The notes under the pieces: generated by a model
What the model was told of the DNA's origin: nothing
Databases searched by the model: none
Seen by the model: only the letters and a program-made list of their open reading frames with translations
Shown here: positions 1-64,000 of the stretch, in pieces
How the letters are laid out: every line of letters starts with the position of its first letter
Position numbering within the stretch: position 1 is the stretch's first letter
Program-made: the position numbers and the translations under genes
Assembly: GCA_017882785.1 (NCBI GenBank)
Contig: JADGOV010000004.1
Coordinates: 1,521 to 65,520, forward strand
DNA: 64,000 bases
Source of the DNA: Frankiaceae bacterium
GTDB lineage: Bacteria > Actinomycetota > Actinomycetes > JADGOV01
Reading direction: 5' to 3'

Positions 1-439
1 AGAACCGCTCCCCCGCCACACCGGAGAAGAGCCGGGACTCCGGCGGCGGCCTGAGCGTGTTCCACCCCATGTGCGGCAACACCGGGGCGACCAGCCGGGT
101 CACGTCGCCGGGCAGGACACCGACCCCGTCGGAGAGCACGCCGTGCTCGTCCCCGCGGGTGAAGAGCACCTGCATGCCGACACAGATGCCGAGCACTGGC
201 CGCCCGAGTCGCTTCCGCTCCTGGATGAGCCGGACGCCGTCGACCCCCTTCAGTCCGCTCATGCAGGCGGCGAAGGCCCCTACCCCCGGGACGAGCAGGC
301 CGTCCGCCCGCAGCGCCTCCTCGGTCGACGCCGTCACGGTGACCGCACCGCCGGCCCGGGCCACCGCCCGCTCCGCCGAGCGCAGGTTGCCGGAGCCGTA
401 GTCCAACACGACGATGGTCGGCCGCACCCCGGCCGTCAC
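1..439 (-). CDS. hisH: Imidazole glycerol phosphate synthase glutamine amidotransferase subunit HisH. Only the N-terminal ~145 aa are present; the C-terminus runs off the window start.
   Basis: The minus-strand translation from a GTG at 439 reads [26 protein letters not shown]...[10 protein letters not shown]...HMGWN, which is class-I glutamine amidotransferase HisH. The GTG overlaps the stop of the upstream small ORF (GTGA). Confidence 0.8.
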
Positions 440-609
440 GACAACTCCCCCATCCGGTTCAGTGCGAGAAACAGGAGGAGCGCGGCCACGGCCGCCATCA
501 GCACGGCCAGGAACCATCCTTTCCGGCTGCGGTTGGTACGCCGCACCACAGCCATCGCGCCGCCGGTGAGGAAGCCGGCGGCGCCGAGGAGGAAGAGCAA
601 GGTGCCCAC
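436..609 (-). CDS. Small two-TM membrane protein (57 aa) between hisB and hisH.
   Basis: Minus-strand [60 protein letters not shown]. It begins right after the hisB stop, and its stop overlaps the hisH GTG. A small ORF occupies the same position in Streptomyces-type his operons, as recalled from memory. Confidence 0.4.
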
Positions 610-1173
610 CTACAGCACGCCCTTCGTGCTCGGCACGCCGGAGCCCTCCAGCCGCACCGCTTCCCGCAGTGCCCGGGCCACCGCCTTGAACTGGGCCTCG
701 ACGAGGTGGTGCGCATTGCGACCGGCCAGCACCCGCACGTGCAGACAGATCTGCGCCGACGCGGTGAGCGACTCCCAGATGTGGCGGGTCAGCGACGTGT
801 CGTAGCTGCCGATCAGTTCGATCATCTCCGGTTCGGAGTGCACGCAGTACGGCCGCCCTGACAGGTCGACCGCGGCCTGCACCAGCGCCTCGTCCAGCGG
901 CACCAACGCGTCGCCGAAGCGCCGGATCCCGGCCTTGTCCCCCAACGCCTGCCGGAGCGCCTGACCCAGGGTGATCGCGGTGTCCTCGACGGTGTGGTGC
1001 GCGTCGACGTCGAGGTCACCGTCGGCGTGCGCGGTGAGGTCGAAGCCGCCGTGCCTGCCCAACTGCGCGAGCATGTGGTCGAAGAACGGCACGCCGGTTG
1101 CGACGTCGATCACGCCCGCCCCGTCCAGGGTCAGCTCGACCACGATGCGCGACTCGGCCGTCGCCCGCTCCAC
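610..1173 (-). CDS. hisB: Imidazoleglycerol-phosphate dehydratase HisB.
   Basis: C-terminal part of the 610..2610 ORF: [20 protein letters not shown]...[16 protein letters not shown]...[18 protein letters not shown], the IGPD signature. The GTG at 1173 is an inferred start just after the hisC stop. Confidence 0.85.
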
Positions 1174-1187
1174 CCGCGCCCGCCGAT

Positions 1188-3562
<2,375 letters not shown>

Positions 3563-3671
3563 GTACGGCTCCTCAGCGGTGCGTGTCCCAGTGCGGATGG
3601 GCGTTGGGTGTCGGGGCGATACGGGACGGCGGTGCAGCCCCGGGTCGAGATTACCGCCGTACGCTGCACGC

Positions 3672-4361
3672 ATGACCGCCGGTCAGACCACGAGGCTGCC
3701 GCTGTTCCCCCTCGGCAGCGTCCTGTTCCCGGGTCTCGTGCTGCCGCTGCACATCTTCGAGGACCGCTACCGACGGCTGGTTCGGGAACTACTCACCCAG
3801 CCCGAAGGCACCCGACGTTTCGGTGTCGTGGCGATTCGGTACGGCGCGGAGGCGGGGCAGCGCGAGCCGGTGCTCTACGAGATCGGTTGCACCGCCGAAC
3901 TGCGCCGGATCGACCCGTTGGCGGACGGCCGGTTCAACATCGTCGCGGTGGGCGGGAGTCGCTTCCGGGTCCATGCGGTCGACCCGTCGCGCCCGTACCT
4001 GGTGGGCGACGTGGAAGAACTGGCGGAGGAGGCCGGCGACCCGGCCGTGGCCACCGTGCTCGCCCAGCGCCTGCACCGCCTCTTCGCCGACTACCTCGAG
4101 GCGCTCGGCGAACTGCGAGCACCGAATGAGGATCCACCCGGGTCTCCGGACCTACCGCTGGACCCCGTGCAGCTCTCCCACCTCGTGCCGGCGGTGGCCC
4201 TACTCGACATCGCCGACAAGCAGCGCCTGCTCGCGGAACTGGACGCTGTGTCGCGCCTGCGCGCCGCGCTGGGGATCCTCGCCCGGGAGCGGACGGTGGT
4301 CACCCTCCTGCACGCCGTCCCGGCGCCGGAGCTCCTCCAGGTCCCTCGCAGCGCCAACTGA
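3672..4361 (+). CDS. LON N-terminal (PUA-like) domain protein; the peptidase S16 N-domain only.
   Basis: ATG at 3672. [37 protein letters not shown] is typical of the Lon N-terminal substrate-binding domain. No ATPase or protease domain is present. It is divergent from hisD. Confidence 0.7.
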
Positions 4362-4406
4362 GGATCCGCCGGCGACTGCGGCGTCAGCCCTCCTGGGCCT
4401 TCGGAC

Positions 4407-4916
4407 TCACTCCGACGTGTCTGCGGACCGGCCTTGCAGCGTGGCCTGGAAGCGGCGGGCCGCCTCGGTGAGCGCCTTCTGCTGCTCCTCGAACGCCTCC
4501 TGCAGCCGGCCGACAGCGTCGAGGACGGCGTGCTCCTGCTCCTCGAAGGCCGCCTTCAGGCGGTGGGCGATCTCCGAGGACCCGACGTTGGACTGCACCG
4601 CGGACTGCAGCCGCTCCACCGCCTCCTCGACCGCCTTCTGTTGTTCGGCGAATACCGACTGCAGCCGCTGGCTCACGTCGCTCCCCTGCAACCGTTCGGC
4701 GGCTTCGGCGACCGCTCGTTCCTGAGCCTCGAAGACAGACTGGATCTTGGCGAGGACCTCACCAGGCTGCAGTCGGCTGATGACCTCGGTAACCATCTTC
4801 TGTTGCGCCTCGAAGATCGGCTGGAGTCGGGTCGCCTCGAAGAACGCCTGGAAGCGCGCGGAGATGTCATCCTGGAAGGTCCCGCTGGAGCTCGACTCAC
4901 TCGACTTTTCGGCCAC
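4407..4916 (-). CDS. Hypothetical coiled-coil protein with approximately 18-aa amphipathic tandem repeats (RLQxxFEEQxxAxxEAxx).
   Basis: GTG start at 4916 with AAAGGGG 6 nt upstream. The protein repeats RLQSVFAEQQKAVEEAVE / RLKAAFEEQEHAVLDAVG / RLQEAFEEQQKALTEAAR. The DNA shows matching periodicity. Confidence 0.55.
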   Translation of the reverse strand: MAEKSSESSSSGTFQDDISARFQAFFEATRLQPIFEAQQKMVTEVISRLQPGEVLAKIQSVFEAQERAVAEAAERLQGSDVSQRLQSVFAEQQKAVEEAVERLQSAVQSNVGSSEIAHRLKAAFEEQEHAVLDAVGRLQEAFEEQQKALTEAARRFQATLQGRSADTSE

Positions 4917-5414
4917 CGGGGGCCCCTTTCGGTGTCAGCGGCTCAGGCCCGGCGCACTGGTCGGCACCGGATTGTCCCGCCAGCCTGGCACGCCCGGAAC
5001 GTCCGGGACGATCCGGGGGGGCGTCGACCTGCACCCGGACTCGAGTGGGCGTTCCGCGACGGCAAGATCTGCTATTACCGCGGTTCGTTGGATGCCCGTT
5101 CAGTCGGCCGCCCGTCGGAGAACCGTGAACGTGATGTTACGTTGCGTCATTACCGCTGCGTGGACGGGCGGACCCAGAGATGCTTAAACGCATGAATGTG
5201 GCACGCTTGGCCACCGGGATCCGCAGCGTCTGCGGCCTGCCCTCGCGGGCCGTGCGCAGGTGCATCGCCATCAGCCAGTTCATCAGCTGCGGCGAAGCCC
5301 GGTCGGCGTTGGTGTCGGCGCGGCCTGTCGACGTCGGCGGCCGCCACGGGGCGGCGACGCGGGCGACACCTCTGCGCTTCGACGGGTAGCCGGGCACTCC
5401 GCGAACTGGGCAGC

Positions 5415-6071
5415 TCAGCTCTCGGTCGCCTGGCTCATCCAGACCACGATGTCCAGCGCACGCAGCGGGGTCAGCGTCGGCCCGTCCGCCGGCGCCAACG
5501 CGGTGAGCTCGGCGAACGCAGTCGGGTTGGCCTGCAGGTCCTCGCGCATGGCCAGCGTGAGCTGGCGCAGGTAGTCCTCCCAGCAGTGCTCCTGCCGGTT
5601 GATCAGCACACACCCCGCGTCGCGGTAGAACGTGAACACCCGGGAGTCCCAGACCGGGATGAGACCGGGCCGCTTGCGGTGCAGCACCTTCGCCACCAGC
5701 GACGGCTTGATGTCGGCGGTGTCCACGTGTTCATCGTCCAGCACCGCCCAGAGCGCGGCCACGGCGTCGCAGTCGGCGTCAGTAGCCTGCGCCAGGTGCG
5801 CCACCGAGGGCAGGGCGGCTAGCGCCTCCTGCAGCGGCTGCTGCATCGAGACCAGTCCGGCCATGACGTCGGCGTCGACCGGCGCGCCGAGAAGGGCCGG
5901 AGCCAGGTAGTCCCCGGTCACCAGCACGTCCGGTCGCCCGTTGGTCACCAGGCTGTCGTAGAACGGCCAGGAGAAACGGCGCTTGCGTGGACGGGCCACA
6001 TCCAGGTAGTCCTCGACGAGGCTCGTCGGGTCGAACAGTTCACGGGTACCGCGGGCCAGGATGAGCGTCAC
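5415..6071 (-). CDS. Conserved hypothetical protein (actinobacterial DUF).
   Basis: 218-aa ORF with good GC3 codon bias and no recognisable catalytic motifs. Confidence 0.5.
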   Translation of the reverse strand: MTLILARGTRELFDPTSLVEDYLDVARPRKRRFSWPFYDSLVTNGRPDVLVTGDYLAPALLGAPVDADVMAGLVSMQQPLQEALAALPSVAHLAQATDADCDAVAALWAVLDDEHVDTADIKPSLVAKVLHRKRPGLIPVWDSRVFTFYRDAGCVLINRQEHCWEDYLRQLTLAMREDLQANPTAFAELTALAPADGPTLTPLRALDIVVWMSQATES

Positions 6072-6133
6072 GGTGTCATTGCATCACGCGCAGGGGCACC
6101 ACGGGTCAGTCCGCCTCGGGTCAGGGACCGTCC

Positions 6134-6149
6134 GTGCCCCGATGGGCAC
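6134..6149 (-). terminator. Candidate stem-loop downstream of the hemerythrin-like gene.
   Basis: GTGCCC-cgat-GGGCAC is a perfect 6-bp stem with a 4-nt loop, 35 nt beyond the minus-strand stop at 6182. There is no U-tract, which is common in high-GC genomes. Confidence 0.2.
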
Positions 6150-6181
6150 ACGGCGATCTCCCCCGGGAATGGGCGCGGGTC

Positions 6182-6961
6182 CTACATCGGCCAGAGCCGG
6201 CTGATGAACCTCGCAAACCGTTCCTGGCCACTGTCCTGCCAGGACTGCCGAGCCGAGGTCGGCACAGCAGCGAGGAGACGCTTGCGCTGCTCCGGCGTCA
6301 TCTCGTCCTGCACGAGTCCGAAGACCAACCACGGCTGGGCGTCGGGGATGGCGGCCAGTGCGGCCGTACGCAGCTCCGCCCACTCCGCGGCGGACACGAG
6401 GTCCTCGGCCAGCGGTAGGAGATGCTCCTCCTCGTGCTGCAACTGGTCGCTGAGCGGCACGAGTAGAGCGCTCAGTGCCACGGCCAGCGGTACGCCCCGG
6501 TAGATGCTGGGCTCCTCGGTCCAAGAGTCCAGGCAGTCATCGGCGGCCTCCAGTGCCGCTCCCACTGCGTCCTGGTGATCGACGAGCAGCCTCGTCGAGT
6601 CGCTGCTGGTGGGATCCGGCGACAGCCGCGCGCGCAGGCGCCCCCACAGGTACTCCTCCTCCAGGTCGTGGTGGACGTGCAGCAACGCCAGTATGTGTGC
6701 GTAGTACATGGCCACGACGGCGGCCCGGTCGCTGTCCGGGGTCTGGACGCCGCCGACGAGTTGCGGCGCGGCCGCCAGCGCCGTGCGGAACACGTCGTGC
6801 ACGGCGAGGACATCGCGGATCGCGTGCGCGGGCGCGTCAAGAACCTCGGACACGGACACTCCTGGGGAAGGGCTGCCCCGCCGAGACCGGACGGCCGGAA
6901 CGGGTGGTGCTAGACGGGAACTTCGGCACCCGCCCCATCGATCTGTAACAGACCGGGACAC
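6182..6961 (-). CDS. Hemerythrin HHE cation-binding domain protein. The true start is probably the GTG near 6855.
   Basis: Contains H…HHDLEEEYLW… and …QLQHEEEHLLP… iron-binding His/Glu motifs typical of the hemerythrin HHE family. Confidence 0.55.
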   Translation of the reverse strand: MSRSVTDRWGGCRSSRLAPPVPAVRSRRGSPSPGVSVSEVLDAPAHAIRDVLAVHDVFRTALAAAPQLVGGVQTPDSDRAAVVAMYYAHILALLHVHHDLEEEYLWGRLRARLSPDPTSSDSTRLLVDHQDAVGAALEAADDCLDSWTEEPSIYRGVPLAVALSALLVPLSDQLQHEEEHLLPLAEDLVSAAEWAELRTAALAAIPDAQPWLVFGLVQDEMTPEQRKRLLAAVPTSARQSWQDSGQERFARFISRLWPM

Positions 6962-6973
6962 GAGCAGCCGGTG

Positions 6974-9900
6974 TCAGCCTCCGCCGATCGCCGCCGAGCC
7001 GAGCAGTGCCTTGAGGTCACCCATCAGCGCCGGCGTGGCGGCCACCCGGAGTCGCTCGTCCAGGCGCAGGCGGGTCGTCGCCGCGCCCGACTGGAGCGCG
7101 AGGTGCACCTCCGTCGTGCCCGGGTGGGTGGCCAGCACCTCCCGGAGCCGGTCGACGACCGGCGGCGTGCACCGGGTGGCCGGCATGGCGATCACGACCG
7201 GGCCGCGCGGGGTGGTGCTCAGATCCGGCAGCGACAGGTCCCTCGCGATGAGCTTGGGCACGTCCTCCCGGCGGTCGACCCGGCCGCGCACGCACACCAC
7301 GGTGTCCTCGGCCAGCAGCGTGCCGTACTGCTCGTAGGTCTGTGGGAAGAACATCACCTCGACGGCGGCCTCGAGGTCTTCCAGGGCGGCCACCGCCCAG
7401 GGCTTGCCGGCCTTGGTCACCCGGCGGGTGATGCTGGACAGGATCCCGGCCACGGTGACCGTCGCGCCGTCGGCCAGCGTGGACTCCTCGAACAGCCGCA
7501 TGCAAGGCGTGTCGGCCACACCGGCGAGCACGTGCTCGACACCGAAGAGGGGGTGGTCGGAGACGTAGAGGCCCAACATCTCACGTTCGAAGGCGAGCAG
7601 ATCACGCTTGTCCCACTCGCCGGCCGGCACGACGACGGCGAACGGACCCGTCTGGAACGGACCGGTGTCGACGCCCTGGTCGTCGGCCGGCTGCTCCGCC
7701 GAGCTGAACAGGTCGAACTGGCCCACGGCCTCCGCCCGTTTGGTGTCCAGGCAGGCGTCGATGGCCTCGGCGTGGATGTGCAGCAGACCGCGCCGGGAGT
7801 GCCCCATCGAGTCGAAGGCGCCCGCCTTGATCAACGACTCGACGACCCGCTTGTTGCAGGCGCAGGGCTCAACCTTGCGGAGGAAGTCAGCGAAGTCGGC
7901 GAACCTCCCCTTGGCCCGTCGGGTGGCGACGACGGAGGCCACGACGTTCTCCCCGACGTTGCGGACGGCAGCCAGTCCGAACCGGATGTCCCCTCCCCGG
8001 GGGGTGAAGTCGCTGTCGGAGTCGTTGACGTCCGGCGGCAGCACCTTGATGCCCATCTTGCGGCACTCGGAGAGGTAGACGGCGCTCTTGTCCTTGTCGT
8101 CCCTGACCGAGGTGAGCAGCGCAGCCATGTATTCCGCGGGGTAGCGAGCCTTGAGGTACGCCGTCCAGTAGGACACCACGCCGTAGCCGGCGGAGTGTGC
8201 CTTGTTGAAGGCGTAGTCGGCGAACGGCACCAACTGCTCGAACAGCGCATCGGCCAACTGCTGGGAGTAGCCCCTGGCCAGCATTCCGTCGACGAACGGG
8301 ACCTTCTCCTTGTCGAGGATCTCGCGCTTCTTCTTGCCCATCGCCCGGCGCAGCATGTCGGCCTGGCCGAGGGTGTAGCCGGCGAGCTGCTGGGCGATGG
8401 TCATCACCTGCTCCTGGTAGACGATCACCCCGTAGGTCTCGCCGAGGATCACCTCCAGGTCCGGGTGGAGGTAGCTCACCGCCCGCCGCCCGTGCTTGCG
8501 TTCGACGTAGTCGATGTGCGCGCCGGCGCCCATCGGCCCCGGCCGGTAGAGCGCGATGAGGGCGGAGATGTCCTCGAACGTGGTCGGCTGCAGCGAGCGC
8601 ATCAGCGACCGCATCGGTCCGCCCTCGAGCTGGAACACGCCGATCGACTCTCCGCGGCACAGCAGTGCGTAGGCCTGCGGGTCGTCGAGGCCGACGTCTT
8701 CCAACACCACCCGCTCGCCCCGGTTGGCTGCGATGTGCTCCAGGCAGTCGTCGAGCACAGTGAGGTTGCGCAGGCCCAGGAAATCCATCTTCAGCAGCCC
8801 GAGGGCCTCACAGGTGCCCATCTCGAACTGGGTGATCACGCAGCCGTCGGCGTCCCGCCGCCAGACCGGGATGTGGTCGGTGAGCGGATCGCGGCAGATG
8901 ACCACACCGGCCGCGTGCACGCCCGCTTGGCGCTTGAGCCCCTCCAGGCCACGCGCCGTCTCCAGCACACTCTTCGCCTCGGCATCGGCCTCGAACGACG
9001 CCCGCAGATCACCGGCCTCCCGGTACCGTTCGGCGTGCGGGTCGAAACAGTCGGCCAGCGACACGTCGCGCCCCATGACCGAAGGCGGCATGAGCTTGGA
9101 CAGCCGGTCCCCGACGGCATAGGGATAGCCGAGCACACGGGCGGAGTCACGGATCGCCTGCTTGCCCTTGATGGTGCCGAAGGTGACAATCTGGGCGACC
9201 CGGTCCTCGCCGTAGGTCTCGGTGGCGTAGCGGATCATGTCGGCCCGGCGGCGCTCGTCGAAGTCCATGTCGATGTCCGGCATCGAGATGCGCTCCGGGT
9301 TGAGGAACCGCTCGAAGATCAGACCGTGCACGAGCGGATCCAGCTCCGTGATGCCCAAGCAGTAGGAGACCGTGCAGCCGGCCGCGCTCCCCCGGCCCGG
9401 ACCGACCCGGATGCCGTTCTCCCTGGCGTGCCGCACGAGATCGGCGACGATGAGGAAGTACGCCGGGAAGCCCATCTGGTTGATCACGGCAATCTCGTAC
9501 TCGACCTGGGCCCGCTGCCGCTCGCTGGGCACCGCCCCCCAGCGGCGGACCATGCCGGCTTCGACCTCGTGGCGGAACCAGGAGTCCTCCGTCTCCCCGG
9601 CGGGCACCGCGAACCGCGGCAGCAGCCGCTGTCCTTCGGGAATGGTGACCGCACAGCGCTCGGCGATGAGCAGGGTGTTGTCACAGGCCTGCGGGAGCTC
9701 GCGCCACACCTCACGCATCTGGGCGGGTGACTTGAGGTAGAACTCCTCGGCGTCGAAGCGGAACCGGCTCGGGTCGGCCAACGTCGCACCGGTCTGCACG
9801 CAGAGCAGCACCTCGTGCGCGACGGCGTCCTCCCGCCGGGTGTAGTGCAGGTCGTTGGTGGCCACCAGCGGCAGGCCGACCTCACCGGCCAGCTCGATCA

Positions 9901-10480
9901 GCTGCCGCTGGGTGGACCGCTCGATCGCCAGCCCGTGGTCCATCAGCTCGACGTAGAAGTTGCCCTCGCCGAAGAGGTCCCGATAGTCCGCCAACACCTG
10001 GCGGGCCGCCGCGCGCTGCCCGGTCTGGAGCAGCCGGTTCACCTCACCGGAGGGACACCCTGAGGTGGCGATCAACCCGTCGGAGTACTCGGCGAGCAGC
10101 TCCCGGTCCATCCGCGGCTTGTAGTAGTACCCCTCCAGGCTCGCCCGGCTGGCCAGCTTGATGAGGTTGCGCCAGCCTTGGTCGTCGGCCGCGAGCAGCG
10201 TCAGGTGGTAGTACTTCTCGTTCTTGACGTCACCGCCGCCGCCGCTCTTGTCATACCGCGACCCGGGCGCCAGGTAGGCCTCAATGCCGAGGATCGGCTT
10301 GACCCCGGCGGCCCGACCGGCGGTGGCGAACTCGTAGGCACCGTGCAGGTTCCCGTGGTCAGTGATCGCGACCGCCGGCATCCCCATCCGGTCGGCCTCG
10401 GCGAACAGGTCCTTCACCCGAGCGGCGCCGTCGAGCATCGAATACTCGCTGTGCACGTGCAGGTGCACGAACGAGTCCAT
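6974..10480 (-). CDS. dnaE: DNA polymerase III alpha subunit DnaE1.
   Basis: 1168 aa. The N-terminus MDSFVHLHVHSEYSMLDGAARV (PHP domain), the pol III core and OB-fold regions are all recognisable. Confidence 0.95.
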   Translation of the reverse strand: MDSFVHLHVHSEYSMLDGAARVKDLFAEADRMGMPAVAITDHGNLHGAYEFATAGRAAGVKPILGIEAYLAPGSRYDKSGGGGDVKNEKYYHLTLLAADDQGWRNLIKLASRASLEGYYYKPRMDRELLAEYSDGLIATSGCPSGEVNRLLQTGQRAAARQVLADYRDLFGEGNFYVELMDHGLAIERSTQRQLIELAGEVGLPLVATNDLHYTRREDAVAHEVLLCVQTGATLADPSRFRFDAEEFYLKSPAQMREVWRELPQACDNTLLIAERCAVTIPEGQRLLPRFAVPAGETEDSWFRHEVEAGMVRRWGAVPSERQRAQVEYEIAVINQMGFPAYFLIVADLVRHARENGIRVGPGRGSAAGCTVSYCLGITELDPLVHGLIFERFLNPERISMPDIDMDFDERRRADMIRYATETYGEDRVAQIVTFGTIKGKQAIRDSARVLGYPYAVGDRLSKLMPPSVMGRDVSLADCFDPHAERYREAGDLRASFEADAEAKSVLETARGLEGLKRQAGVHAAGVVICRDPLTDHIPVWRRDADGCVITQFEMGTCEALGLLKMDFLGLRNLTVLDDCLEHIAANRGERVVLEDVGLDDPQAYALLCRGESIGVFQLEGGPMRSLMRSLQPTTFEDISALIALYRPGPMGAGAHIDYVERKHGRRAVSYLHPDLEVILGETYGVIVYQEQVMTIAQQLAGYTLGQADMLRRAMGKKKREILDKEKVPFVDGMLARGYSQQLADALFEQLVPFADYAFNKAHSAGYGVVSYWTAYLKARYPAEYMAALLTSVRDDKDKSAVYLSECRKMGIKVLPPDVNDSDSDFTPRGGDIRFGLAAVRNVGENVVASVVATRRAKGRFADFADFLRKVEPCACNKRVVESLIKAGAFDSMGHSRRGLLHIHAEAIDACLDTKRAEAVGQFDLFSSAEQPADDQGVDTGPFQTGPFAVVVPAGEWDKRDLLAFEREMLGLYVSDHPLFGVEHVLAGVADTPCMRLFEESTLADGATVTVAGILSSITRRVTKAGKPWAVAALEDLEAAVEVMFFPQTYEQYGTLLAEDTVVCVRGRVDRREDVPKLIARDLSLPDLSTTPRGPVVIAMPATRCTPPVVDRLREVLATHPGTTEVHLALQSGAATTRLRLDERLRVAATPALMGDLKALLGSAAIGGG

Positions 10481-10612
10481 CAGGGCAGCCTCCTACCGGC
10501 GGGATCGTGCGGGCCGGGGGAAGTCGGCCGTGCTGTGGACTGGGCTTGGCTCTGGGCTCGGGTCTGGGCTGAAAGCTGTGCGGGGGCGTGCACCACGACG
10601 GTAACCGGCGCC

Positions 10613-11554
10613 TCAGCTCTCGGCGCGCAGCTGGGCCAGCGCGTCGGCAAGGTCCGCCGGGAGGGGGCTGAGGTAGGCCACCGGGCGGCCGTCGGAAGGG
10701 TGGGCGAAGCCGAGTCGGGAGGCGTGCAGCCACTGCCGACGGAGGCCGAGCCGCTCGGCCAGTGTGGGGTCCGCCCCATAGGCCAGGTCCCCGACGCAGG
10801 GGTGGCGTACGGCGGCCAGGTGCACCCGGATCTGGTGGGTGCGGCCGGTCTCCAGCCGCACGTCGAGCAGCGAGGCCGCCCGGAAGGCCTCGACGGTGTC
10901 GTAGTGGGTGATGCTGGGCTTGCCGCCGGCAACCACCGCGAACTTGTAGTCGGCGCCGGGATGCCGGCCGATCGGCGCGTCGATGGTGCCGCGCAGCGGA
11001 TCCGGATGGCCCTGCACGAGCGCGGCGTACTGCTTGTCCACGTTCCGGTCGCGGAATGCCGACTTGAGCACCGCGTACGCCCGATCGCTCTTGGCCACGA
11101 CCATCAGGCCGGTGGTGCCGACGTCGAGCCGGTGCACGACACCCTGCCGCTCGGCGGCGCCGCTGACGGCCAACGTATGACCGGCCGCCGCCAACCCGCC
11201 GGTGACGGTGGGTCCGTCCCAGCCGGGACTGGGGTGCGCCGCCACCCCGACCGGCTTGTCCACGACCACCAGGTCCTCGTCCTCGGCGACGACGACCAGG
11301 CCGGGGACGACCGCGGCCGAGGCGACCGCCGCCGGTCGCGGGTCGGGCAGGTCGACCTCCAGCCAGTCCCCGGCACGCACCCGGTCGGACTTGGTCGCCG
11401 TGGCGCCACCGAGGCGAGCCGCGCCGGCGATGACGAGGTCGGCGGCCGCTGTCCTGGACACGCCGAGCAGCCGGACGAGGGCCGCGTCCAGGCGCAGCCC
11501 GTCCAACCCGTCGGGCACCGGCAGCCCCCGGCTGGATCGGCTCGGACTAGACAC
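10613..11554 (-). CDS. RluA-family 23S rRNA pseudouridine synthase (RluD-like).
   Basis: Has an S4 domain followed by the [16 protein letters not shown] catalytic motif. Its start overlaps the lspA stop by 8 nt. Confidence 0.85.
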
Positions 11555-12140
11555 CGGCGTCGGGAGGCTTGGCGTCGGGAGAGGTGGCGTCCGAGGTGCG
11601 CCGGCCGTCCAACCCGACGCCCCGGGCGGACAGCAGCACCGCGCACAGCCCGCCCACGACGATCGCGGAGTCGGCCACGTTGAACACCGGCCAGTGCGGC
11701 AGCTCGATCCAGTCCACGACGTGCCCCCGGAACGGGCCCGGAGCGCGGAACATCCGATCGGCGAGGTTGCCCAGCGCGCCGCCGAGGAGCAGGCCGAGGG
11801 TGACCGCCCAGGCTGTGCTGCTCAGCCGGGAGGCGGTCCGGGCGATGACCACCACCACGGTCAACGCCACAGTGGTGAACACGACGGTCGCGCCGGCTCC
11901 GAGCCCGAACGCGGCGCCGGAGTTTCGGGTCAGGGTGAGGTGCACGGCGCCGCCGAGCAGCCGAACTGGCGCCCGGTCGGCGAGTCGGTCGACTGCCACC
12001 AGCTTGCTGAGCAGGTCCAGCGCGGCCACGCCGACGGCGACCGCGCCGAGGACGACCAGAGCCGCCAGCCGACGGGGAGGACCCTCCGCCGAGGTCGTCT
12101 GGACTGCGGCGGACGGCGGCGGTGCGGTCTTCTTACGCAT
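11547..12140 (-). CDS. lspA: Lipoprotein signal peptidase II.
   Basis: 197 aa with NSGAAFGL and FNVADSAI motifs and four TM segments. The lspA-rluD pairing is a conserved arrangement. Confidence 0.85.
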
Positions 12141-12230
12141 GTCCTGCCCAGTGTCCCTGATCGGCGGACGACGCGGGGCCGCACCTCTAGCCCGGTCCGG
12201 CGACCCGCGTCGCGTGGTCGACGAGGAGCG

Positions 12231-13607
12231 CTACCCCGCGCTGACCGCGCCGAACTCGACCTGTGGCGCAGCCACCCCGCCCTCACGCATGGCGGCGTCG
12301 AGGATGTCGACGAGCTCGTTGCGGGTCGGCCCGGGGCTGGCCGCCGGCCGCCAGCCGGACTCGTAGACGGCGCGGGCCAGGGGCTCGACGGGGTCCAGGC
12401 AGGAGGGCAGACCGCGCATCGTCAGGTAGCCGGGGCTCGCGCGACCGATCCGGGGGTCCACCGAGGCGGCGGACAGGATCAGGTCCGACGGCAGCCGCCG
12501 GGTCAGGTCGACATCGCCTCCCTGCCAGCGGCGGACGAGGTCACCGTCCATGTACGTGTGGTCGAGCACCCAGGGCAGCATGCTGTCCGTGCACCACGCG
12601 TCGAACGGCTCGCCCACCAGCGCGGGGTCGGTCCCGGTGTCGAGCAGGGCGAGCAGCTGTCGGACCTGGAGGAAGGTGGTGGCCAGGCCGCGACCGAAGG
12701 TCGGCGTGGTGGTCGCGACCGCGTCACCGACACTTACGAGTCCGGGCAGCGCCGGCCGCCCGTCGACGCCCCGCTGTCCGCGGTAGGCGTTGCGGAGCGG
12801 ACCGCCCGGAAGCACGTCGGTGACCGGCAGAGCGCGGCCCGGGTCCGTCCACTCGGCAAGCCCTGGAATGGCCCGGCAGGCGGCCTCGAAGGCGGCCGGG
12901 TGGCGCAGGTTCTTCAGGGCCGCATCGGCCGTCGGCCGCACCAGCAACACCGAGAAGTGACCACGCTCGTGCAGGAAGACGATCGTCTGGTAGCCGTCGA
13001 AGTCGGCCTGCCAGGCAAGGGGATTGGCCATCGGCCCCGGCTCGGCCCCCTTGCGCAGGCGGTACTGACGGTCGACGTAGGCCATGCCGCACAGGCCGCC
13101 GACGGTCGAGGGCGCGCGCAGATCGTCGGCGGCCCGGCCTGACCGTCCGGACGCGTCGACCACGAGGTCGGCTTCCAGTCGGGAGCCGTCGACCACGACC
13201 CCGCGGACCCACCCACCCGAGGACAGCACGCCGTCCACGTGTCCCTGCTCGACCGAGAGGCCCGACACGTCGTTTGAGATCGTCCGGAGCGCGCGTTCGA
13301 AGGTTTCCCGGCGGGACCGGTATCCGCCGGGCACCGGTCCGATGCCGGGGAGTTCGAAGGTGATCGGTTCGGCACCGAGCGCCAGCCAGGCGGTGAACGC
13401 CGCCGGCCACTCGTCCTGCAGGACAAGGCCCACCTGCGGCCGGAAGCCGTGCGCGTGGTGGAACTGCATCACCCCGCGGCGGGGCCAGCGTCCGTGGCGC
13501 GGTGGGCCGGCGTCACGGTCCAGGGCGACGACCTCGTGGCCGCGGCCGGCCAGGGCACTACCGACGAGCAGACCCGCCGGGCCGGCTCCGATGATGGCGA
13601 CCCGCAT
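12231..13607 (-). CDS. FAD-dependent oxidoreductase (flavin monooxygenase / reductase family).
   Basis: ATG at 13607. MRVAIIGAGPAGLLVGSALAGRGHEVVALDRD is a Rossmann FAD-binding fold; a GRSG motif is also present. It is divergent from the TetR gene. Confidence 0.75.
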   Translation of the reverse strand: MRVAIIGAGPAGLLVGSALAGRGHEVVALDRDAGPPRHGRWPRRGVMQFHHAHGFRPQVGLVLQDEWPAAFTAWLALGAEPITFELPGIGPVPGGYRSRRETFERALRTISNDVSGLSVEQGHVDGVLSSGGWVRGVVVDGSRLEADLVVDASGRSGRAADDLRAPSTVGGLCGMAYVDRQYRLRKGAEPGPMANPLAWQADFDGYQTIVFLHERGHFSVLLVRPTADAALKNLRHPAAFEAACRAIPGLAEWTDPGRALPVTDVLPGGPLRNAYRGQRGVDGRPALPGLVSVGDAVATTTPTFGRGLATTFLQVRQLLALLDTGTDPALVGEPFDAWCTDSMLPWVLDHTYMDGDLVRRWQGGDVDLTRRLPSDLILSAASVDPRIGRASPGYLTMRGLPSCLDPVEPLARAVYESGWRPAASPGPTRNELVDILDAAMREGGVAAPQVEFGAVSAG

Positions 13608-13613
13608 GACAGT

Positions 13614-13661
13614 CCTCCGCACTGATAGTCCCTCGCACTGATAGTCCTCCGCACTGATAGT
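13614..13661. promoter_or_regulatory. Three tandem 16-bp direct repeats in the divergent promoter / 5'UTR region; a candidate operator for the adjacent TetR-family regulator.
   Basis: Minus-strand reading: ACTATCAGTGCGGAGG, ACTATCAGTGCGAGGG, ACTATCAGTGCGGAGG, then ctgtcATG. Each unit carries CTATCAGTG, which matches a tetO half-site (9/9), plus an SD-like GGAGG. The last unit sits 5 nt before the oxidoreductase ATG. Confidence 0.4.
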
Positions 13662-13717
13662 GTGGTGACGACGCCAATGGTGTTGCCAACCGCCGCTCGA
13701 CGTCAAGGGACTTTTCT

Positions 13718-14719
13718 GTGCCCATCCGGCCTACCCGCACACCGACCGGCTCGGAGGTCGACACAGCGCGGCCGGCCTATTCCTCGGCAGTGCGCTCCAA
13801 CCAGGCCCGCGCGACCCGGCGGACCATCGTCGCGGTTGCCGGCGAGCTCTTCGTCGAGCACGGCTACGCTGCCACCACAATCGACGCCGTCGCGGCGCGG
13901 GCCGGTGTCGGCCGCAAGACCGTCTTCTCCTCCGTCGGGGGCAAGGGCGCGCTGCTGAAGCTGGCGTGGGACTGGACGATCGCTGGCGACGACGAGCCCA
14001 TCCCCATGTCCGAGCGTCCCGCTGTGCAGGCGATGCTCGCGGAGCGGGACCCGGGCCGGCTGGTCCGGATGTGGGTCGACATGCTGCTGGACGTGGGCTC
14101 GCGGGCAGCACCGCTCGGGGCCGTCGTCCTCGCCGCGGCCGACGTCGACGCCGAGGCCCGTGCCCTTACTGAGATGATCCGCCGCGAAAGCCTGGCTGGC
14201 GCCACCGCGTTCGTCACCCACCTCGCCGGCGGCGGCGGCCTTCGAGCGGACGTCAGCATCGAACGTGGAGCCGACGCCTGTTGGGCGCTGGTCAATTCCC
14301 TGCTCCTGCACCTCCTCGTGGCCACCCGTGGCTGGTCGCTGCAGGAGTACGGCGAGTGGCTGGTGCAGGTAGCCTCCACGATGCTGCTGGAGCCGGCGGG
14401 CCCCGCGAGGTCACGACCCGCCCTGGACATCCGGACCGTGCACGAGCAGACGCGAGAGCGATACCAGGCATCAGTCGACGGTCGGGTCGCGGGGCACCTG
14501 TCATACCAGCTCACCGAACGGCTCGTCCTGTTCACCCACACCGAGGTCGACCCGGGCTTCGACGAGCGCGGCGTGGCCGACGCGCTGGTGCGCAGGGCGC
14601 TCGATGACCTGCGGGCCGACGGCACGCGTCGCGTCGTCCCCCTGTGTCACTTCGTCGCCTGGTGGATCGGCCGGCACCCCGACTACGCCTCGCTGGTGTA
14701 CGACGCCGCCGCCAACTGA
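13718..14719 (+). CDS. TetR-family transcriptional regulator fused to a C-terminal GNAT-like (PF14542-type) acetyltransferase domain.
   Basis: GTG start. The N-terminal HTH is TIVAVAGELFVEHGYAATTIDAVAARAGVGRKTVF. The C-terminal ~95 aa end with RRVVPLCHFVAWWIGRHPDY, which matches the CPFV…HPEY signature of small GNAT acetyltransferases. Confidence 0.7.
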   Translation: MPIRPTRTPTGSEVDTARPAYSSAVRSNQARATRRTIVAVAGELFVEHGYAATTIDAVAARAGVGRKTVFSSVGGKGALLKLAWDWTIAGDDEPIPMSERPAVQAMLAERDPGRLVRMWVDMLLDVGSRAAPLGAVVLAAADVDAEARALTEMIRRESLAGATAFVTHLAGGGGLRADVSIERGADACWALVNSLLLHLLVATRGWSLQEYGEWLVQVASTMLLEPAGPARSRPALDIRTVHEQTRERYQASVDGRVAGHLSYQLTERLVLFTHTEVDPGFDERGVADALVRRALDDLRADGTRRVVPLCHFVAWWIGRHPDYASLVYDAAAN

Positions 14720-14847
14720 ACGACCAAGTCAGGCACCCAACCGCCCCGAAAGGCCGCCGAGCTGCGTGGACGCCACCCAAGATCACGGTAGCCAGCTAGG
14801 CTTAGGACGGCAGCAGGCGTTGAGTGAGTGTTGAGGGGGGCATCGTG

Positions 14848-17800
14848 ATGTTCCGCCCGCTGCCGGCCCGTGTCGACCTGCCGGCGCTGGAACGGGAGGT
14901 CCTCACCCGCTGGCGAGAGTGCGGTGTGTTCGCCCGCTCGCTGGCCCAGACCGCCGACGGACCGCTTTGGGTCTTCTACGAGGGCCCGCCGACGGCGAAT
15001 GGCCGGCCGGGGACGCACCACACCGAGGCCCGCGCCGTCAAGGACATCTACTGCCGGTTCAAGACCATGCAGGGGTTCTCCGTGCCCCGCCGGGCCGGCT
15101 GGGACTGCCACGGCCTGCCCGTGGAACTGGCCGTGGAGAAGGAACTCGGGTTCACCGGCAAGGGTGACATCGAGGCGTACGGCGTGGCCGAGTTCAACGC
15201 CCGCTGCCGGGAGTCCGTGCTGCGCCACGTCGCCGAGTTCGAGCAGCTGACCGAACGGCTGGGCTACTGGTGCGACATGGCGGATGCCTACCGCACGATG
15301 GACCCGCAGTACATCGAGTCGGTCTGGTGGTCGTTGAAGGTCATCTTCGACAAGGGTCTGCTCGTCCAGGATCATCGAGTGTCGCCGTACTGCCCGCGCT
15401 GCGGCACCGGCCTCTCCGACCATGAGGTGGCCCAGGGCTACCTCATGGTCACCGACCCCAGCGTCTACGTACGCTTCCCGGTGACCAGCGGCGAGTGGGC
15501 CGGGCGGGCGTCCCTGCTGGTCTGGACGAGCACCCCCTGGACATTGATCTCCAACACCGCGGTCGCGGTGCACCCGGACGTGACCTACGTCGCCGCCCGG
15601 GTCACCGGACCGGGTGCTGAGACCCTCATCGTGGCCGAGCCGCTGCGTGCCAGGGTCCTCGGCGAGGACGCCGAGGTGCTCGCCACGATCCCCGGGCGGG
15701 AGCTGGAGCACGTCGGCTACGAGCGGCCGTTCGACCTGCTCGCGATCCCGGACGCGCACTACGTCGGCCTGGCCGACTACGTGACCGTGGAGGACGGGAC
15801 CGGCCTGGTCCACCAGTCCCCAGCGTTCGGCGCGGACGACCTCGAGGTGGCCCGCCGCTACGGGCTGCCGGTGGTCAACCCGGTCGGGCTCGACGGACGC
15901 TTCGCCGCCGACCTGCCACTGGTCGGCGGTCAGTTCTTCAAGTCCGCCGACCCCCACATCGTTGCCGACCTCCGCGCCCGGGGCCTGCTCTACCGCTACG
16001 CCGACTACAGCCACAGCTATCCGCACTGCTGGCGCTGCGACACACCGCTGATCTACTACGCGCTGCCGTCGTGGTACATCCGCACCACCGCGATCCAGGA
16101 TGCGCTGCTGCGGGAGAACGCCGCCACCGACTGGCACCCGCCGCGGGTGAAGACCGGGCGCTACGGCGACTGGCTGGCGAACAACGTCGACTGGGCACTG
16201 TCCCGCAACCGCTACTGGGGGACGCCGCTGCCGATCTGGCGCTGCGCGGCGGAGGGCGACCCGCACCTCACCGTGGTGGGTTCCCTTGCCGAGCTCTCCA
16301 CGCTGGCCGGTGCCGATCTCAGCGGTCTCGACCCGCACCGCCCGTACCTCGACGAGGTCACCTTCCCCTGCCCCGAGTGCGGCTTGCCGGCCAGCCGCGT
16401 GCCGGAAGTGATCGACGCCTGGTACGACTCCGGCGCGATGCCGTTCGCCCAGTGGGGTGCGCCGCACCGCCGCGAGGAGGAGTTCCGCGCCGCCTATCCC
16501 GCCCAGTTCATCGCCGAGGCCATCGACCAGACCCGCGGCTGGTTCTACACGCTGATGGCAGTCGGCACGCTGGTATTCGACCGGTCCTCCTACGAGACAG
16601 TGTTGTGCCTGGGCATCATCCTCGACGAGCACGGTCGCAAGATGAGCAAGCACCTGGGCAACGTGCTCGACCCGTTCTCCCTCTTCGACCAGCACGGTGC
16701 GGACGCGGTGCGCTGGTTGATGCTCTGCGGCGGGTCACCCTGGGCGGACCGGCGGGTCGGCAACGAGCCGCTTGCCGAGGTGGTGCGCAAGGTACTGCTC
16801 ACCTACTGGAACACCGTGTCGTTCTTTACCCTCTACGCCAGCGTCAACGACTGGACCCCGCAGAGCGCGCCCCCACCGGCCGTGGCGGAACGGCCGGCTC
16901 TGGACCGGTGGGCGCTGTCGGAGCTGCACGAGACCGTGCGCGTCGTGACCGATGCCCTGGACGGCTTCGACTCAGCCGGTGCCGGTCGTCGCCTGAGCAG
17001 ATTCATCGACGACCTGTCGAACTGGTACGTCCGCCGCTCCCGCCGGCGGTTCTGGGTCGGTCAGCCCGCAGCGCTGGGCACATTGCACGAGTGTCTGGAG
17101 GTGCTCACCCGCCTGCTGGCGCCGTTCGTCCCATTCGTCACCGACGAGGTGCACCAGCGCATCGTCGGCGACGTCCGGCCCGACCTCCCGGACTCGGTGC
17201 ACCTGCGGGAATGGCCAGTCGGTGACCCCGCCCTGGTCGATGAGCCGCTGGCCGAACAGATGGGGCTCGTACGGCGGCTCGTGGAACTGGGACGCGGGGC
17301 CCGGGCGTCGTCCAAGCTGCCCACCCGCCAGCCGCTGGGCCGGGCCTTGGTCGTGGCCCACGGGTGGGACGGGCTGGCGGCCGACTTGCGGGCGGAGGTG
17401 CTCGAGGAGCTGAACGTCACAGCCGTCGAGGTGGGCAGGGTTGAGGTGGACATCTCGGTCAAGCCCAACTTCCGCGAACTCGGGCGCCGTTTCGGGCCAC
17501 GGACCAAGGCCGTCGCCGCGGCGGTTGCCCAACTGGTCCCGGCGCAGGTAGCCGCAGCCCTGGCCGAGACCGGATCGGTGGGTGTGTGGGTCGGAGGCGC
17601 CGACGAGCCGCCGGAGAGGATCAGCGCGGCCGAACTGCAGGTCACCGAGACGCCACGGGAGGGCTGGGCGGCGGCCACGGCCGCCGGTGAGACCGTGGCC
17701 CTGGACCTCACTCTGACCGCTGAGCTGCGCCGCGCCGGCCGGCTACGGGAGGTTGTCCGGTTGGTGCAGGAGGCCCGGAAGACGACCGACCTGGAGGTGG

Positions 17801-17991
17801 CCGACCGGATCGAGTTGTGGTGGCGGGCCGTCGACCCGGTCACCGCGCAGGCGCTGCGGGAGGGCCGCGAGCACCTGGCCGGTGAGGTGCTCGCAGTCAC
17901 CGTCACCGAGGGCGAACCGCTGGCGGCAATCGTGCCCCACGCCGCGGAGGACCTCGGGCTGACATTCTGGCTGCGCGTCGTGGGCGGTTGA
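14848..17991 (+). CDS. ileS: Isoleucyl-tRNA synthetase.
   Basis: GPPTANGRPGTHH (HIGH-class) and KMSKHLGN motifs, with zinc-finger cysteines. The ATG at 14848 is preceded by GAGGGGGG. The track ORF starts at an upstream GTG, 14824. Confidence 0.95.
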   Translation: MFRPLPARVDLPALEREVLTRWRECGVFARSLAQTADGPLWVFYEGPPTANGRPGTHHTEARAVKDIYCRFKTMQGFSVPRRAGWDCHGLPVELAVEKELGFTGKGDIEAYGVAEFNARCRESVLRHVAEFEQLTERLGYWCDMADAYRTMDPQYIESVWWSLKVIFDKGLLVQDHRVSPYCPRCGTGLSDHEVAQGYLMVTDPSVYVRFPVTSGEWAGRASLLVWTSTPWTLISNTAVAVHPDVTYVAARVTGPGAETLIVAEPLRARVLGEDAEVLATIPGRELEHVGYERPFDLLAIPDAHYVGLADYVTVEDGTGLVHQSPAFGADDLEVARRYGLPVVNPVGLDGRFAADLPLVGGQFFKSADPHIVADLRARGLLYRYADYSHSYPHCWRCDTPLIYYALPSWYIRTTAIQDALLRENAATDWHPPRVKTGRYGDWLANNVDWALSRNRYWGTPLPIWRCAAEGDPHLTVVGSLAELSTLAGADLSGLDPHRPYLDEVTFPCPECGLPASRVPEVIDAWYDSGAMPFAQWGAPHRREEEFRAAYPAQFIAEAIDQTRGWFYTLMAVGTLVFDRSSYETVLCLGIILDEHGRKMSKHLGNVLDPFSLFDQHGADAVRWLMLCGGSPWADRRVGNEPLAEVVRKVLLTYWNTVSFFTLYASVNDWTPQSAPPPAVAERPALDRWALSELHETVRVVTDALDGFDSAGAGRRLSRFIDDLSNWYVRRSRRRFWVGQPAALGTLHECLEVLTRLLAPFVPFVTDEVHQRIVGDVRPDLPDSVHLREWPVGDPALVDEPLAEQMGLVRRLVELGRGARASSKLPTRQPLGRALVVAHGWDGLAADLRAEVLEELNVTAVEVGRVEVDISVKPNFRELGRRFGPRTKAVAAAVAQLVPAQVAAALAETGSVGVWVGGADEPPERISAAELQVTETPREGWAAATAAGETVALDLTLTAELRRAGRLREVVRLVQEARKTTDLEVADRIELWWRAVDPVTAQALREGREHLAGEVLAVTVTEGEPLAAIVPHAAEDLGLTFWLRVVGG

Positions 17992-18156
17992 GCGGCCCCG
18001 CGATCAGGACAGGTTCAGGACAGCCACATCCGGCGCACGTAGACGAAGATGACGACGAGGAGGACGGCCAGGACGACCTTCCACAGCACGCGGCGTTCCG
18101 AGCGGCGATCCCGCGCCAGTTCCTCGGCCGGTGGATCCCGAGGCGGCGGTAGGTCC

Positions 18157-19704
18157 TCACCCACTGCGGAGGTCGACCTGCCCGGTCTTCTCGGTCTTGT
18201 CCCAGCGCATCTCCGCATTGCGCATTTCCGCGATGTAGGCGGTGAGGGTGACCATGCAGAGCAACGGTCCGTAGCCGCCGATGTAGATCAGTAACGGGGA
18301 CAGCCGGCGGAACCTGGTCGACTCCAGTCGCTTGGCCAGCCACGCCACTGCCATGCAGCCGGCCACCCAAGCGAAGCTGAAGATAGTCACCGCCGTACGG
18401 GTCGGGCCGCGCCAGGACGGCCCTATCCACGACATGAAGTGGGCCCCGAGCCAGTCCGCCGCGACCGGGACGCAGGTCAGCAGGATGATCGACAATGAGA
18501 TCGCTCCAGGAAACAGCAGCGCCTCCCGCCAGACCCGCCGGCCGGTCGGCGGATCCAGGGCAAGGGTCAGCGAGGTGATGAAGAGCCAGCTGACCGCATT
18601 CACGATCCACAGCGCGTGGAAGACCTGCCAGGCGCGGCCGACGTCGAGGACGTACAGCAGGAGCAGGCTGAGGCAGGAGGCGATCATCAATGCCGGCAGG
18701 AGCAGCAGGCAGAACCAGAGGATGCCGAAGCCGATGCTGCCCAGCCGATGGTCCGGGGAGGGGCGGAACCACACGCTGCGGAAGCGCCGGGTGACCTGGA
18801 TGTTGCCGCGGGCCCATCGCAACCGCTGCTTGCAGAGCCCACTCAGTGTCGCCGGCTCCTCGGCCCACACGACGGCGTGCGGCTCGAAGACCACCCGTCG
18901 CCCACCGAGCTGGGTGAGGAATGTCGTGACGGTGTCCTCGGCAAGGGTGCTGGGGTCGATCCGGCCGCCGACCGCGATCAGGTTCTCCCGGGTCAGCAGC
19001 TGGGCGCCGCCGGCGAGACAGGCCATCGCGCCGAGAACGTTCTGTGCGCGGCGCCCGCCGGCCTGCGCCGCGGCGTACTCGAAGGCGACGAACCGGGTGA
19101 GGTAGTTCCCCGGCCGGGAGCCTTCCTTGATGTAGGCGGTGACGGCGCCTACCCGCGGATCGGCGAGGTGTCGGGTCATCCGGCGCAGCGACGACGCCTC
19201 GTAGACGACGTCGGCGTCCATGATCAAGAGGGCCTGCATCCAGTCGTCGGCGAGGATCTCGCGCAGGCCGTGGTTGAGGGTGTGCGCCTTGCCTTCCCCA
19301 CCTTTCTCCCGACGTACGTGCACCACCTGCCCATGGTGCCGGCGGGCCAGCGCCTGCACCACCTGCGGCGTGTCGTCGGTGCTGGCGTCGTCGACGACGT
19401 AGACCCGCAGTTGGTCGCCGGGGTAGTCCAGCGACACCAGCCGCTCGATGCTGCAGTCCAGGACCGCGCCTTCGTTCCAGGCTGGCACGAGGATCGCGAC
19501 CCGCGGGCTGGACGGTCCGACGGCGTCGTAGTGGTCGCGCCAGCGGTGCGCGCCGACGAGTAGGAACTGGTAGGCCCCCGCCGCCAGCGGCGCCGCACCG
19601 AGCACCACCAGCACCACGAGCACCCACCAGCCGGACTGCCAAACCGCCTGCCAGGCCGTAGCCCAAGAAGTCGCGGACAATCCATACGGCATCTTGCCGG
19701 CCAT
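18157..19704 (-). CDS. Membrane GT2 processive (synthase-type) glycosyltransferase, PgaC/IcaA/NodC/cellulose-synthase-like.
   Basis: ATG at 19704. An N-terminal TM helix is followed by the GT2 catalytic domain (VYVVDDAS…DAD…QRLRWARG, the QxxRW motif) and C-terminal multi-TM helices. Confidence 0.8.
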   Translation of the reverse strand: MAGKMPYGLSATSWATAWQAVWQSGWWVLVVLVVLGAAPLAAGAYQFLLVGAHRWRDHYDAVGPSSPRVAILVPAWNEGAVLDCSIERLVSLDYPGDQLRVYVVDDASTDDTPQVVQALARRHHGQVVHVRREKGGEGKAHTLNHGLREILADDWMQALLIMDADVVYEASSLRRMTRHLADPRVGAVTAYIKEGSRPGNYLTRFVAFEYAAAQAGGRRAQNVLGAMACLAGGAQLLTRENLIAVGGRIDPSTLAEDTVTTFLTQLGGRRVVFEPHAVVWAEEPATLSGLCKQRLRWARGNIQVTRRFRSVWFRPSPDHRLGSIGFGILWFCLLLLPALMIASCLSLLLLYVLDVGRAWQVFHALWIVNAVSWLFITSLTLALDPPTGRRVWREALLFPGAISLSIILLTCVPVAADWLGAHFMSWIGPSWRGPTRTAVTIFSFAWVAGCMAVAWLAKRLESTRFRRLSPLLIYIGGYGPLLCMVTLTAYIAEMRNAEMRWDKTEKTGQVDLRSG

Positions 19705-19709
19705 GGCGG

Positions 19710-20465
19710 CTAGGCCGCTGCCGCGAGGTCGTCCACCACAGCCCGGACGTAGGACCAGCGCGCCACCTCGGCGGGGGCGTGGGCGTCGCTGCCCGCGGTG
19801 AGCAGGACGCCTTGTCGGGCGAGCATCCGCACGACCCGGCTGGAGGGGCAACGCCACTTCTCGTTGATCTCTACTGCGGACGCGGTACGCCGGCAGGTGG
19901 CGGCGAGGCGGTTGAGGTGCTCCTTGCCCACCGCCGTCTCCGTGAGCCCGCACTTGGGCAGCACGCTGAACAGGTGAGCGATGATCGCTGGGAGCGGTGA
20001 GGATTCCAGTGCCCGCACCGTCGCCTCGATCAGCGCGTCCACAACCGCCGCCGCCGGAAGCTCACCCCGGTCGATGGCGGACCGCACGTCGGCCGGATGC
20101 AGCGGGCCGTCGAGAGCAGGCACCCGGTGGTCGGCGACGAGCACGTAGTCGACGCCGGCCAGCGCGTGGGGCAGGTCAAGTCGCCCCCGGGTGTCCAGGA
20201 TCTTCGCCTCGACCCCGCACCGGACCGGCAGGGCGGCGAGACGGCGGGCTGAGCGCACGGCGCGCACGTACTCCGGCACCCAGTCGGTGTCCGACCGGAC
20301 GTGGTCGCTCACCCCCATTCCGCTGAGGTCGAGACGCTCGGCCTGAGCGATCATGTCGGCAAGCGGGGCGTGCCCGTCGCTGGTTGTCGTGTGCATGTGC
20401 AGGTCCACGGCCAACGCCGGCGGGCTCAGGCCGCGGCTCGCCGTAGGGTCGAGACCGGGGGTCAC
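19710..20465 (-). CDS. PHP-family metal-dependent phosphoesterase (CpsB/HisK-like).
   Basis: DLHMHTTTSDGHAPLADM is the N-terminal PHP motif, and downstream His/Asp metal ligands are present. 251 aa. Confidence 0.65.
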   Translation of the reverse strand: MTPGLDPTASRGLSPPALAVDLHMHTTTSDGHAPLADMIAQAERLDLSGMGVSDHVRSDTDWVPEYVRAVRSARRLAALPVRCGVEAKILDTRGRLDLPHALAGVDYVLVADHRVPALDGPLHPADVRSAIDRGELPAAAVVDALIEATVRALESSPLPAIIAHLFSVLPKCGLTETAVGKEHLNRLAATCRRTASAVEINEKWRCPSSRVVRMLARQGVLLTAGSDAHAPAEVARWSYVRAVVDDLAAAA

Positions 20466-21505
20466 GCCGGCACCGCGACCCGCTGCTCGCCGCGCCTGAG
20501 CAGGTCATCGACCTCGCTCACCGGCACGTAGCGTTCCGCCCAGTAGCGCACGACGGCGATGTCCCGATACGCCAGCGACGTCGGCAGCGGCCGGCCCAGC
20601 AGGTCGTGCAGGGCCCATGCGGGCAGGTCAACACCGGCCTGCACGGTAAGAGGCATTGTCCCGGGAAAACGCGGGTTCACTTCCAGCAGTGCAGGACGCC
20701 CGGCCGAGTCCGCACGACACTGCACGTTGGCCACCCAGCGCAGGCCGACCGCTCTGGCCACCCGCTTGCCGAAGTCCTCCAGGGCCGGATCGCTGACCGT
20801 CCGTGCGGCGACGGCGATCCCGGAGTCCACCTTGTCCCGCCGCCGCGGCACCACGGCCACGACGCGGCCCGGGCCGGCGAGCACGTCGAGGGACCACTCC
20901 GCCCCCGGCAGCAACTCCTGGACGATCATCGAGCCGTCCCGCGGGAGGTCGGCCAGGCCGGCTGGGGCGGTGACCTGCGCTACCCCGCGCCCGCCCGCCC
21001 CCCGCCGAGGCTTGACCACGACGGCCCCGGTGAGCCCCGCGGCCGCGAGCGCCCCGTCATCGAGCCCATGATCGAGGACTCGGGTGTGCGGCACGCGCAC
21101 TGCGCCGGCACAGACCCGGACGAGCGTCGCCTTGTCCAGGGTTCGGGCCAGCGTGGCGGGTGACTCGACGAGGACCCGGACCCCGTGCTGGGCGAAATCC
21201 GCGACCCGGCGACTTATCGGTGCCAGCTCGACGTCGACGGTGGGCACCAGCACGTCGACCTTGTGCCGCACGCACGCCGCGAGCAGGGCCGTGGTGAACT
21301 CGGGAGCGTCACCACGCGGCAGCAGCTCTCGGCGAGTCGGCGGAACCAGATACAGCCCCGCCGCGTACGGATCGAGGTCGGCCGCGATGAGGTCCACCCG
21401 GTCTTCGAGGTCGCGCAGGAAGGCCACCGCTGCGGCACCGCCGGCACCGGTGACCAGCACCCGCAGCCGGCGGCCCTGCGGGCCGCTGAGATCAGGTGAG
21501 GGCAC
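20462..21505 (-). CDS. ATP-grasp domain protein (carboxylate-amine ligase family). The start may be the internal GTG at 21460.
   Basis: Shows a pre-ATP-grasp region and the ATP-grasp fold (…VVKPRRGAGGRGV…IVQELLPG…LEVNPR…), resembling CPSase/RimK-like ligases. Confidence 0.65.
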   Translation of the reverse strand: MPSPDLSGPQGRRLRVLVTGAGGAAAVAFLRDLEDRVDLIAADLDPYAAGLYLVPPTRRELLPRGDAPEFTTALLAACVRHKVDVLVPTVDVELAPISRRVADFAQHGVRVLVESPATLARTLDKATLVRVCAGAVRVPHTRVLDHGLDDGALAAAGLTGAVVVKPRRGAGGRGVAQVTAPAGLADLPRDGSMIVQELLPGAEWSLDVLAGPGRVVAVVPRRRDKVDSGIAVAARTVSDPALEDFGKRVARAVGLRWVANVQCRADSAGRPALLEVNPRFPGTMPLTVQAGVDLPAWALHDLLGRPLPTSLAYRDIAVVRYWAERYVPVSEVDDLLRRGEQRVAVPA

Positions 21506-22982
21506 GAGTGCCGTCCTTCATGTCGCCGTCCTTCATCTGAGGAGCCACGTCGAAGGCCGCGGAGGCCGGGGTGCTCTCCCGCAGCACCTCCAGTGGCTCG
21601 GCGTAGGTCGTGCCGGTGGCCGTGCCGTGCACGCGGGCCTGGGCGATGAGCAGATCCTCGGCCAGGTAGTCGCGTTGGCCGATCTGGGACGCGAAGGCCG
21701 CCAGCAGAGCGATCTTTCGGGACATCACCGAGCCCACGTCGACGAAGCGGGTTGGGCGGAAGTCCACGGTCGCCGAAGGCGAACGGTAGCCGTACACCCG
21801 GCCGACCCGTCGGGTGGCGATCATCGCCGCCGAGTGCACCGCCCGGTGGTCCTGGTGGTGATCGTGGCTGGAGTGCACGTAGACGATGGTCGGGCGTACC
21901 GCAGCCACGACCTCCTCCACCACGTCGATCGTGGGCCGGCCCTCCGGGATCGCCGTGTCCGGCAGCTCGCCGAGGTAGAGGCGAGCGTCCAACAGCGCGG
22001 CGGCGCGCACCGACTCCTCCTGGCGCCGCGCCGGGTCGCCGCCGGTGGCCCCCGCGCTCATCGTCAGCACCGTGACCTCGTCGGCCTGCGCTGCGTGCAC
22101 GAGCAGCGCGCCGCCCGCGCCGATCTCCACATCATCCGGATGCGCACCGATGGCGAGCACCCGTTCCCGTCTGTCCTGGAAACGGGAAATCGCCCGCTGC
22201 ACAGCCTCGACCAACGCGGCGGGACGAATGGGCTTGGCCACGAAGTCGGCCGCGCCGGCGCGCATCGCCTCCACCGCGGTGGACATTCGGGCGTCGCCGG
22301 TCACGAGCACGGTCGGCAGCCCGGGCCGGGCTGCCTGCACGGCGGCGGCGAGTTCGAGGCCGTTGCGGCCGCTCATGTGGATGTCGGACACCACCGCATC
22401 ACAGACGCTCCCATCCCCGAGGGCGAGCAGCGCCTCTTCCGCGCTGGCCAGTGCGGTCACGGAATACCCACCCCGCTGGGTGAGCACCAACTCGAGCAGA
22501 CGCCGCAGATCAGGGTCGTCGTCGGCCACGATCACGCGGCCCCGCCGTTCCCGAGCCAGCCGGACGAGGTCGGCCGCGGCCACCACCGGCTCGCCGGAAC
22601 TCTCCCTGTGACGGCGCAGGAGGGCCTCGATCCGGGCCAGCAACTCATTCGCCCGGTAGGGCTTGGTCAGGTAGTCGTCGGCGCCGGACCGCAGGCCGCG
22701 GACGACGTCGCTGGGCCCGCCCTCCGCGGTGAGCATGATCACCGGCACGTCGCTGTGTCGGCGCACCCGCTGCAGCACCTGCCAGCCGTCCAGCTCCGGC
22801 AACCCGACATCGAGCACCACCAGATCCGGCTGCTCCTCCAGGACCGCCTGCAGCCCGGAGCGCCCGTCCTGCCGCGAGAACGTCTGGTAGCCATGCTCAG
22901 TGAGAAGCAACTCCAGCGCGCGGCGGATGTCGGCGTCGTCCTCGATGAGTACCACCCGCGCAGGTGACTGTCCGCCCGCCAT
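21492..22982 (-). CDS. Dual-receiver response regulator fused to a PIG-L/LmbE-family N-acetylglucosaminyl deacetylase domain (REC-REC-LmbE).
   Basis: REC1 is VVLIEDD…VVLDVGLPELDG…LTKPY. REC2 is VIVADDD…VVSDIHMSG…VAKPI. The C-terminal domain carries AIGAHPDDVEIGAGG and HSSHDHHQDH zinc-deacetylase motifs. The ATG at 22982 overlaps the histidine-kinase stop (ATGA). Confidence 0.75.
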   Translation of the reverse strand: MAGGQSPARVVLIEDDADIRRALELLLTEHGYQTFSRQDGRSGLQAVLEEQPDLVVLDVGLPELDGWQVLQRVRRHSDVPVIMLTAEGGPSDVVRGLRSGADDYLTKPYRANELLARIEALLRRHRESSGEPVVAAADLVRLARERRGRVIVADDDPDLRRLLELVLTQRGGYSVTALASAEEALLALGDGSVCDAVVSDIHMSGRNGLELAAAVQAARPGLPTVLVTGDARMSTAVEAMRAGAADFVAKPIRPAALVEAVQRAISRFQDRRERVLAIGAHPDDVEIGAGGALLVHAAQADEVTVLTMSAGATGGDPARRQEESVRAAALLDARLYLGELPDTAIPEGRPTIDVVEEVVAAVRPTIVYVHSSHDHHQDHRAVHSAAMIATRRVGRVYGYRSPSATVDFRPTRFVDVGSVMSRKIALLAAFASQIGQRDYLAEDLLIAQARVHGTATGTTYAEPLEVLRESTPASAAFDVAPQMKDGDMKDGTRALT

Positions 22983-24247
22983 CACCGGGCCTGCCACAAC
23001 GGAATCCGGATGCCGATGGTCGTGCCGACTCCGAGCTCGCTGGACATGGTGATCTGGCCACCGTGCCGGGACACGATCACCCGGGAGATCAGCAGTCCCA
23101 TGCCGGTACCGGGGATGCCCTCGGTCCGGGTGTTCGAGGCCCGGAAGACGTCGTGGAAGATCCGGTCCTGCTCCGCAACGGGGATGCCGATGCCGGTGTC
23201 CGCCACGTCGAGGGCCCATTGGGCACCCTCGCGCCTGGACCGCAGGCTCACCCGTCCCCCGGCAGGGGTGTACTTCACCGCGTTACCGACCACGTTGTCG
23301 AGAACCTGGGCCATTCGCTCCCGATCGACCTCGCTGCGAAGGCCGTCCTCGACCTCGTCCCCGACAAGGTCAAGGCCCTTCCGCTCGCTATAGGCGGCGC
23401 GGTGCCGCAACGCGTCGCGGGCCAGCTGACCTGTATCCACACTGGCCAGCCGCAGCGGCTCGTCCTCCCATTCCAGGGAGGCGATGAGCCGCAGATCCTC
23501 GACCAACCGGATGAGCCGCCGGGCGTTGCGCTCGATGACCTCGACGTATTCGGCCACAGCCGGGTCGGAGGTGCCGTCCAGGGACTCCGCCAGCAGTTCG
23601 GCGAAGCTCACCACCGAGGTGAGCGGCGTGCGCAGTTCGTGGGAGATCATCCGGGCCAGACCGGGCTCGCCGGGCTCGCCACGGCCGGCCGGCTCGTCCA
23701 AGCCGTAGATCACCAAACCCTGCACGGCCGGCTCGTCCCGCAGGTCGCGCACCACGGTGCGCAGGCTGCGGTAGCCGCCGTCGCGGTGGCGCACCCGCAG
23801 CGTGAACGGGGCGCTCGCGGCCGGCGGATCGCTGAGCTGACGTACCAAGCCGGCGCGGTCGTCCGGATGAACGAGCTCAAGCACTTCCACCGGAGGCTGA
23901 TCCTGCGGATAACTCAGCGTCTGCATCCCTTGCGAGGACAGCCATTGCCAGTTTCCGTCGGCGTCCAGCAGTCCGACCAACGCGGGGATCTGGTCGAGAA
24001 CGACCGCGCGCAGCCGATCGCTCGCGTCACCCGCCCCGATCTGCTCGGCCAGCGGGTGGCCACCGTCGGCCGCCAGAGCCACGGACGACCTCGGTGGTCC
24101 GGGGACGCCCGAGGGTGCCGAATCCGCCCCCGCCGGCGAGGACTGGCGCGGCACCGTCCGAGACGACGGAACATCCGAGGTCGGCTGCAGAGCCTGCAGA
24201 GCGCTCGGGTCACGGCTCGGGTCGGGGGTCACGTTTGGCACGCGCAC
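22982..24247 (-). CDS. Cytoplasmic PAS-domain sensor histidine kinase.
   Basis: A PAS region is followed by the HisKA H-box MISHELRTPLTSV and HATPase_c (N, G1 DTGIGI, G2 GTGMGL). No TM segments are present. It is translationally coupled to the downstream response regulator. Confidence 0.8.
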   Translation of the reverse strand: MRVPNVTPDPSRDPSALQALQPTSDVPSSRTVPRQSSPAGADSAPSGVPGPPRSSVALAADGGHPLAEQIGAGDASDRLRAVVLDQIPALVGLLDADGNWQWLSSQGMQTLSYPQDQPPVEVLELVHPDDRAGLVRQLSDPPAASAPFTLRVRHRDGGYRSLRTVVRDLRDEPAVQGLVIYGLDEPAGRGEPGEPGLARMISHELRTPLTSVVSFAELLAESLDGTSDPAVAEYVEVIERNARRLIRLVEDLRLIASLEWEDEPLRLASVDTGQLARDALRHRAAYSERKGLDLVGDEVEDGLRSEVDRERMAQVLDNVVGNAVKYTPAGGRVSLRSRREGAQWALDVADTGIGIPVAEQDRIFHDVFRASNTRTEGIPGTGMGLLISRVIVSRHGGQITMSSELGVGTTIGIRIPLWQAR

Positions 24248-24273
24248 GGCCTGAGCCGGCGTGCCTGCCTTGG

Positions 24274-24354
24274 CCCTGCCATGACAGTGTCTTCGGCCCG
24301 CGTCGGGCCGGCCTGAAGCGAAGCGGGCTCGCCAGTGAGCCGCTGCCTACGAGG
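24274..24354. repeat. Copy A of a conserved ~80-nt element (core CAGTGTCTTCGGCCCGCGYCGGRCCGGCCTGAAGC).
   Basis: It shares a 36-nt core (2 mismatches) and a similar 3' tail with copy B at 27617..27703. It contains a GGCCCG-cgt-CGGGCC hairpin. It lies 27 nt upstream of the histidine-kinase start (minus) and about 217 nt upstream of the GT4 gene (plus). Confidence 0.5.
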
Positions 24355-24570
24355 AGAAAGTCGCGAGACCTGCTGCCCGTGAACGGCCATTGCGGCCCGG
24401 CGGCAAGCTGAGAAGCTGCCGATGAACGGCTGCTATCGTGGGGTCCTGGAATATGATTAGCAGATTCGCACAATGAGGTTCGGATCTTTTCTGGACGTCT
24501 CCCCCCAGCCCGGGCAGCTATCCATTACAGCCCTGCTGGCGGGACATTGGTTCCGGGAGACGTGGTGGGA

Positions 24571-26121
24571 ATGCGCATTCTGATATTCCATGGCTACCTC
24601 CTGCGGGGCACAGGAAGTAATATCTACAATACGGAGCTGGCCCGGTGGCTGGTCGATCTCGGCCACGAGGTACATCTGTTGTGCCAGGAAAGGCACGCGG
24701 CGGAATTCGATTTCGTGGATGCCGTCGGCCGCTGGCGTCACGGGCGGCTGGACGTCGAGGTCACGCGCCGTCCGGTCCGCTGTACTGCTTACCTCCCGGA
24801 CATCGGCGGCCTCCTGCCGGTCTATGTGGCCGATCACTACGAGGGATTCGACGCGCGCCCCTTTCCGGAGCTGACAGACGGTCAGATCGAACATTACATC
24901 GCGGCAAACACCGCCGCCGTTCGCGACGTCGTCGCGGCGGTCGAGCCGGACGGGGCCCTCGCGAACCACCTGGTGATGGGCCCGGTGATCCTGGCCCGCG
25001 CGCTGGCTGGCCGCGTCCCCTATGCGATCAAGATCCACGGTTCGGCCCTCGAGTACACCGTCCGGCCCAACGTCGGACGATTCGGCTCCTACGCCCGCGA
25101 GGGCCTGGCGGGAGCAACCGGGGTCCTCGTCGGCTCACGCCATACCGCCGAGAGCCTGTGGGAGGTCGTCGGTCTGCCGGACCTTCCGGCTCGCACCCGG
25201 CTCCTCCCGCCAGGTGTCGACGTCCGCAGGTTCCACCCCCGCCCGCCCGGGGAGGCCAAGGATGGGTTGCGTGCGCTGGCAGCACGCGTGGAGGCGGACC
25301 CGCCCACCTGGGGCGGGGAAGCCGACGCGGCGCAAGCCATCAGGGCAGCCGACCCCACCCGGGATCGGATTGTCAGCTATGTCGGGAAACTCATCGCCTC
25401 GAAGGGCGTGGACCTGCTCATTGCGGCCTGGCCACTGGTCATCGACCGCGCTCCTGACGCCCGCCTCATGATCGCCGGCTTTGGCGCCTATCGTCACGCG
25501 CTGCTCCAACTCGCCCGCGCCCTGGGCGAGGGCGATCTGGCGGCCGCGCGGGTCATCGCCAGCCGCGGACGGGAACTGGAAGGAGGGCCTCCGGGGGAGC
25601 TTCGCTACCTGGCCGCGTTCCTCGATGGCCTCACCGGCGCGGAGCAAGAACGCTACCTGAACGCCTCCCCGGCCGCTATGCGGCGTATCCATTTCACCGG
25701 GCGGATCGAACACGATGATGTCTCCGAACTCATGTGCGCGTCCCAGGCGGTGGTCGTCCCGAGTACATTCCCGGAGGCTTTCGGCATGGTCCTCGCAGAA
25801 GCCGCGTGTTGCGGGGCGATGCCGCTGTCGGCAGCCCACTCGGGGCTCGCGGAGGTGACTGAGGTGCTAGCGCCCGCATTGCGTAAGGACCTGCGCCCTC
25901 AGCTGTCCTTCCAGCTGGGCCCCGGCGCCGTGCGGGAGATCGCCGATAAGCTGGCTTGTTGGCTGTCGTTCACTGCGAACACACCGAATGCCTGGAGACA
26001 GGCCCGCGAGGACCTGGCCGATCTTGCCTGCGCCCAGTTTGGCTGGCAGGAAGTGGCCAAGGGTGTCGCGGCGGCCGCCCGGGGCCAGCTCGGCGGGCTG
26101 CCGCCCGTGCCCGTGGACTGA
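24571..26121 (+). CDS. GT4-family (GT-B) glycosyltransferase.
   Basis: ATG at 24571. MRILIFHGYLLRGTGSNIYNTELARWLVDLGHEVHLL opens the N-domain; the C-domain contains EAFGMVLAEAACCGAMPL (E-x7-E region). 516 aa. Confidence 0.8.
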   Translation: MRILIFHGYLLRGTGSNIYNTELARWLVDLGHEVHLLCQERHAAEFDFVDAVGRWRHGRLDVEVTRRPVRCTAYLPDIGGLLPVYVADHYEGFDARPFPELTDGQIEHYIAANTAAVRDVVAAVEPDGALANHLVMGPVILARALAGRVPYAIKIHGSALEYTVRPNVGRFGSYAREGLAGATGVLVGSRHTAESLWEVVGLPDLPARTRLLPPGVDVRRFHPRPPGEAKDGLRALAARVEADPPTWGGEADAAQAIRAADPTRDRIVSYVGKLIASKGVDLLIAAWPLVIDRAPDARLMIAGFGAYRHALLQLARALGEGDLAAARVIASRGRELEGGPPGELRYLAAFLDGLTGAEQERYLNASPAAMRRIHFTGRIEHDDVSELMCASQAVVVPSTFPEAFGMVLAEAACCGAMPLSAAHSGLAEVTEVLAPALRKDLRPQLSFQLGPGAVREIADKLACWLSFTANTPNAWRQAREDLADLACAQFGWQEVAKGVAAAARGQLGGLPPVPVD

Positions 26122-27426
26122 TGAGGGTTCGCGCACGAATGACTCTCGTTTGGCTGGTACAAGCGATCGGCCGTGCGGACCGGAAATCAGGAAGAAGGGG
26201 TCAGTCTTCCCAGCGGCGAGGATGTACCAGGCGGTCGCCCCGGTGTGCAGCGACGCGTAGTAGGAGCCGCCGCCGCAGTCGCTGAGCCCGTTCCTCGAGG
26301 CCGATATGATGCCGAGGCCGTCGCTGTTCGGCCCGTGCGCCTGGGCATGGTAGATGTCCGACAAGTACTCTGCTGCCCTTGCGCCGTCCCCGGGACCGCC
26401 GCGCAGTTCAAGCGCGTCAGCGAGGTGCGCGGTTCCCTCGAACCAGACGCCCGTACGGTCTCCACCGCAGAAGCTCACGCCGCTGAAACCGCCGGCGGAG
26501 ACGGCGAGGTTCCGCACATCCCAACCGACCGATGCGGCGTAGCCGGGATCTCGCAAGGCGAGATATGACCAGCTGTTGACATCTTCGGGAGTCACACTGT
26601 CGTTGGGGGTCTTCCCGTCGCTGGTTGTTCCGATGTAGAACCGGCCTTGCCGTGCGTCCCACACCCCCGCGACGAAGCGTCTCGCCCACGCCGCCCTGAC
26701 CGACCAGGCCGGGTCGCGCGTCTTCATGGCAAGCAGGCTGAAGAAGGCGTAGAGGTCGATGTTGTGCTCGGCGGACTTCCATTCGATCTTCTGGCCGTTC
26801 GCCGACTCGCCGCCCGTGTACCCGCCCGGCCCCCGCGTGTCGTGGCAGTGGGCCTGGACCCAGTTCCCGATCGCTTCCGCTCCCGTGAGGTAAACCCTCC
26901 GGCCGGTGGCCGCGTAGAGCTGGACAAGGGCCTGGCCGGCCCACGCCATGGCTCCTACGTGGCTGGCCGCGTCGGTGACCGTCACATCGCTCGGGCTGCG
27001 CAGTGGGGCTGGCGAGTACGCGGCGCGAACGCGGCCGTCATGCTGCGGATCGTGCGCCTGCACATACAGCAGCCCGTTGCCGATGACCTCTGCCCTGGAC
27101 CGTCCGCCCGGGGTGCCTGCCGCCAGGTACGCATCGACGAGGAGCGCGTCGTCGTAGGTCTCCGAGGCCGTGAAGTGCTGCTGTCCGAGAACGCCCCCGG
27201 TGAAGCTCTGCACGAGGCGTGGGGTCGAGCCTGCGGCGTACTTGTCCATCATCTGGCTGAGGAACGAATAAGCATCCGCGACGCTGCTCTGCAGCTGCCT
27301 GGCCGGAACCTGCGCGGGCGGGCCCGCGGCGCCTCGATCCCCGGCTGGGGCGCAGCCCACGATGCCGGCCGTGGTTGCGGCCAGCACGGCTGCCACGGCA
27401 GCACCCGCCAGGTCGACCCGACTCAT
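25867..27426 (-). CDS. Secreted lipoprotein, possibly an (alpha/alpha)6-type glycoside-hydrolase-like protein.
   Basis: ATG at 27426 with GGGAGAG upstream. Signal peptide plus lipobox MSRVDLAGAAVAAVLAATTAGIVGC. The body is rich in W/Y/D/G. The last ~85 codons overlap the convergent GT4 3' end and look non-protein-like, so a frameshift or mis-called end is possible. Confidence 0.5.
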   Translation of the reverse strand: MSRVDLAGAAVAAVLAATTAGIVGCAPAGDRGAAGPPAQVPARQLQSSVADAYSFLSQMMDKYAAGSTPRLVQSFTGGVLGQQHFTASETYDDALLVDAYLAAGTPGGRSRAEVIGNGLLYVQAHDPQHDGRVRAAYSPAPLRSPSDVTVTDAASHVGAMAWAGQALVQLYAATGRRVYLTGAEAIGNWVQAHCHDTRGPGGYTGGESANGQKIEWKSAEHNIDLYAFFSLLAMKTRDPAWSVRAAWARRFVAGVWDARQGRFYIGTTSDGKTPNDSVTPEDVNSWSYLALRDPGYAASVGWDVRNLAVSAGGFSGVSFCGGDRTGVWFEGTAHLADALELRGGPGDGARAAEYLSDIYHAQAHGPNSDGLGIISASRNGLSDCGGGSYYASLHTGATAWYILAAGKTDPFFLISGPHGRSLVPAKRESFVREPSSVHGHGRQPAELAPGGRRDTLGHFLPAKLGAGKIGQVLAGLSPGIRCVRSERQPTSQLIGDLPHGAGAQLEGQLRAQVLTQCGR

Positions 27427-27616
27427 CGCCACTCTCCCGCCGTGGTCGTGGCGGTGAAGGTGGCCGGCGTCGATCTCACGCTTCTGGGGAGGCGCGGTGA
27501 CGCCTGCCTCCGCCGCCAGCCGCCGAGGCCCGTGGGACGGTTGCTGTCCCCTTGGCGTCCCTGGTGAGAGCCGGGGCGGTCGTCCTCGGCCGTGACGGTC
27601 AGGCTCAGCGCAACGC

Positions 27617-27703
27617 CCCCTGCCTCGGCCCCGCCAGTGTCTTCGGCCCGCGCCGGACCGGCCTGAAGCAGGGGGCCTGCCAGCGAGCTGCTACGAACCG
27701 AGG
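27617..27703. repeat. Copy B of the conserved ~80-nt element.
   Basis: CCCCTGCC…CAGTGTCTTCGGCCCGCGCCGGACCGGCCTGAAGC…CTGCCAGCGAGCTGCTACGAACCGAGG. It lies immediately downstream of the yggT stop and about 190 nt upstream of the lipoprotein gene start, both on the minus strand. Confidence 0.5.
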
Positions 27704-27981
27704 TCGGCGACCACTGTCCGGAGGATGTTCACCAGGATGAACAGCACGAGGAAGGCCAGATCCAGCGCGACCCCGCCGATCCGCAGGGGTGGAATGATCC
27801 GTCGCAGCAGTCGCAGCGGTGGATCTGTGATCGAGTAGGTGATCTCCAAGACGATCACCATCACCCCGGTCGGCCGATAGCTGCGGGAGAGTTGGAAGAC
27901 CCACTCCATGACGAGCCGGAAGATCAGCAGGAGCAGGAAGATCAGCAGAGCGTCGCTCAACAGGCGAGCCACCAGTGCCAC
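27691..27981 (-). CDS. YggT-family small membrane protein (cell-division cluster).
   Basis: GTG at 27981 with GGGAGG upstream. VALVARLLSDALLIFLLLLIFRLVMEWV… is typical of YggT/YlmG. It lies downstream of sepF. Confidence 0.6.
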   Translation of the reverse strand: MALVARLLSDALLIFLLLLIFRLVMEWVFQLSRSYRPTGVMVIVLEITYSITDPPLRLLRRIIPPLRIGGVALDLAFLVLFILVNILRTVVADLGS

Positions 27982-28045
27982 GAAAGTACGGCCTCCCTGC
28001 AGACCCGCAAATGGTGGCGGGGAACGCCACCTGCCTTCCTCCAGG

Positions 28046-28552
28046 CTAGCTCTGGTTGAAGAAGCCACCTTCGGCGATGCGCTGCTTGTCCTCGGCGGTG
28101 ATCTGAACGTTGGCCGGCGACAGGAGGAAGACCTTGGCTGTCACCCGCTCGATGCTGCCGCGCAAGCCGAAGATCAACCCCGCGGCGAAATCGACGAGGC
28201 GCTTCGCGTCGTTATCGTCCATCTCGGAGAGGTTCATGATGACCGGCGTGCCTTCGCGGAAATGCTCACCGATGGTCCGCGCCTCGTTGTAGGTGCGGGG
28301 GTGCAGTGTGGTGATCCGCTGAGGCGGGCGCTCCACCTTGGCGCCAGGCTCGACGGTGCGGACCGCGGTCGCCACTCCCGCGGGACGGGAATCCTCCAGG
28401 CGGCGCACGCTGCCAGCCCGAGGGGCGGGGTCCTCAGCGGCACGCCGAGGGTGTTCGCCGCTCTCGGCCTCGTCGAGGTCGACATCGTACCGATCGTCGT
28501 CATCCTCGACCAGGCCGAGGTAGACCGCCATCTTTCGCATCGCGCCGGGCAT
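28046..28552 (-). CDS. sepF: Cell division protein SepF.
   Basis: M(P)[16 protein letters not shown]… at the N-terminus and the conserved C-terminal SepF domain (…[26 protein letters not shown]…). Confidence 0.85.
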
Positions 28553-28654
28553 GCTCGCGGGTCCTCCGGCTTCTCGGTGCTGGGTGTACCTGTGTGTACA
28601 AATATTGGTGCGAATGTCGGCGCCTACTGGGGGTCCAACTGCGTGCCGCCGACC

Positions 28655-29410
28655 TTATCCCAGGAGCATAGGCGGACGGCTTCCGAAGACTGCTGTTCCG
28701 ACACGCACAAGCGTGGCGCCGCAGGCGATGGCCGCCTCCAGGTCGGCACTCATCCCGGCCGAGATCGTGGCGGCGCTCGGGTGGTTCGCCCGCAGCCGGG
28801 CAGAGACGTCGGCGAGCACTGCGAAGGCCGCCACCGGGTCGGCACCGAGGGGCGCAACAGCCATCACGCCGCCGAACCGCAGCGAGGCCGCGGCGGCGAT
28901 CCGGTCGGCCAGCGCCGGAACGTCGGCAGGGGCGGCCCCGCCACGGCCCGGCCGACCGGTTCCAGCGCCCAGATCGACAGGGTCCAGGCTGACTTGGACG
29001 AGCGCGCGCACCTGGCGTCCGGCGCGGTCCGCGCCGCGTGCGAGCGCGTCGATGAGGTCCGGTCGGTCGAGGGAGTGCACGACGGCCGCGTACCGGGCGA
29101 CCGAAGCTGCCTTGTTGCGCTGCAGGCGCCCCACGAAGTGCCAGCGCACGTCAAGATCGGCCAGCTCTGCTGCCTTGACCCTCGCCTCCTGGTCACGGTT
29201 CTCCCCCAGGTCGTTGATCCCCAGGGCGACGGCGACCCGGATGTCGGTGGCCGGGAAGGTCTTCGAGACCGCCACCAGGGTCACCTCCGCCGGATCGCGA
29301 CCGGCGTCGGCGCAGGCCGCGGCGATCCGCGCACGCACGGCGCGCCATCCCCGCAGGATCTGCTCCCGCCGAATCTGCTCCTCGGTGCTGGTCTGCTCGC
29401 CGCCGCTCAC
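28655..29410 (-). CDS. YggS-family pyridoxal-phosphate homeostasis protein.
   Basis: GTG at 29410. …AEVTLVAVSKTFPA…GENRDQEA…WHFVGRLQRNK… is the alanine-racemase-N-like YggS fold. Confidence 0.8.
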   Translation of the reverse strand: MSGGEQTSTEEQIRREQILRGWRAVRARIAAACADAGRDPAEVTLVAVSKTFPATDIRVAVALGINDLGENRDQEARVKAAELADLDVRWHFVGRLQRNKAASVARYAAVVHSLDRPDLIDALARGADRAGRQVRALVQVSLDPVDLGAGTGRPGRGGAAPADVPALADRIAAAASLRFGGVMAVAPLGADPVAAFAVLADVSARLRANHPSAATISAGMSADLEAAIACGATLVRVGTAVFGSRPPMLLG

Positions 29411-29417
29411 CGGCGGC

Positions 29418-30173
29418 TCACCGGCGGACCACGACGCCCGCAAAGCGACCCGTGACCCCGGAGCGTCGGTAGGAGTAGAACCGCTCGTCCTCCGCGGTAC
29501 AGACCGCCTCACGGTGCACCTGCCGCACACCGAGACCGCGCAGGACCGTCACCGCGGTCCGCGGCAGGTCCAGCGACGGCGTGCCCCACCGGGTGGTCGA
29601 CACGCTCTGTGGCACCCATCCCGCGACCTGCGCTTGCAGGTCAGCCGGCACCTCGTAGCAGCAGCCCCCGACTGCCGGGCCGATGGCGGCCACCACTGCT
29701 GTCGGTTCACTCCCGTACGCGGCCATGGCGGCCACACACCGCGCCAGCACACCGGCCACCAGCCCGCGGCGCCCGGCATGGGCCGCCGCCACCACGCCGG
29801 CCACCGGGTCGGCGAGCAGGACCGGCACACAATCCGCGACGAGCACGCCGAGGGCGACCCCGGGGCGGTTGGTGACCAGCGCATCGCAGGTCGGAGTGAC
29901 CTCAGCGCCAGGCGGGTCGGCCCCCACGACGTGCACCGTCGCGCCATGCACCTGCCGGCCGAAGTGCACCCCGTCCACCCCGAGCCAGCTCGCGATGGCC
30001 GCTCGGTTGGCCCCGACCGCGGCCGGGTCGTCACCGACCGCAGCAGCCAGGTTCAACTCTGCGTACGGCCCCGTGCTGCATCCGCCCCAGCGGGTGGTGA
30101 AGATGCCGGTGACGTCCTTCGGTAGCCGGGCTACCAGCGGTGCCAGTCCAGCCGGCGGTGAGGCGCCGGCCAC
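29418..30173 (-). CDS. pgeF: PgeF/YfiH family (laccase-domain) purine nucleoside phosphorylase / peptidoglycan editing factor.
   Basis: …TTRWGGCS…DALVTNRPGVALGVLVADCVPVLL…HAGRRG… are YfiH motifs. It lies immediately downstream of ftsZ. Confidence 0.8.
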   Translation of the reverse strand: MAGASPPAGLAPLVARLPKDVTGIFTTRWGGCSTGPYAELNLAAAVGDDPAAVGANRAAIASWLGVDGVHFGRQVHGATVHVVGADPPGAEVTPTCDALVTNRPGVALGVLVADCVPVLLADPVAGVVAAAHAGRRGLVAGVLARCVAAMAAYGSEPTAVVAAIGPAVGGCCYEVPADLQAQVAGWVPQSVSTTRWGTPSLDLPRTAVTVLRGLGVRQVHREAVCTAEDERFYSYRRSGVTGRFAGVVVRR

Positions 30174-31541
30174 CTACTTGAGAAAGTCGGGGATGTCGAG
30201 TTCGTCCGGGTCCTCATAGGCGGTCCGGCGAGCTGGCCCGGGCGGGGGCGCGGTCGGCCGGGCAGGCTCCCGACGGGGTGGTGCGGTCGGTTCGTAGCGC
30301 TGCTCAGTCCGTTCCCGACGCTCGACCGGCTCCGCCCGCTCGGACTCGGCCGCCCGGCCGGACTGCGCCGGATCCGCTCCGACCGGGGGCCGGGACGGGT
30401 CATCGAGGCGGATCTCGCGAGTTGGTTCCGTCGTCGCCGGCCGCGGCGGGTCGTCGAGGCGGATCTCGCGATGCGCGCTCGACAGGGGCTCGGGCTGACG
30501 CGGCTCGGGACGGTGGTCGCGACGGACCTCCTCCCGGCGCGGATCGGAGCGGCGCGGTTCGGGCACCCCGGGCGCGTCCCTTCGGCGCGTCGGCTGGCCC
30601 CCGTCGAAGCCAGCCGCGATGACCGTCACCCGCACCTCGTCGCCGAGCGCGTCGTCGATCACCGCGCCAAAGATGATGTTGGCCTCGGTATGCGCCGCCT
30701 CGCTGATGAGGCGTGCCGCCTCGTTGATCTCGAACAACCCGAGGTCGGAGCCACCGGAGATGTTGAGCAGGACCCCGTACGCCCCGTCGATCGAGGCCTC
30801 GAGCAGCGGGCTGGCGATGGCCATTTCCGCCGCCACCGCGGCCCGGTCCTCACCACGGGCGGAGCCGATGCCCATGAGCGCCGACCCAGCGCCAGCCATG
30901 ATCGACTTGACGTCGGCAAAGTCCAGGTTGATCAGGCCCGGGGTCGTGATGAGGTCGGTGATGCCCTGCACGCCGGAGAGCAGCACCTGATCGGCGGAGC
31001 GGAAGGCATCGATAAGGCTCACTTGCCGGTCGCTGATGGACAGCAGGCGGTCGTTGGGAATGACGATGAGCGTGTCGACCTCACTGCGCAGCTCGTCGAT
31101 CCCGCTTTCCGACTGCGTCGCCCGCCGCCGCCCCTCGAAGCTGAACGGGCGAGTCACCACGCCGATCGTCAACGCCCCAAGAGACTTGGCGATCCGGGCG
31201 ACCACGGGCGCGCCGCCGGTGCCTGTGCCGCCGCCTTCACCAGCGGTGACGAACACCATGTCGGCGCCCTTGAGCACCTCCTCGATGTCGTCGGAGTGAT
31301 CGTCAGCGGCCTTCCGGCCGACCTCGGGATTCGCCCCCGCGCCCAGACCCCTGGTCAGCTCCCTGCCGACGTCGAGCTTGACGTCGGCATCGCTCATCAG
31401 GAGTGCCTGCGCATCAGTGTTGATGGCGATGAACTCGACACCCTTGAGGCCAACTTCGATCATGCGGTTGATGGCGTTGACGCCGCCTCCACCGATGCCG
31501 ACGACCTTGATGACCGCGAGGTAGTTCTGCGGTGCTGCCAC
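30174..31541 (-). CDS. ftsZ: Cell division GTPase FtsZ.
   Basis: [26 protein letters not shown]…[13 protein letters not shown]… matches FtsZ. The start is inferred as the GTG at 31541 (VAAPQNY); the track ORF extends to a TTG at 31724. The long disordered C-terminal linker contains a duplicated REIRLDDP segment. Confidence 0.9.
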
Positions 31542-31858
31542 GTTCTGCACGTCCTTATCGCGACGGCGGGCTGGGCGCGCGGCGTCCAGCTGACTGACGG
31601 AGGGGCTGTTGCCCGCTGATGGCGAGGGGAAGGCGCCACCGCAGCCGAACGCGTCGGCCGTGGGCTGAGCTTGAGCGTATCCGAGGCTTGCATCACCTTC
31701 AGGTTGAGGGTTACTGTGGCTCAACCTTCGGCTTAGGGCTGGACACTAGACCGGCCACCTAGGCGGGTCAAGGACGCCGCGCGAGCCGTTCGGCGACGGT
31801 GCCTCACTGGTGCGTATTTGACCCACAAGCTCCCCCTGACCCGCACCCGCCGATCTCC

Positions 31859-31923
31859 GCCGATCATGCTCGAACGCGCGTTGCACAGCGCCGCGGAGGC
31901 TCACATCGAGCATGATCGGCGCG
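31859..31923. repeat. Palindromic interspersed element, copy 1 (16-bp inverted-repeat arms GCCGATCATGCTCGAA … TCGAGCATGATCGGCG).
   Basis: gccgatcatgctcgaacgcgcgttgcacagcgccgcggaggctcacatcgagcatgatcggcgc, in the ftsQ-ftsZ intergenic region. Confidence 0.6.
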
Positions 31924-32000
31924 TTCCAGGGAGGCCGGATTCGCCCCGGGCGACTATCCGGCGACTGACGGCCATGTGCAGCAGGGGCCATCAGCCAGGA

Positions 32001-32906
32001 TCAACCCGAGACGGTCACGACGTTTGGGGCCGAGATGTCATAGACACGCCCCTTTCGCGACAACAACGCGGCAAGCACATGCGCTTTGTCGACCGATCGG
32101 TCGGCGGACCCCCACACCACCCTGCGACCGTCACGAAGATAGAGGGTGACGGCGTTGCCTGTCGCCGCGTTCAGACGTTGGAGATGTGCGCGCAGCTCGG
32201 GGTTGAGTGCCTGCAACACGCTGAGTACGGCCCGAGTGGCCGGATCCGTACGGCTGACCGTGGCCAGCCGGACAATCGGCAACTGGGCGGGGGCTGAGTT
32301 CACTGTGCCGAAAGCCACGCCGTCCCGGTCCACCAAGGAGAAGCCGCCGGGTCGCGGCACGGCCAGGAGCGGCACGCGCTCGCTGACTCGAATCCGAACG
32401 CTGTGCGGAAAGTGCCGGCGGACGTCGACCGCGGCCACCGCGGGCAACGCGGCCACCCGGCGTGCGATCGCACCCGTGTCCAGCCGCGCCAGGGGGACCC
32501 CCGAGGGCACGCGGGCCGCCTGCCGGACCTCCTGGCTGGACACTCGAGAGGTGCCGGTCACACTCACGCCGCGGGCGAGGAAGAGGTGGGAGAACAGGAG
32601 CAGGTAGCCGACACCGACCAAGGTGGCGACCACGAGCGGCAGGGCCAGGCGGAGCGGCACTCGGACGGCCCGCAGACGGACGTGCCGGAGCCAGTCGGCG
32701 GGCACCCGAACGCTGGGCACCCGAACGCTGGGCAGACGAACGCTGGGCAGACGAAAAGCGGGCAGCCCAGAGGGCCACCGCAGCCTGTGACCCCACCGAG
32801 CGGAGGGCGGCCGGCCGGCGGAGTCCGCAGCCTCGCCGGTCGAGGCCGCCTGGTCAGGGATCGGCGCCGCCTGCCCGGCCGGGTCCGGCCGACGTCTCCT
32901 CAGCAC
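32001..32906 (-). CDS. ftsQ: Cell division protein FtsQ/DivIB.
   Basis: A single TM segment is followed by POTRA and FtsQ beta domains (…VSVTGTSRVSSQEVRQAA…). The N-terminal tail contains a (L/V)PSVR pentapeptide ×4 encoded by a 15-bp tandem repeat. The start is uncertain. Confidence 0.75.
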   Translation of the reverse strand: MLRRRRPDPAGQAAPIPDQAASTGEAADSAGRPPSARWGHRLRWPSGLPAFRLPSVRLPSVRVPSVRVPADWLRHVRLRAVRVPLRLALPLVVATLVGVGYLLLFSHLFLARGVSVTGTSRVSSQEVRQAARVPSGVPLARLDTGAIARRVAALPAVAAVDVRRHFPHSVRIRVSERVPLLAVPRPGGFSLVDRDGVAFGTVNSAPAQLPIVRLATVSRTDPATRAVLSVLQALNPELRAHLQRLNAATGNAVTLYLRDGRRVVWGSADRSVDKAHVLAALLSRKGRVYDISAPNVVTVSG

Positions 32907-33066
32907 GCCGTGCTGCCCGCGGGCGGACGACGGGCGGGACGACGAGCGTGGACACGCGGGGCGCCGGGACGCCGTCTGTGACAGCAGCGCATACCTCGCA
33001 CGGTGCCAGACACCCTCCGCAGCCGGGTTCCGCCACGCCGAGCGGGCTGAACTACCAGGCCTGTTA

Positions 33067-34470
33067 TCAATCCTGCAAGCCTGTCACCGGGGCCGCCTCC
33101 AAGGCGGCGAGCACCTCTCCGCCCAACATCGTGACGTCGCCGGCGCCGATGGTGAGCACGAGATCGCCAGGCCGGGCCAGCGTGGCCACCCGTGCGGCCA
33201 CTGCCAGCCACGAGGGCTCGAAGGCGACCCGCTCCGGCGGCAGGGTCACCTCCGCGGCGACGGTGGCGCCGCTGACGCCGGGGATCGGGTCCTCCCCCGC
33301 CGAGTACACCTCCATCACCACGACCTCGTCCGCGGCAGAGAGGACCCTGCCGAAGTCGGTGGCGAAGCCGGCGGTCCGGCTGTATCGGTGGGGCTGGAAG
33401 ACGGCGATGATCCGACCGTCGCCGACGACCTGGCGCGCGGCCTGAAGCGCGGCCGCGATCTCCGTCGGATGGTGGGCATAGTCGTCTATCACCCTGACCC
33501 CGGCCGAGGTGCCCTTGAGCTCGAAGCGGCGACGAGCACCGGTGAAGCCGGCCAGACCTTCCGCCATCCCGTCGAAGGGCAAACCCAGGCCCAGCCCGGC
33601 CGCCAGGGCCGCCGCGGAGTTCAGCACGTTGTGCTGCCCCGGCACGTTCAGGGTGACCTCGCCCAACTCGGCACCGCGCCAGATCGCCCGGTAGGCGGCG
33701 GTGCCGCGGATCAGCGAGACCTCCTGCAGGCGGAGGTCGCTACCGGAGCTGAGGCCGTAGCGCCGCACGTCACGGCCACCGGCGGCGGCGTCCGCGGCCA
33801 GCCGGGCCGATCCGGGGTCGTCGGCACAGGCCACGAGGAACCCGTCCGGGGCCAGCCGGTCGACGAAGGAGCGGAACGCGGCCTCGACGGCCGGCAGGTC
33901 CGGATAGTGATCGAGGTGGTCGACCTCGACGTTGGTGACCACACCGGCGTACGGCGACAGCAACAAGAACGACCCGTCACTCTCGTCGGCCTCGGCGATG
34001 AAATGCGGCCCGCTGCCGGCGTGCGCGTTGGACCCCGGCTCGGCGAGGTCGCCACCGATGGCGAAGGACGGGTCGAGGCCGCAGTGCTGCAGGAGGACGG
34101 TGAGCATCGAGGTGGTCGTCGTCTTGCCGTGGGTGCCTGCCACCGCGACGCCTCGTGAACCGGCCATGACCGCGGCCAACGCCGCAGCTCTCGGCAGGAT
34201 CCGCAAGCCCCGTCGCCGGCTCTCTACCACCTCGGGATTGGTGTCCCGGATCGCTGTGGAGACCACCACTGTGTCCGCGCCATCGACATGGCCCGCGTCG
34301 TGGCCCACCCAGACCTGGGCACCCAACGCGGCCAGCGCCGCGAGACTGCGGGAGTCCTTGGCATCGCTGCCCGAGACCCGCACGCCGCGGGCCAGCAGGA
34401 TCCTGGCGATGCCGGACATACCCGCCCCGCCTATGCCGACGAAGTGCACCCGCCCCAACTGCACGGTCAC
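33067..34470 (-). CDS. murC: UDP-N-acetylmuramate--L-alanine ligase.
   Basis: VHFVGIGGAGMSGIA…GTHGKTTTTSM… with Mur ligase domains, located between murG and ftsQ. Confidence 0.9.
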   Translation of the reverse strand: MTVQLGRVHFVGIGGAGMSGIARILLARGVRVSGSDAKDSRSLAALAALGAQVWVGHDAGHVDGADTVVVSTAIRDTNPEVVESRRRGLRILPRAAALAAVMAGSRGVAVAGTHGKTTTTSMLTVLLQHCGLDPSFAIGGDLAEPGSNAHAGSGPHFIAEADESDGSFLLLSPYAGVVTNVEVDHLDHYPDLPAVEAAFRSFVDRLAPDGFLVACADDPGSARLAADAAAGGRDVRRYGLSSGSDLRLQEVSLIRGTAAYRAIWRGAELGEVTLNVPGQHNVLNSAAALAAGLGLGLPFDGMAEGLAGFTGARRRFELKGTSAGVRVIDDYAHHPTEIAAALQAARQVVGDGRIIAVFQPHRYSRTAGFATDFGRVLSAADEVVVMEVYSAGEDPIPGVSGATVAAEVTLPPERVAFEPSWLAVAARVATLARPGDLVLTIGAGDVTMLGGEVLAALEAAPVTGLQD

Positions 34471-34483
34471 GCTACGGGCTCAC

Positions 34484-35647
34484 TCATGCCGCAGCCCGCT
34501 CGCCGGCAGCGGCGAGGACCATCCGGGCAAGGACCACGTCGGCGTTGCGACGACCCAGCCCAGCGGCGGCCTTACTCATGGTCGCCAGTGTGACGGTGTC
34601 GGTAACCAGGGGCAGCACCACTCGGGTGATCCAGGTCCCGTCAACGCGCTCGTCGTCGACCAGGAGCGCACCCCCTGCGGTGACGATCGGCATCGCGTTG
34701 AGCCGCTGCTCACCGTTACCGATTGGCAGCGGTACGTAGACGGCGGGCAGGCCGACGGCGGCCAACTCGGCGCAGGTCATCGCGCCGGCCCGGCAGAGCG
34801 CGAGGTCGGTAGCGGCGTAGGCCAGCTCCATCCGGTCGGTATAGGGCAGCAGGACATAGCGGCCACCCTCCGCCGGCCGGCCCACCGCGCCCAGTGCTCC
34901 GGCCACGTCCGCCACCTGGGTGGGGCCAGCCAGATGCAGCACCTGCACCCCGGCCCGGGCGAGCGCCGGTGCGGCGGCCACCATCGCCGTGTTGATGCGC
35001 TGCGCGCCCTGCGAGCCGCCCGTGACCAGGAGAGTCGGTCGCGCCGGGTCCAGGCCGAAGGCGGCGGCCGCCGCGGCACGCAGGGCCGGCCGGTCCAGGG
35101 TGGCGATCGCGTTGCGCAGCGGAATGCCGATGTGTCGGGCGTGCGGGAGCGGGCAGTCGGGCGTGGCCGCGGCGACGTGGCGGGTCAGCCGAGCACCCAG
35201 CCGGTTGGCCAGGCCCGGTCGCGCGTTGGCCTCGTGCAGCACGATCGGGACGCGACGCCAGCGGGCGGCCAGGTAGCCGGGGACAGCGACGTACCCGCCG
35301 AATCCGAGCAGTACGTCCGCGCCGGTGTCGTCGAGGACCCGCGCGGCGGCCGCCACGGCACTGGCGAGGCGGCCGGGCACGGTCAGCAACTCCGTGGTCA
35401 GCCGACGGGGCAGCGGGACCGCGGGCAGCAACTCGAGGGGATAGCCCCGAGCCGGGACCAGCCGGGTCTCCAGCCCGCGCTCGGTGCCCAGCGCGGTGAT
35501 GCCGATGCCGGGAGCCAGCCGGCGCAGGGCGTCGGCGGCCGCCAGGGCCGGCTCGATGTGACCAGCCGTGCCACCACCGGCCAGGACCACGTGCACGATC
35601 AGCGCCTCCGGCCGCTCGACCGCCGGAGCCGACGCTCGCCGAGCCAC
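34484..35647 (-). CDS. murG: UDP-GlcNAc:lipid I GlcNAc transferase MurG.
   Basis: …[16 protein letters not shown]… is the GT28 N-terminus and …LVTGGSQGA… is the C-domain. The start is probably internal, near 35590. Confidence 0.85.
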
Positions 35648-36900
35648 CTCGTCTCGACTGTCCGCCGCCGCCCGGGACGCTGACTGGGCCGCCGACCGAC
35701 CCTGCGCAGACGCAGGCGGGTCAACGCCGACGGACCGCGAGCCGCCAGCGCCGCGGCGGCACCGGGCTCACAGCGAGCGAACGCGGCCAGGGCGCCGACG
35801 GCGAACATGCTGGGCACGAGCGCCGAGCCACCGTAGGACACCAACGGCAACGGGATGCCGGTGATCGGCAGCAGGCCCACCACCGCGCCCATGTTGACCA
35901 GCGCCTGAGCGAGCAGCCAGCAGGTGATCGCACCTGCGGCGAGGCGGCAGAACGGGTCACGGTTGCGCCGGGCGGTGCGGATACCGGCGAAACCGAGCAC
36001 GCCGAACAGCGTCAGCACCGCCAGCGTCCCGATGAGGCCGAGCTCCTCGCCGATGATGGCGAAGATGTAGTCGGTGTACTGGTTGGGCAGGTAGGACCAC
36101 TTCTGCCGACTGGCGCCGAGGCCGAGGCCCCACCAGCCGCCGGACGCGAGCGTCATCAACCCTTGTGAAGCCTGGTATCCGGCCCCGAGGGAGTCCGACC
36201 AGGGATCCCAGAAGTGCGCGAAGCGGCGCAGCCGGTAGGGCTCCGCCGCGATGAGTGTCGCGACGACCGCGCCGACGGCCGCGCTGAGGACGCCGAACAG
36301 TCGAGCCGGTGCACCGACGATCCACAGCAGACCGAGGGTGATCGCGAGCAGCACGAGAGTCGTTCCCATGTCGGGTTGGATCATCACCAGCCCGGCGAGC
36401 ACGGCGACCATCGGCAGCAACGGCACGAGCAGGTGCCGCCACCGTCCCAGCAGCCGATCTTTGCGGCAGAGCAGGTCGGCTCCCCACAGCGCGAGGGCCA
36501 GCTTGGCCGGCTCGCTGGGCTGGATCTGGATCAGCCCGAGATCGATCCACCGGGTGGCCCCGTAGGCCGACGATCCAATCACCGGCACCAGCGCGAGCAG
36601 CGCGAGCGACACCACCAGCAGCGGGTAGCCGAGCCAGCGGTAGATCCGCACCGGCAGGCGGATCGCGACCATCATCGCCGGCACGCCGAGCAGGACGCCG
36701 ATGCCCTGCCGGTAGAAGTAGTAGAACGACGAGCCGGTACGGGCATAGGCCGTGACGCTCGACGCGGACAACACCATGACCAGCCCGATGACGGTCAGCA
36801 GTGCCGCGCTGCCGAGAATGAGGTAGTAGGAGGTGAGTGGACGCGCCAGCACCGGCTGGCGGGCCGCCCGGACCGATGTGGCGGTCGTCGCGGCGGTCAC
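35599..36900 (-). CDS. ftsW: Peptidoglycan glycosyltransferase FtsW (SEDS family).
   Basis: 10-TM SEDS protein with …[16 protein letters not shown]… and …[11 protein letters not shown]…. Confidence 0.85.
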
Positions 36901-38540
36901 CGGCCCGCTCCCGGCAGCCGCCGGACCGCCGCCGCGAACTCGTCGCCGCGGGCCGCGTAGTCGCGGAACTGGTCCATCGACGCCGCGGCCGGAGCCAACA
37001 GCACGGTGTCCCCCGGGTCGGCCAGAACGGCCGCGGCGGCCACCGCGGCGCTCATCACCCCCGCCGCGCCCGTCCCGGTGACGGCGGCCCGGACCGCTCG
37101 ATCACCACCCGCCTGGCTGGACCGGGCGGGTGCGCCGGGCGGGGCGGGGGGGACAGTCGCGGACACCTCCCCAGTCTCGGTGACCGCGACCTCAACGACC
37201 GGCACGTTCGGGGCGTGTCGCGCCAACGCCTGCCGGATCGCGGCGCGGTCCGCGCCGAGAAGCACCGCGGCCCGCATCCGCACAGCCGTCGCGCTTACCA
37301 GCGGGGCGACGTCAGCGCCCTTGAGCAGCCCGCCGGCGATCCAGACCACCCGGTCATAGGCTGCGAGACTGGCCGCCGCGGCGTGCGGATTGGTCGCCTT
37401 CGAGTCGTCCACGAAGCTGACACCGGACACCACGGCAACCGGCGCGTTCCGGTGGCCGTCCGGGGTGAAGCCGCGCAACCCGACCCGAACGGCCGCCGGC
37501 GGCACGCCGTAGGCGCGGGCCAGAGCGGCGGCAGCCAGCGCGTTGGCCACGTTGTGTCCGCCCGCGGGTCCGACGTCGTCCACACCGGCGACGACCGTGT
37601 CGGTGTCGGTGTCGGTGCCTGCGTCGGGTTGGAAGGCCCGGTCCACCAGTTGCCCGTCGGCCACGCCGAACTGCCCGCGCCCCGGTACGCCCAGCGTGAA
37701 GGACACCCTGCGCTGCGCGTAGGCAGCCCGCAGGAGCACCGCCGTCAGCTCGTCATCGGCGTTACCCACCGCGACCGGGATCCGCGGCTGCGGGCAGTAC
37801 GCTAGGCGCGCCCGTACCGACCAGCCCCCCTCGCTCCGGTGCACCTCGCCGCCGTTGACGGGATCCCGCCAGATCCGGTGCTTGTCGCTGGCGTAGGCCT
37901 CGAACGACCCGTGCCAGTCCAGGTGGTCCTGCGCGACGTTGAGGATGGCGGCGGCCGCCGGGCGTATCGAGTGGGTCCAGTGCAGCTGGAAGCTGGACAG
38001 CTCGACGGCCAGGACGTCGTACGCTGGCTCGGCGAGCACCGCCTCGACCAGCGGCCGGCCGACGTTGCCGGCGGCGGCCGCGCGCCGGCCGGCGGCGGTG
38101 AGCATCGCGGCCAGCATCCGGACCGTCGTCGTCTTGCCGTTGGTCCCGGTCAGCGCCAGCCAGGGCGCGGCGTTCGGCGGGCGCAGCCGCCAGGCCAGCT
38201 CCACCTCGCCGTATACCGGGATCTGGCTATCGGCGGCGGCGAGGAGCAGTCGGTGGCCCGGTGGCCAGCCCGGCGAAGTGATCACCACCTCGGTGCCGGC
38301 GGGGGGCCGCCCGAGCGCGCCATCGCCGAGTGAGACGGCCGCCCCGAGAGCGCGCAACGTGGCGGCCCGTTCCTCCTGTACCGCCCCGGCCTGGGCATCG
38401 ACCACGGTCACGGCCGCACCCAGCCCCAGCAAGGCGGTGGCGGCGGCGGCGCCGGAGAGGCCAAGCCCGGTCACGAGGACCTTCCGGTCCGCCCACCCAG
38501 CCCGCCCCTCGGCTGCGCCGGCGGCACCGGTGGCGGTCAC
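36897..38540 (-). CDS. murD: UDP-N-acetylmuramoyl-L-alanine--D-glutamate ligase MurD.
   Basis: …[14 protein letters not shown]… and …[11 protein letters not shown]… are Mur ligase motifs. Its position between mraY and ftsW is the expected one. Confidence 0.85.
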
Positions 38541-39601
38541 AGCAGGCTGCCACGGGCGACGAAGTCGGCGTAGAACACGCCGAGACCGAAGGCCACCGCG
38601 AGTCCCGCAATGATCCAGAACCGAATGACGATCGTGACCTCGGCCCAGCCGGAAAGCTCGAAGTGATGTTGCAGCGGCGCCATCTTGAAGACCCGCCGAC
38701 CGCTGACCTTGTAGGCCGCCACCTGGATGATCACTGAAAGCGTGATGACCACGAAGAGGCCGCCGAACAGGATGAGCAGCAACTGGGTACGGGTGCAGAT
38801 GGCCAGCCCGGCCAACGCGCCGCCGAGGCTCAGCGAGCCGGTGTCACCCATGAAGATCCGCGCCGGCGGAGCGTTCCACCACAGGAAACCGAAGCAGGCG
38901 CCCATCGCCGCCGCAGCGACGATGGCCAGGTCGAGTGGATCCCGCACCTGGTAGCAGTTGGGGTTCACCCCTGTGCAGGCGTTGCCGAACTCCCAGAAGG
39001 CGACGACGACGTAGGCCCCGAAGACCATCACGCAGGCCCCGGTGGCCAGCCCGTCCAACCCGTCGGTGAGGTTCACCCCGTTGGACGCGCCGGAAACGAT
39101 GATGTAGGCGATGAGCACGAACCCGACCGGGCTCAGGGAGATCGCCGAGTCCCGGACGAAGGAGAGATGGGTGGACCCCGGCGTCAGTCCGCTGCCGTTC
39201 GGGAACCGCAGCGCCAGGACGGCGAAGACCAGCCCGATGCCGAGCTGGCCGACCAGCTTCGCCCGGGCGGACAGGCCCAGGCTGCGCTGCTTGCGCACCT
39301 TGATGTAGTCATCAGCGAAACCGACCAGGCCCATACCGGTCATGAGGAACAGCACGAGCAGGCCGCTGGCGGTGAACTGGTAGGGCGCGAACAGGTGGGC
39401 CGCGGCGTACCCCAGCAGCGTCGCGGCCAGGATCACCGTCCCGCCCATGGTCGGTGTGCCCCGCTTGATGTGGTGGGTGGTAGGGCCGTCATCGCGGATC
39501 AGCTGACCGTAGCCGCGCTCGCGGAGCAGCCGGATTGTCGCCGGCGTGCCCAGTAACGACACGACCAGCGAGACCAGCGCGGCGACGAGGACGTGGGTCA
39601 C
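38537..39601 (-). CDS. mraY: Phospho-N-acetylmuramoyl-pentapeptide transferase MraY.
   Basis: …[13 protein letters not shown]… and …[12 protein letters not shown]… are MraY motifs; the protein is multi-TM. Confidence 0.9.
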
Positions 39602-40998
39602 GACGCCCCTTCGAGCAGGGCGGCGGCGATGCGTTCCAGGCCGGCGGCCCGCGATGCCTTGACCAGGACGACGTCCCCGGGGGCCACGGCGGCCCGCAGC
39701 AACTCCGCCGCGGCGGGCACGTCGGCCACGGCGAGCGCGACTCCGCCCGCCGACTCCACGGCCTCCGCGATCGGGCGCGCGGGTTCGCCGACAGCGAGCA
39801 CGCGGTCGATCCCCAGCGCGACGGCGATCCGGCCTACCTCGGCGTGCGCGGCGGGCGCAGCCGCTCCGAGTTCGGCCATCGGGCCGAGGACGGCCCAGGA
39901 TCGGCGGGATGTGCCGGACGGTGGGCAGGCCATCGCGATCAGCGCCTCGAGTGCGGCGCGCATGGACTCCGGGTTGGCGTTGTAGGCGTCATTGACCACA
40001 CGCACCCCCTCGGGGGTATCGCTGACCTCCATCCGCCAGCGGCTGACCGCCTTCGCCGCACCGAGCGCAGCCGCCACCTCCGGCAGTCCCAGACCCAGCT
40101 CGAGGGCCACCGCGGCGGCGGCCAGCGCGTTTCCCACGTGGTGGGCACCGTGCAGGCGCAGCTGGACGGGTGCCGACCCCGCCCCGATGACCAGCCGGAA
40201 GCCCGGGCGGCCTGCGGAGTCGAGCCGGACGTCGCGCCCGGCCACGTCCACCCCGGGGCCGGTACCCACGGTGCGCACGGCGGCGGCGGTCCGGGTGGCC
40301 ATCGCGGCCACCACCGGGTCGTCGGCGTTGAGCACGGCCAGCCCGCCGGGCCCCAGCGCCTCGACGAGCTCGCCCTTGGCTCGTGCGGTGTTCTGGCGGC
40401 TGCCGAAGACGCCCACGTGCGCGGTCCCGACGTTGAGGACGATGCCGATCCGCGGCGGGGCGACGGCGCACAGCGCCGCGATGTGTCCGACGCCGCGGGC
40501 GCTGTATTCCAGCACGAGATGCCGGGTCGTCGGCTGTGCCCGGAGTACCGTCAGCGGCAGTCCGAGCTCGTTGTTCCAGCTCCCGGCGGGCGCCACCGTC
40601 GGTCCGATCCCGGCCAGCAGAACAGCCAGCATGTCCTTGGTGCTGGTCTTACCCGAGGACCCGGTCACGCCGATGACCGCCGCCGAAGGGAGCTGATCCA
40701 GCACGGCCCTGGCCAGCCGTCCGAGGGCCGATACGACCTCGGGGACCACGACGGTCGGCACGCCCAGCGGCCGATCGGCGAGCACGCCGACAGCGCCGGC
40801 GGCGACGGCCGCCGCCGCGAACTCCGCCCCGTCGACGTGCTCCCCCCGCAGGGCGACGAACAGGGCGCCCGGCTCGACAGTGCGGGAGTCGATGGCTGGC
40901 GCGGCGGTGACCCGGGCGTACGCCGGGGCGTCGTGCAGCCGGCCGCCGGTGGCCGCGGCCACCTCGGCCAACGTCAGTGGGATCACGCCTTCGACCAA
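39598..40998 (-). CDS. murF: UDP-MurNAc-tripeptide--D-Ala-D-Ala ligase MurF.
   Basis: …[16 protein letters not shown]… and …[11 protein letters not shown]… are MurF motifs. Confidence 0.9.
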
Positions 40999-42677
40999 CC
41001 CCCGAGCCGGCGCAGGCTCTCGGCCAGCACGAACCGATCGTCGAAGGGCAGCAGGGACTCGCCGACCTGCTGCCCCTGCTCGTGGCCCTTGCCCGCCACG
41101 ACCACGGTGTCCCCGGCGCTGGCCAGGCCGACCGCCGTCGCGATGGCCGCAGCCCGGTCCGGCTCGAAAACCAGCCGGGCGCGGTGCGCAACCGGTATCC
41201 GCTCGGCCCCGGCGGCCATCGCGTCGAGGATGCGATGCGGGTCTTCCGATCGGGGATTGTCGCTGGTGAGGACGGCGACGTCAGCGCCCTCGGCGACGGC
41301 CGCGCCCATCAGCGGCCGCTTGCCGCGGTCGCGGTCACCTCCGCAGCCGAGCACCGCCAGCAGGTGGCCGCGGGTCACCTCACGCAATGCGCCGAGCAGG
41401 GTCGCCACCGCCCGCGGGGTGTGCGCGTAGTCCACCACGGCAAGGAAGGGCTGTCCGATGTCCACCCGTTCCATCCGGCCCGGCACCGAGCGAAGCTCGC
41501 CGATGCCGGCGGCGGCCTCCTCCGCGGTGACCCCGGCCTGCAGCAGGGCGACGTAGGCGGCGATCGCGTTGTCGACGTTGAAGCCGCCGGGCAGTCGCAC
41601 GAGGAGTTCTGCACCGATGCCACCGGGCCCGATCAGAGTGGCCGTGCTCCCGGCAGCGCCCACACCGACCGATTCGGCCCGCCAGTCCGCCTCCGGGCGG
41701 CCACTCGGGGAGACCGTGACCACCGGGACCGATGCTGTTGCGGCCAGCCGCCTGCCGAAGTCGTCGTCGATGTCGACGACCGCCCGGACGGCGTGCGCCG
41801 GGGTGAACAGCCGGGCCTTCGCGGCGAAGTAGTCCGCCATGTCGGCGTGGAAGTCCAGGTGATCCTGGGAAAGATTGGTGAAGACCGCGACGTCGACGAC
41901 GGTGCCGTCGACGCGGCCCAAGGCCAGCGCGTGGCTGGACACCTCCATCGCGGCTGCGTCAACGCCGCTGTCCACCATCGTGGCGAACAGCGCCTGCAGG
42001 TCCGGTGCCTCCGGGGTGGTCCGCTCACTGGGCACGCTGCGCCCCGCGATCCGGGTCTCAATGGTACCGATCAGGCCGGTGACGTGGCCGGCTGCGCGCA
42101 GACCGGCCTCCACGAGATACGCGGTGGTGGTCTTGCCGTTGGTACCGGTAACACCGACGAGCAGCAGACTGTCGGCGGGTGAGCCGTAGGCCCAGCGCGC
42201 CACCGTGCCAAGCACAGCACGGACATCCGGGACGACGACAACCGGTACGCCGGCGGCCAGCGCGTCCGCCTTGCCGGCCGGGTCGGTGAGCACCGCCACG
42301 GCGCCGTCGGCCACCGCCGCGGCGCTGAAGGCCGCGCCATGCGCCCGCGACCCGGGCAGGGCGGCGTAGAGGTAGCCGGGTCGAACGCGACGGGAGTCGT
42401 GCGTCAGTCCGCTGACGGTGACCTCACTCAGCGGCACTCCCGCAACGGCCACCCGAGGCTCGCTCGGCACCGCGCCTGCTGTCGGCTCCCCCGCCCCCAG
42501 CAGGGCGACCAGTTCCGACACCCGGCGTGGTGCCACCCCAGACGGGGGCGGCGGGCCGGCTGCCGGCACGGGAGGGGACACGGGCGACCACGTTAGCGGC
42601 CGAGGAACAGGTGTCGGCGACACCTGCTCACGGCGCGAGCAACCGGACGGTTGGCGGTGTCGTCCCCGTCGGCGCAA
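40983..42677 (-). CDS. murE: UDP-MurNAc-L-Ala-D-Glu--2,6-diaminopimelate ligase MurE. The start is probably an internal GTG near 42536.
   Basis: …[15 protein letters not shown]… and …DNPRSEDP… are MurE motifs. The longest ORF overlaps the ftsI 3' end by 50 nt. Confidence 0.85.
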   Translation of the reverse strand: MRRRGRHRQPSGCSRREQVSPTPVPRPLTWSPVSPPVPAAGPPPPSGVAPRRVSELVALLGAGEPTAGAVPSEPRVAVAGVPLSEVTVSGLTHDSRRVRPGYLYAALPGSRAHGAAFSAAAVADGAVAVLTDPAGKADALAAGVPVVVVPDVRAVLGTVARWAYGSPADSLLLVGVTGTNGKTTTAYLVEAGLRAAGHVTGLIGTIETRIAGRSVPSERTTPEAPDLQALFATMVDSGVDAAAMEVSSHALALGRVDGTVVDVAVFTNLSQDHLDFHADMADYFAAKARLFTPAHAVRAVVDIDDDFGRRLAATASVPVVTVSPSGRPEADWRAESVGVGAAGSTATLIGPGGIGAELLVRLPGGFNVDNAIAAYVALLQAGVTAEEAAAGIGELRSVPGRMERVDIGQPFLAVVDYAHTPRAVATLLGALREVTRGHLLAVLGCGGDRDRGKRPLMGAAVAEGADVAVLTSDNPRSEDPHRILDAMAAGAERIPVAHRARLVFEPDRAAAIATAVGLASAGDTVVVAGKGHEQGQQVGESLLPFDDRFVLAESLRRLGGWSKA

Positions 42678-44567
42678 TGGCTTCCGACTTCAGGGCAAAG
42701 GACATGATCCGGTGAAAGACCGGGGCGGCCAAGTGCCCGCCGAAGTGGCCGTTGACGGGCCTCTGGAGAACCACAGAGACGAGCAACTGGGGGTTGTCGG
42801 CCGGGGCGAAGCCGACGAAGGAGGCTGTGTAGCCACCTCCCCGGTAGCAGTGGCATCTCGGGTTCGGAATCTGGGCGGTGCCGGTCTTGCCAGCGACGCG
42901 GTAGCCGGCGATGCGGGCCGCGGGTGCGGTGCCCTCATCGCTGGTGACCGCCTCCAGCATGTCCCGCACCTGCAGGGCCACTCCGGCGTCGATCACCCTG
43001 CGCGGAGCGGGTTGGGCCCGCGGGGTGGCCTTCCCGTCCGCCGACACGGTGGCCTTGATCAGCGTCGGCGCCACCCGGATCCCGCCGTTGGCCACCGTCG
43101 CGTACACCGAGGCCATCTGCAGCGCGGTCACCCCGATGCCCTGGCCGAAGGCGATGGTGTGCTCCTGGGAGCCGCTCCACTGCTGTGGCGGGGGCAGGAT
43201 GCCGCGGGATTCCCCGGGGATGCCGACGCCGGTGTCGGCCCCGAAACCGAAGGCGCGAAGAAAGTCATACAGCCGGTTCTTGCCCAGCCGTTCGCCGATC
43301 TGGATCGTGCCGACGTTGCTGGATTTGGCAAGCACGCCCGCGGTGGTCAACCGCTCCACCCTGTGCACTTCGGCGTCGTGAAAGGTGCGGTCGCCGACAT
43401 GGAGCTCCCAGGGCACCCTGAACGGGGTGTCGGGGGTCACCCTGCGGTCCTGCAAGGCACCGGCCACGGTGATCACCTTGTTGACGCTGCCCGGCTCGTA
43501 GGTCTCGGCCACGGCCGGGTTGCCGCTGACCGCCATCGCAGGTCGGACCGGTGCGTTCGGATCGAAGGTCGGGGCGGTGGCGACGGCCAGCAACTCGCCG
43601 GTCCTGATGTCCTGCACGATGGCGGTGCCGCCCTTCGCCTTCACCGCCTTGACCTGGGCAGCGATGGCCTCCTGGGCGGCCCACTGGATGTCCCGGTCCA
43701 GAGTGAGCTGCACGGTCGAACCGGGCACCGGTGCCTGCCCAGCGTGCTCGCCAGCGGGAATCTCCCGCCCACCCGCGCCGAACTCCGCGGTCACCTTGCC
43801 GTCTCGGCCGGCGAGGAGGCGGTTGGCGCTCAACTCCAGGCCGGCACCGCCGGTGGCCGGACCGGTGGTCTGGACGGTCGGGGGGAAGCCAAGGAGTGTG
43901 GCGGCCAGGCCGCCGCCCGGGTAGAAGCGGCGACTCTGAATCTGCGTGCCTATGCCCGTCAGACCATTGGCACGCAGCACCTGCAGTGTGCGCTGGGCGA
44001 CCCCGGGGTCGATGCCACGGGCCAGGATGGCGTAGCGGGTGTCGGTCCGGGTGAGCTGGGACAGCAGATCCGACTGCGGCACGTTGAGCAGCGGGGACAG
44101 GGCCTGGGCCAGGGGCAGCGCCGTGCGTGGCGGGATCTCTGTGGGATCGGCGAAGACCGTGCGGGTTTCGACGCTGAGCGCGAGCGGGTTGCCGTTGCGG
44201 TCCACGATCGCCCCGCGGCTGGCCGGCAGCGTTCGGGCCTGCCGGCGCTGCAGTTCCGCGCGCTGGGCATAGGCGGCACCGTCCAGGCCCTGCAGCTGCA
44301 CCAGTCGGACGCCGAGAACGGCCAACAACAACACCAGCACGGAGAACACCACCTGCAGGCGACGCGCCGGCCGCGCGGAACGCCGAGGGCCGCGCGGCGG
44401 CGCGGAGCCAGGCCCGGATCCGCTGCCCGAGCCGGCACCCCAGCCCGGGCGGTGGGCCGGGCGTGGCGAGGCCCGGTGCGGCGGGTAGGAGCGGCCCCCG
44501 GCGGTTCCGCCGGAACGGCTGCCCATGCCGCGCGGGCCCGGCCGGGTTGGGACGTCCCGCGATCGCG

Positions 44568-44571
<4 letters not shown>
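42628..44571 (-). CDS. ftsI: Penicillin-binding protein FtsI (class B PBP transpeptidase).
   Basis: A TM anchor and PBP dimerisation domain precede the transpeptidase domain (…SVNKV… SxxK, …SSN…, …KTGTA…). The start is uncertain. Confidence 0.85.
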
Positions 44572-45265
<694 letters not shown>

Positions 45266-45269
<4 letters not shown>

Positions 45270-46240
45270 CCGGCATCCCGGACCCGCTCCGCGGCCCGTA
45301 GCCGGGCCGAGGCCGCTCGCGGGTTGGACGCGATCTCTGCGTCGTCGGCTACCTCGGCGCCGCGGGTGAGCAGCCGCAGCTCCGGCGCGCGTTCCGCGAG
45401 CCGGACCGGCAGACCCGGCGGGGTTCGGTCAGCCGCCCCAGCGCTCAGTAGCCGCTTGACGATGCGGTCCTCGAGCGACTGATAGGCGAGCACAGCAATC
45501 CGGCCACCGATTCCCAGCGAGCTCAGGGCTATGGGAACCGCACGCTGCAGGGCGGCCAACTCGCCGTTCACCTCGATGCGCAGCGCCTGGAAGACCCGCT
45601 TGGCGGGGTGGCCGCCACTGCGCCTGGCCGGTGCGGGTATGGCGCCGCGGATGACGTCCACCAGCCGGGCCGATGTCGTGAACGGCGCCCGCTCGCGCTC
45701 GACCGCGACCGCCCTGGCGATGCGTCGGGCGTAGCGTTCATCGCCGTAATTGCGCAGCACGCGGGCCAGATCGTCCACCGGGTACCTGTTCAGCACGTCC
45801 GCCGCAGTTCGCTCCGCCGCCTGATCCATTCGCATGTCAAGCGGCGCGTCCTGGGCATAGGCAAAGCCTCTCCCGGTCTCGTCGATTTGCAGTGACGACA
45901 CACCGAGGTCGAACAGGACACCGTCCACGACGGACAGCCGTTGCGCGCCAAGCACGGTCGGAAGCTCGTCGAAGACGGCGTGCACCAGGACCGTCCTGGC
46001 GGCGTAGTCGCGCAGCCGGGTCCGAGCCGCGGCCAAGGCCTCGGGGTCGCGGTCGATCCCCACCAGGCGTAGCCCCGGATGATCGTCGAGGAGAGCTGCG
46101 GCATGTCCGCCCAAGCCCACGGTGGCGTCGAGGAGCACAGCACCCGGAACCGCCAGTGCCGGCGCCAACAGGGCCCGGACACGGTCAAGGAGAACCGGAA
46201 CATGCCGCCGCGCGGCCGAGGCCGGCGGCGGCTCCGGCAT
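45266..46240 (-). CDS. rsmH: 16S rRNA (cytosine1402-N4)-methyltransferase RsmH (MraW).
   Basis: HVPVLL…[10 protein letters not shown]…VGIDRDPEA…[11 protein letters not shown]… is the RsmH signature. Confidence 0.9.
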
Positions 46241-46243
46241 CAG

Positions 46244-46414
46244 TCAGCCGACGGCCCGCACCATGACGTGCGCGCAGAGCGCCACGCCGGCGGTGACCAT
46301 CAGGGTGAAGAGAAAGATGAGCAGAGTTCCCAGTACTTCTGCCCGCAGATCGGGGCTCGCGGCGTGTCCGAGCGCGGGCACAGAGTGTGCGCCGAGTGCA
46401 GGCTTGCTGTCCAT
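46244..46414 (-). CDS. Candidate small single-TM membrane protein (56 aa) in the large mraZ-rsmH gap.
   Basis: ATG at 46414 with GAAGGG 7 nt upstream. MDSKPALGAHSVPALGHAASPDLRAEVLGTLLIFLFTLMVTAGVALCAHVMVRAVG*. The track ORF (109 aa) is trimmed to the RBS-supported start. Confidence 0.3.
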   Translation of the reverse strand: MDSKPALGAHSVPALGHAASPDLRAEVLGTLLIFLFTLMVTAGVALCAHVMVRAVG

Positions 46415-46622
46415 GTCGACCCTTCGGATGCGGAGTTCGTATACGGGAGGTAGACGCCGTCGCACAGTCCGGTCCCCGCCCGCTCGCACCTGGCACCGGG
46501 GAAGGTGCGCCAGGGGCATCCGAGGACGTCCCTGCAAGAAGCAAGCGAACAATCGAGCGGGTGGGAAACGCACCCCACGTTTGGGGTCCTGGGTTTCGCA
46601 AAGCTACTGAGCAGGAAGCGGG

Positions 46623-47063
46623 TCAGAACAATCCAGGGAGCACCTCCTCTGAGAGGTCGGCGAAGGACTGTTCAGAGGTGGCCAGGAACGCCTGCCACGC
46701 GGGCGCGTCCCAGATCTCCACATGGTTGCTGGCCCCGATCACCGCAATGTCCCGGTCCAGGCCGGCGTACTCGCGTAAGGCTGTCGGAAGCGTGACCCGT
46801 CCCTGCTTGTCGGGGACCTCGAAGCTGGCCCCGGCGAAGAACACCCGGACGTAGTCCCGAACGGCCTTGGCTGACAACGAGGCCTGCTGGATGCGCTCGC
46901 CGAAGACGGCGAACTGCTCCTCGGCAAAGACGTAGAGGCAGCGATCCTGCCCCTTGGTCATCACCAAGCCTCCTGCCAGTTGCTCCCGAAACTTGGCCGG
47001 CAGGAAGAGCCGGCCCTTCTCGTCGAGCTTGGGGAAGTGGGTGCCGACGAACACTGCCGCCAT
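46623..47063 (-). CDS. mraZ: Transcriptional regulator MraZ.
   Basis: [29 protein letters not shown]… carries a duplicated MraZ/SpoVT-AbrB domain. It is the first gene of the dcw cluster. Confidence 0.85.
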
Positions 47064-47074
47064 CCCCCTCTAAG

Positions 47075-47100
47075 CTCCACTTCGCTCCACCATACTCCAC
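47075..47100 (-). promoter_or_regulatory. Three direct GTGGAG repeats at 10-bp spacing (candidate MraZ operator) overlapping a putative mraZ promoter.
   Basis: Minus strand: TTGACC-N16-TATGGT, with the -10 inside cGTGGAGtatgGTGGAGcgaaGTGGAGcttagaggggATG. The third repeat ends 11 nt before the mraZ ATG. MraZ proteins are known to bind GTGG(G/T)G-type direct-repeat series in their own promoters. Confidence 0.45.
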
Positions 47101-47220
47101 GGGGTCCCTCGGTCAACGTCTTTCGTTGACGGTCACCCAGGTCACGTATGTCCCGCGGGAGCTTGGCTGGGCGACATTCCGACCGCCCTCCCCGATCCCG
47201 CACCGTGGGTGCGGCCCTTC

Positions 47221-47283
47221 GCCGATCATGCTCGAACGAACGTCGCGAATCGGTTGGCAACGCGCATTCGAGCATGATCGGCG
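47221..47283. repeat. Palindromic interspersed element, copy 2.
   Basis: gccgatcatgctcgaacgaacgtcgcgaatcggttggcaacgcgcattcgagcatgatcggcg, about 160 nt upstream of mraZ and 130 nt upstream of the divergent membrane-protein gene. Confidence 0.6.
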
Positions 47284-47413
47284 TATGGCGGCGCGGCCCA
47301 GCGCGCAGCAACGGCTCAGCGGCTCAGCCGCGGCCGTCCTCGGACTTTCCCCACGGGCGGTACGTGCCGATGATGACGAGTATGCGAAGGGGGCGGAATC
47401 CGTGAGCGGGTTC

Positions 47414-48154
47414 ATGCACGTCTACCACCGGCACATCCTCGAGCCCGGTAAGCAGCCCCTCGTTCTGCTGTTTCTTTCCTTCATCGTCGCCTTCCTCTTC
47501 ATCCGCCTCAGTGTGCGGATGATCCGCGCCGAGGTGTCCTGGTGGCCGGGCAACGTCCAGCCGGGTGGGCTGCACATCCACCACGTCGTGTTCGGCACCG
47601 CCCTGCTGATCGTGACCGGCGTGGTCTCCTTCGCGCCGCTCGCGCAGTCGCTGCTCTGGCAGAGCGTGCTCGGCGCGGGGTTCGGCATCGGCGCGGCGCT
47701 CGTCCTCGACGAATTCGCGCTGATCCTGCACCTGGAGGACGTGTACTGGACCGCGGAAGGGCGCACCTCGGTGGATGCCGTCTTCGTCGGGGTCGCCCTG
47801 ACCGGGCTGCTCCTGCTGGGCGCGGCTCCGTTCGGTGTCAACAACCTCTCCGCGTCCGAAGAGGGCGGCGGCTGGGCGGTGACCGTCAGTGTGCTGCTCA
47901 ACGCGGTCTTCGTCGTCATCACCTTCGCCAAGGGCAAGGTGTGGACCGGTCTCGTCGGCCTGCTGGTACCGGTCTTCGCGTTGGTCGGGACGATCCGGGC
48001 GGCCAGGCCCTCCTCGCTGTGGGCTCGGCGGTTCTACGGGACGGACACCTACCGCATGCACCGGGCCCTCCACCGGGAGGCGGGCTTTCGCCGTAGGGTC
48101 ACCCGCGCCCGGACGGCGCTCTCCGACGCGGTGGCCGGCAAGCCGGACGCGTGA
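47414..48154 (+). CDS. Hypothetical integral membrane protein.
   Basis: ATG at 47414. Multiple hydrophobic helices (…LVLLFLSFIVAFLFIRL…, …HVVFGTALLIVTGVV…, …AVFVGVALTGLLLLGAA…). The upstream part of the track ORF covers the palindromic element and is excluded. Confidence 0.55.
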   Translation: MHVYHRHILEPGKQPLVLLFLSFIVAFLFIRLSVRMIRAEVSWWPGNVQPGGLHIHHVVFGTALLIVTGVVSFAPLAQSLLWQSVLGAGFGIGAALVLDEFALILHLEDVYWTAEGRTSVDAVFVGVALTGLLLLGAAPFGVNNLSASEEGGGWAVTVSVLLNAVFVVITFAKGKVWTGLVGLLVPVFALVGTIRAARPSSLWARRFYGTDTYRMHRALHREAGFRRRVTRARTALSDAVAGKPDA

Positions 48155-48293
48155 TCAGCGCCTGCACTCGGAGCTCCCGGGCCGCCAGCTGCCTCGAGCG
48201 TCCCCCGTCGTCACACTGGCGATAACCGGCGAACAGAGTGACACTGAACGGGGCCCAGGACAGGGCGCCCCCCCGAGCGAACGAGGGAGGTCC

Positions 48294-49287
48294 GGTGAAG
48301 GCGAGCGCGGCGCCCACGGAACATCCCGCCGACCTCGACGGGCTCACCACCGCCGCCGCCCGGGTCAGTGGCGCCGTCGAGCAGGTGATCGAGGGCAAGC
48401 CCGACGTCGTCCGACTGGCGCTGACCGTGCTGCTGGCCGAGGGTCACCTGCTGATCGAGGACGTGCCCGGGGTTGGCAAGACCATGCTGGCCAAGGCGCT
48501 GGCCCGGTCCATCGACTGCTCGGTCCGCCGCATCCAGTTCACCCCCGACCTGCTGCCCAGCGACGTGACCGGTGTGTCCGTCTACAACCAGGAGCTCCGC
48601 GAGTTCGACTTCAAGCCCGGTGCGGTGTTCGCCAACATCGTGGTCGGCGACGAGATCAACCGAGCCTCCCCGAAGACCCAGTCCGCGCTGCTGGAGTGCA
48701 TGGAGGAACGTCAGGTCACCGTCGACACGGTGACCTACGAGCTCGAGCCGCCGTTCATGGTGATCGCCACCCAGAACCCGATAGAGATGGAGGGCACGTA
48801 TCCGCTGCCTGAGGCCCAGCGGGACCGCTTCATGGCCCGGGTGTCCATGGGGTATCCATCCCAGCTGGCCGAGTTGGCCATGTTGGACAGCCACTCGAGC
48901 ACCTCCCCGCTCGATGACCTCGAGCCGGTCACGGACGCCCGCGAGGTGAGCAAACTCATCGACGCGGTCCGGCAGGTCTACGTCGCCGAGTCGCTGCGGC
49001 GCTACACCGTCGAGGTTGTGACCGCCACCCGCACCTCCCGGGAACTCCGTCTGGGCGCCTCCCCGCGGGCCTCACTGCACCTGGTCCGGGCCGCGCGAGC
49101 GGCCGCCGCGCTGGACGGACGGGACTTCGTCCTGCCAGATGACATCCAAGCCCTTGCCGTGTCAGTGCTGGCCCACCGGCTCCTCCCCAGTCCGGAAGCG
49201 CAGATCTCCCGACACCCCCCGGAGGAGGTGGTCCGGAGCATCCTGGCCGCGGTGCCGGTACCCATGGGTGGGGCTCGGGGACGCTGA
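48294..49287 (+). CDS. MoxR-family AAA+ ATPase.
   Basis: GTG at 48294 with GGGAGG 5 nt upstream. Walker A EDVPGVGKT, …VVGDEINRASPKTQSALLECMEE…, and the MoxR lid are present. Confidence 0.85.
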
Positions 49288-49288
49288 G

Positions 49289-50650
49289 GTGGCCCAAATA
49301 TTTGGGCCAGTATTCGGCCAGGTATCCGGGCGGCTGTCCGGCCTGACCGTCCGGGGCCGCTGCTTCATGGCCTCAGGGGTAGCGTGCGCCGCCTGCGGCG
49401 TCCTCTTCGGTGAACGCGACCTGATGCGCCTGGGCGTCTTCCTGCTCGCCTTGCCGGTCCTGGCGCTGGTCGCGCTCTACCGCACGCGTTACCGCATGTC
49501 CTGCACGCGTCGGCTGGACCCGGCCCGGATTCCCGTCGGTCGATCGACGAACGTCACCCTGCGCTTGGAGAACCTGTCCCGGCTGCCGACCGGACTGTTG
49601 CTCGGCGAGGACCGGCTGCCCTACATCCTCGGCGGCCGCCCCCGGTTCGTGCTCGACCGCGTGGAGCCGATGGGTGTCCGGGAGGTCGGATACGACCTTC
49701 GGTCCGAGATCCGCGGCCGGTTCCCGCTCGGCCCGCTGACCATCCGACTCGCCGACCCCTTCGGACTGGCCGAACTGACCCGCTCCTTCACCAACCGGGA
49801 CACCCTCGTCGTCACCCCCGAGGTCGTGCGGCTGCCGCGGGTCGCGTTGGGCGGTGAGTGGTCCGGCGGCGGCGACAGCCGAGCCCGCTCCGTGGCCAGC
49901 GCCGGCCAGCAGGATGTCGCGCCGCGGGAGTATCGGGACGGGGACGACCTGCGCCGGGTGCACTGGCGATCCACCGCCCGCTACGGCGAACTCATGGTGC
50001 GCCAGGAGGAGCAGCCCTGGCAGGCGCGAGCCTCGATGCTGCTCGACACCCGGGTGGCGGCGCACCGCGGAGAGGGCCCGGACTCCTCCTTCGAATGGGC
50101 GGTGACCGCGGCGGCCTCGATCTCGGTGCACCTGGCTCGAGGAGGGTACGTGCTGCGATTCCTCGACGACGCGGGCGAGGAGTTGGCCGGGGACGGTGAA
50201 GCCGAACCGGAGAGTCGCTTGCTCGACTCGCTGGCCGTGGTGGAGCGCAGCGGCGGCACTTCGTTGATCAGTGGGCTGGAAGGCCTGCGCCGTGGCGGCG
50301 GTGAGGGTTTGCTGGTGGCCGTCCTGGGTCTGCTCTCCCCGGCGGAGGTGCAGGCCGTGGCCCGGCTCCGCCACGGTGGCACCACATCGGTGGCCCTGCT
50401 GCTGGACGCCGAGTCCTGGCTCGCCGACCCGGCGCAGGAGGGTCGCGAATCGGGTCGCGGCGGCAGCGTCGCGTACCAGGCCAACCAGGCGATGCTGCGG
50501 GCCGCCGGCTGGCGGGTCATCCCGGTAGCCCGCGGCGCCACCGTGCCCGACGTGTGGCAGGTTGCCGGCGCCAAGCTCGCGCCTCGACGACGGATCGACG
50601 CGGTCGGCGGCTTCCTCGGCGCAGCGGCCCACACCGGAGGTCACCGGTGA
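49289..50650 (+). CDS. DUF58-domain (vWA-like) protein, the MoxR partner.
   Basis: Its start abuts the MoxR stop. …DLRRVHWRSTARYGELMVRQEE… is the DUF58 signature. It lies between the MoxR and transglutaminase genes, as in conserved actinobacterial triads. Confidence 0.7.
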   Translation: MAQIFGPVFGQVSGRLSGLTVRGRCFMASGVACAACGVLFGERDLMRLGVFLLALPVLALVALYRTRYRMSCTRRLDPARIPVGRSTNVTLRLENLSRLPTGLLLGEDRLPYILGGRPRFVLDRVEPMGVREVGYDLRSEIRGRFPLGPLTIRLADPFGLAELTRSFTNRDTLVVTPEVVRLPRVALGGEWSGGGDSRARSVASAGQQDVAPREYRDGDDLRRVHWRSTARYGELMVRQEEQPWQARASMLLDTRVAAHRGEGPDSSFEWAVTAAASISVHLARGGYVLRFLDDAGEELAGDGEAEPESRLLDSLAVVERSGGTSLISGLEGLRRGGGEGLLVAVLGLLSPAEVQAVARLRHGGTTSVALLLDAESWLADPAQEGRESGRGGSVAYQANQAMLRAAGWRVIPVARGATVPDVWQVAGAKLAPRRRIDAVGGFLGAAAHTGGHR

Positions 50651-53088
50651 CCGACCGTGATCGACTCTCGCTGTGTGCTGCGGCAGCCACCGCGCTGACG
50701 TGCAGCGTGCTGTTTTCGATCTTTCTGGGCGCCCGGTGGGTGCCGGCGCTGCTCGGCGTCGTCGTCGTTGTCGCCTCGTTCAGCGCGCTCGGCCGCTGGC
50801 TGCGGCTGCCGGCGGCCCTGGGCCCGGTGTTCACCGCCGCCGGGTTGGCGATGTACGTGACCGCGGTGTTCGCCTCCTCGGCCGCGATCGGACGGATACT
50901 GCCTGGTCCGGCGGCGCTACGGGTGCTCCGGACCCGGGTGGACGGGGGGTTCGCCGACATCCAGGCGCTCGCTCCGCCGGTCCCCAGTGATTCTGGCGTG
51001 CTGCTCATCACCGTGCTCGGCGTTGCCGCGGTGGCGCTTGCTGTCGACGTCCTGGCGGCCACGCTGCGCCGACCGCCGCTGGCCGGCGTGCCTCTGCTCG
51101 CAGTGTTCGCCGTACCCGCCGCGTTATCCCCGCAGGGCAGCGGCGTCGTCCCGTTCGCGCTGTCGGTGAGTGGATATCTGCTTCTGCTCGGTGCCGACAA
51201 CCAGGATCGGGTGGCCCGTTGGGGCCGGCCGCTGCGCACGACGGCCCAACTGGACGCCTTGAGTCGACTCACCTCCGCCAGTTACGCCGAGGAGCCCCCC
51301 ACCGCTGCGATGGGTCGCCGGATCGGTCTGGGCGCCATTGGGCTGGCGCTGCTCGTCCCCGTACTCATCCCCGGTCTGCACGTCGGGTACCTCGGCGGCA
51401 CGGGCGGTTCCGGGGTGGGACCCGGCGGCGGCCACGGCAGCAGCGTGACCACGTACAACCCCATCGTCCGACTGCGCGATCAGCTCACCGCGACGCGGAC
51501 CACCGTGCTCCTGCGCGTCCGCACGGCCGGCGGCAATCCCAATGGTTACCTGCGGATGGCCGCCCTCGACGTCTTCGACGGCAGTACGTGGTCGCAGGGG
51601 TCGCTGCGCGCCAGCAGGTCAGATCGGGTCTCGGCCCCGTCGGCGCTGCCGCACCCGGCGCTTCCCGGACCCACCACCCGGGCGTCGGTAGCGGTCTCCA
51701 CCGACCTCGTCGCCCGATGGCTGCCGCTGCCCTACCAACCCACGAGCATCAGCATCCAGGGCGACTGGCGGTATGAGAACCGGACCGGGACGGTGTTCTC
51801 CACCCGCGACACCACCCGTGGGCAGACCTACACGGTGTCCTCCGCGCAGCTGTCGGCGAACCCGACGACGCTCGACAAGGCCCAACTCGCCCCAGCCGAC
51901 CAACCGGCCTTCAGCGCCTACGTCTCCTACCCCCGCAACCTGCCGCGAGTGATCAGAGACACTGTCGACGGCATCGTGTCGCAGGCGAAGGCCACAACGC
52001 CCTATCAGCAGGCCGTTGCCATCCAGGACTACTTCCGCTCGGGCCGGTTCACCTACAGCCTGCGGGTCCCGGCGGGCAACAGCGATGACGCCGTCGTCAA
52101 CTTCCTGCAGGCGCGCCGGGGCTTCTGCGAGCAGTTCGCCGCCACCATGGCGCTCTTCGCGCGGATGGAGGGCATCCCCGCCCGCGTGGCCGTGGGTTTC
52201 ACCTACGGTGAGCGGGCCGCCGACGGGGAGTACGTCGTCACCACGAAGGACGCTCACGCCTGGCCGGAGCTCTATTTCCCCGGCGCCGGCTGGTTGCCCT
52301 TCGAGCCCACCCCCGTCGCCGGCCGAGCGCAGACCGTGCCGCCGGCGTACACCGGCGGCGGAGGCACGACTGGAGCTGCCGCCAGCAGCGACCTCGCCGT
52401 CCGGAGCCAGCAGCGCGGCTCCCTGCAGGACCGCCGTTTCGGCAACCGGGACGAGGAGGCGGGCGGATCGGTCCCCGCGGCCTCGCCGAAGGCGAGGACC
52501 GCCACGTTCAGCACTCGATGGCGGTGGACCGTCGCCGCGGTGGGGGCGGCGTCCCTGCTGCTGACTCCAGCGCTGATCAGGGTTGCCGCCCGGCGGCGAC
52601 GATGGCGCCGGGTCCGCTCCGCCGCCTGGCCGGCGATGCCGACGGCAGCCGCGCACGCCGCCTGGCAGGACCTGCGCGAGGACGCCCTCGACTTCGGCCT
52701 GCCCTGGCCGGCGAGCGCTTCCCCCCGCGGCGCCGCCGCCTGGCTGCGTGCCCGGGTGACCCTACCGCTCGTGGCCGCCACCGCACTCGACATGCTCGTC
52801 CGCGCCGAGGAACGGGCGAGTTTCCGCCCCGACGGCCGTGAAGGGATGGCCGGAGCAACTGCCGGGTTGCCGGCGGCCGAGCTCCGAGCCGCGGCCGCGA
52901 CGGTCCGGGCAGCCTTGGTCCGCCACGCCGGGCCTCGTCGACGGTGGCGGGCCAGGCTGGCGCCGAGCTCCGCGCTGGAGCGCCTGCGGGTAGCCGCCGG
53001 CCGGCTGGCCGTTGTCGGGGACCGGGCGGACCGCGCCCTCGCCCGCATCACCCGTACGCTGCTGCGCCGTCGGCCGGCCGCTCGCTAG
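50647..53088 (+). CDS. Transglutaminase-like domain membrane protein (DUF3488 / TGase / DUF4129 architecture).
   Basis: GTG start overlaps the DUF58 stop (GTGA). It has N-terminal multi-TM segments and a Cys-His-Asp core (…RRGFCEQFAATMALFAR…DAHAWPELYF…LPFEPTP…). Confidence 0.8.
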   Translation: MTDRDRLSLCAAAATALTCSVLFSIFLGARWVPALLGVVVVVASFSALGRWLRLPAALGPVFTAAGLAMYVTAVFASSAAIGRILPGPAALRVLRTRVDGGFADIQALAPPVPSDSGVLLITVLGVAAVALAVDVLAATLRRPPLAGVPLLAVFAVPAALSPQGSGVVPFALSVSGYLLLLGADNQDRVARWGRPLRTTAQLDALSRLTSASYAEEPPTAAMGRRIGLGAIGLALLVPVLIPGLHVGYLGGTGGSGVGPGGGHGSSVTTYNPIVRLRDQLTATRTTVLLRVRTAGGNPNGYLRMAALDVFDGSTWSQGSLRASRSDRVSAPSALPHPALPGPTTRASVAVSTDLVARWLPLPYQPTSISIQGDWRYENRTGTVFSTRDTTRGQTYTVSSAQLSANPTTLDKAQLAPADQPAFSAYVSYPRNLPRVIRDTVDGIVSQAKATTPYQQAVAIQDYFRSGRFTYSLRVPAGNSDDAVVNFLQARRGFCEQFAATMALFARMEGIPARVAVGFTYGERAADGEYVVTTKDAHAWPELYFPGAGWLPFEPTPVAGRAQTVPPAYTGGGGTTGAAASSDLAVRSQQRGSLQDRRFGNRDEEAGGSVPAASPKARTATFSTRWRWTVAAVGAASLLLTPALIRVAARRRRWRRVRSAAWPAMPTAAAHAAWQDLREDALDFGLPWPASASPRGAAAWLRARVTLPLVAATALDMLVRAEERASFRPDGREGMAGATAGLPAAELRAAAATVRAALVRHAGPRRRWRARLAPSSALERLRVAAGRLAVVGDRADRALARITRTLLRRRPAAR

Positions 53089-53309
53089 CGGCTTCGACAG
53101 GTCCGCCCGCGGTCATTGGCCTATCGTCAGGCGCCTCTGAGGCGACGAACCCGCAGCTGAGGCCCCCTGAAGGGCGTGATGTTCGCGTCGGGTTCCCGAC
53201 GTGATGGAGGGTGGGCCGGTTGAGCGGCCGACACCCGCTGCGCTGATCGCTGGCGCCCATCCGGCGAGCCACGCTAGGTCCGAGAACCGGCAGGCTGCAC
53301 GCTGTTCTC

Positions 53310-53816
53310 ATGCGCACACTCGTCATCGTCCGGCATGCCAAGGCTGAATCCCCGGACGGCGTTCGCGACATCGACCGTCACCTCTCGGCGCGGGGCCGGC
53401 GGGACTCCCGGCAGGCGGGCACATGGCTGCGCCACTCGACCAAGCGTCCGGACCTCGTGCTGTCATCGCCGTCCCGACGGACCATGGAGACTGCCGATGA
53501 GATAGTCAGCGGCTACGACGCTCCTGCCCCCACGGTGCGCTCCGAGCAGCGGCTCTACGAGGCGTCCCTCTCCGATGTCCTCGAGGTGCTCCGCGCCCTG
53601 CCCAAGAAGGCCGGCACGGTCGTCCTCATCGGCCACAACCCGTCGGTGAGTGCTCTGGCCACCGAGCTGGCGGGACAGCCGGTTGATCTGCGGACCTGCG
53701 GTGTGGCGGTCGTATCGGTCCCACGCGCCTGGGCCGAGATCGCCGGGGGAGGGGGCTTGCTGGAGACGGTACAGACGCCACGGGGGGTGAAACCCCACGA
53801 TTCAGGCGCGTCGTGA
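53310..53816 (+). CDS. SixA-type histidine phosphatase (phosphohistidine phosphatase family).
   Basis: MRTLVIVRHAKAE… is the RHA motif of the histidine phosphatase superfamily; 168 aa. Confidence 0.7.
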   Translation: MRTLVIVRHAKAESPDGVRDIDRHLSARGRRDSRQAGTWLRHSTKRPDLVLSSPSRRTMETADEIVSGYDAPAPTVRSEQRLYEASLSDVLEVLRALPKKAGTVVLIGHNPSVSALATELAGQPVDLRTCGVAVVSVPRAWAEIAGGGGLLETVQTPRGVKPHDSGAS

Positions 53817-53817
53817 G

Positions 53818-54285
53818 TCAGTGGCCACGCTCATCCCAGCGGCGGCGCCAGCGCTCCTCCAGACGACCCTTCCAGGATCCGCGCCGCCGTTCCCGACGGG
53901 GCCGCAGGCGTGTCACGGCGGCGACGCTGGGGGCGCCCTGGGGTCGATTCTGCCGGCCACCCTCCCGATGACCGGTCAGCCGCTGCCAGCTCGTCACACC
54001 GAACAGCAACGCGGCCAGCATCACCACGAAACCGAAGACACCGACCAGTGGTTCCTTGCTGATCACTCCGACCATCAGCAGGATGATGCCGAGGATGAAC
54101 AGGAGCGCGCAGCGCAGGATGCGTCGCGAGTAGTGCTTGCGAAGATTGGTGGAGCGATAGGACGAGGCAAACTTCGGGTCCTCGGCGTACAGCGCGCGCT
54201 CGATCTGGTCGAGCAGGCGCTGCTCGTGGTCAGAGAGCGGCACGGTGCTCCTCCCAGGTGGCCGGCGCGGGTGCCAGGAGGACAT
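53818..54285 (-). CDS. DUF3040-family small membrane protein.
   Basis: PLSDHEQRLLDQIERALYAEDPKFAS is followed by two TM helices. The true start is probably the GTG near 54245. Confidence 0.55.
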   Translation of the reverse strand: MSSWHPRRPPGRSTVPLSDHEQRLLDQIERALYAEDPKFASSYRSTNLRKHYSRRILRCALLFILGIILLMVGVISKEPLVGVFGFVVMLAALLFGVTSWQRLTGHREGGRQNRPQGAPSVAAVTRLRPRRERRRGSWKGRLEERWRRRWDERGH

Positions 54286-54438
54286 CGAACCTCTGCCACG
54301 TCGCGAAAGCGGATCCGCAGGACTTGAGGATACGGTCGGTCGGGCCGCCGCGAAAGCAGTCCAGGCAGGCTCGCACCGCGCTTTCCCCCGCTGATCCAGA
54401 CTCCAGCACCGCTCGGATGGTACGCCTGTCCGAAGTGG

Positions 54439-55638
54439 TCACGGTCCGGGGTCCGGCGGACGGCGGCCGAAGAGCGTCCCGGGGCGCACGGCACCGGCGC
54501 CGAAACGTCGAGCAGCCCGGTCGGCTGCCTGCTCGGCCTCCCGCCAGCCGAAGGCCCGCTGGCCGAGCACGAGTTGCCGCGGTTGGGCAGCTGCCGGGCC
54601 CAGCCCCTCCACCCGGACGCCGACCAGCCGGAGCCGAGCCCGCTGCAAGCCCAGACGATCGACCAACGCGGTGGCCACCGCGTAGATGTCTCGGCCCACG
54701 TCGGTCGCCTCGGGCAGCGTTCGCGACCGCGTTATCGTGCTGAAGTCGGAAAATCGAATCTTGACGCTGACGGTGCGGCCGACCTGCCCGCTGTCCCGGA
54801 GCCGGCCTGCGGTGCGTTCGGACAGCCGGAGCAGCTCCCGGCGGATCCGTACCGGATCGTCCACGTCCCGCTCGAAGGTCTCCTCCGAGCCGATGCTCCG
54901 ATCGGGCTCAGTGGGGATGACCGATCGTGGATCGCGGCCCCAGGCGAGGGCGGCCAGGTGGGCACCGGCCGCCGATCCGACGGCCCGTTGCAAGGTGGAT
55001 ACCGGGGTGTCCGCCAGATCACCCACCGTCCGCAGGCCGAGTCGGAGAAGGCTCTCCTCGGTGCGCTCCCCCACACCCCACAGGGCGGCCACTGGCAGTG
55101 GATGCAGGAAGGCGACCACCCGTTCGGGCGGCACCGCCAGCAGTCCGTCGGGCTTGGCCCGCGTCGAGGCCAGCTTGGCGACGAACTTGGTGCTGGCCAC
55201 CCCGACCGAGCAGGGGATGTCCTGCTCGTCGGCGATCCGGGCACGGATCCACTCGCCGATCTCGACCGGCCCGCCCAGTCGGCGACGGGCACCGGACACC
55301 TCGAGGAAGGCCTCGTCGAGCGCGATCGGTTCGACCAGCGGGGTGACCGATCGGAACACCTCCATGATGCCGGCGGACACCGCGGAGTAGGCGGCGAAGT
55401 CGGGCGGGATCACGACCGCGTCCGGGCAGAGTCGGTGGGCACGGCTCATGGGTAGCGCGCTGCGCACACCGAAGGCCCGCGCCTCATACGTTGCCGACAG
55501 CACGACCCCACGGGTGCTGGAGCCACCCACGATCACCGGCTGGCCGCGCAGCTCGGGGTGCCGCCGCAGTTCCACGCTGGCGTAGAAGGCGTCCATGTCG
55601 ACGTGCAGGATCGAGCACGCCGCCGCGTGCCCTGTCAT
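54439..55638 (-). CDS. dinB: DNA polymerase IV (Y-family, DinB).
   Basis: ILHVDMDAFYASVE…GVASTKFVAKLAS… are Y-family pol motifs. It lies downstream of dnaE2 on the same strand. Confidence 0.85.
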   Translation of the reverse strand: MTGHAAACSILHVDMDAFYASVELRRHPELRGQPVIVGGSSTRGVVLSATYEARAFGVRSALPMSRAHRLCPDAVVIPPDFAAYSAVSAGIMEVFRSVTPLVEPIALDEAFLEVSGARRRLGGPVEIGEWIRARIADEQDIPCSVGVASTKFVAKLASTRAKPDGLLAVPPERVVAFLHPLPVAALWGVGERTEESLLRLGLRTVGDLADTPVSTLQRAVGSAAGAHLAALAWGRDPRSVIPTEPDRSIGSEETFERDVDDPVRIRRELLRLSERTAGRLRDSGQVGRTVSVKIRFSDFSTITRSRTLPEATDVGRDIYAVATALVDRLGLQRARLRLVGVRVEGLGPAAAQPRQLVLGQRAFGWREAEQAADRAARRFGAGAVRPGTLFGRRPPDPGP

Positions 55639-55671
55639 GGGAACGCTGTCATGGGAACGCTGTCATGTGGA
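55634..55671 (-). repeat. Tandem 14-bp duplication spanning the dinB start codon, creating two stacked mini-uORFs.
   Basis: Minus strand: ATGACAGCGTTCCC ATGACAGCGTTCCC ATGACAGGGCACG. The first two ATGs open 5-codon ORFs (MTAFP*), and each TGA overlaps the next ATG (ATGA). Confidence 0.6.
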
Positions 55672-55769
55672 CGAGCACCGCCACGATGCAGGATTCGGCA
55701 GGCAGAATTCGAGCAGCCTGAATTCCAGCAGCGTAGTGCGATGAACCCGGCGACGGCCCAGCGGTGGAG

Positions 55770-58700
55770 TCATCGGCCGGCGCTGCCGGAACTGGAATGC
55801 CAGAGCTTGCGCGAAGTGCCGCCGCTCGCCGGCTGCCCACCCGCCGACCTGGCTCCCACCTGCGCACCGCCCACCGGGACGGGGGCCGGCACGGGTCGGG
55901 TGGACCGGCTCTCGGCTGCCCCGCGCACAGCAGCCTCGAGCACCGCTGTCGTCCGCCCGGGCGGACGGGCCAGGATTCTCGCCACCGCGGGCAGGCCACC
56001 GTCGACCCAGCTGGCACACAGGGTAGGCAGCTCCCAACAGCCGGTTGCCCGGATCGAGATGCCGCGCGGTCCGGTGCGGCGGGTAATTCCGCGCAGCACC
56101 AGCAACCAGGAGTTGAACAGCGTGCTCGCGTACCCCACCTGGGCGTCTTCGAAGAACGTCGCGTCCAACGCCCCGGTCGCGTCGTCGAGGGTGACGAAGA
56201 CCACCCGGCGGCCCGAACGCACCGGTGGGGTCTGGGTCGCCACCTTCACCCCCGCGACGAGTACCTCCGACCGGGTCCGGCGGCAGAGCAGATCGCGTGC
56301 CCGGGTGACACCGAGGGCGTCCATGAACGGGACGTACCCGGCGAGCACGTGCTGGCTGGCGTCGAGGCCCAGCACGTCGAGTTCGGCCCGCACGCGCTCG
56401 GCGCCGTTCATTTCCGGCAGCCCGCTCGGCGCCACCACCCCCGGTGCGTCCCCGAGGTCGAGGGTGAGCTGGACGGCGAGGTCGGCCGGGGCCGGTGCGG
56501 CCGCCTGAGATTGCCGGGCCGCCAACTCCCGGACGGTGAGCGCGCCGGCCGCAGCCGTGATGCCGTCCGTGGCGCCCGGACCGGACGGCAGAACCGCGGC
56601 CGGACGGTGACGGCCGCGGACGGACCGCGCAGCCCTGGCGGTCGACCGACTCCAGCTGTCCAGTTCGACGACCTGGAGCAGGAGATCTCGGCGGGTCACC
56701 CGCCCCCGGCGACGTACGATCAGCGCCGAGCCAATGCCGTACAGATCGTCGAAGGCGCCAGCCACCACCAGCCGCTCGGCGATCGGCCGGGACACCCCGG
56801 CCCGGTGCCAGAAGTCGGAAAGTGACGCGTAGGGCCGGCCTGCGACGGTCCGGGCCATCTCGGCCTCCGTGATGCCCTTGACGTCGGCCAGGCTGAGTCG
56901 GATGCCGTAGTCCCGACCGTCGGGTAGTCCCGGCGGCGGTGCGGACCGCGGCTGGGCGTCGAGGATCTCCGGCGGTGGCTCGTCGTAGCGGCCTACCCGT
57001 TCGATGCGGTACTGCCCGTCGGAGCGGTTGACATCCAGGCCGAGCACGGCGATACCGAGCTGGCGGGCGTCGTCGAGAATGAGCCGCTTGGGGTACATGC
57101 CGGGGTCATGGGTCAGCACACCGGCCAAGAATGCCGCCGGATGGTGTGCCTTGAGCCAGGCCGACTGGTAGGTAGGCACGGCGAACGCCGCCGCGTGCGC
57201 CTTGCAGAAACCGAACGATCCGAAGCCCTTGAGAACCTCCCAGACCTGTTCGACGGTGGCGAGCGGATAGCCGTGGTCGAGCGCGGCGGGCAGGAACCAG
57301 GTCCTGACCTCTGGCTGGCCGAGTGGATCACCGAGCGCGCGCCGGACCTCGTCGGCCTCGGCGAGGGAGCACCCGGTGAACGTGGCGACGATGCACAGCA
57401 CCTGCTCGTGGAAGACGACGACGCCGCGGGTCTCCGCGAGCACTGGCTCCAGATCCGGATGGAGGTAGCTGGGCTGCCGCCAGCCCTGCCGGGCTTCGAG
57501 GAACGGGGTAACCATGTCGGTTTTGACCGGCCCCGGCCGGAACAGCGAGATGTCGATGATCAAATCGGCGAACGTCTCCGGCGCGAACTTCCCGATCAAT
57601 TCACGCTGGCCGGGCGATTCGATCTGGAAACAACCGAGTGTCTTGGTGGACTGCACCAGCGCGTAGGTAGCCGGATCATCACGCGGCACCGCGTCGATGT
57701 CGATCTCGACCCCGTCGACCCGACGCGCCTCGCCCACGGCGTGCGCGATGGCGGACTGCATGCGGATACCGAGCAGGTCGAGCTTGAGCAATCCCAGCGC
57801 CTCGACGTCGTCCTTGTCGAACTGGCTCATCGGAAACCCCAGCCAGCTCGACTCGACCGGGGTGCGATCGAGCAACGTGGCGTCGGAGAGCACCACTCCG
57901 CATGGGTGCAGCGCGATGTGCCGGGGCAGGCCGTCGAGGCGCTCCACCAGTCGGAACAGCAGATCCAGCCGACCACCGCGGCCGTCCGGGTCGGCCAAAC
58001 CGCTGGCCCGCAGCTCCGGCAGATCACGCAGCGCCGCCCGTACCTGGCTGGCCCGCAGATGCGGGAACGCCTTGGCGATCGTGTCGATCTCCCCCGGTGG
58101 CAGGCCGAGGGCAGCCCCGACGTCGCGGATCGCGTGCCGGACGCGGTAGGTGTCCATCATCGACACGCACGCGCAACGCTCGGCGCCGAAGCGGGCGAGC
58201 ACCGCCTCGTAGACCTCGGTCCGCCGGGCGGACTCGACGTCGATGTCGATATCAGGCAGTTGGTGACGCAGCGGTGAGAGAAAGCGCTCCATCAGCAGCC
58301 CGTGCTGCAGCGGGTCGACGTCGGAGACCCCGAGCAGGTAGGTGACCAGGCTGCCGGCACCGGACCCGCGGGCGGCGCAACGCACCCTCATACCCTTGAT
58401 GATCTCCACCACGTCGCCGACGGTGAGGAAGTACGACGCGTAGCCCAGCTTGGCGATCACTGTCAGTTCCTCGTCCAGCCGGCGCTCGGCCTCAGCGGTG
58501 GCCGGCCGGCCGCGCCGCCCGTACCCGGCCGTACAGCGGGCCCGGAGCACCGCGTCCGCCGCTCCGGCACTGCCCAGACCGGCACTGCCCAGACCGGCAC
58601 TGCCCAGACCGGTGCCCAACTCGGGGAAGTGCACCTCGCCGAGACCCAGGCCGCCGGCGCCGGGAACCAGCGCGCACTGCTCGGCGACGAGTCGGGTACG

Positions 58701-59588
58701 GACGAGCAGGTCCGCACCGGTGCGCCCGCTTCCACCGACCAACCGGGTCAGCTCGTCAGCGACCTCGGCCATCTCCTTCCCCGACTTCAGGTAGCCCTCG
58801 GCGTTGTCGCGGTCGACGTGCCGGGAATTGAGGACGACGAGCCGCCTGGCGGCGTCGAGGACATCGGCCACCGGTGCGTCCGCCCGGTCGACGTACCGGA
58901 CGGCATTGGTGAGCACCGCCGGCACCCGCTGCTCGGTGGCGAAGGCGAGCAGCCTGGCCGCACGATGTCCGGCACCGGGGCCCCGGTGGTGGACGATCTC
59001 GACGAGCAGGTCGTCGGTGCCGACCGCGTCCCGCCAGCGGTCCAGGTGCCGGCGTGCGAGATCCGGTCGGCGGGTGGCCAGTGCGCGGCCGACGTCGGAG
59101 TCGGGTCCGAGCAGCACGAACAACCGTCGGGCATGCGCGGTGACCAAGTCGACGCTGCTCACCGGCCGGCCACGCTCGCCGGCAAGATGAGTGGCACTGA
59201 TGAGTCGGCACAGCGCGCCCCAACCCTCGATGTCCCGAGCCAGCACCGTGATCCGCGGGTGCCCAGGGTCGACGTAGGCCCCGCCGCGGGCCGGCACCCG
59301 GCGCACCCCCCGGCCACCAGCCGCCCGGTCCGACCTCCGGTGACCGGGGTCGGTGACGTCGACCGGAACCTCGTCGACGGCGAGGTCGACTCCGAGGATC
59401 GGCCGCACCCCAGCCGATTGGCAGGCCTGGATGAACCTCACCGCACCATAGGCACCGTCCCGATCGGTCAGCGCGAGCGCCTCCTGGCCGTGCTCGGCGG
59501 CCCGCTCGACGAGCGCATGCGGGTGCGTCGCGCCGTAGCGCATCGAGTAGCCGGACGCCACGTGCAGGTGGGTGAATGGATCACTCAC
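55770..59588 (-). CDS. dnaE2: Error-prone DNA polymerase DnaE2 (ImuC).
   Basis: 1272 aa. VSDPFTHLHVASGYSMRYG is the PHP N-terminus and the pol III alpha core follows. The GTG start overlaps the stop of the upstream HEPN gene (GTGA). Confidence 0.9.
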   Translation of the reverse strand: MSDPFTHLHVASGYSMRYGATHPHALVERAAEHGQEALALTDRDGAYGAVRFIQACQSAGVRPILGVDLAVDEVPVDVTDPGHRRSDRAAGGRGVRRVPARGGAYVDPGHPRITVLARDIEGWGALCRLISATHLAGERGRPVSSVDLVTAHARRLFVLLGPDSDVGRALATRRPDLARRHLDRWRDAVGTDDLLVEIVHHRGPGAGHRAARLLAFATEQRVPAVLTNAVRYVDRADAPVADVLDAARRLVVLNSRHVDRDNAEGYLKSGKEMAEVADELTRLVGGSGRTGADLLVRTRLVAEQCALVPGAGGLGLGEVHFPELGTGLGSAGLGSAGLGSAGAADAVLRARCTAGYGRRGRPATAEAERRLDEELTVIAKLGYASYFLTVGDVVEIIKGMRVRCAARGSGAGSLVTYLLGVSDVDPLQHGLLMERFLSPLRHQLPDIDIDVESARRTEVYEAVLARFGAERCACVSMMDTYRVRHAIRDVGAALGLPPGEIDTIAKAFPHLRASQVRAALRDLPELRASGLADPDGRGGRLDLLFRLVERLDGLPRHIALHPCGVVLSDATLLDRTPVESSWLGFPMSQFDKDDVEALGLLKLDLLGIRMQSAIAHAVGEARRVDGVEIDIDAVPRDDPATYALVQSTKTLGCFQIESPGQRELIGKFAPETFADLIIDISLFRPGPVKTDMVTPFLEARQGWRQPSYLHPDLEPVLAETRGVVVFHEQVLCIVATFTGCSLAEADEVRRALGDPLGQPEVRTWFLPAALDHGYPLATVEQVWEVLKGFGSFGFCKAHAAAFAVPTYQSAWLKAHHPAAFLAGVLTHDPGMYPKRLILDDARQLGIAVLGLDVNRSDGQYRIERVGRYDEPPPEILDAQPRSAPPPGLPDGRDYGIRLSLADVKGITEAEMARTVAGRPYASLSDFWHRAGVSRPIAERLVVAGAFDDLYGIGSALIVRRRGRVTRRDLLLQVVELDSWSRSTARAARSVRGRHRPAAVLPSGPGATDGITAAAGALTVRELAARQSQAAAPAPADLAVQLTLDLGDAPGVVAPSGLPEMNGAERVRAELDVLGLDASQHVLAGYVPFMDALGVTRARDLLCRRTRSEVLVAGVKVATQTPPVRSGRRVVFVTLDDATGALDATFFEDAQVGYASTLFNSWLLVLRGITRRTGPRGISIRATGCWELPTLCASWVDGGLPAVARILARPPGRTTAVLEAAVRGAAESRSTRPVPAPVPVGGAQVGARSAGGQPASGGTSRKLWHSSSGSAGR

Positions 59589-60109
59589 CCGGACGCCACT
59601 GCGCGTACCGGAAGCAACGGCTGGTGAACATGGCCGAGGAATTCCTCGACCAGGCCGAGAAAGGTCTGTGCATCCCGGAGCAGGTCATCTGCGTCCCGCC
59701 GGGTGACCGCCCCCACCAACCCGGCCTCCGCGGCGGCCCGCTTGCCGGCCCCCGCCGCGAAGAAGGCCGCCCACTCGGTCAACGGTGGCAGCACCACCGG
59801 CAACAACGCCCAGACACTTCTCGGTCCGCGTCGCCGCCCACCAGCGTCGTCCGGCCGCGCCCGGGCGGCGAGGACTGCGGCGGCAGCCCGCAGCGCTGCC
59901 AGGTGAGCGGCGGCGTACCGCTCGGCGGCGGTCTCCGTCGCAGCCGCTTCGGTGAGCCCGCGACGGGCAAGACCGAGAAGATCGTCAGCGGCGGCTGCGC
60001 TGCGCCGCGACGGACCCGGCACGGTCGGACCAGCGGGGCTTCGCCCGGTAAGAACTGACCGCCGATCGACACCGGATGCCCGGGACGAGGCGGGAGGGGA
60101 GACGGACAT
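59585..60109 (-). CDS. Hypothetical protein, probably a SAV_6107-like HEPN-domain protein.
   Basis: Ala/Arg-rich helical protein (…ERYAAAHLAALRAAAAVLA…EWAAFFAAGAGKRAAAEAGL…). It is translationally coupled to dnaE2. The family assignment is from recall and not certain. Confidence 0.4.
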   Translation of the reverse strand: MSVSPPASSRASGVDRRSVLTGRSPAGPTVPGPSRRSAAAADDLLGLARRGLTEAAATETAAERYAAAHLAALRAAAAVLAARARPDDAGGRRRGPRSVWALLPVVLPPLTEWAAFFAAGAGKRAAAEAGLVGAVTRRDADDLLRDAQTFLGLVEEFLGHVHQPLLPVRAVASG

Positions 60110-60118
60110 CGCAGGCGC

Positions 60119-60679
60119 TCAATCCAGGACGCGGGTGATGGTCCAGGTCCCCGCGCTCCAGTCGAAGCAGAGGTCATAGACCCCCGTGTCGGCCGCCCGA
60201 CCGGCGCCTGCCTCCACCCGCCAGCACTCCCGCTCACCGTCGTCGACCGCGATGCTGCCGACGGATGCTCCGATGTCGGGCGCCGGCTCCCCCCAGGCCC
60301 GCTGCCCCCATTTCGGCGCAGCCGGAATCGGTGTCAGTCGCAGATCATCTGACCCTGACTCTGGCCCTGGCCCGGCCGATGACCCGGCCGATCCGAGCCC
60401 CGAAGCCTCCTCAACGCCGAAGAGCGGCCGGGCCGCCGCACTGCGCCACCAACCGCCGGACTCCACCCAGCAGGTGAGGACCGCTCGGACCACATAGAGC
60501 CGTCCACGCCACAGGAACTGCTCGGGGGCCTCGTCCCTCCGGCGAACCTCGATGGTCTCTCCACACCGCCGCGACATTTCACCCGCTCCTTCCGCCCAGC
60601 CAGCAAGATCATCAGATCGGCACCGGGGGAAGGCGGCGCGACGGCGCCGGCGGAGAGATGCTTCCCCACACCTCTCCAC
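60119..60679 (-). CDS. Hypothetical protein with an internally duplicated domain (DUF6504-like); first gene of the dnaE2 operon.
   Basis: Two similar segments, ETIEVRRRDEAPEQFLWRGRLYVVRAVLTCWVESGGWW and ERECWRVEAGAGRAADTGVYDLCFDWSAGTWTITRVLD. A LexA box lies 64 nt upstream. Confidence 0.4.
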   Translation of the reverse strand: MERCGEASLRRRRRAAFPRCRSDDLAGWAEGAGEMSRRCGETIEVRRRDEAPEQFLWRGRLYVVRAVLTCWVESGGWWRSAAARPLFGVEEASGLGSAGSSAGPGPESGSDDLRLTPIPAAPKWGQRAWGEPAPDIGASVGSIAVDDGERECWRVEAGAGRAADTGVYDLCFDWSAGTWTITRVLD

Positions 60680-60742
60680 CGGCCCGCCGGGATGCGATGC
60701 TGACCGGTGGGTCGAGAACCGGCCTGCACCTACATTCCATCA

Positions 60743-60758
60743 TCGAACGTATGTTCGA
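60743..60758. promoter_or_regulatory. LexA (SOS) box TCGAACGTATGTTCGA.
   Basis: A perfect match to the actinobacterial SOS-box consensus TCGAAC-N4-GTTCGA, sitting upstream of the DUF6504-HEPN-dnaE2(-dinB) gene string. Confidence 0.7.
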
Positions 60759-60828
60759 AGATGGACTAAGTTAACTCCGGTCCGGCCGTTCGGTCAAGGG
60801 TGAACGGCGCCGGTCCCCCACCGGTTAC

Positions 60829-60923
60829 GCCGATCATGCTCGAAGGTGCGTTGACCTCGCCGATCATGCTCGAAGGTACGTTCGGGATCGACTCGAGGCG
60901 TACGAACGAGCATGATCGGCGCG
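60829..60923. repeat. Palindromic interspersed element, copy 3, with a tandemly duplicated left arm.
   Basis: gccgatcatgctcgaaggtgcgttgacctc + gccgatcatgctcgaaggtacgttcggg…cgaacgagcatgatcggcgcg, located 70 nt from the LexA box. Confidence 0.6.
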
Positions 60924-61004
60924 GGGGCGGGCGCGGGGGGAGCCGGGGAGCCGGGGAGCCAGGTAAAGCGCGGCAAGTGCCCGGAGCGCGTAGCCTCGGA
61001 TCCC

Positions 61005-61493
61005 GTGCACCGCAACGCCCGCCGCGTCCAGCAGGCCCTCGACGAGGCGCAGGCCCGGGTCGCCGTCGTGGAGCTCGACGACACAGCCCGGACCGCCGTC
61101 GACGCGGCGGCAGCCCTCGGTTGCCCGGTCGGGGCCATCGTCAAATCGCTCGTGTTCACCGCCGACGGCGAGCCACTGCTGGTTCTGGCTAGTGGCGCCC
61201 ACCAGGTCGACACCTCCCGAGTGGCGACCCTCGTCGGGGCCGCCTCAGTCCGGCGAGCGCCCGCGGATCTCGTCCGGACAGCGACCGGCTTCCCGATCGG
61301 CGGCGTGGCGCCGCTGGGTCACCCACGCCCGCTGCACACGCTCGTCGACGTCGCGCTGGCCGACTACGAGCGGATCTGGGCCGCCGCCGGCACTCCGCAC
61401 ACGGTGTTTCCCACCACGTACGCCGACTTGCTCCGCCTCACCATCGGCACCCCCGCCCAGGTCGCCGCCGCGCCGCCGGACCCTCACCCGTGA
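61005..61493 (+). CDS. YbaK/ProX-type aminoacyl-tRNA deacylase domain protein.
   Basis: …VVELDDTARTAVDAAAALGCPVGAIVKSLVF…PLLVLASG…FPIGGVAPLGH… is the YbaK fold. The GTG start at 61005 is inferred. Confidence 0.65.
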   Translation: MHRNARRVQQALDEAQARVAVVELDDTARTAVDAAAALGCPVGAIVKSLVFTADGEPLLVLASGAHQVDTSRVATLVGAASVRRAPADLVRTATGFPIGGVAPLGHPRPLHTLVDVALADYERIWAAAGTPHTVFPTTYADLLRLTIGTPAQVAAAPPDPHP

Positions 61494-62179
61494 TCGTCGC
61501 GTTGCACGTGTGGCAGGTGGCGGCGAAGGGGGTTCCGGCAGCGCTTGTCAGGGTGGCTGGTACGCACGTGAGACTGCGTCACACCGCCCGCCTCCGCTTC
61601 GGGAAAATGCTCGGTACGGGCAACGGCCAGACCTTCACCGCCAGGGACGCCACCCCCCGCCGGTGGGCGCTGCTCACCGTGTGGGACGACACGCTGGACA
61701 CCGCCGCATTCGAGAGGTCGGGCACAATCCGCCGCTGGGATGCCGCAGCGGAGGAACGCTGGCGCGGGTTGCTCACGCCCGTCGCGGTTCGCGGCCGCTG
61801 GTCCCGGCGAGCCCCTTTCGGCGACCCACAACCGAGCCAACACGAGGGTCCGGTCGCGGCAGTGACCCGAGCAAGGATCGCCCCGCACAAACTGGCCACG
61901 TTCTGGCGCGCGGTGCCACCGGTCTCCACCGACCTCCACCATTCCCCTGGCCTGCTCCTCGCCATGGGCATCGGCGAGGCGCCGATCGGCCTGCAGGGCA
62001 CCTTCAGCCTGTGGCGCTCCGGGGTCGATCTCAACGACTTCGCGCACCGCCGCGCCCCGCATGTCGAGGCCATCCGGCGCACCGCCACCGAGGGCTGGTA
62101 CGTGGAGGAGTTGTTCGCCCGCTTCGCCGTGGTGGAGGCAACCGGCAGCATTCAGGGCCGGGACCCGTTGACCGAGTAA
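61490..62179 (+). CDS. Conserved hypothetical protein.
   Basis: 229-aa ORF whose GTG overlaps the preceding stop (GTGA). Good codon bias and no diagnostic motif. Confidence 0.45.
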   Translation: MIVALHVWQVAAKGVPAALVRVAGTHVRLRHTARLRFGKMLGTGNGQTFTARDATPRRWALLTVWDDTLDTAAFERSGTIRRWDAAAEERWRGLLTPVAVRGRWSRRAPFGDPQPSQHEGPVAAVTRARIAPHKLATFWRAVPPVSTDLHHSPGLLLAMGIGEAPIGLQGTFSLWRSGVDLNDFAHRRAPHVEAIRRTATEGWYVEELFARFAVVEATGSIQGRDPLTE

Positions 62180-62231
62180 CCGCCGCCGTGGCCGTCTCGT
62201 GCCCCGCGGGCGGCTACCCGGCCCACTGCTC

Positions 62232-63056
62232 TCAGCCGGGCCTGCCTGCTGTCAGGCTCGCGTAGGCGACGTGGCCGAAGAACGCATTCTCATCGACTCG
62301 AACGCGCGCCTCAGCCTTGAGCGCGTCGGCAAGAGGTGCCCGGATCATGCCGCTCGCCCGCAGCGCGTCCGCTCCCCGATCGACGATGCTCAGTAAGTAC
62401 TCCGGCTCCTCGATCTGCACGTACCCGTGACTCCGGACCTGTTGCCCGACGAAACCGGCGTGGACGGTGAGTCTCGACAGCCGCCGTACGATCCACGGAT
62501 CGTGGACGTAGCCCTCCTGGAACGCGGAAACACAGGCCTGCAACGGATCACCGGCACCGGCCGCCACTGTGACCGTCGAGTAGTCGCCGTCGAAGACCGC
62601 CAGGCGACCACCGGGACACAGCAGGCGGAACGCCTCGGCGAGCACCCGATCGGGTCCGGGGACGTGCGACAACACCCGATGCAGCACGACCGCATCGAAC
62701 ACACCGTCCACAATGGGCACCGCGCGGCCGTCGGCCACCTGGAAAGTCAGGTTTGGGAACCCCTCGCTCAGCTCGCGGGCTCTCGCCACCAGACCGGGCG
62801 AGGGATCGAGACCGAGAACCCCGGCCACGCCCGGCCACCGAGCTAGCACCCGACTGATAACCCCGGTGCCGCAGCCGATCTCCAGAACCCGCGAATCCTT
62901 GCGCATGTCCAAGTCGGCCAGGTAGAGGTCGATCATGGCTCGCAACTGGGGATCGGCCGCGTTCTGTTCCAGCACGCGAGCAACCTGGTCGACGATCGCA
63001 TCGTCGACCTCGGTGATAACCGCATAAACGTCCAGCATGGCTAATCCGCTGGCCAT
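62232..63056 (-). CDS. Class I SAM-dependent methyltransferase.
   Basis: ATG at 63056. VLEIGCGTGVISRVLA is motif I (GxGxG), followed by …LDPSPGLV… and …LLCPGGRLAVFD…. Confidence 0.7.
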   Translation of the reverse strand: MASGLAMLDVYAVITEVDDAIVDQVARVLEQNAADPQLRAMIDLYLADLDMRKDSRVLEIGCGTGVISRVLARWPGVAGVLGLDPSPGLVARARELSEGFPNLTFQVADGRAVPIVDGVFDAVVLHRVLSHVPGPDRVLAEAFRLLCPGGRLAVFDGDYSTVTVAAGAGDPLQACVSAFQEGYVHDPWIVRRLSRLTVHAGFVGQQVRSHGYVQIEEPEYLLSIVDRGADALRASGMIRAPLADALKAEARVRVDENAFFGHVAYASLTAGRPG

Positions 63057-63431
63057 CCAACCATAGGGTCCGCCGGCCGTGAACGATCGACGCCGCAGTT
63101 GTAGCGAGGTCTTCGAGAACGTACGTTGACGCCCGCGAGCCGCAGCCACCGCCGGCGAGCAGAGGCAACAGCCACGAGAGCAGGGGTGCCTTCGTCGATT
63201 CCGGGCCACGGAGGCAATCGCGCGGCCGTCGGTGCCGGCAGAAAAGGACACTCAGTACGATCCCGCTCGGAAGCAGTTCCGGGCCGTTGACACTCGCCGC
63301 AACCGGGACCAATCATGGCGCTGTCAGCGTGGTCGGGTGCCCGCGTGTTGGTCACCTCGGCAGCCGAGGCACGTTCCGCCGAACTCGGCGACCGCTTCGC
63401 TTTCTACCATTCCACCCAGACCAGGAGGATG

Positions 63432-64000
63432 CGATGGACCGGACCCTCGACAAGGGTGGCTTGTGGGACCTGTTCAAGCGGCGGGCCGTGATAGCCACCG
63501 ACTTGCCACCGGGGCCTACCCGGGACATTGCCTACCAGGTGAACGAAGCTGAAGGGCGCGGTGACGCGACCCTGCGGACGAAGGCTGAGTACTCCGCACT
63601 GTTCGACGCCTTGTTGCGTGCTGAGTCCGCCACAGCGGGCGGCGTGCTGACCTTGCGGGACAATGGCCAGCTCACCAATGCCGGGCAGGCGATCGAGGAC
63701 TACCTCAAGGTCGCGGTCGACACCGACGAGTTCTTCGACCACCCGATGTACGCGGTGCACGTCACCGGTTGGCCGGCGAATGCCATGCAACCCGAGCAAC
63801 CGGTGGACGCCCCCGCCGGGGCCCGCCTCGAGGTGTGGCGGATCGACCCTGCCGACGCCCAGCCGAACCCTGCGCCAGGCGCCGAGGGTGTGTTGTTCAG
63901 TTCACCGACGTTCTCCTTGGTGAACAGCGGCAACCGGACCCTGCGCGTGCCGAAGCGGTCCTGGAAGGTCAACCTCGAGGCGCACGGCGCCGACGGCCGC
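63432..64000 (+). CDS. Partial ORF (N-terminal ~190 aa) that runs off the window end; possibly a CotH-kinase-family protein.
   Basis: AGGAGG lies 5 nt upstream of the ATG at 63432. There are no stops to the window end and GC3 is high. …SLVNSGNRTLRVPKRSWKVNLEA resembles the CotH RGNSS…PKKSYK(L)KF motif. It is absent from the supplied ORF track, probably because no stop occurs in-window. Confidence 0.35.

Follow-up and report, generated by a model that had tools for sequence, protein, structure and literature searches.

The analysed window, a 64-kb stretch of DNA, contains two divergently oriented genes that make up an uncharacterised variant of a TetR/flavin-monooxygenase locus in a soil actinobacterium. 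The gene for an FAD-dependent monooxygenase (12231-13607, minus strand) runs from an ATG at 13607 to a stop at 12231 and encodes 458 amino acids, and the gene for a TetR regulator fused to a GNAT domain (13718-14719, plus strand) runs from a GTG at 13718, located after AAGGGA and matching the start in orthologues, to a stop at 14719, encoding 333 amino acids. The two ORFs are separated by 110 bp (13608-13717), as originally predicted. The divergent FAD-TetR pair is present in most of the 105 loci compared, wherever the flank is long enough, and the arrangement is kept in dozens of loci. The pair also occurs with TetR proteins that have no GNAT domain, in Acidimicrobiia, Hoyosella and soil metagenomes, and the comparison indicates that the ancestral conserved unit is the FAD gene plus TetR, widespread without GNAT. 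Among the compared loci there is no third cassette gene common to different lineages, and lspA and ileS flank the pair in the species of the window only. A scan of 13450-13900 detected neither a sigma-70 consensus promoter nor an intrinsic terminator. The sequence GTCAAG at 13702-13707 (TTGAC on the FAD-sense strand) is found in nearly all aligned intergenic regions; judged by this conservation, it is a candidate -35 element for the FAD promoter, with CACCAT (13682-13677), 18 nt downstream, as the -10 element.

The regulator was originally predicted to join a TetR helix-turn-helix to a C-terminal PF14542-like domain, and both assignments were confirmed by Pfam and by AlphaFold2/Foldseek fold comparison. 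The TetR_N helix-turn-helix (PF00440) covers residues 37-81 (13826-13960, plus strand; E-value of 8.5e-10, 38.7 bits against a cut-off of 24; dN/dS of 0.13-0.43), and its profile matches include NalC and TtgR. Acetyltransf_CG (PF14542) was detected by Pfam at residues 248-325 (E-value of 2.9e-21, 75.8 bits against a cut-off of 30), and YjdJ (5i0c) was a PDB profile match to the GNAT domain with an E-value of 2.9e-7. In the AlphaFold2 model of the fusion protein (pLDDT 91.2), the TetR part has ten helices between residues 24 and 223, which form an all-helical ligand-binding/dimerisation domain; Foldseek matched this part to TtgR, EthR and AcrR with TM-scores, normalised to the target, of 0.70-0.76. 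The C-terminal domain, with predicted strands at residues 238-243, 248-253, 256-265, 269-277 and 305-308 and predicted helices at 286-301 and 311-326, superposed on E. coli YjdJ (5i0c) with a TM-score of 0.82 and an rmsd of 2.4 Å, and is thus modelled as having the GNAT core fold. The protein therefore belongs to the TetR family by its helix-turn-helix and helical C-terminal domain, and to PF14542/COG2388 by profile and fold. Based on the Pfam, PDB sequence and Foldseek matches and on dN/dS, we place the minimal GNAT domain at residues 247-328 (14456-14701, plus strand), preceded by an inter-domain linker at residues 229-246 (14402-14455, plus strand; pLDDT 73-81). To our knowledge, TetR-family repressors are almost always two-domain proteins, with a helix-turn-helix and a helical ligand pocket, and a survey of the literature on TetR-GNAT fusions, PF14542, YjdJ and At1g77540 found no published study of the TetR-GNAT architecture.

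The fusion was found in 83 of the 120 matches listed, 79 of which are full-length, giving at least 79 protein clusters with a full-length TetR-GNAT fusion and identities down to 56%. For the GNAT domain alone as query, a word-indexed search gave 8 proteins, and an exhaustive search was used instead. The fusion proteins form a single clade in a neighbour-joining tree. Values of dN/dS were 0.15-0.50 for the GNAT domain and 0.27-0.54 for the ligand-binding domain; for the linker, which aligns poorly among orthologues, the value was about 1 in most pairs. These ratios indicate that the GNAT domain is under purifying selection and that the linker is evolving freely. A GNAT-less protein near the base of the fusion clade (P0087, at locus L113) stops directly behind its ligand-binding domain and carries no trace of a GNAT domain; hence, an unfused TetR-then-GNAT intermediate was rejected.

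The original prediction placed the flavoenzyme in a xenobiotic- or antibiotic-response module, with tetracyclines and rifamycins as candidate ligands. Pfam and NCBIfam gave weak matches to Trp_halogenase, FAD_binding_3 and QhpG, and the best PDB sequence match was Lsd18/LasC, over the full length, with an E-value of 3e-5. Using the AlphaFold2 model (pLDDT 87.9), Foldseek returned Lsd18 and MonCI first (TM-scores of 0.65-0.69, E-value of 1e-21), then squalene epoxidase, followed by halogenases and KMO. The protein contains GAGPAG at residues 7-12, DLVVDASG at 147-154 (DASG at 151) and GDAVATTTPTFGRG at 294-307. Since the GxGxxG, DG and GD fingerprints, which Lsd18/MonCI and squalene epoxidase have in common with this protein, are present together with the predicted fold, we assign the enzyme to the group A flavoprotein monooxygenases (PHBH fold; Lsd18/MonCI/SQLE branch). 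Lsd18/MonCI and squalene epoxidase are its best matches in both sequence and structure, although identity is about 22% and TM-scores do not exceed the 0.65-0.69 range, and the FAD gene is not embedded in a polyketide or terpene gene cluster. TetX and Rox were both missing from the PDB sequence matches and from the 50 best structure matches; the closest structures are epoxidases, which argues against an antibiotic module of the proposed kind. A halogenase identity was rejected: the WxWxIP motif is absent, and the PF04820 match is weak and partial.

Comparison of intergenic regions predicts an operator consisting of a pair of 13-bp palindromes (ACACTnnnAGTGT) whose centres are separated by 20 bp, a spacing that recurs in at least 16 relatives. 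Site 1, GCACTGATAGTGT, at 13651-13663, has the consensus ACACT-N3-AGTGT, and its position is conserved in relatives. Scored with a weight matrix made from the operators of 28 relatives, site 1 reached 19.1 bits, making it the best site in the whole 64-kb window, where it is also the only match to ACACTNNNAGTGT with one mismatch or fewer. Site 2, ACGCCAATGGTGT, at 13671-13683, is a degenerate palindrome predicted with a score of 9.0 bits (rank 5 in the window). Consistent with the earlier proposal that the repeats in the divergent region contain an operator, the conserved palindrome of site 1 overlaps them. The repeats had also been described as containing a half-site of tetO. The 9-nt string CTATCAGTG is indeed shared with tetO, but it lies 3 bp out of register with the operator dyad, which passes through the central N3, and we therefore read the match as a coincidence.

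Tandem Repeats Finder reported a period of 16 with 3.8 copies over 13602-13661, and three tandem 16-bp units occupy 13614-13661. Unit A (13614-13629) and unit C (13646-13661) both read CCTCCGCACTGATAGT on the plus strand and ACTATCAGTGCGGAGG on the minus strand. Unit B (13630-13645; CCCTCGCACTGATAGT on the plus strand, ACTATCAGTGCGAGGG on the minus strand) differs from them at 2 of 16 positions, such that the expectation of three units held, whereas that of a GGAGG in each did not: the middle unit reads GAGGG. A degenerate fourth unit on the minus strand (13602-13613; ACTGTC-ATG-CGGGTC, from 13613 to about 13599) contains the FAD start codon, and the array ends at 13602. The sequence GCACTGATAGT occurs three times in the 64-kb window, as compared to 0.33 expected occurrences, and none of 100 shuffles reached three. 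Unit A holds the FAD ribosome-binding site, a minus-strand GGAGG (13618-13614) that lies 6 nt upstream of the ATG, in agreement with the suggestion that one repeat copy serves the oxidoreductase in this way. An operator-like site, GCACTGATAGTCC, lies in this unit too, at 13619-13631, and unit B has another at 13635-13647; both score 10.6 bits, compared with 9.0 bits for native site 2, and rank 3-4 in the window. Unit C runs on into the complete operator site 1, and because single-copy relatives align to this unit, it is the ancestral copy. On the minus strand, a GTG at 13638, 7 nt after the GGAGG of unit C, opens an out-of-frame upstream ORF of 26 codons (13558-13638) that overlaps the FAD start codon and is a product of the triplication. 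An alternative in-frame GTG (13620-13622, minus strand) lies 7 nt after the GAGGG of unit B, and initiation there would extend the FAD protein by MRRTV. Compared with shuffled versions, the leader has the less stable fold (z = +1.71), and Rfam yielded no match to it, contrary to the idea that the repeats form an RNA structure.

The same triplication is present in two independent metagenome assemblies (L024 and L026, 99.68% and 99.79% identical to the window, respectively, over about 7 kb), and thus is not an assembly artefact. Some related long-read MAG loci do contain split tblastn matches that suggest indel errors, in the FAD gene at L002, L009 and L010 and in the TetR gene at L011. For the locus studied here, an origin of the fusion or the repeats in a frameshift joining two genes, or in an assembly error, is nonetheless extremely improbable: a single reading frame is kept in 79 clusters from several data sources, selection is seen on both domains, the AlphaFold2 model is confident across the TetR/GNAT junction, and the repeats are reproduced in two assemblies. 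We rejected this explanation, as far as sequence data can show, and regard the fusion as genuine. The proposal that the repeats are a designed array was not supported. Each of the 55 distinct intergenic regions sampled from other lineages has one copy, that of the closest relative (86-87% identity in TetR) among them; L025 lacks the triplication, and the array is confined to one species in the set of 58 distinct intergenic regions. The pattern indicates a recent tandem triplication, fixed in one species, of the ribosome-binding site and the left 11 bp of operator site 1. An alternative is that the array was selected for regulation, with the extra copies recruiting repressor dimers cooperatively and the Shine-Dalgarno/GTG pairs tuning translation, for tighter control of the enzyme. 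Consistent with this alternative, units A and B outscore native site 2, the Shine-Dalgarno/GTG pairs are correctly spaced, three strains with differences at 0.2-0.3% of positions have the array fixed, and there is precedent for multi-dimer binding upstream of a divergent flavin monooxygenase gene in EthR (PMC3326297). By contrast, L026 lacks 13625-13626, and this 2-bp deletion destroys the palindrome core of unit A, which suggests that, as operators, the additional copies are under no constraint. The spacing of the repeats is 16 bp, as opposed to the conserved 20 bp, other tandem duplications of 14-15 bp occur within the window, and the array is limited to a single species. We consider selection for a regulatory array improbable, and the triplication may have no functional effect.

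We compared the GNAT motifs of the 79 fusions with those of six free-standing PF14542 sequences. In the free-standing relatives, the H-T-E-V...E-G-x-G-V-G motif is invariant, as are the equivalents of His274, Gly283, Gly285 and Cys310; the Trp316 position is invariant or nearly so. Among the fusions, His274 is kept in 27/79; Gly283, the first glycine, in 13/79, with Asp in 50/79; and Gly285, the motif-A glycine, in 52/79, its loss in the other 27/79 including Arg or a deletion in 21/79. Cys310 is kept in 74/79 and Trp316 in 79/79. The fusion GNAT domain further differs from free-standing proteins in a clade-specific WW pair (residues 315-316). Because the fusions vary at the His and Gly-loop positions, where the free-standing relatives compared are invariant, catalysis across the fusion clade appears doubtful. 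The GNAT domain of the window has the motifs HTEV, D-E-R-G-V-A and PLCH. This copy could still bind acetyl-CoA and transfer an acetyl group, since it keeps His274, Gly285-x-Ala287 and Cys310; in the window and its close relatives, these are retained in 12/18 (His274), 17/18 (Gly285) and 18/18 (Cys310). According to a GNAT review, the pyrophosphate loop contacts CoA via backbone amides; decay of the loop sequence is therefore not proof of lost binding. Elsewhere, PF14542 relatives are fused to pyridine-nucleotide-disulphide oxidoreductase, glutaredoxin/GST-N and pirin, and the PF14542 gene of Modestobacter marinus sits among pirin, FMN-reductase and CMD (AhpD-like) genes.

It had been suggested that the regulator acetylates its own ligand, and the motif variation across the clade does not support this, although the window copy keeps His274, Gly285 and Ala287. 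A broader form of the idea is that an active GNAT domain acetylates the inducer or a product of the monooxygenase, such as an epoxide-derived or hydroxylated compound, combining sensing and detoxification on one polypeptide. The PF14542 score far above the cut-off, the fold match to YjdJ, the purifying selection on the domain and the retention of His274, Gly285 and Cys310 in the window copy and most of its close relatives all favour such a bifunctional protein. In Modestobacter marinus (L106), an FAD orthologue with 80% identity is divergent from a free-standing canonical PF14542 gene, with no TetR, which hints at an enzymatic partnership of the GNAT with the flavoenzyme; P0124, the nearest of the free-standing relatives, likewise diverges from an FAD oxidoreductase, though one of a different family. 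Nevertheless, residues invariant in free-standing homologues are replaced across the 79 fusions, and in most lineages the FAD-TetR cassette operates with no GNAT at all. Six-frame ORFs from all loci, searched with an HMM, yielded no separate PF14542 gene within 3-4 kb of the GNAT-less cassettes (about 70 loci), with Modestobacter as the sole exception, and the FAD orthologue has no GNAT neighbour in five other genomes. Moreover, we found no defined physiological substrate for any PF14542 member in the literature. On balance, we regard a bifunctional sensor-enzyme as unlikely, though less so than the selected array. We consider it a long shot, slightly less probable than that array, that the PF14542 domain is not an acetyltransferase but a thiol or CoA redox sensor, with Cys310 reacting with CoA, acyl-CoA or an oxidant and altering TetR DNA binding via the linker. 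The hint lies in the fusion partners and gene neighbours of PF14542 described above, and in the Cys being kept while the His and Gly loop drift; if true, the repressor would respond both to a hydrophobic ligand bound in the TetR pocket and to the CoA/redox state.

The explanation that we prefer for the locus as a whole, with about even confidence, is a self-regulated two-gene cassette of a TetR repressor and an epoxidase-type monooxygenase, with an accessory GNAT domain and a species-specific triplication. Comparison of the loci supports a conserved core consisting of the FAD and TetR genes and two predicted palindromic operators, each 13 bp long, at a centre-to-centre distance of 20 bp. By analogy with the TetR family, two repressor dimers would occupy the two sites and shut off the FAD promoter, probably along with that of the repressor gene, until a small hydrophobic ligand, either the substrate of the enzyme or a related compound, enters the helical pocket and releases the repressor from DNA. 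In one actinobacterial clade, with relatives labelled Nocardioidaceae, a PF14542 domain appears to have been joined to the TetR C-terminus. We infer that it is mainly an accessory binding or regulatory module and not a dedicated acetyltransferase, possibly providing a second input, such as CoA or acyl-CoA, or an oligomerisation surface. The triplication would lengthen the FAD leader by about 32 nt and add two weak operator-like sites and two Shine-Dalgarno/GTG pairs, one of which opens the out-of-frame ORF over the true start; any effect would probably be lower basal expression of the enzyme.

Several known systems resemble parts of this cassette. EthA of Mycobacterium tuberculosis is a Baeyer-Villiger monooxygenase, whereas the enzyme here is of the group A, Lsd18/MonCI type. 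As at this locus, the TetR repressor EthR is divergent from a flavin monooxygenase gene, and four EthR dimers bind over 55 bp of the intergenic operator upstream of that gene (PMC3326297). EthR is also among the Foldseek matches of the TetR part (TM-score, normalised to the target, of about 0.72); unlike the regulator here, EthR has no GNAT domain, and its operator differs in sequence as well as in layout, with a 55-bp site rather than two predicted 13-bp palindromes. Tn10-type TetR/tetO has in common with this locus the TetR family, a divergent pair, two operators between the genes and the shared 9-nt string, but the dyad here is 3 bp off the register of the 19-bp tetO palindrome, which has its dyad at the central base, the neighbour is a flavoenzyme gene instead of the tetA efflux gene, and none of the TetR-family models in NCBIfam, the tetracycline-associated one included, gives an equivalog-level match; the regulator is thus not of the Tn10 type. 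YjdJ (5i0c) and Arabidopsis At1g77540 are of the same sequence family (PF14542/COG2388) and fold as the GNAT domain, which retains the PLC(P/H)(F/Y) motif with its conserved Cys and the RHPDY motif of PF14542 proteins; those proteins are free-standing and about 90-130 amino acids long, whereas the domain here is tethered to TetR. A precedent for a GNAT fold that senses acetyl-CoA rather than acetylating is PanM (PanZ; PMC3398536); PanM differs in belonging to another GNAT subfamily, having no DNA-binding fusion and acting on PanD maturation.

The core cassette is ordinary, and neither the fusion nor the triplication bears on a long-standing open question. The clade of about 80 clusters with a selected third domain does offer a natural system for studying an extra input into a one-component regulator, and a route to the function of the poorly understood PF14542 minimal GNAT domain. 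The triplication is a clean, dated example of operator and ribosome-binding-site copy number changing through short tandem duplication, with built-in comparisons in the one-copy relatives and in the strain with a damaged copy. The other 14-15 bp tandem duplications in the window are near-perfect, and one lies across another start codon; together, these short duplications point to a general mutational process.

The FAD gene (458 aa; minus strand, ATG at 13607, stop at 12231) is separated by 110 bp from the divergent TetR-GNAT gene (333 aa; plus strand, GTG at 13718, stop at 14719). Pfam placed TetR_N at residues 37-81 of the 333-aa protein and PF14542 (Acetyltransf_CG) at residues 248-325, the latter scoring 75.8 bits where the cut-off is 30; NCBIfam returned only TetR-type matches, all sub-threshold. 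The AlphaFold2 model of the fusion was confident (pLDDT 91.2, pTM 0.76). By Foldseek, its N-terminal 225 residues resembled TtgR, EthR and AcrR, and its C-terminal domain resembled E. coli YjdJ (5i0c; TM 0.82, rmsd 2.4 A). The acetyltransferase fold that the original prediction assigned to the C-terminal region is thus borne out by both the Pfam score and the likeness to YjdJ.

We searched 5.8 billion proteins for homologues of the fusion and recovered full-length TetR_N + PF14542 proteins with identity reaching down to 56%. Among the matches listed, at least 79 were full-length fusions that could be aligned end to end; they came from ENA, JGI, NCBI and Logan, were mostly labelled Nocardioidaceae, and carried no database annotation beyond "AcrR family regulator" or "N-acetyltransferase". 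Pairwise dN/dS was 0.13-0.43 for the helix-turn-helix, 0.27-0.54 for the ligand-binding domain, 0.15-0.50 for the GNAT domain and about 1 for the 18-residue linker, indicating purifying selection on both domains and a free linker joining them. This selection, together with the number of full-length fusions, argues that the protein is not a frameshift artefact of two genes. A C188-W189 pair in the TetR ligand-binding domain was invariant in all 21 aligned fusions, with conservation of at least 90% once GNAT-less relatives were counted in. Our literature search found no publication on a TetR-PF14542 protein; the architecture should be of moderate interest to researchers of one-component regulators and of the orphan PF14542 family, and brings no surprise of principle.

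Divergent FAD-gene/TetR pairs were common across the fetched genome and metagenome loci, including pairs in which the TetR protein lacks the GNAT domain and is only 44-55% identical (Acidimicrobiia, Hoyosella and many soil contigs). Comparison of these loci revealed no third gene common to the cassettes across lineages. When a neighbour-joining tree was built from the TetR part, the fusions grouped as one clade; near the base of that clade, the GNAT-less protein P0087 (locus L113) stops cleanly at the end of its ligand-binding domain. Based on the single fusion clade, the wide occurrence of GNAT-less pairs and P0087, sequence comparison indicates that the two-gene cassette is older and that the GNAT domain was added to it once, in one clade. 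Flanking lspA and ileS genes were confined to the window's species, where the cassette lies between rluD/lspA (10613-12140) and ileS (14824-17991); it lies elsewhere in every other lineage examined, indicating that the two-gene unit moved as a block. Note that tblastn matches to the FAD gene in loci L002, L009 and L010, and to the TetR gene in L011, were broken up across different frames, which may reflect either indel errors in MAGs from long reads or genuine pseudogenes.

Pfam and NCBIfam matches to the FAD enzyme were weak and generic, and its top PDB sequence match, over the full length, was the polyether epoxidase Lsd18/LasC. The structures nearest to its AlphaFold2 model (pLDDT 87.9) were Lsd18 and MonCI (TM 0.65-0.69), followed by the brominase Bmp2, squalene epoxidase, further halogenases, KMO and QhpG. 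The enzyme carries the GxGxxG, DG and GD fingerprints, and the halogenase WxWxIP motif is absent from its sequence. Based on the likeness to Lsd18 and MonCI, the fingerprints and the absence of WxWxIP, the FAD enzyme is predicted to be an epoxidase-type group A flavoprotein monooxygenase, and its substrate is probably hydrophobic. With these epoxidases as its nearest structural matches, we found no link to inactivation of tetracyclines or rifamycins, the compounds named as candidate ligands when a xenobiotic or antibiotic-response module was proposed. The family is very conserved, with more than 2,000 relatives; copies in Modestobacter and Blastococcus are 75-85% identical and occur in varied contexts without TetR.

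The intergenic regions of aligned relatives share a layout of FAD start, RBS, ACACTnnnAGTGT, 7 nt and ACACYnnnRGTGT, with the palindrome centres 20 bp apart throughout. In the window, the two conserved palindromes are predicted operator site 1 (GCACTGATAGTGT; 13651-13663) and site 2 (ACGCCAATGGTGT; 13671-13683). With a weight matrix built from 28 relatives, the window's lineage left out, site 1 was the top-scoring site across all 64 kb (19.1 bits), and site 2 scored 9.0 bits. The original prediction had noted identity to a tetO half-site, and a 9-mer, CTATCAGTG, is indeed common to the window and tetO; however, it spans one arm and the centre of the operator, whose dyad runs through the central three bases, and lies 3 bp off the tetO register. 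We therefore read the resemblance as coincidence.

The hexamer GTCAAG (13702-13707), just upstream of the TetR start, was kept in nearly every intergenic region aligned, including those that had otherwise diverged. It reads TTGAC on the FAD-sense strand, with CACCAT 18 nt downstream, within site 2. A promoter scan by consensus returned no match, and hence we only infer that GTCAAG, as a -35 element, and CACCAT may form the FAD promoter, in which case site 1 and the 16-bp repeats would fall in the 5' leader.

These sequences show what appears to be a conserved repressor/operator/monooxygenase cassette, whose nearest analogue is EthR/EthA (PMC3326297). By precedent in the TetR family, two TetR dimers would occupy sites 1 and 2 and repress the FAD gene, and probably their own gene too, until a small ligand related to the enzyme substrate frees the repressor from DNA.

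Free-standing relatives of the GNAT domain (43-55% identical) and YjdJ retain H-T-E/D-V...G-x-G-(V/I)-(G/A) alongside a conserved Cys, with PLCPF in most. Among the 79 fusions, the position of His274 is His in 27 and Arg in 40, Gly283 is replaced by Asp in 50, Gly285 is kept in 52, replaced by Arg in 14 and deleted in 7, and Gly287 is replaced by Ala in 64. Thr275, Cys310, Trp316 and His320 are almost invariant, and Trp315 was gained in the fusions (73/79); the motifs are best preserved in the window and its nearest relatives. Drift at His274, which is invariant in the free-standing proteins compared, argues against a conserved catalytic role. CoA binding by the fused domain may nonetheless persist, since the pyrophosphate loop contacts CoA via backbone amides, as described in a review of GNAT proteins, and binding may thus survive the changes in the Gly loop. 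The GNAT domain, we infer, serves as an accessory module for binding or regulation and not as a dedicated acetyltransferase, with CoA or acyl-CoA as the likeliest class of ligand; PanM, a GNAT-fold acetyl-CoA sensor, is a precedent (PMC3398536).

Two flavoenzyme pairings point against a non-catalytic reading. A free-standing canonical PF14542 gene of Modestobacter marinus (JABGCH010000009.1; L106 3322-3666) is divergent from an 80%-identical FAD gene, with no TetR. P0124, the nearest of the free-standing relatives (55% identity to the fused domain), likewise has a flavoenzyme as its divergent neighbour, a DAO + Rieske FAD oxidoreductase (L114 2389-4300; L115). The M. marinus neighbourhood also holds pirin, FMN-reductase and CMD (AhpD-like) genes; the partner of P0124 belongs to another family than the window's FAD enzyme, and a NUDIX gene follows P0124. 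Among the best 150 representatives from an exhaustive search, PF14542 was usually a single-domain protein of 90-130 aa, with occasional fusions to Pyr_redox_2, pirin, glutaredoxin/GST-N and DUF5996 (P0268, P0328, P0394 and P0375). The redox flavour of these partners is the basis for a speculative reading of the domain as a thiol/CoA redox sensor, which we consider improbable.

Tandem Repeats Finder reported a period of 16 bp and 3.8 copies at 13602-13661. Read on the plus strand, the units are A (CCTCCGCACTGATAGT; 13614-13629), B (CCCTCGCACTGATAGT; 13630-13645) and C (CCTCCGCACTGATAGT; 13646-13661). The three direct repeats described originally are therefore present, but GGAGG is replaced by GAGGG in the middle unit, and a degenerate fourth unit that had been missed holds the FAD start codon. 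The core, GCACTGATAGT, would be expected 0.33 times in 64 kb but is seen three times, a count that no shuffle reached. What was duplicated is the RBS together with the left-hand 11 bp of site 1. Both unit A and unit B hold an operator-like GCACTGATAGTCC (10.6 bits), ranking 3-4 in the window, above native site 2. GGAGG is followed 7 nt later by GTG13638, which opens an out-of-frame upstream ORF of 26 codons that crosses the true FAD start, and GAGGG is followed 7 nt later by GTG13622, an in-frame alternative FAD start that would add five residues. The effect of the triplication, if any, would be lower basal expression. The suggestion that the repeats form an RNA structure gained no support, as no structure was predicted for the leader (fold z = +1.71) and Rfam returned no match.

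The unit is present as a single copy in L025, the closest relative outside the species (TetR 86-87% identical), and in all 55 other distinct intergenic regions; among the intergenic regions compared, a tandem duplication of at least 12 bp was found only in the window's lineage. Two further assemblies, made independently, also carry the triplication; over about 7 kb they share 99.68% and 99.79% identity with the window, and one of them (L026) lacks 13625-13626 inside unit A. Judged by these comparisons, the triplication is a recent, species-specific event. Other short near-perfect tandem duplications are present elsewhere in the window, which fits a general slippage process and not a designed array, and duplications of 14-16 bp seem to arise readily in this genome. 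At 55632-55667, a perfect 14-bp tandem repeat of CTGTCATGGGAACG (2.6 copies) lies over the ATG of an ORF at 54439-55638 (minus strand), giving three ATGs 14 nt apart; the window thus holds two gene start regions with a short tandem duplication. Further repeats are CCGGCACTGCCCAGA at 58564-58612, which lies within long ORFs and has 3.3 copies that are 100% identical, a 15-bp unit at 32700-32765 (3.3-3.9 copies) and nine copies of GAGGGT at 44773-44826.

What the first reader, a model, noticed from the sequence alone, without database searches (positions are those of the whole stretch)
18015..27703. Two-component-controlled glycosylation / deacetylation gene block inserted between ileS and the sepF-yggT end of the dcw cluster
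Nine genes in about 9.5 kb form a coherent functional set that the conserved flanks (ileS; yggT-sepF-yggS-pgeF-ftsZ) do not explain. On the minus strand, apparently as one unit with 1-14 nt overlaps or gaps, lie a PAS histidine kinase, a REC-REC-LmbE deacetylase, an ATP-grasp ligase, a PHP phosphoesterase, a membrane GT2 processive synthase (QxxRW) and a tiny possible TM peptide. Divergent from these are a GT4 glycosyltransferase and a secreted lipoprotein. One reading is a regulated exopolysaccharide system: the synthase, deacetylase and secreted hydrolase-like lipoprotein echo poly-GlcNAc (Pga/Ica) logic, but with an LmbE-type rather than CE4 deacetylase. The other reading is a mycothiol/bacillithiol-like small-glycoside pathway: GT4 glycosyltransferase, then phosphatase, then LmbE deacetylase, then amide ligase, with an ATP-grasp enzyme replacing MshC. 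Neither architecture matches a described system as far as I recall.
Basis: partly seen in the sequence, partly recalled or inferred. Interest (0 to 1): 0.8.

Follow-up and report, generated by a model that had tools for sequence, protein, structure and literature searches.

The report
Kinase-gated sugar-editing glycan synthase cassette
A 9.5-kb accessory gene block sitting where the cell-pole gene divIVA normally lies carries a widespread but unstudied cassette that probably makes a modified surface sugar polymer, with a sugar deacetylase switched directly by a two-component signalling kinase.

Summary
All nine genes are present with the predicted domains. The block is accessory: 28 related actinobacterial loci have yggT-divIVA-ileS with no such block, and here the block replaces divIVA.

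The main new result is that five minus-strand genes form a conserved cassette. It runs REC-fused PIG-L/LmbE deacetylase, then ATP-grasp ligase, PHP phosphoesterase, PgaC-like membrane GT2, and a single-pass micropeptide whose start overlaps the GT2 stop. It is exactly colinear in 33 of 57 informative genome loci across Actinomycetota and rearranged in Proteobacteria. In Proteobacteria a His_Phos_1 phosphatase replaces PHP and a secreted TPR protein with a barrel-like tail is added.

GT4 and the lipoprotein are optional but recurrent partners. The lipoprotein is weakly glycosidase-like.

No curated family threshold of the Pga/Ica, mycothiol, bacillithiol, Nod or Hpn systems is met, and eight full-text literature searches (seven aimed at the cassette) found no description.

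Best model (inferred): a phosphorylation-gated "deacetylate, re-acylate, dephosphorylate" edit of GlcNAc units, coupled to a synthase that exports a surface glycan. A mycothiol-like small glycoside or a glycolipid remains possible.

I rate it a new variant of a known kind, interest about 0.6.

The parts
18015..18164 (-). Micropeptide of 49 aa. It has a charged N-terminus with the motif ..E(I/L)..D.R.E(R/K).L, one TM helix and a short basic tail. Its GTG start overlaps the GT2 stop by 8 nt.
   Evidence: Frame translation, junction, hydropathy. An equivalent peptide follows GT2 in 33 other loci, including one alphaproteobacterium.
18157..19704 (-). Membrane GT2 synthase of 515 aa. It has 1 N-terminal and about 5 C-terminal TM helices and the motifs DDAS105, DAD163, ED256 and QRLRW293. 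PgaC/IcaA and NodC are its nearest curated families.
   Evidence: Pfam GT2 families. TIGR03937 PgaC_IcaA scores 127 bits against a cut-off of 422, and NodC 81 against 550. PDB hits are a minimal cellulose-synthase-like GT2, hyaluronan synthase and BcsA. Topology and motifs.
19710..20465 (-). PHP-family metal-dependent phosphoesterase, 251 aa, soluble.
   Evidence: PF02811. H23, H25, D30, H55, E86, H113, H164, D227 and H229 are invariant in 45 cassette homologues. In Gram-negative versions a His_Phos_1 phosphatase sits next to the ATP-grasp gene instead.
20462..21505 (-). ATP-grasp amide ligase of 347 aa, with a PylC-like N-domain and an ATPgrasp_Ter/CPS-like core.
   Evidence: PF15632 104 bits, PF21360. 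PRK12767-type models score below their cut-offs. Nearest solved structure is 2pn1, which is uncharacterised.
21492..22982 (-). REC-REC-PIG-L protein of 496 aa. An OmpR-type receiver without a DNA-binding domain is fused to a receiver-PIG-L/LmbE deacetylase.
   Evidence: Pfam. The acceptor Asp of the second receiver and the motifs AHPDD and HQDH are invariant in 18 sequences. Relatives have one receiver (about 350 aa) preceded by a separate receiver or a full OmpR-type regulator. Nearest solved PIG-L is BshB1.
22982..24082 (-). Soluble PAS-HisKA-HATPase histidine kinase, 366 aa. The longest ORF reaches 24247. Its stop overlaps the regulator's start (TGATG).
   Evidence: Pfam, gene call, no TM segment, junction.
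24268..24319 (.). Copy 1 of a 52-nt direct repeat (similarity extends to about 85 nt). It lies 186 nt upstream of the kinase start and in the divergent kinase/GT4 intergenic region.
   Evidence: only two copies in 64 kb, none in shuffled sequence.
24571..26121 (+). Soluble GT4 glycosyltransferase of 516 aa with an insertion in the C-terminal Rossmann half. It is an optional partner of the cassette.
   Evidence: Pfam. MshA and BshA models score far below cut-off. It lies beside PIG-L genes in 5 of 7 contexts examined.
25867..27432 (-). Lipoprotein. The conserved domain of about 419 aa spans 26175-27432 and includes a lipobox Cys27. It is followed by a read-through tail of about 100 aa (25867-26174) that overlaps GT4. 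The domain is weakly similar to six-hairpin glycosidases.
   Evidence: Homologues are 416-425 aa long and 68-84% identical. Weak GH76 and GH127 hits. In other proteins the domain is fused to ricin-B, GDSL, beta-helix or fn3 domains. It lies beside the cassette in the window, L087 and L092.
27618..27669 (.). Copy 2 of the direct repeat. It lies 186 nt upstream of the lipoprotein start and just downstream of yggT.

Best explanation
The block is an accessory, horizontally mobile glycan-biosynthesis module that took the divIVA slot between yggT and ileS.

**Core.** A conserved cassette of five genes: REC-fused PIG-L deacetylase, ATP-grasp ligase, phosphatase, PgaC-like membrane GT2 and a micropeptide. 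A soluble PAS histidine kinase controls it.

**Proposed mechanism**
1. The kinase phosphorylates the receiver(s) of the deacetylase, so signalling acts on an enzyme rather than on transcription. The domain architecture is shown; the effect is inferred.
2. A GlcNAc unit supplied from UDP-GlcNAc is N-deacetylated in the cytoplasm. It may be a donor, a primer or the non-reducing end of a growing chain. This is inferred from intact catalytic motifs and from the substrates of every known PIG-L enzyme.
3. The ATP-grasp enzyme re-acylates the freed amine with a carboxylate, possibly a phosphorylated acid or amino acid (inferred).
4. The phosphatase removes a phosphate. That a phosphatase step is needed is supported by non-homologous replacement of PHP by His_Phos_1. 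The substrate is unknown.
5. The GT2-micropeptide complex polymerises and exports the modified glycan to the cell surface (inferred).

The lipoprotein would trim or release the product outside the cell. GT4 would supply an optional primer or side branch.
For: - **Cassette conservation.** Synteny and tight coupling in 33 of 57 informative loci across several actinobacterial orders and Proteobacteria.
- **Catalytic residues.** Invariant in PIG-L and PHP. GT2 carries the D, DxD, ED and QxxRW motifs and about six TM helices.
- **Micropeptide.** Conserved and translationally coupled to GT2, recalling IcaD/PgaD.
- **Gram-negative versions.** They add a signal-peptide TPR protein with an aromatic-ended, barrel-like C-terminus next to GT2. 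They also replace PHP with His_Phos_1 next to the ATP-grasp gene.
- **Neighbouring genes.** GH81, GH15, NAGPA and the glycosidase-like lipoprotein lie nearby.
- **Sensors of the kind that control biofilm.** H-NOX with a hybrid kinase in Marinicella, a Che-like cluster in L175 and multi-PAS kinases.
- **Published precedent.** In C. jejuni capsule synthesis an ATP-grasp ligase, a dedicated phosphatase and a GT2 edit the growing chain end in the cytoplasm (PMC11800379).
- **Shared upstream repeat.** Present upstream of both the kinase operon and the lipoprotein gene.
Against: - In every characterised synthase-dependent EPS system, deacetylation is extracytoplasmic. Here the deacetylase, ligase and phosphatase are soluble cytoplasmic proteins, and it is unclear how they would reach a chain that is being threaded through a synthase.
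- The nearest solved PIG-L enzymes act on small glycosides.
- Some relatives keep PIG-L, ATP-grasp and GT4 but have no GT2 or exporter.
- QxxRW also occurs in non-processive GT2/GT21 enzymes (general knowledge).
- The TPR similarity to PgaA, BcsC and PrsT is generic and below cut-off.
- No substrate was identified for any enzyme.
- The lipoprotein model was too poor for a fold search.
Confidence: 0.5

Rival explanations
1. A pathway for a small cytoplasmic GlcN-glycoside, similar in logic to mycothiol, bacillithiol or a compatible solute.
1. A glycosyltransferase (GT4 and/or GT2) makes GlcNAc-X-phosphate.
2. PHP removes the phosphate.
3. PIG-L deacetylates the product.
4. The ATP-grasp enzyme ligates an amino acid, taking the place of MshC or BshC.
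For: - The step order matches MshA, MshA2, MshB and MshC (established pathway knowledge).
- The nearest solved PIG-L is BshB1.
- GT4 gives weak hits to MshA, BshA and sucrose-phosphate synthase.
- L175 has REC-PIG-L, ATP-grasp and GT4 with no GT2. L174 has PIG-L and GT4. L033 has REC-PIG-L and GT4.
- The His_Phos_1 substitutes resemble small-molecule phosphatases such as CobC and PspA.
- All four enzymes are soluble.
Against: - GT4 is absent from nearly all cassettes (2 of 80 genome loci).
- The conserved transferase is a polytopic PgaC-like GT2 with a dedicated membrane micropeptide.
- Gram-negative versions include a secreted TPR protein with a barrel-like tail.
- Scores against MshA and BshA are about ten times below cut-off.
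- No MshC, BshC or MshD equivalent is present.
Confidence: 0.2
2. Envelope glycolipid remodelling. GT2 places GlcNAc on a membrane lipid, as HpnI does on bacteriohopanetetrol. PIG-L converts it to GlcN-lipid, as HpnK does. The ATP-grasp enzyme then adds an amino acid, giving a charged head group. The kinase tunes this change.
For: - GT2 also hits the Glyco_transf_21 and HpnI models.
- A GT2 plus PIG-L pair is the known route to glucosaminyl-hopanoids (established knowledge).
- Cytoplasmic enzymes can reach a lipid on the inner leaflet.
- No separate exporter is seen in the actinobacterial loci.
Against: - HpnI scores 48 bits against a cut-off of 310, and PgaC is the better match.
- The outer-membrane-type TPR partner in Gram-negative versions and the adjacent glycosidase genes fit a polymer better.
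- No lipid-synthesis genes are linked to the cassette.
Confidence: 0.15
3. The three soluble enzymes regulate rather than build. The phosphatase resets the phosphorelay, like SixA or CpsB. The ATP-grasp and PIG-L enzymes reversibly modify the synthase, its micropeptide or a signalling metabolite, and so take the role that c-di-GMP plays in other systems.
For: - Both the PHP and the histidine-phosphatase families include protein phosphatases (general knowledge; weak SixA hits).
- ATP-grasp enzymes can modify peptides.
- No c-di-GMP module is present in these loci.
- Extra receivers and kinases cluster around the cassette.
Against: - His_Phos_1 members score better against small-molecule phosphatases than against SixA.
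- The PIG-L catalytic site is that of a sugar deacetylase.
- The conserved part of the micropeptide lacks the Thr/Ser/Lys plus Asp/Glu pattern of ATP-grasp-modified peptides.
Confidence: 0.07
4. The genes are neighbours by chance and share no function.
For: - GT4 and the lipoprotein also occur away from the cassette.
- Some REC-PIG-L genes stand alone.
Against: - The order is colinear in 33 loci from different orders.
- Genes overlap at their junctions.
- The micropeptide is conserved.
- The same set recurs in Proteobacteria.
Confidence: 0.03

Closest known systems
Poly-beta-1,6-GlcNAc systems (PgaABCD in E. coli, IcaADBC in staphylococci)
   Same: - A polytopic GT2 whose best curated match is PgaC/IcaA.
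- A small membrane partner encoded next to the synthase, as PgaD and IcaD are.
- A deacetylase in the operon.
- A TPR protein with a barrel-like tail in the Gram-negative versions, as with PgaA.
- A glycosidase-like secreted protein nearby.
   Different: - GT2 scores 127 bits against an equivalog cut-off of 422.
- The deacetylase is a cytoplasmic PIG-L fused to a receiver domain, not a secreted CE4.
- An ATP-grasp ligase and a phosphatase are integral parts.
- The micropeptide has one TM helix and no detectable homology to PgaD or IcaD.
- Control is by a histidine kinase rather than c-di-GMP.
Mycothiol (MshA, MshA2, MshB, MshC, MshD) and bacillithiol (BshA, BshB, BshC) pathways
   Same: - The same chemical logic: a GT4 GlcNAc transferase, a phosphatase, a PIG-L deacetylase and ATP-dependent amide ligation onto GlcN.
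- BshB1 is the nearest solved relative of the PIG-L domain.
   Different: - The ligase is an ATP-grasp enzyme, not a MshC- or BshC-type enzyme.
- GT4 is optional.
- A membrane GT2 with a micropeptide is the conserved transferase.
- The deacetylase carries receiver domains.
- There is no acetyltransferase step.
- Curated MshA and BshA cut-offs are missed by about ten-fold.
Nod factor core (NodC, NodB, NodA)
   Same: A GT2 GlcNAc oligomer synthase, followed by cytoplasmic N-deacetylation of a GlcNAc unit, then re-acylation of the freed amine.
   Different: - NodB is a CE4 enzyme and NodA is an acyl-ACP transferase. Here the equivalents are a PIG-L and an ATP-grasp enzyme.
- NodC scores 81 bits against a cut-off of 550.
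- There is no NodIJ-type exporter.
- There is an extra phosphatase step.
C. jejuni HS:2 capsule amidation (Cj1438 GT2 plus ATP-grasp, Cj1435 phosphatase; PMC11800379)
   Same: An ATP-grasp amidoligase, a dedicated phosphatase and a GT2 act in the cytoplasm on a sugar of a growing surface polysaccharide. The ligated partner carries a phosphate that is removed afterwards.
   Different: - There the sugar provides the carboxylate (GlcA) and the phosphatase is of the HAD type.
- The ATP-grasp domain is TupA-like and fused to the GT2.
- There is no deacetylase and no receiver domain.
- Export is by an ABC transporter.
Hopanoid head-group pathway (HpnI GT2, HpnK PIG-L)
   Same: A membrane GT2 paired with a PIG-L deacetylase, yielding a glucosaminyl product at the inner face of the membrane.
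   Different: - HpnI scores 48 bits against a cut-off of 310.
- No hopanoid genes are linked.
- The cassette has a ligase, a phosphatase, a micropeptide and a kinase in addition.

Membership tests
PNAG synthesis (Pga/Ica) | Synthase is a PgaC/IcaA equivalog (TIGR03937 at or above its cut-off) | tested here: not met
   127.5 bits against a cut-off of 422.3, although it is the best-scoring curated family.
PNAG synthesis (Pga/Ica) | Extracytoplasmic CE4 deacetylase (PgaB/IcaB) | tested here: not met
   No CE4 domain in any of the nine proteins. The deacetylase is a soluble REC-PIG-L protein with no signal peptide or TM segment.
PNAG synthesis (Pga/Ica) | Small membrane co-subunit of the synthase (PgaD/IcaD) | tested here: inconclusive
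   A conserved single-TM micropeptide is translationally coupled to GT2. It has no Pfam or NCBIfam hit, so this is analogy only.
PNAG synthesis (Pga/Ica) | Product is beta-1,6-GlcNAc | not testable with these tools
   Needs chemistry, dispersin B sensitivity or an anti-PNAG antibody.
Mycothiol pathway | MshA equivalog (TIGR03449) | tested here: not met
   GT4 scores 36.1 bits against a cut-off of 462.5.
Mycothiol pathway | MshC-type cysteine ligase and MshD acetyltransferase | tested here: not met
   Neither domain type occurs in the block. The ligase is an ATP-grasp enzyme.
Bacillithiol pathway | BshA equivalog (TIGR03999) and BshB/BshC | tested here: not met
   BshA model scores 31.9 bits against a cut-off of 273.7. 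PIG-L against BshB1 scores only 47 bits. No BshC is present.
Nod factor core (NodABC) | NodC equivalog plus NodB (CE4) plus NodA | tested here: not met
   NodC scores 80.7 bits against a cut-off of 550. No CE4 or NodA domain is present.
Hopanoid HpnI/HpnK | HpnI equivalog (TIGR03472) | tested here: not met
   48.2 bits against a cut-off of 310.
Two-component system | HisKA plus HATPase_c kinase adjacent to receiver(s) with an acceptor Asp | tested here: met
   HisKA scores 59 bits and HATPase_c 89 bits. Two receiver domains together score 181 bits. The acceptor Asp, Thr and Lys of the second receiver are invariant. The first receiver has the DD...D...T...K pattern by inspection of the sequence.
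PIG-L/LmbE deacetylases (PF02585) | Pfam gathering score met and zinc/catalytic motifs AHPDD and HxxH present | tested here: met
   78.1 bits against a cut-off of 28.2. H281, D283, D284, H376 and H379 are invariant in 18 sequences.
PHP phosphoesterases (PF02811) | Gathering score met and His/Asp/Glu metal ligands present | tested here: met
   39.6 bits against a cut-off of 26.4. Nine ligand positions are invariant in 45 homologues.
ATP-grasp, ATPgrasp_Ter type (PF15632) | Gathering score met | tested here: met
   104.3 bits against a cut-off of 29.1. No link to a Ter operon is seen in any locus.
Known anti-phage defence systems (PADLOC) | Any specific model hit | tested here: not met
   Only generic hits to REC and HATPase regions.

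The most novel reading that the evidence does not exclude
The cassette defines an unrecognised, widespread class of synthase-dependent surface-glycan system found in Actinomycetota and some Proteobacteria. Its building blocks are edited in the cytoplasm by N-deacetylation, ATP-grasp re-acylation and dephosphorylation. Output is set post-translationally by phosphorylation of a receiver fused to the deacetylase. This would be a new response-regulator output domain and an alternative to c-di-GMP control. A conserved micropeptide would be an obligatory subunit of the synthase.
Probability: 0.3. Interest if true: 0.8.

Novelty: new variant of a known kind. Interest (0 to 1): 0.6.

Why it matters
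If the model is right, it adds three things.
1. A new enzymatic output for two-component signalling: a sugar deacetylase switched by phosphorylation.
2. A new type of matrix or surface polymer, with N-acyl-substituted glucosamine, in many soil and plant-associated actinobacteria and in some Legionella.
3. A conserved micropeptide partner for a PgaC-like synthase.

The cassette occurs in cultured, tractable genera (Microbacterium, Leifsonia, Cellulomonas, Leucobacter, Blastococcus), so the hypothesis can be tested directly.

The replacement of divIVA at its otherwise invariant position is a separate curiosity for the cell biology of this uncultured lineage.

Tried and rejected
- **Lipoprotein structure.** AlphaFold2 with 37 homologues gave mean pLDDT 41. 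That is too poor for a fold search, so none was run. I relied on weak profile hits and domain fusions instead.
- **RNA families.** An Rfam scan of the block found nothing.
- **Repeat as RNA.** Folding the two repeat copies as RNA gave z-scores of -0.7 and -1.4, so an RNA-structure reading was dropped.
- **Promoters and terminators.** The scan gave no more sites than shuffled sequence.
- **Composition.** The profile shows no clear compositional island.
- **Mobile-element signs.** No flanking long repeats or other mobile-element signatures were found at the block edges.
- **Defence systems.** The PADLOC scan was negative.
- **Solved structures.** PDB sequence searches for the ATP-grasp, PHP and GT4 proteins returned only generic or uncharacterised relatives.
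- **Literature.** Seven full-text searches for the cassette found no description. An eighth search retrieved the C. jejuni precedent. The Iyer 2009 amidoligase survey is not in the held library.
- **SixA-like reading of the phosphatase.** I considered it and down-weighted it, because the His_Phos_1 substitutes score better against CobC and PspA.
- **Peptide as an ATP-grasp-modified RiPP precursor.** I considered it and set it aside, because the conserved part is a TM helix preceded by an ER/EK motif.

Full report
**1. What is in the sequence**

The window is about 71% G+C, so I separated real genes from spurious ORFs by third-position GC. I checked the result against independent gene calls on near-identical metagenome contigs. 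Window coordinates:

| Gene | Coordinates | Strand | Size |
|---|---|---|---|
| ileS | 14824-17991 | + | 1055 aa |
| micropeptide | 18015-18164 | - | 49 aa |
| GT2 | 18157-19704 | - | 515 aa |
| PHP | 19710-20465 | - | 251 aa |
| ATP-grasp | 20462-21505 | - | 347 aa |
| REC-REC-PIG-L | 21492-22982 | - | 496 aa |
| PAS histidine kinase | 22982-24082 | - | 366 aa |
| GT4 | 24571-26121 | + | 516 aa |
| lipoprotein | 25867-27432 | - | 521 aa |
| yggT | 27691-27981 | - | 96 aa |

- sepF, yggS, pgeF, ftsZ and ftsQ follow yggT.
- The minus-strand genes are joined by TGATG, a 14-nt overlap, GTGA, a 5-nt gap and an 8-nt overlap.
- Only GT2, the peptide and the lipoprotein have hydrophobic segments. GT2 has one N-terminal and about five C-terminal helices, the peptide has one helix, and the lipoprotein has a signal peptide with a lipobox.
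- The kinase, the deacetylase, the ligase, the phosphoesterase and GT4 are soluble.

- The lipoprotein gene is on the minus strand, convergent with GT4.
- Its ORF runs about 100 codons past the point where all homologues end, so it overlaps GT4 by 255 nt.

**2. The block is accessory and has replaced divIVA**

- I fetched 80 metagenome loci that encode SepF relatives.
- In all 28 that extend far enough past yggT, a DivIVA probe hit follows yggT. ileS, lspA, rluD and dnaE follow wherever the locus extends far enough, though four loci that reach lspA gave no ileS hit. The full order is ftsQ-ftsZ-pgeF-yggS-sepF-yggT-divIVA-(ileS)-lspA-rluD-dnaE.
- None of them contains any gene of the block.
- In the window the block fills exactly the yggT-ileS interval.
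- The DivIVA probe that found every one of those relatives finds nothing in the whole 64-kb window. The probe sequence was written from memory, but its hits in the relatives validate it.
- The same arrangement is present in six independent assemblies of this organism.

**3. A conserved cassette**

*REC-PIG-L fusions are common.*
- A protein search found more than a thousand fusions of about 350 aa with a single receiver.
- The phospho-acceptor Asp and the PIG-L motifs AHPDD and HQDH are invariant in the 18 sequences aligned.

*The gene order is conserved.*
- A scan of one genome per species returned 80 loci.
- Of the 57 REC-PIG-L loci with at least 4.5 kb downstream, 33 have exactly REC-PIG-L, then ATP-grasp, PHP and GT2. 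Ten more have part of this order.
- Hosts include Microbacterium, Leucobacter, Leifsonia, Cellulomonas, Blastococcus, Serinicoccus, Occultella, Streptosporangiaceae, Acidimicrobiia, Thermoleophilia and Solirubrobacterales.
- Nothing else is conserved around the cassette except kinases and extra receivers.
- None of these loci lies beside ileS or sepF.

*The micropeptide is real.*
- Immediately after GT2, and overlapping its stop, 33 loci encode a small protein. It has a charged N-terminus, a conserved ..E(I/L)..D.R.E(R/K).L motif and one TM helix.

*The PHP enzyme looks active.* Its nine metal-ligand positions are invariant in 45 cassette homologues.

*The window's double receiver is a fusion.*
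- In L087, L092 and L035 a complete OmpR-type regulator precedes REC-PIG-L.
- In L047, L019 and L007 a stand-alone receiver precedes it.
- In the window that receiver has no DNA-binding domain and is joined in frame to REC-PIG-L. This form was seen only at 100% identity.

**4. Variants that bear on function**

*Gram-negative versions*:

| Locus | Organism | Order |
|---|---|---|
| L065 | Legionella drozanskii | GH81, GT2, 1034-aa TPR protein, ATP-grasp, His_Phos_1, REC-PIG-L |
| L055 | L. rowbothamii | GT2, 854-aa TPR protein, ATP-grasp, REC-PIG-L |
| L060 | Rhodospirillales | GT2 (+peptide), TPR protein, REC-PIG-L, ATP-grasp, His_Phos_1 |
| L050 | Marinicella | H-NOX and hybrid kinase, divergent from REC-PIG-L, ATP-grasp, GT2, TPR protein |

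- The L055 TPR protein has a signal peptide and a C-terminal region of about 220 aa that is rich in aromatic residues and ends ...YWG.
- Its TPR part resembles PrsT, PgaA and BcsC only at generic, sub-threshold level.

Two points follow:
- The PHP phosphoesterase is replaced by an unrelated phosphatase in the same place, next to the ATP-grasp gene. A phosphatase step is therefore integral to the module. These substitutes score better against small-molecule phosphatases (CobC, PspA) than against SixA.
- Diderm hosts add a secreted TPR protein with a barrel-like tail beside the synthase. This is the pattern of synthase-dependent polysaccharide export.

*A distant variant.* Catenulispora, Amycolatopsis and Modestobacter carry PIG-L without a receiver, then GT2, two small genes, ATP-grasp and a UDP-GlcNAc 2-epimerase. 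This points to UDP-GlcNAc-derived substrates.

**5. GT4 and the lipoprotein**

*Conservation.* Both are strongly conserved among soil actinomycete metagenome bins: GT4 is 63-88% identical and the lipoprotein 68-84%.

*GT4 contexts.* It lies beside a PIG-L gene in five of seven contexts examined:
- the window
- L087, which has the full cassette
- L033: REC-PIG-L, then GT4
- L174: PIG-L, a small ORF, GT4, GH15
- L175: a Che-like cluster, then REC-PIG-L, ATP-grasp and GT4, with no PHP or GT2

It stands alone in L176 and L177.

*Lipoprotein contexts.* It lies beside the cassette in the window, L087 and L092, but not in five other loci.

*Lipoprotein family.*
- It has no Pfam model.
- Members give weak but repeated hits to GH76 and GH127. 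A profile search of the PDB finds only GH76 mannanases, at E of about 0.007.
- The family is large, with 1849 representative clusters.
- In other proteins the domain is fused to ricin-B lectin, GDSL esterase, beta-helix and fn3 domains. This is the usual setting of secreted carbohydrate-active enzymes.
- The AlphaFold model was unusable (pLDDT 41).

*Shared repeat.*
- A 52-nt direct repeat, 83% identical with similarity over about 85 nt, occurs exactly twice in the window.
- Each copy lies 186 nt upstream of a start codon: that of the kinase and that of the lipoprotein.
- The two copies bracket the GT4-lipoprotein segment.
- It may be a shared control element or a scar of how the segment was inserted. 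It does not fold significantly as RNA.

**6. Mechanism**

*Shown*
- The domain architecture.
- Intact catalytic residues in the PIG-L, PHP and GT2 proteins.
- Cytoplasmic location of the three soluble enzymes.
- Membrane location of GT2 and the peptide.
- Conserved order and coupling of the genes.
- Non-homologous replacement of the phosphatase.

*Inferred*
- Every characterised PIG-L enzyme removes the N-acetyl group of a GlcNAc glycoside.
- ATP-grasp enzymes with PylC- or CPS-like domains ligate a carboxylate to an amine.
- The simplest chemistry is therefore to turn GlcNAc into GlcN and then into N-acyl-GlcN. A phosphate would be removed from the acceptor or from the ligated group.
- C. jejuni provides a precedent. 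An ATP-grasp ligase adds serinol-phosphate or ethanolamine-phosphate to the end of a growing capsule chain, a dedicated phosphatase removes the phosphate, and only then does a GT2 domain extend the chain (PMC11800379).
- I therefore favour an edit-and-extend or edited-donor scheme that feeds a PgaC-like synthase-micropeptide complex. The deacetylation step would be gated by receiver phosphorylation.

*Sensors.* The sensors attached to the cassette fit a surface or biofilm output: PAS kinases, H-NOX and a Che-like system.

*Main difficulty.* It is unclear how cytoplasmic enzymes would reach a chain inside a processive synthase. The GT4-only variants also lack an exporter. For these reasons the small-glycoside and glycolipid rivals keep appreciable weight.

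**7. Comparison with known systems**

- No curated equivalog threshold is met: PgaC 127/422, NodC 81/550, HpnI 48/310, MshA 36/462, BshA 32/274.
- There is no CE4 deacetylase and no MshC-, BshC- or NodA-type enzyme.
- No defence-system model matches.
- The cassette works like a hybrid of the Pga/Ica architecture and the "deacetylate then re-acylate GlcN" logic of the mycothiol, bacillithiol and Nod pathways. It is a member of none of them.
- Seven full-text searches for the cassette found no description. Many subscription-journal papers are not in the searched library, so prior work cannot be excluded.

**8. Verdict**

The block is coherent, accessory and undescribed, but the product class is unresolved.
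- Novelty: a new variant of a known kind.
- Interest: about 0.6.

Noticed in passing
window 27432-27691 and the whole window: divIVA (wag31) follows yggT in all 28 related loci examined. Here it is missing from that slot, and no hit to it was found anywhere in the 64-kb window. The block occupies its place. Whether this lineage has divIVA elsewhere is unknown.
   Followed up: partly
window 24268-24319 and 27618-27669: A 52-nt direct repeat, 83% identical with similarity over about 85 nt, occurs only twice in the window. Each copy is 186 nt upstream of a start codon (kinase and lipoprotein). Together the copies bracket the GT4-lipoprotein segment. There is no Rfam hit and no significant RNA fold. 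It could be a shared operator or promoter, or an insertion scar.
   Followed up: partly
window 25867-26174: The lipoprotein ORF lacks the stop codon found at the family's usual end. It reads on for about 100 codons, antisense through the last 255 nt of GT4. Gene callers on sister contigs disagree about which of the two genes to call.
   Followed up: partly
window 21492-22982 compared with L087:648-2636, L092:9418-11249 and L047:9968-11561: The first receiver of the window protein corresponds to a separate OmpR-type regulator or stand-alone receiver in relatives. Here its DNA-binding domain is gone and it is fused in frame to REC-PIG-L. This organism may therefore have lost the transcriptional arm of the system.
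   Followed up: partly
L078:9998-14841; also L074, L075, L080, L082, L084-L086: A distant cluster in Catenulispora, Amycolatopsis, Modestobacter and Geodermatophilus has PIG-L without a receiver, GT2, a weakly exosortase-like membrane protein, an unknown gene, ATP-grasp and a UDP-GlcNAc 2-epimerase.
   Followed up: partly
L175:2529-11560: A chemotaxis-like gene set (CheW, a kinase fragment, a receiver, CheB, CheR) lies directly upstream of REC-PIG-L, ATP-grasp and GT4. This suggests a chemosensory pathway that controls this enzyme set. L174 also has a CheR-like gene next to PIG-L and GT4.
   Followed up: no
L050:9-2224: In a Marinicella genome, an H-NOX haem sensor gene and a hybrid histidine kinase gene are divergent from the REC-PIG-L, ATP-grasp, GT2 and TPR operon. 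This hints at nitric-oxide control.
   Followed up: no
L087:4991-7980 and L023:13056-15999: The cassette GT2 is duplicated in tandem in two relatives. L087 also has a NAGPA (phosphodiester glycosidase) gene next to the lipoprotein gene.
   Followed up: no
window 12231-14719: Between ileS and lspA lie a TetR-GNAT fusion gene (13718-14719, +) and a divergent FAD-dependent, halogenase-like gene (12231-13706, -). The tblastn search found no matches to either in the related loci, so they appear to be a second small accessory insertion.
   Followed up: no

Follow-up and report, generated by a model that had tools for sequence, protein, structure and literature searches.

The 64,000-nucleotide stretch of DNA analysed here, called the window below, comes from a Frankiaceae bacterium (contig JADGOV010000004.1) and carries a predicted response regulator whose output domain is an LmbE/PIG-L zinc deacetylase. 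This locus raises the question of whether two receivers and an enzyme really form one protein, and of which pathway such a deacetylase would serve. The answer that we favour, as a reasonably probable one, is an enzyme-output response regulator in which an LmbE-type N-deacetylase stands under the control of the adjacent PAS kinase and acts as the first enzyme of a six-gene glycan cassette.

Domain architecture of the regulator and its kinase

The regulator is encoded by one continuous ORF (21492..22985, minus strand), in which Pfam placed the domains in the order REC-REC-LmbE, in agreement with the original prediction of a 497-aa protein. This length applies to a start at GTG 22985, whereas a start at ATG 22982, the one chosen by the gene callers, gives 496 aa. 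The predicted translational coupling to the kinase gene stood, but the ATGA overlap described for it did not: ATGA is absent from the junction, which reads CGGTGATGG, and the kinase stop overlaps the regulator start by 4 nt (GTGA) with the GTG start or by 1 nt (TGATG) with the ATG start. Hydrophobicity analysis revealed neither a signal peptide nor a TM segment in the regulator.

Two Pfam Response_reg matches were found in the regulator (E 6.3e-54), the best one at 11-120 and the other at about 150-268. REC1 (aa 10-130; 22596..22958, minus strand) is a receiver of the OmpR-family type, with the receivers of MtrA, RpaB, PhoB and VicR as its best NCBIfam and PDB matches, and it retains all phospho-chemistry residues (D16/D17, D59, T86, Y105 and K108). 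REC2 (aa 149-272; 22170..22541, minus strand), the ancestral receiver of the family, was modelled by AF2 with a pLDDT of 91-98, and its residues D156/D157, D201, T229, F248 and K251 are invariant or nearly so in 62 relatives. Both receivers are therefore complete, as had been claimed, with acceptor Asp and Lys at D59/K108 and D201/K251. The top Foldseek match to the two-receiver part was PleD.

The LmbE/PIG-L domain (aa 273-472; 21570..22169, minus strand) matched Pfam PIG-L at aa 277-390 with 78.4 bits against a cut-off of 28.2. The catalytic His and Asp residues, whose loss would have spoken against the predicted zinc-deacetylase output, were all found intact on careful alignment: AHPDD (H282-P-D284-D285) and HQDH (H377-Q-D-H380) fall on the Zn-binding and catalytic positions of BshB (6p2t) and BC1534 (2ixd), and these residues are invariant across the REC-LmbE family. 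The domain can also be aligned to TT1542 (1uan), and its motif agrees with the HXDD+H motif that defines the LmbE family (PMC4101496). The AF2 model has a mean pLDDT of 86.9 (86-98 in the REC2 and LmbE blocks), and Foldseek showed that the output domain resembles BshB, BC1534 and TT1542 (TM 0.77-0.83), with chitobiose deacetylase also among the matches. BshB1 was the best NCBIfam and PDB match, with an NCBIfam score (94.5 bits) about half of the cut-off of 182.5; no other named LmbE subfamily in NCBIfam fitted, MshB giving no match and Mca a faint one of 16 bits.

The adjacent gene (22982..24247, minus strand; longest ORF 421 aa) encodes a soluble sensor histidine kinase with PAS-like, HisKA (3.5e-16) and HATPase_c (2.5e-25) domains. 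This matches the soluble PAS kinase predicted next to the regulator: no hydrophobic or TM segment was detected (maximum KD19 = 1.11), and PAS_3 matched at 5.1e-05 and 23.9 bits, just under its gathering threshold of 25.6. The kinase probably starts at window position 24082 (366 aa); gene callers on eight contigs gave 366 or 353 aa, and the longest ORF shows only a weak coding signal in its first 55 codons.

Conservation of the family and its operon

The original prediction had missed both the hundreds of species in which REC-LmbE proteins occur and the operon context that gives the deacetylase a pathway. REC-LmbE is not rare: single-receiver proteins of this kind are encoded by the genomes of at least 494 species, most of them Actinomycetota, under the pipeline label 'LmbE family N-acetylglucosaminyl deacetylase/CheY-like'. 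Its view that no LmbE-output regulator has been characterised agrees with our full-text literature searching, which found no paper on REC-LmbE proteins or LmbE-output regulators, and the words 'receiver' and 'response regulator' are both absent from a 2014 review of the LmbE superfamily (PMC4101496).

In the window the cassette genes overlap by 1-14 nt. The regulator end is overlapped by 14 nt by the start of an ATP-grasp ligase gene of the ATPgrasp_Ter / PylC-like N-terminal type (20462..21505, minus strand; Pfam PF15632 5.5e-30; closest PDB entry 2pn1), and this gene overlaps by 4 nt with that of a PHP-family metal-dependent phosphoesterase (19710..20465, minus strand; Pfam PHP 9e-10), whose NCBIfam and PDB matches are weak and generic to PHP. 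A membrane GT2 glycosyltransferase of the synthase type follows (18157..19704, minus strand; Pfam Glyco_tranf_2_3 8.6e-32), with D, DxD, ED and QRLRW motifs and about six TM segments. Its longest ORF extends to 19953, and the probable start at 19704 (515 aa) agrees with GC3 and the gene callers. Its best NCBIfam match was PgaC_IcaA with 127 bits against a cut-off of 422, followed by lower scores for MftF and NodC, and its PDB matches were 6yv7, hyaluronan synthases and cellulose synthases. The GTG start of the last gene overlaps the GT2 gene end by 8 nt, and TM analysis identified its product as a small tail-anchored membrane protein of 49 aa, '...RRSERRVLWKVVLAVLLVVIFVYVRRMWLS' (18015..18164, minus strand).

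Analysis of 80 genome loci showed the operon order REC-LmbE, ATP-grasp ligase, PHP phosphoesterase, membrane GT2 and small tail-anchored protein, usually with a kinase of its own. In 69 of 76 loci the gene that directly follows REC-LmbE is the ATP-grasp gene, ATP-grasp, PHP and GT2 genes are colinear in 54 of 70, an ORF with an RRxERxL motif and then a TM segment stands 3' of GT2 in at least 51 of 69, and a kinase is found within the locus in 62 of 80. The cassette of one Microbacterium locus has no DNA-binding regulator; apart from REC-LmbE, its sole signalling genes encode a stand-alone REC and a PAS kinase. A divergently oriented GT4 glycosyltransferase gene (24547..26121, plus strand; Pfam Glycos_transf_1 and Glyco_transf_4) has an 82%-identical counterpart in a Streptosporangiaceae MAG (L049), where it immediately follows the ATP-grasp gene, and is missing from 79 of the 80 loci; a possible accessory role in the cassette would be restricted to this clade.

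Proposed pathway and its control

GlcNAc transfer, LmbE- or LpxC-type deacetylation and N-acylation follow one another in the synthesis of mycothiol (MshA/B/C), bacillithiol (BshA/B/C), teicoplanin, Nod factor (NodC/B/A) and lipid A (LpxA/C/D). We infer the enzyme activity, substrate and product of the cassette, as well as the direction and mechanism of its phospho-control. The likeliest chemistry for kinase, REC-LmbE, ATP-grasp ligase, PHP phosphoesterase, membrane GT2 and small tail-anchored subunit would be this 'GlcNAc swap' logic, leading to a putative cell-envelope sugar compound. A glycosyltransferase would place GlcNAc on an acceptor at the cytoplasmic membrane face, and the LmbE domain would then remove the acetyl group, an irreversible and presumably regulated step that would commit the intermediate. 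The free amine would next be re-acylated by the ATP-grasp enzyme, whose carboxylate substrate is probably an amino acid; the PHP enzyme, as a guess, would strip phosphate off an intermediate; and GT2 with its small partner would make or export the glycoconjugate. Synthase-type GT2 enzymes normally extrude the polymer during synthesis, so that access of a cytoplasmic deacetylase and ligase to the product is questionable.

Alternatively, the cassette might make a PNAG- or chitin-like exopolysaccharide, with REC-LmbE tuning its degree of N-deacetylation, and with it the charge, as a cytoplasmic counterpart of PgaB/IcaB, and with the ATP-grasp and PHP enzymes in unrelated tailoring or precursor roles. 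The motifs and TM segments of GT2, its best named match to PgaC/IcaA and the position of the small TM partner 3' of it, as with IcaD/PgaD after their synthases, are consistent with this possibility. We nevertheless regard it as unlikely, given that the PgaC score is far under its cut-off, that the PNAG deacetylases known so far are CE4 enzymes located outside the cytoplasm while the LmbE regulator has no signal peptide or TM segment, and that the frequent adjacency of the ATP-grasp gene suggests an amine consumed by ligation rather than left free.

In the favoured 'GlcNAc swap' pathway, His-Asp phosphotransfer from the soluble PAS kinase would control the cytoplasmic zinc-dependent deacetylase. 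Phosphorylation of REC2 at D201 is predicted to alter deacetylase activity, and the kinase would thereby gate flux post-translationally; REC2 occurs family-wide and is degenerate in a few lineages. In the AF2 model, REC2 helix alpha5 (255-272) leads almost directly, after two residues, into the strand (275-280) bearing the AHPDD catalytic loop (281-285). A model of rigid REC2-LmbE coupling is weakened because the length of this alpha5-to-beta1 linker differs among relatives, and control would probably run via receiver dimerisation or oligomer assembly. In Streptomyces and Jatrophihabitans the cassette is retained, but the N-terminal domain of the homologues is receiver-like and degenerate (Lys is lost in both, and the acceptor Asp in L099) and no kinase gene lies next to them; phospho-control is therefore dispensable for the pathway. 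These homologues would fit receivers that are structural or oligomerisation modules (pseudo-receivers) on a constitutive enzyme; this seems improbable for the window protein, where REC1 keeps every phospho-chemistry residue and the kinase is translationally coupled, and for the family, in view of the near-invariance of the REC2 acid pocket, acceptor Asp, Thr and Lys in it and 62 relatives and of the frequency of the kinase gene.

Slighter still is the chance that the LmbE domain is a low-molecular-weight thiol deacetylase, a BshB/MshB orthologue with incidental receivers, which together with GT4 and an ATP-dependent ligase would make a bacillithiol- or mycothiol-like thiol. The BshB1 match points in this direction, as do the weak MshA and BshA matches of the GT4 encoded beside the kinase, its position after the ATP-grasp gene in L049, and the parallel of GT4, phosphatase, LmbE and ATP-dependent ligase to MshA/MshA2/MshB/MshC. 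On the other side, the BshB1 score is only half of its equivalog cut-off and the Msh-type matches are absent or faint, the conserved partners are membrane GT2 and the small TM protein rather than the rarely present GT4, no BshC, MshC or MshD homologue belongs to the cassette, and the ligase is of the ATP-grasp type, not Cys-tRNA-synthetase-like.

Origin of the double receiver

A database survey of the REC-REC-LmbE order showed that it exists but is not the architecture of the family, which has a single receiver; the double-receiver fusion has been found in one species-level lineage only, a single population that is roughly 99% identical. Just one of 1.84 billion cluster representatives covered the regulator over its full length, and the differences among nine full-length variants are substitutions spread along the sequence and an indel of 5 aa in the tail. 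The identical 496-aa protein was found on 20 contigs (JGI, ENA and Logan assemblies) that stem from different samples and were built with different assemblers, and GC3 is highest in one and the same frame throughout the REC1/REC2 junction, which settles the contiguity of the gene.

The closest relatives have a separate gene with a receiver domain just upstream of REC-LmbE, and the two genes overlap by 1-4 nt. REC1 is 54-60% identical to the OmpR-type receivers upstream of REC-LmbE in relatives and 46-50% identical to stand-alone receivers. The linker between the receivers (aa 131-148; 22542..22595, minus strand) contains 'EPVVAAADLVRLA', which can be aligned to 'AEVYDDGLVRVAF' and 'PEVYDDGQVRLDP' where the wHTH domains of the regulators in L040, L010, L006 and L008 begin, and AF2 gives residues 132-137 a pLDDT below 50. 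This alignment is suggestive of a surviving piece, the initial strands, of a winged-helix DNA-binding domain, about 85 residues of which are missing between REC1 and REC2. By sequence comparison, then, REC-REC is a young fusion in one lineage, in which the receiver of an OmpR-type neighbour, minus its DNA-binding domain, was joined before REC2. Possible roles for REC1 are those of an additional phospho-acceptor, of a phosphate sink or of a dimerisation handle. An assembly or sequencing artefact, in which a frameshift or indel joined a receiver gene to an overlapping REC-LmbE gene as the arrangement in relatives and the single full-length cluster match might suggest, is effectively refuted because the fusion is present on 20 independent contigs, and also by the nine variants, the GC3 continuity and a loss of about 85 residues that is beyond the reach of a single indel.

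Comparison with known systems

CheB (REC-methylesterase/deamidase), RpfG (REC-HD-GYP) and RssB (REC-PP2C-like) share with REC-LmbE, as proposed here, the plan of an N-terminal receiver that controls a C-terminal hydrolase, and CheB-type regulators likewise have a dedicated kinase as phosphate source and a post-translational rather than transcriptional output. The CheB receiver occludes the active site. CheB is a Ser-His-Asp esterase, whereas the REC-LmbE output has the Rossmann-like zinc amidohydrolase fold of LmbE, and the CheB-type target is a signalling protein, whereas the predicted REC-LmbE target is a sugar conjugate of a biosynthetic operon. PleD (REC-REC-GGDEF) has a tandem-receiver stem before its enzyme domain like the window regulator, and its activation by receiver-mediated dimerisation is, by analogy, a plausible common mechanism. 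However, the second receiver of PleD is a non-phosphorylatable adaptor, while the window regulator keeps acceptor Asp and Lys in both receivers; the PleD arrangement is ancient, REC1 of the window is a recent OmpR-type graft in one lineage, and the output domains are unrelated.

The stand-alone enzymes BshB, BC1534, TT1542 and MshB share the LmbE fold and the HXDD+H zinc/catalytic motif with REC-LmbE, but they lack a regulatory domain and the REC-LmbE operon differs from theirs in its ATP-grasp, PHP and GT2 genes. LpxA/LpxC/LpxD, NodC/NodB/NodA, MshA/B/C, BshA/B/C and teicoplanin GtfA/Orf2*/Orf11* likewise combine genes for a glycosyltransferase with those for a deacetylase and an enzyme that forms an amide, and LpxC deacetylation is the committed, regulated step of lipid A synthesis. 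The REC-LmbE cassette differs from these pathways in its putative acylating enzyme, an ATP-grasp ligase, and its multi-TM GT2 transferase, and in the proposed regulation through a fused receiver instead of proteolysis or transcription. In PgaCD/IcaAD, a GT2 synthase is followed immediately by a small membrane partner, as in the REC-LmbE cassette, and envelope polysaccharide synthesis is under post-translational control, as proposed here; PgaC similarity is sub-threshold, and control acts there on the synthase through c-di-GMP, whereas in the REC-LmbE cassette its target would be a tailoring enzyme and its means His-Asp phosphorylation.

Architecture of the regulator and catalytic residues of its output domain

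The window DNA has a GC content of about 70%, and the regulator gene (21492..22985, (-)) encodes a protein of 497 aa when read from a GTG codon, or of 496 aa if translation begins at the ATG that follows it. Pfam analysis matched Response_reg twice in this protein (E 6.3e-54 overall) and PIG-L at aa 277-390 (78.4 bits, cut-off 28.2), which placed the originally predicted REC-REC-LmbE architecture on one ORF. The first stretch, 11-120, covers the full Response_reg profile (1-111), and matches of REC1 to receivers in the PDB reach down to E 1e-28. Alignment revealed a complete set of phospho-chemistry residues in REC1, namely D16/D17, D59, T86, Y105 and K108, and in REC2 the residues D156/D157, D201, T229, F248 and K251 are invariant or nearly so among 62 relatives. 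Both domains have the defining features of receivers, and the phospho-acceptor Asp and conserved Lys expected in each are D59/K108 and D201/K251.

The LmbE-like/PIG-L superfamily is defined by an HXD1D2 plus H motif that binds metal and serves catalysis, carried on a Rossmann-like alpha/beta fold (PMC4101496). In the regulator the motif aligns as H282-P-D284-D285 plus H380, and H377 corresponds to His110 of BC1534, the second catalytic histidine of that enzyme. The output domain belongs to this superfamily and, with the predicted catalytic His and Asp residues all retained (H282, D284, D285, H377 and H380), is judged catalytically complete by its residues. An AlphaFold2 model of the regulator built on 63 sequences had a mean pLDDT of 86.9; across REC2 and the deacetylase the ten-residue blocks scored 86-98, most of them 94-98, and REC2 was modelled as five strand-helix units (pLDDT 91-98). 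The modelled output domain matched BshB (6p2t), BC1534 (2ixd) and TT1542 (1uan) in Foldseek with TM scores of 0.77-0.83. The C-terminal tail (21492-21569, (-)) is disordered and contains the short repeat MKDGD MKDGT. The variants P0122 and P0128 in the 90% cluster have one more 5-aa unit and are therefore 501 aa long.

Origin of the double receiver

A frameshift or assembly artefact was rejected as the source of the tandem receivers, in agreement with the single protein originally predicted: one and the same frame has the highest GC3 from 22985 through to about 21560, across the REC1/REC2 junction, and 20 contigs (JGI, ENA and Logan assemblies) carry the 496-aa protein unchanged. The 90% cluster includes nine full-length variants, which differ by scattered substitutions at a few positions and by a 5-aa indel within the repetitive C-terminal tail.

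In the closest relatives (loci L006, L008 and L010), the genes stand in the order kinase, OmpR-type regulator, PAS kinase, stand-alone receiver, REC-LmbE, and in the related loci L040, L065 and L084 in the order kinase, OmpR-type regulator, REC-LmbE. We rejected the possibility that REC1 is the upstream stand-alone receiver, fused by loss of its stop codon. The core of REC1 is only 46-50% identical to stand-alone receivers versus 54-60% to the receivers of OmpR-type regulators, and it lacks the loop insertion typical of the former. Furthermore, the linker past alpha5, 'EPVVAAADLVRLA', aligns with the first winged-helix strands ('AEVYDDGLVRVAF' in L040) and is followed by 'RERRGRVIVADDDPD', the usual N-terminus of REC-LmbE proteins; of a wHTH domain, the window protein keeps only about 13 residues that look like its first strands. 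This short alignment is suggestive, not proof, of the linker being a remnant of the wHTH start. The simplest reading is that a deletion removed most of the DNA-binding domain of an OmpR-type regulator together with the intergenic region. Since the known copies of the double-receiver protein are all about 99% identical, the fusion is young. It would offer a natural example of how a domain deletion can turn a transcription factor into the regulatory module of an enzyme.

Distribution of the REC-LmbE family

A homologue search of 5.8 billion proteins yielded 834 scored matches. Among the best 120 of these, all proteins outside the cluster of the query itself are 334-404 aa long and have one receiver plus PIG-L. 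When 1.84 billion cluster representatives were scanned exhaustively with HMMER, a single one matched residues 2-497, and the remaining LmbE-containing matches begin at or after query residue ~130, most of them near 150. Relatives were found in at least 494 genomes in a scan of one genome per species. Of the rarity that the original prediction implied, that of the double receiver stood, whereas the receiver-LmbE combination turned out not to be rare. The carriers include Microbacteriaceae, Cellulomonas, Nakamurella, Blastococcus, Streptosporangiaceae, Acidimicrobiia, Thermoleophilia and Conexibacter within Actinomycetota, and a few Proteobacteria and one Vicinamibacteria MAG outside it; Microbacterium, Cellulomonas, Leifsonia, Leucobacter, Nakamurella and Conexibacter are cultivable genera among them. 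The original observation and its interpretation are judged sound, but rarity is confined to the double receiver, a recent local fusion, and the REC-LmbE cassette is the broader and more interesting object.

Annotation pipelines label the homologues 'response regulator' or 'LmbE family N-acetylglucosaminyl deacetylase/CheY-like chemotaxis protein'. The REC-LmbE architecture is already visible in automated annotation, yet uncharacterised. A full-text literature search brought up no publication describing a receiver-LmbE fusion or the cassette operon, consistent with the claim that no LmbE-output regulator has been characterised, though such a search does not prove absence from the literature. 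PDB and Foldseek searches found no solved structure joining a receiver and an LmbE domain.

The kinase and the cassette operon

The histidine kinase gene (22982..24247, (-)) encodes HisKA and HATPase_c domains with the H-box 'SHELRTPL'. The kinase has no hydrophobic segment and a PAS_3 match below the Pfam threshold, which fits the soluble PAS kinase foreseen upstream of the regulator. Gene callers predict a 366-aa protein starting at 24082; ahead of that position the coding signal is weak. The core of the kinase is most similar to the PAS kinases located directly upstream in relatives with OmpR-type regulator/REC-LmbE arrangements. Its stop codon overlaps the regulator start; the junction reads CGGTGATGG, that is, a GTGA overlap or a single-base TGATG, in place of the ATGA overlap predicted.

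In the window, the kinase and REC-REC-LmbE genes are followed by genes for an ATP-grasp ligase (PF15632 type), a PHP phosphoesterase, a GT2 with roughly 6 TM and the motifs DxD, ED and QRLRW, and a 49-aa tail-anchored protein, all on the (-) strand and overlapping by 1-14 nt. Mapping of the window proteins onto 80 genome loci by tblastn showed how well this cassette is conserved. The ATP-grasp gene lies directly 3' of REC-LmbE in 69 of the 76 loci long enough to hold it, and 54 of 70 loci have ATP-grasp, PHP and GT2 in colinear order. In at least 51 of 69 loci, the GT2 gene is succeeded by a small ORF that encodes an RRxERxL motif and a single TM helix. A histidine kinase is found inside the locus in 62 of the 80. 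The order was the same in every gene context inspected. The PHP gene is missing from the proteobacterial cassettes. Some cassette loci have a hybrid kinase with Hpt, and others a stand-alone receiver plus PAS kinase and no DNA-binding regulator.

The LmbE/ATP-grasp/PHP/GT2/small-ORF cassette is also kept in a Streptomyces sp. (L098:6920-8044) and in Jatrophihabitans endophyticus (L099:6823-8004). The LmbE proteins at these two loci begin with a degenerate pseudo-receiver that is unseen by Pfam and has lost the Lys, in L099 also the acceptor Asp, and neither locus has an adjacent kinase. Two REC-LmbE genes stand in tandem in a Rhodoglobus MAG (L063:4728-6831), and two tandem GT2 genes follow the cassette in another MAG (L037:11047-13990). 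Downstream of the small ORF in two of the closest relatives (L006:9898-10749 and L008:7503-8246) a second protein (247-283 aa) without any Pfam match is encoded, which tblastn shows to be distantly paralogous to the cassette PHP enzyme (32-41% identity).

No Rosetta-stone fusion of the ATP-grasp enzyme was found among its homologues, all of which are 323-375 aa long and generically named. Because the PDB and NCBIfam matches of the ATP-grasp, PHP and GT2 proteins were only generic, no substrate was assigned to them.

Genes surrounding the cassette

A division gene cluster comprising ftsZ, pgeF/Cu-oxidase_4, yggS, sepF and yggT (27691-31724) has the cassette at its end; divIVA follows yggT in many actinobacteria, and no DivIVA-like ORF was noticed at that place in the window. 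On the other side lies the convergent ileS (14824-17991), and beyond it the longest ORF at 13718-14719 (+) joins a TetR_N DNA-binding domain to a GNAT (Acetyltransf_CG) domain, which could reflect either a gene fusion or the joint reading of two neighbouring genes. The GT4 gene (24547..26121, (+)) runs towards a lipoprotein ORF (25867..27432, (-)), and the two share 255 nt (25867-26121). Gene callers give about 516 and 519 aa for these proteins on other contigs, and the overlap is either an unusually long convergent one or the product of a mis-set end. The 521-aa predicted lipoprotein has a signal-like N-terminus with Cys; it gave no Pfam or NCBIfam match and only insignificant PDB matches, to (alpha/alpha)6 glycoside hydrolases and epimerases, and it was not near the cassette in the other loci examined. 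In a Streptosporangiaceae MAG (L049:10187-11785), a GT4 82% identical to that of the window comes directly after the ATP-grasp gene, at the usual place of PHP/GT2, where the contig stops. The arrangement gives a hint of kinship between this organism and that of the window, and of GT4 being a cassette accessory in this clade.

Proposed pathway and switch

GlcNAc is installed in the pathways of mycothiol (MshA/B/C), bacillithiol (BshA/B/C), teicoplanin, Nod factor (NodC/B/A) and lipid A (LpxA/C/D), after which an LmbE-, CE4- or LpxC-type enzyme removes the acetyl group and a different acyl group is placed on the amine. By analogy, we infer that the cassette may follow the same scheme of GlcNAc installation, deacetylation and reacylation, which agrees with the almost invariable presence of an ATP-dependent amide ligase next to REC-LmbE. 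The GT2 would be a GlcNAc transferase or an exporter, and the PHP enzyme could take phosphate off an intermediate, as the MshA2 phosphatase activity does in mycothiol synthesis. N-deacetylation would be irreversible and would commit the intermediate, as with LpxC in lipid A synthesis, which would make it a logical point for a switch.

In the AlphaFold2 model, only two residues lie between alpha5 of REC2 (255-272) and the strand (275-280) leading into the AHPDD loop. This layout brings the phosphorylation-responsive alpha4-beta5-alpha5 face near the catalytic loop in sequence; the length of the linker between alpha5 and the strand differs among relatives. The switch might act through CheB-like relief of occlusion. 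We prefer receiver-driven dimerisation, since oligomers are seen in crystals of LmbE enzymes such as BC1534 (PMC4101496). For REC1, possible roles are those of a second acceptor, of a phosphate sink or of an additional module for dimerisation.

Taken together, we tentatively put forward, as a possibility to which we give somewhat less than even chances, that REC-LmbE marks a widespread pathway, mainly of Actinomycetota, in which His-Asp phosphotransfer directly gates committed N-deacetylation toward an undescribed N-(amino)acyl-glucosamine envelope glycoconjugate made with GT2, LmbE, ATP-grasp, PHP and a small membrane subunit, and that the window lineage took the OmpR-type transcription factor of the pathway as a second receiver, thereby changing a branched transcription-plus-enzyme output into a purely post-translational one. 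If a sugar-tailoring enzyme is switched directly, bacteria would have a new means of remodelling the envelope, in seconds and with no need of transcription. The size of the family, together with an operon that predicts a so far undescribed glycoconjugate, thus suggests a tractable, unexplored area of actinobacterial envelope biochemistry.

Comparison with known systems

The LmbE domain scored 94.5 bits against a cut-off of 182.5 for the BshB1 equivalog (TIGR04001), which also asks for genomic association with BshA and BshC; no BshC-like gene lies within the cassette, and the GT4 gene is found only in this clade. With the MshB and Mca equivalogs (TIGR03445/TIGR03446), there was no MshB match and the Mca score was 16 bits against 277. 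The GT2 reached 127.5 bits against the cut-off of 422.3 for PgaC/IcaA (TIGR03937) and shows only general synthase-type GT2 features. REC1 is of the OmpR-family type, but the regulator does not belong to the OmpR/PhoB family because Pfam matched no Trans_reg_C domain in it.

Enzyme-output response regulators are few, and most of them act on signalling molecules or proteins. The modelled tandem receivers superpose on those of PleD in Foldseek, whereas the window protein has no GGDEF domain by Pfam and is not a PleD-like REC-REC-GGDEF protein. The likeness to CheB and PleD lies in receivers controlling an enzyme on the same chain, a control that is here predicted from sequence. If the proposal is true, REC-LmbE would represent a phosphorylation-based counterpart of the c-di-GMP control of exopolysaccharide synthases.

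Follow-up and report, generated by a model that had tools for sequence, protein, structure and literature searches.

The two related non-coding repeats that lie within an accessory island of this Frankiaceae genome look like the product of a local duplication of an ordinary kind and not like a new family of regulatory RNAs, and the minus-strand stem-loop conserved in both may mark transcript boundaries. The window analysed here is a single stretch of 64,000 nt, in which the dcw cluster ends at yggT and the 9.7-kb island (17992–27690) interrupts the yggT|ileS junction. The island is exopolysaccharide-like, and the order is yggT, copy B of the repeat, the lipoprotein and GT4 genes, copy A, the operon running from the kinase to a GT2 gene, and ileS. 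The features referred to below are as follows.

27691–27981, minus strand: yggT, with which the dcw/ftsZ-sepF operon ends (Pfam YGGT; 100% match to P0241; 96 aa as called).
27619–27697, minus strand: repeat copy B, by local alignment and CM match, beginning at the stop codon of yggT (TAG = 27691–27693).
27635–27669, minus strand: core of copy B, by pattern match and predicted fold (−13.6 kcal/mol).
25867–27426, minus strand: lipoprotein gene (lipobox IVGC), a 519-aa ORF against ~416 aa in homologues.
24571–26121, plus strand: GT4 glycosyltransferase gene from its ATG (Pfam; N-terminus MRILIFHGY; 82% amino-acid identity to the L001 GT4).
24450–24570, plus strand: AT-richer patch (TATGAT) in the GT4 5' region, conserved with the region upstream of the L001 GT4 and not including copy A.
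24264–24349, minus strand: repeat copy A, non-coding, between the divergent GT4 gene and kinase operon, by local alignment and CM match.
24285–24319, minus strand: core of copy A, by pattern match and predicted fold (−15.5 kcal/mol).
22982–24082, minus strand: PAS histidine kinase gene (366 aa), first gene of the minus-strand operon.
18157–23219, minus strand: remainder of that operon, encoding REC-REC-PIG-L, Ter-type ATP-grasp, PHP and PgaC-like GT2 proteins, by domain scans.

Both repeats point the same way, each of them 5' of a minus-strand transcription unit, and they enclose the 3.3-kb GT4/lipoprotein pair. This bears out the first-pass annotation, which had described two same-orientation elements of ~80 nt with a common core and, in broad terms, had them bracketing the pair. 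It had also placed both copies just upstream of their respective genes; upstream is correct in each case, but the distances are larger than the wording implied. Copy B extends from the yggT stop codon to 190 nt before the lipoprotein ATG (27426), and copy A occupies the divergent intergenic region between GT4 (plus strand) and the kinase operon (minus strand), ~180 nt 5' of the kinase start, which is most likely GTG 24082 (RBS GAGG; the same call is made in at least 10 independent contigs). GT4 and the lipoprotein gene converge, the tail of the lipoprotein ORF overlapping the GT4 3' end.

The 35-nt core, CAGTGTCTTCGGCCCGCG(T/C)CGG(G/A)CCGGCCTGAAGC, occurs exactly twice, at 24285–24319 and 27635–27669 on the plus strand; a pattern search of the window gave no third match even with three mismatches allowed, and none of 100 dinucleotide shuffles produced a chance match. 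Local alignment widens the repeat to 24264–24344 (copy A, 81 nt) against 27619–27692 (copy B, 74 nt), with indels of 2 and 5 nt. The duplication, its limits and its orientation are established; outside these limits, the similarity between the two surroundings is not significant. Identity is unevenly distributed, with 33/35 positions (94%) matching in the core against 32/46 (70%) in the flanks, a post hoc contrast for which Fisher's test gives p = 0.01, or p = 0.055 when every indel is counted once. Between 17500 and 28500, the pair is the sole outstanding repeat (family D1). The hexamer TCGTAG, which carries the yggT stop codon in copy B (27691–27696), is also present in register in copy A (24347–24352). 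A peptide-coding reading of the repeat is ruled out, as the 2-nt and 5-nt indels break any common frame. The idea that copy A is a decayed remnant of the yggT 3' coding sequence was likewise rejected: its translation is unconvincing, extension of the similarity at the DNA level gives p = 0.18, and only TCGTAG is common to both. A common promoter or leader in the ~190-nt spacers was also rejected, the best local alignment between them being out of register and equalled in score by 23 of 300 shuffles.

On the minus strand, the core of copy A is predicted to fold as CUUC.GGCC.GC-loop-GC.GGCCGAAG (−15.5 kcal/mol), and the minimum free energy structure of copy B is identical (−13.6 kcal/mol). The plus-strand folds differ, that of copy B containing a C.A mismatch; the hairpin thus folds alike only on the strand that encodes yggT, the lipoprotein and the kinase operon. 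The C>U change in the copy B core keeps a G.U pair on the minus strand only, and the second core difference sits in the loop. Across the three distinct sequences available, 30 of 30 cells pair, nine of the ten pairs are invariant, and the sole stem change, G-C to G.U, is one-sided; two-sided changes number zero, and with so little variation the structure remains a prediction. The stability of the hairpin is unexceptional for this GC content: 12.5% of random 33-mers fold at ≤−13.6 kcal/mol and 5.5% at ≤−15.5 kcal/mol, and the minus-strand folding z-scores of the 96-nt segments are −1.0 to −1.3. A conserved extended fold was considered and discarded, since the outer helices predicted for copy B do not form in copy A; in copy B the core lies inside an outer inverted repeat of 12 bp, which copy A does not have. 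The hairpin of copy B starts 22 nt past the stop codon of yggT, which closes a long operon. A terminator scan found no intrinsic (L-shaped) sites in 23900–24700 or 27300–27800, and no T/U tract follows the hairpin on either strand, the minus-strand sequence past the stem being GAAGACACUG.

The element proved to be confined to a single species, with no wider family. Rfam 15 gave no match at gathering thresholds in the whole window and, at E ≤ 10 within 24000–28100, only an irrelevant match to mir-657 (25144–25224). A search of a genome collection (185,579 species) with the pattern GTCTTCGGCC-N11-GGCCTGAAG returned 78 matches, none of them a true copy; they are unrelated and mostly in coding sequence, for example in a conserved Rhizobiaceae gene. 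The element was not found in viral contigs, phages or plasmids. A scan of metagenome contigs recovered it three times (copy A twice and copy B once), always from the same species, and contigs containing this species carry it at no locus other than A and B. No third copy is present in the 64-kb window, the ileS end of the island included, or in ~260 kb of related loci. We found nothing relevant in the literature on this gene cluster or on Frankia-type intergenic repeats.

Comparison with other organisms gave the same picture. Where relatives have YggT, SepF and IleS at ~80% identity, yggT faces ileS, the two being separated by unlike cargo of between 7 nt and 2.4 kb; the regions downstream of yggT in these relatives (L111–L116) do not contain the element. 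The homologous clusters L001 and L008 lack it as well, as do seven regions upstream of lipoprotein homologues, the closest included; with its closest homologues, the region upstream of the lipoprotein gene has only the 20 nt at the RBS in common. The lipoprotein homologues proved unsuitable as anchors for orthologous loci, the family being widespread but not syntenic and the element missing from every one of their loci. For the kinase there is one near-identical match and the next is only 50% identical, so there are no orthologous upstream regions to compare. Upstream of GT4, conservation with L001 stops at ~24450, short of copy A. The identity of the island proteins to their L001 counterparts is 79–82% for GT4 and the lipoprotein (the latter is 78% identical to its L008 counterpart) against 44–62% for the operon proteins. 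Within the species, ~24 contigs that are 99.3–99.9% identical have both copies essentially unchanged in the same layout, and copy A is invariant in 14 contigs of the species.

The first-pass annotation had preferred to see the repeats as a shared cis-regulatory site or as a leader with RNA structure, and this was not upheld. The further copies and compensatory base changes that it suggested looking for were not found beyond the two loci of one species and among the three distinct sequences, respectively, and the similarity is confined to this species as a local duplication, the outcome that the annotation itself had set against its proposal. This leaves a footprint of recombination or duplication as the better fit, in line with the annotation's other suggestion, of recombination scars bracketing the GT4-lipoprotein pair. 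The core hairpin may still have a local regulatory or terminator role.

The explanation that we tentatively favour combines a lineage-restricted local duplication of the segment behind yggT during assembly of the island with a role for the core as a terminator or insulator. The non-coding segment directly 3' of the yggT stop codon would have been duplicated locally as the 9.7-kb island was put together from two modules at the variable yggT|ileS junction. A duplication origin is indicated by there being exactly two copies in the window, by their occurrence in one species only and by the retention of TCGTAG in register; changes in one contig also point to exchange between the copies (see below). 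A modular history is suggested by the short reach of the conservation upstream of GT4 and of the lipoprotein gene, and by the differing identities of the GT4/lipoprotein and operon proteins to L001, differences that could instead reflect differing evolutionary rates. Simple serial integration predicts a third copy at the ileS end, where none was seen. The best functional guess for the core hairpin is a terminator lacking a U tract, or a transcript-end hairpin, acting on the minus strand. The dcw transcript would end at copy B, and copy A would stop minus-strand read-through from the lipoprotein gene, which overlaps GT4 and so has no room for a terminator of its own; each module would thereby be insulated and have its own promoter. 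In favour of such a role are the minus-strand fold common to the two copies, the better conservation of the core than of its flanks, and the position of the copy B hairpin 22 nt past the yggT stop codon. The missing U tract, the empty terminator scan and the unexceptional stability count against a terminator. Copy A has no co-directional gene end nearby, and its role as a stop requires 1.5 kb of antisense read-through over GT4.

It is possible, if less probable, that the repeats are a neutral footprint, left over from the recombination by which the modules were joined and functionless today, the core identity being due to gene conversion or chance. The restriction to two copies in one species, the yggT stop hexamer kept in copy A and the thermodynamically ordinary hairpin all fit such an origin. 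Conversion between the copies has probably taken place: in contig L125, copy B has two flank changes toward the copy-A state, likely the result of A-to-B conversion. That tract, however, lies in the flank and not in the core, and neutrality leaves unexplained both the contrast between core (94%) and flanks (70%) and the placement of the two core differences at spots that a minus-strand hairpin tolerates. The population data reveal no detectable constraint, with 0/86 segregating sites in copy A and 4/79 in copy B against a background of 1–3%, figures that give no power to detect it.

It is unlikely that an operator, or an RNA leader or attenuator in the 5' UTR, puts the lipoprotein gene and the kinase operon under common control as two units of a functional module. 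Several observations would suit it: the copies are oriented alike relative to the downstream gene, the core 3' end lies at a similar distance from the start codon (203 and 208 nt), the core is conserved above its flanks with changes that fit a minus-strand RNA hairpin, and no TANNNT-type −10 motif occurs between either copy and its gene, so that transcription may start from promoters 5' of the copies. Co-regulation would also be sensible, given that the lipoprotein family adjoins ATP-grasp/PHP/GT2/PIG-L operons in other genomes (L001 and L008). Yet it is in those same clusters, and upstream of the closest lipoprotein homologues, that the element is missing; it has no Rfam match or copy beyond this species, no covariation among three distinct sequences and no structure common to A and B outside the core. 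Domain scans detected no DNA-binding regulator encoded at the locus, and all-GC 6-3-6 palindromes are atypical of actinobacterial operators, which counts against an operator. A narrower version, in which a young, lineage-specific attenuator or leader uses the minus-strand hairpin to gate dcw read-through into the lipoprotein gene and, for the kinase operon, read-through from a promoter lying upstream, we consider quite improbable; if true, it would link an envelope module of exopolysaccharide-like type to the transcription of cell-division genes.

Less probable still is that the copies are the attL and attR sites of a mobilisable GT4-lipoprotein cassette, with the 35-nt core as the crossover and the recombinase encoded elsewhere. 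Direct repeats do surround a 3.3-kb two-gene segment in an insertion hot spot, the core contains inverted-repeat arms, and copy A is where several contigs of independent assemblies break off (24257, 24317 and 24323). Against this, none of the island ORFs was identified as an integrase, transposase or recombinase in Pfam and NCBIfam scans, the similarity runs into both flanks (attL and attR normally share the core only), no empty site (yggT-element-kinase) or circular junction was seen among 20 distinct contig contexts, and there is no phage, plasmid or viral match; moreover, operons of this type regularly have GT4 and the lipoprotein beside them in other genomes, where the two are not free cassettes. 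A dispersed REP/BIME- or MITE-like family with two members in the window by chance is very improbable, for although the core is an intergenic, GC-rich imperfect palindrome and copy B has its 12-bp outer inverted repeat, the metagenome scan returned only the two known loci, no copy lies elsewhere in the window or in the ~260 kb of related loci, copy A lacks the outer repeat, and neither target-site duplications nor terminal inverted repeats common to A and B are present.

As found, the repeat pair matters little beyond documenting how an accessory island was pieced together at the end of the dcw cluster, and its hairpins are concrete candidates for transcript boundaries. Were the core to control read-through, it would represent a cis-element of recent birth whose duplication accompanied the assembly of the modules, and an uncharacterised REC-REC-PIG-L/PgaC-like polysaccharide system would have its regulation tied to cell-division transcription.

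Among known systems, the repeats are like the actinobacterial leaders in Rfam (ydaO/cyclic-di-AMP, 6C and Actino-pnp) in lying upstream of genes, in their length of ~80 nt and in having a hairpin, but they match no family and have neither cross-species conservation nor covariation. With REP/BIME and MITE repeats they have in common that they are short, GC-rich, imperfectly palindromic and intergenic, whereas only two copies exist, at a single locus, with no dispersed family in the collections searched. They recall the direct repeats of genomic islets (attL/attR or the junctions of homology-facilitated insertions) in being same-orientation copies around a 3.3-kb pair at a lineage-variable site, one of them abutting the stop codon of a conserved gene; they differ in that there is no recombinase, the similarity extends with indels beyond a crossover core, and no empty or excised form was seen. 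Finally, intrinsic terminators without a U tract ('I-shaped') have been described for high-GC Actinobacteria, for example mycobacteria. Copy A has no adjoining gene end, this genome has many hairpins that are just as stable, and termination here is a prediction; both copies resemble I-shaped terminators in that their GC-rich stem-loop of ~10 bp (−14 to −15 kcal/mol) lacks a U tail, and copy B alone also has the expected position, its hairpin following the stop codon of the last gene by 22 nt.

The duplication of an element of about 80 nt, proposed in the first-pass annotation, is borne out: the window contains exactly two same-orientation copies of a 35-nt core, which agree at 33 of 35 positions, dinucleotide shuffles gave zero matches, and gapped local alignment extends the similarity further, with indels of 2 nt and 5 nt. 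Owing to these indel lengths, a reading frame common to both copies is ruled out. Directly 5' of the repeat on the minus strand, both copies carry the hexamer TCGTAG; no significant similarity between them was found beyond the limits of repeat and hexamer, and the pair is the sole outstanding repeat within 17.5-28.5 kb of the window. The core is better conserved than the flanks (33/35 versus 32/46; p = 0.01-0.055 in a post hoc test). The minus strand of the window, which has a GC content of 71%, carries the end of the dcw cluster (ftsQ, ftsZ, ylmD, ylmE, sepF and yggT), and, judged by YggT homologues, the sequence sits close to Frankiaceae/Sporichthyaceae-type MAGs. From yggT onwards, the features are as follows:

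27619-27692, copy B of the repeat (core 27635-27669)
ATG at 27426, minus strand, lipoprotein gene, the first after yggT
24571-26121, plus strand, glycosyltransferase (GT4) gene, convergent and overlapping with the lipoprotein gene
24264-24344, copy A of the repeat (core 24285-24319)
18157-24082, minus strand, operon for a PAS histidine kinase, REC-REC-PIG-L, Ter-type ATP-grasp, PHP and PgaC-like GT2
ileS, plus strand, last in order after the kinase operon

Given this gene order, copy B begins at the yggT stop codon and ends 190 nt ahead of the lipoprotein start; copy A occupies the region between the diverging GT4 gene and kinase operon, ~180 nt upstream of the kinase GTG at 24082. That GTG is the start picked by gene callers in most contigs and is preceded by a GAGG ribosome-binding site (RBS). 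Both copies are thus upstream of the genes to which they had been assigned, although copy A is not 'just upstream'. The lipoprotein ORF encodes 519 aa, whereas more than 100 homologues have ~413-420 aa. Its surplus ~100 codons (25867-26170, minus strand) lie antisense to the end of GT4, overlapping its 3' end over 25867-26121, as though the joining of the two genes had removed the normal stop.

Via YggT, approximately 24 same-species contigs were retrieved from independent assemblies in ENA, JGI and Logan; each matches the window at 99.3-99.9% identity, with an unchanged gene order and both copies present. Copy A is invariant among them; the four variant sites of copy B are all singletons outside the core. 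In one contig, L125, two nearby substitutions in copy B (1327-1340; window 27684 and 27689) reproduce the copy-A sequence AGCGGCTCACTGG, which suggests gene conversion between the copies. L125 and L092 also share a 104-bp deletion polymorphism (27396-27499) that takes out the RBS, the ATG and the opening codons of the lipoprotein gene, and many contigs terminate between 27110 and 27570. Three from independent assemblies (L121, L107 and L120) terminate at or inside copy A (24257, 24317 and 24323); either a structural variant or reduced coverage across the GC hairpin could account for this. In L091, an indel in the kinase gene (23699-23725, N-terminal part) accompanies a shorter, 353-aa gene call.

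In the nearest relatives outside this species, YggT, SepF and IleS are ~77-90% identical, and yggT faces ileS, with the following between them:

L111, 10285-10292, a gap of 7 nt
L113-115 (L113 3530-5895), a GNAT gene and a toxin-antitoxin pair
L116, 10285-11156, a DUF6233-like gene

Both the 9.7-kb island (17992-27690) and the element are absent from these loci. With cargo differing from relative to relative, the yggT|ileS junction, where the dcw cluster ends, is thus a hot spot for insertions in this lineage, and the island is species-specific among the data available.

The best-supported account, which we hold tentatively, is a species-restricted local duplication whose core hairpin may act as a boundary between transcripts: at copy B it would end the dcw transcript, and at copy A it would halt lipoprotein read-through ahead of the kinase operon. 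The island would have been assembled in modules, the junction sequence being duplicated in the process and the two copies exchanging sequence occasionally thereafter. This history fits because copy B abuts the yggT stop, the identical hexamer is kept in copy A, GT4 and the lipoprotein share 79-82% identity with proteins of the homologous cluster L001 while the operon proteins reach only 44-62%, the lipoprotein stop appears lost, and L125 carries its copy-A-like substitutions; these observations are consistent with the scenario and do not prove the order of events. A third copy is missing from the ileS end of the island.

On the minus strand, both cores adopt the same minimum-energy hairpin (-15.5 and -13.6 kcal/mol), their two differences placing one change in the loop and converting one G-C pair to G.U, whereas on the plus strand the copies fold differently, with a C.A mismatch in B. 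This strand dependence is the only hint, and a weak one, of strand-specific RNA constraint. Moreover, 12.5% of random 33-mers from this genome fold as well as the copy B core or better, the 96-nt segments are no more stable than shuffles, no predicted helix outside the core is common to both copies, the stem lacks a downstream T tract, and consensus promoter and terminator scans found nothing. That the copies are a purely neutral footprint is a reading to be kept in mind, although we consider it rather unlikely.

Somewhat less probable still is a local cis-regulatory leader or operator. The lipoprotein family (more than 1000 homologues) often neighbours ATP-grasp/PHP/GT2/PIG-L operons, as in clusters L001 and L008, so that co-regulation is plausible in principle. 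However, the earlier reading as a regulatory site or structured RNA leader fails the tests proposed with it: the element is absent from L001 and L008, and Rfam yielded no match, whether at gathering scores or with the cutoff relaxed to E<=10. Across the three distinct sequences available, nine of the 10 hairpin pairs never vary and none is altered on both sides. Upstream of the closest lipoprotein homologues (82-84% identical), resemblance to the window is confined to 20 nt at the RBS. Conservation of the GT4 5' region with L001 covers only ~24450 to the ATG, stopping ~100 nt short of copy A, and no close orthologue of the kinase was found. This GT4 5' untranslated/promoter region (24450-24570; L001 2417-2560), with an AT-richer patch containing TATGAT, is thus kept in a distant contig with different neighbouring genes.

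Att-like sites are very improbable: the element was not found in viral contigs or in phage and plasmid collections. Membership of a dispersed repeat family can be largely discounted, as the search for further copies by pattern scans and a covariance model found the element only at the same two loci in the same species: a degenerate pattern gave 78 matches across 185,579 species (one genome each), none of them the element; a tighter one gave eight in JGI metagenome contigs, three of them real (copy A twice, copy B once), all from the same organism; and the model built from the copies found nothing further in the window or 14 related loci.

A set of uncharacterized genes recurs in several actinobacterial contigs (window 18157-24082; L001 1-7800; L008 5960-11766), comprising a REC-REC-PIG-L deacetylase fusion, Ter-type ATP-grasp, PHP phosphoesterase, PgaC/IcaA-like GT2, GT4 and a lipoprotein with no Pfam match; together they resemble a phosphorelay-controlled system for exopolysaccharide modification. 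In the window, as in the relatives' loci (L111, L113 and L116), yggT is not followed by divIVA, in contrast to the gene order of Streptomyces and Mycobacterium. The element itself is an ordinary kind of feature.
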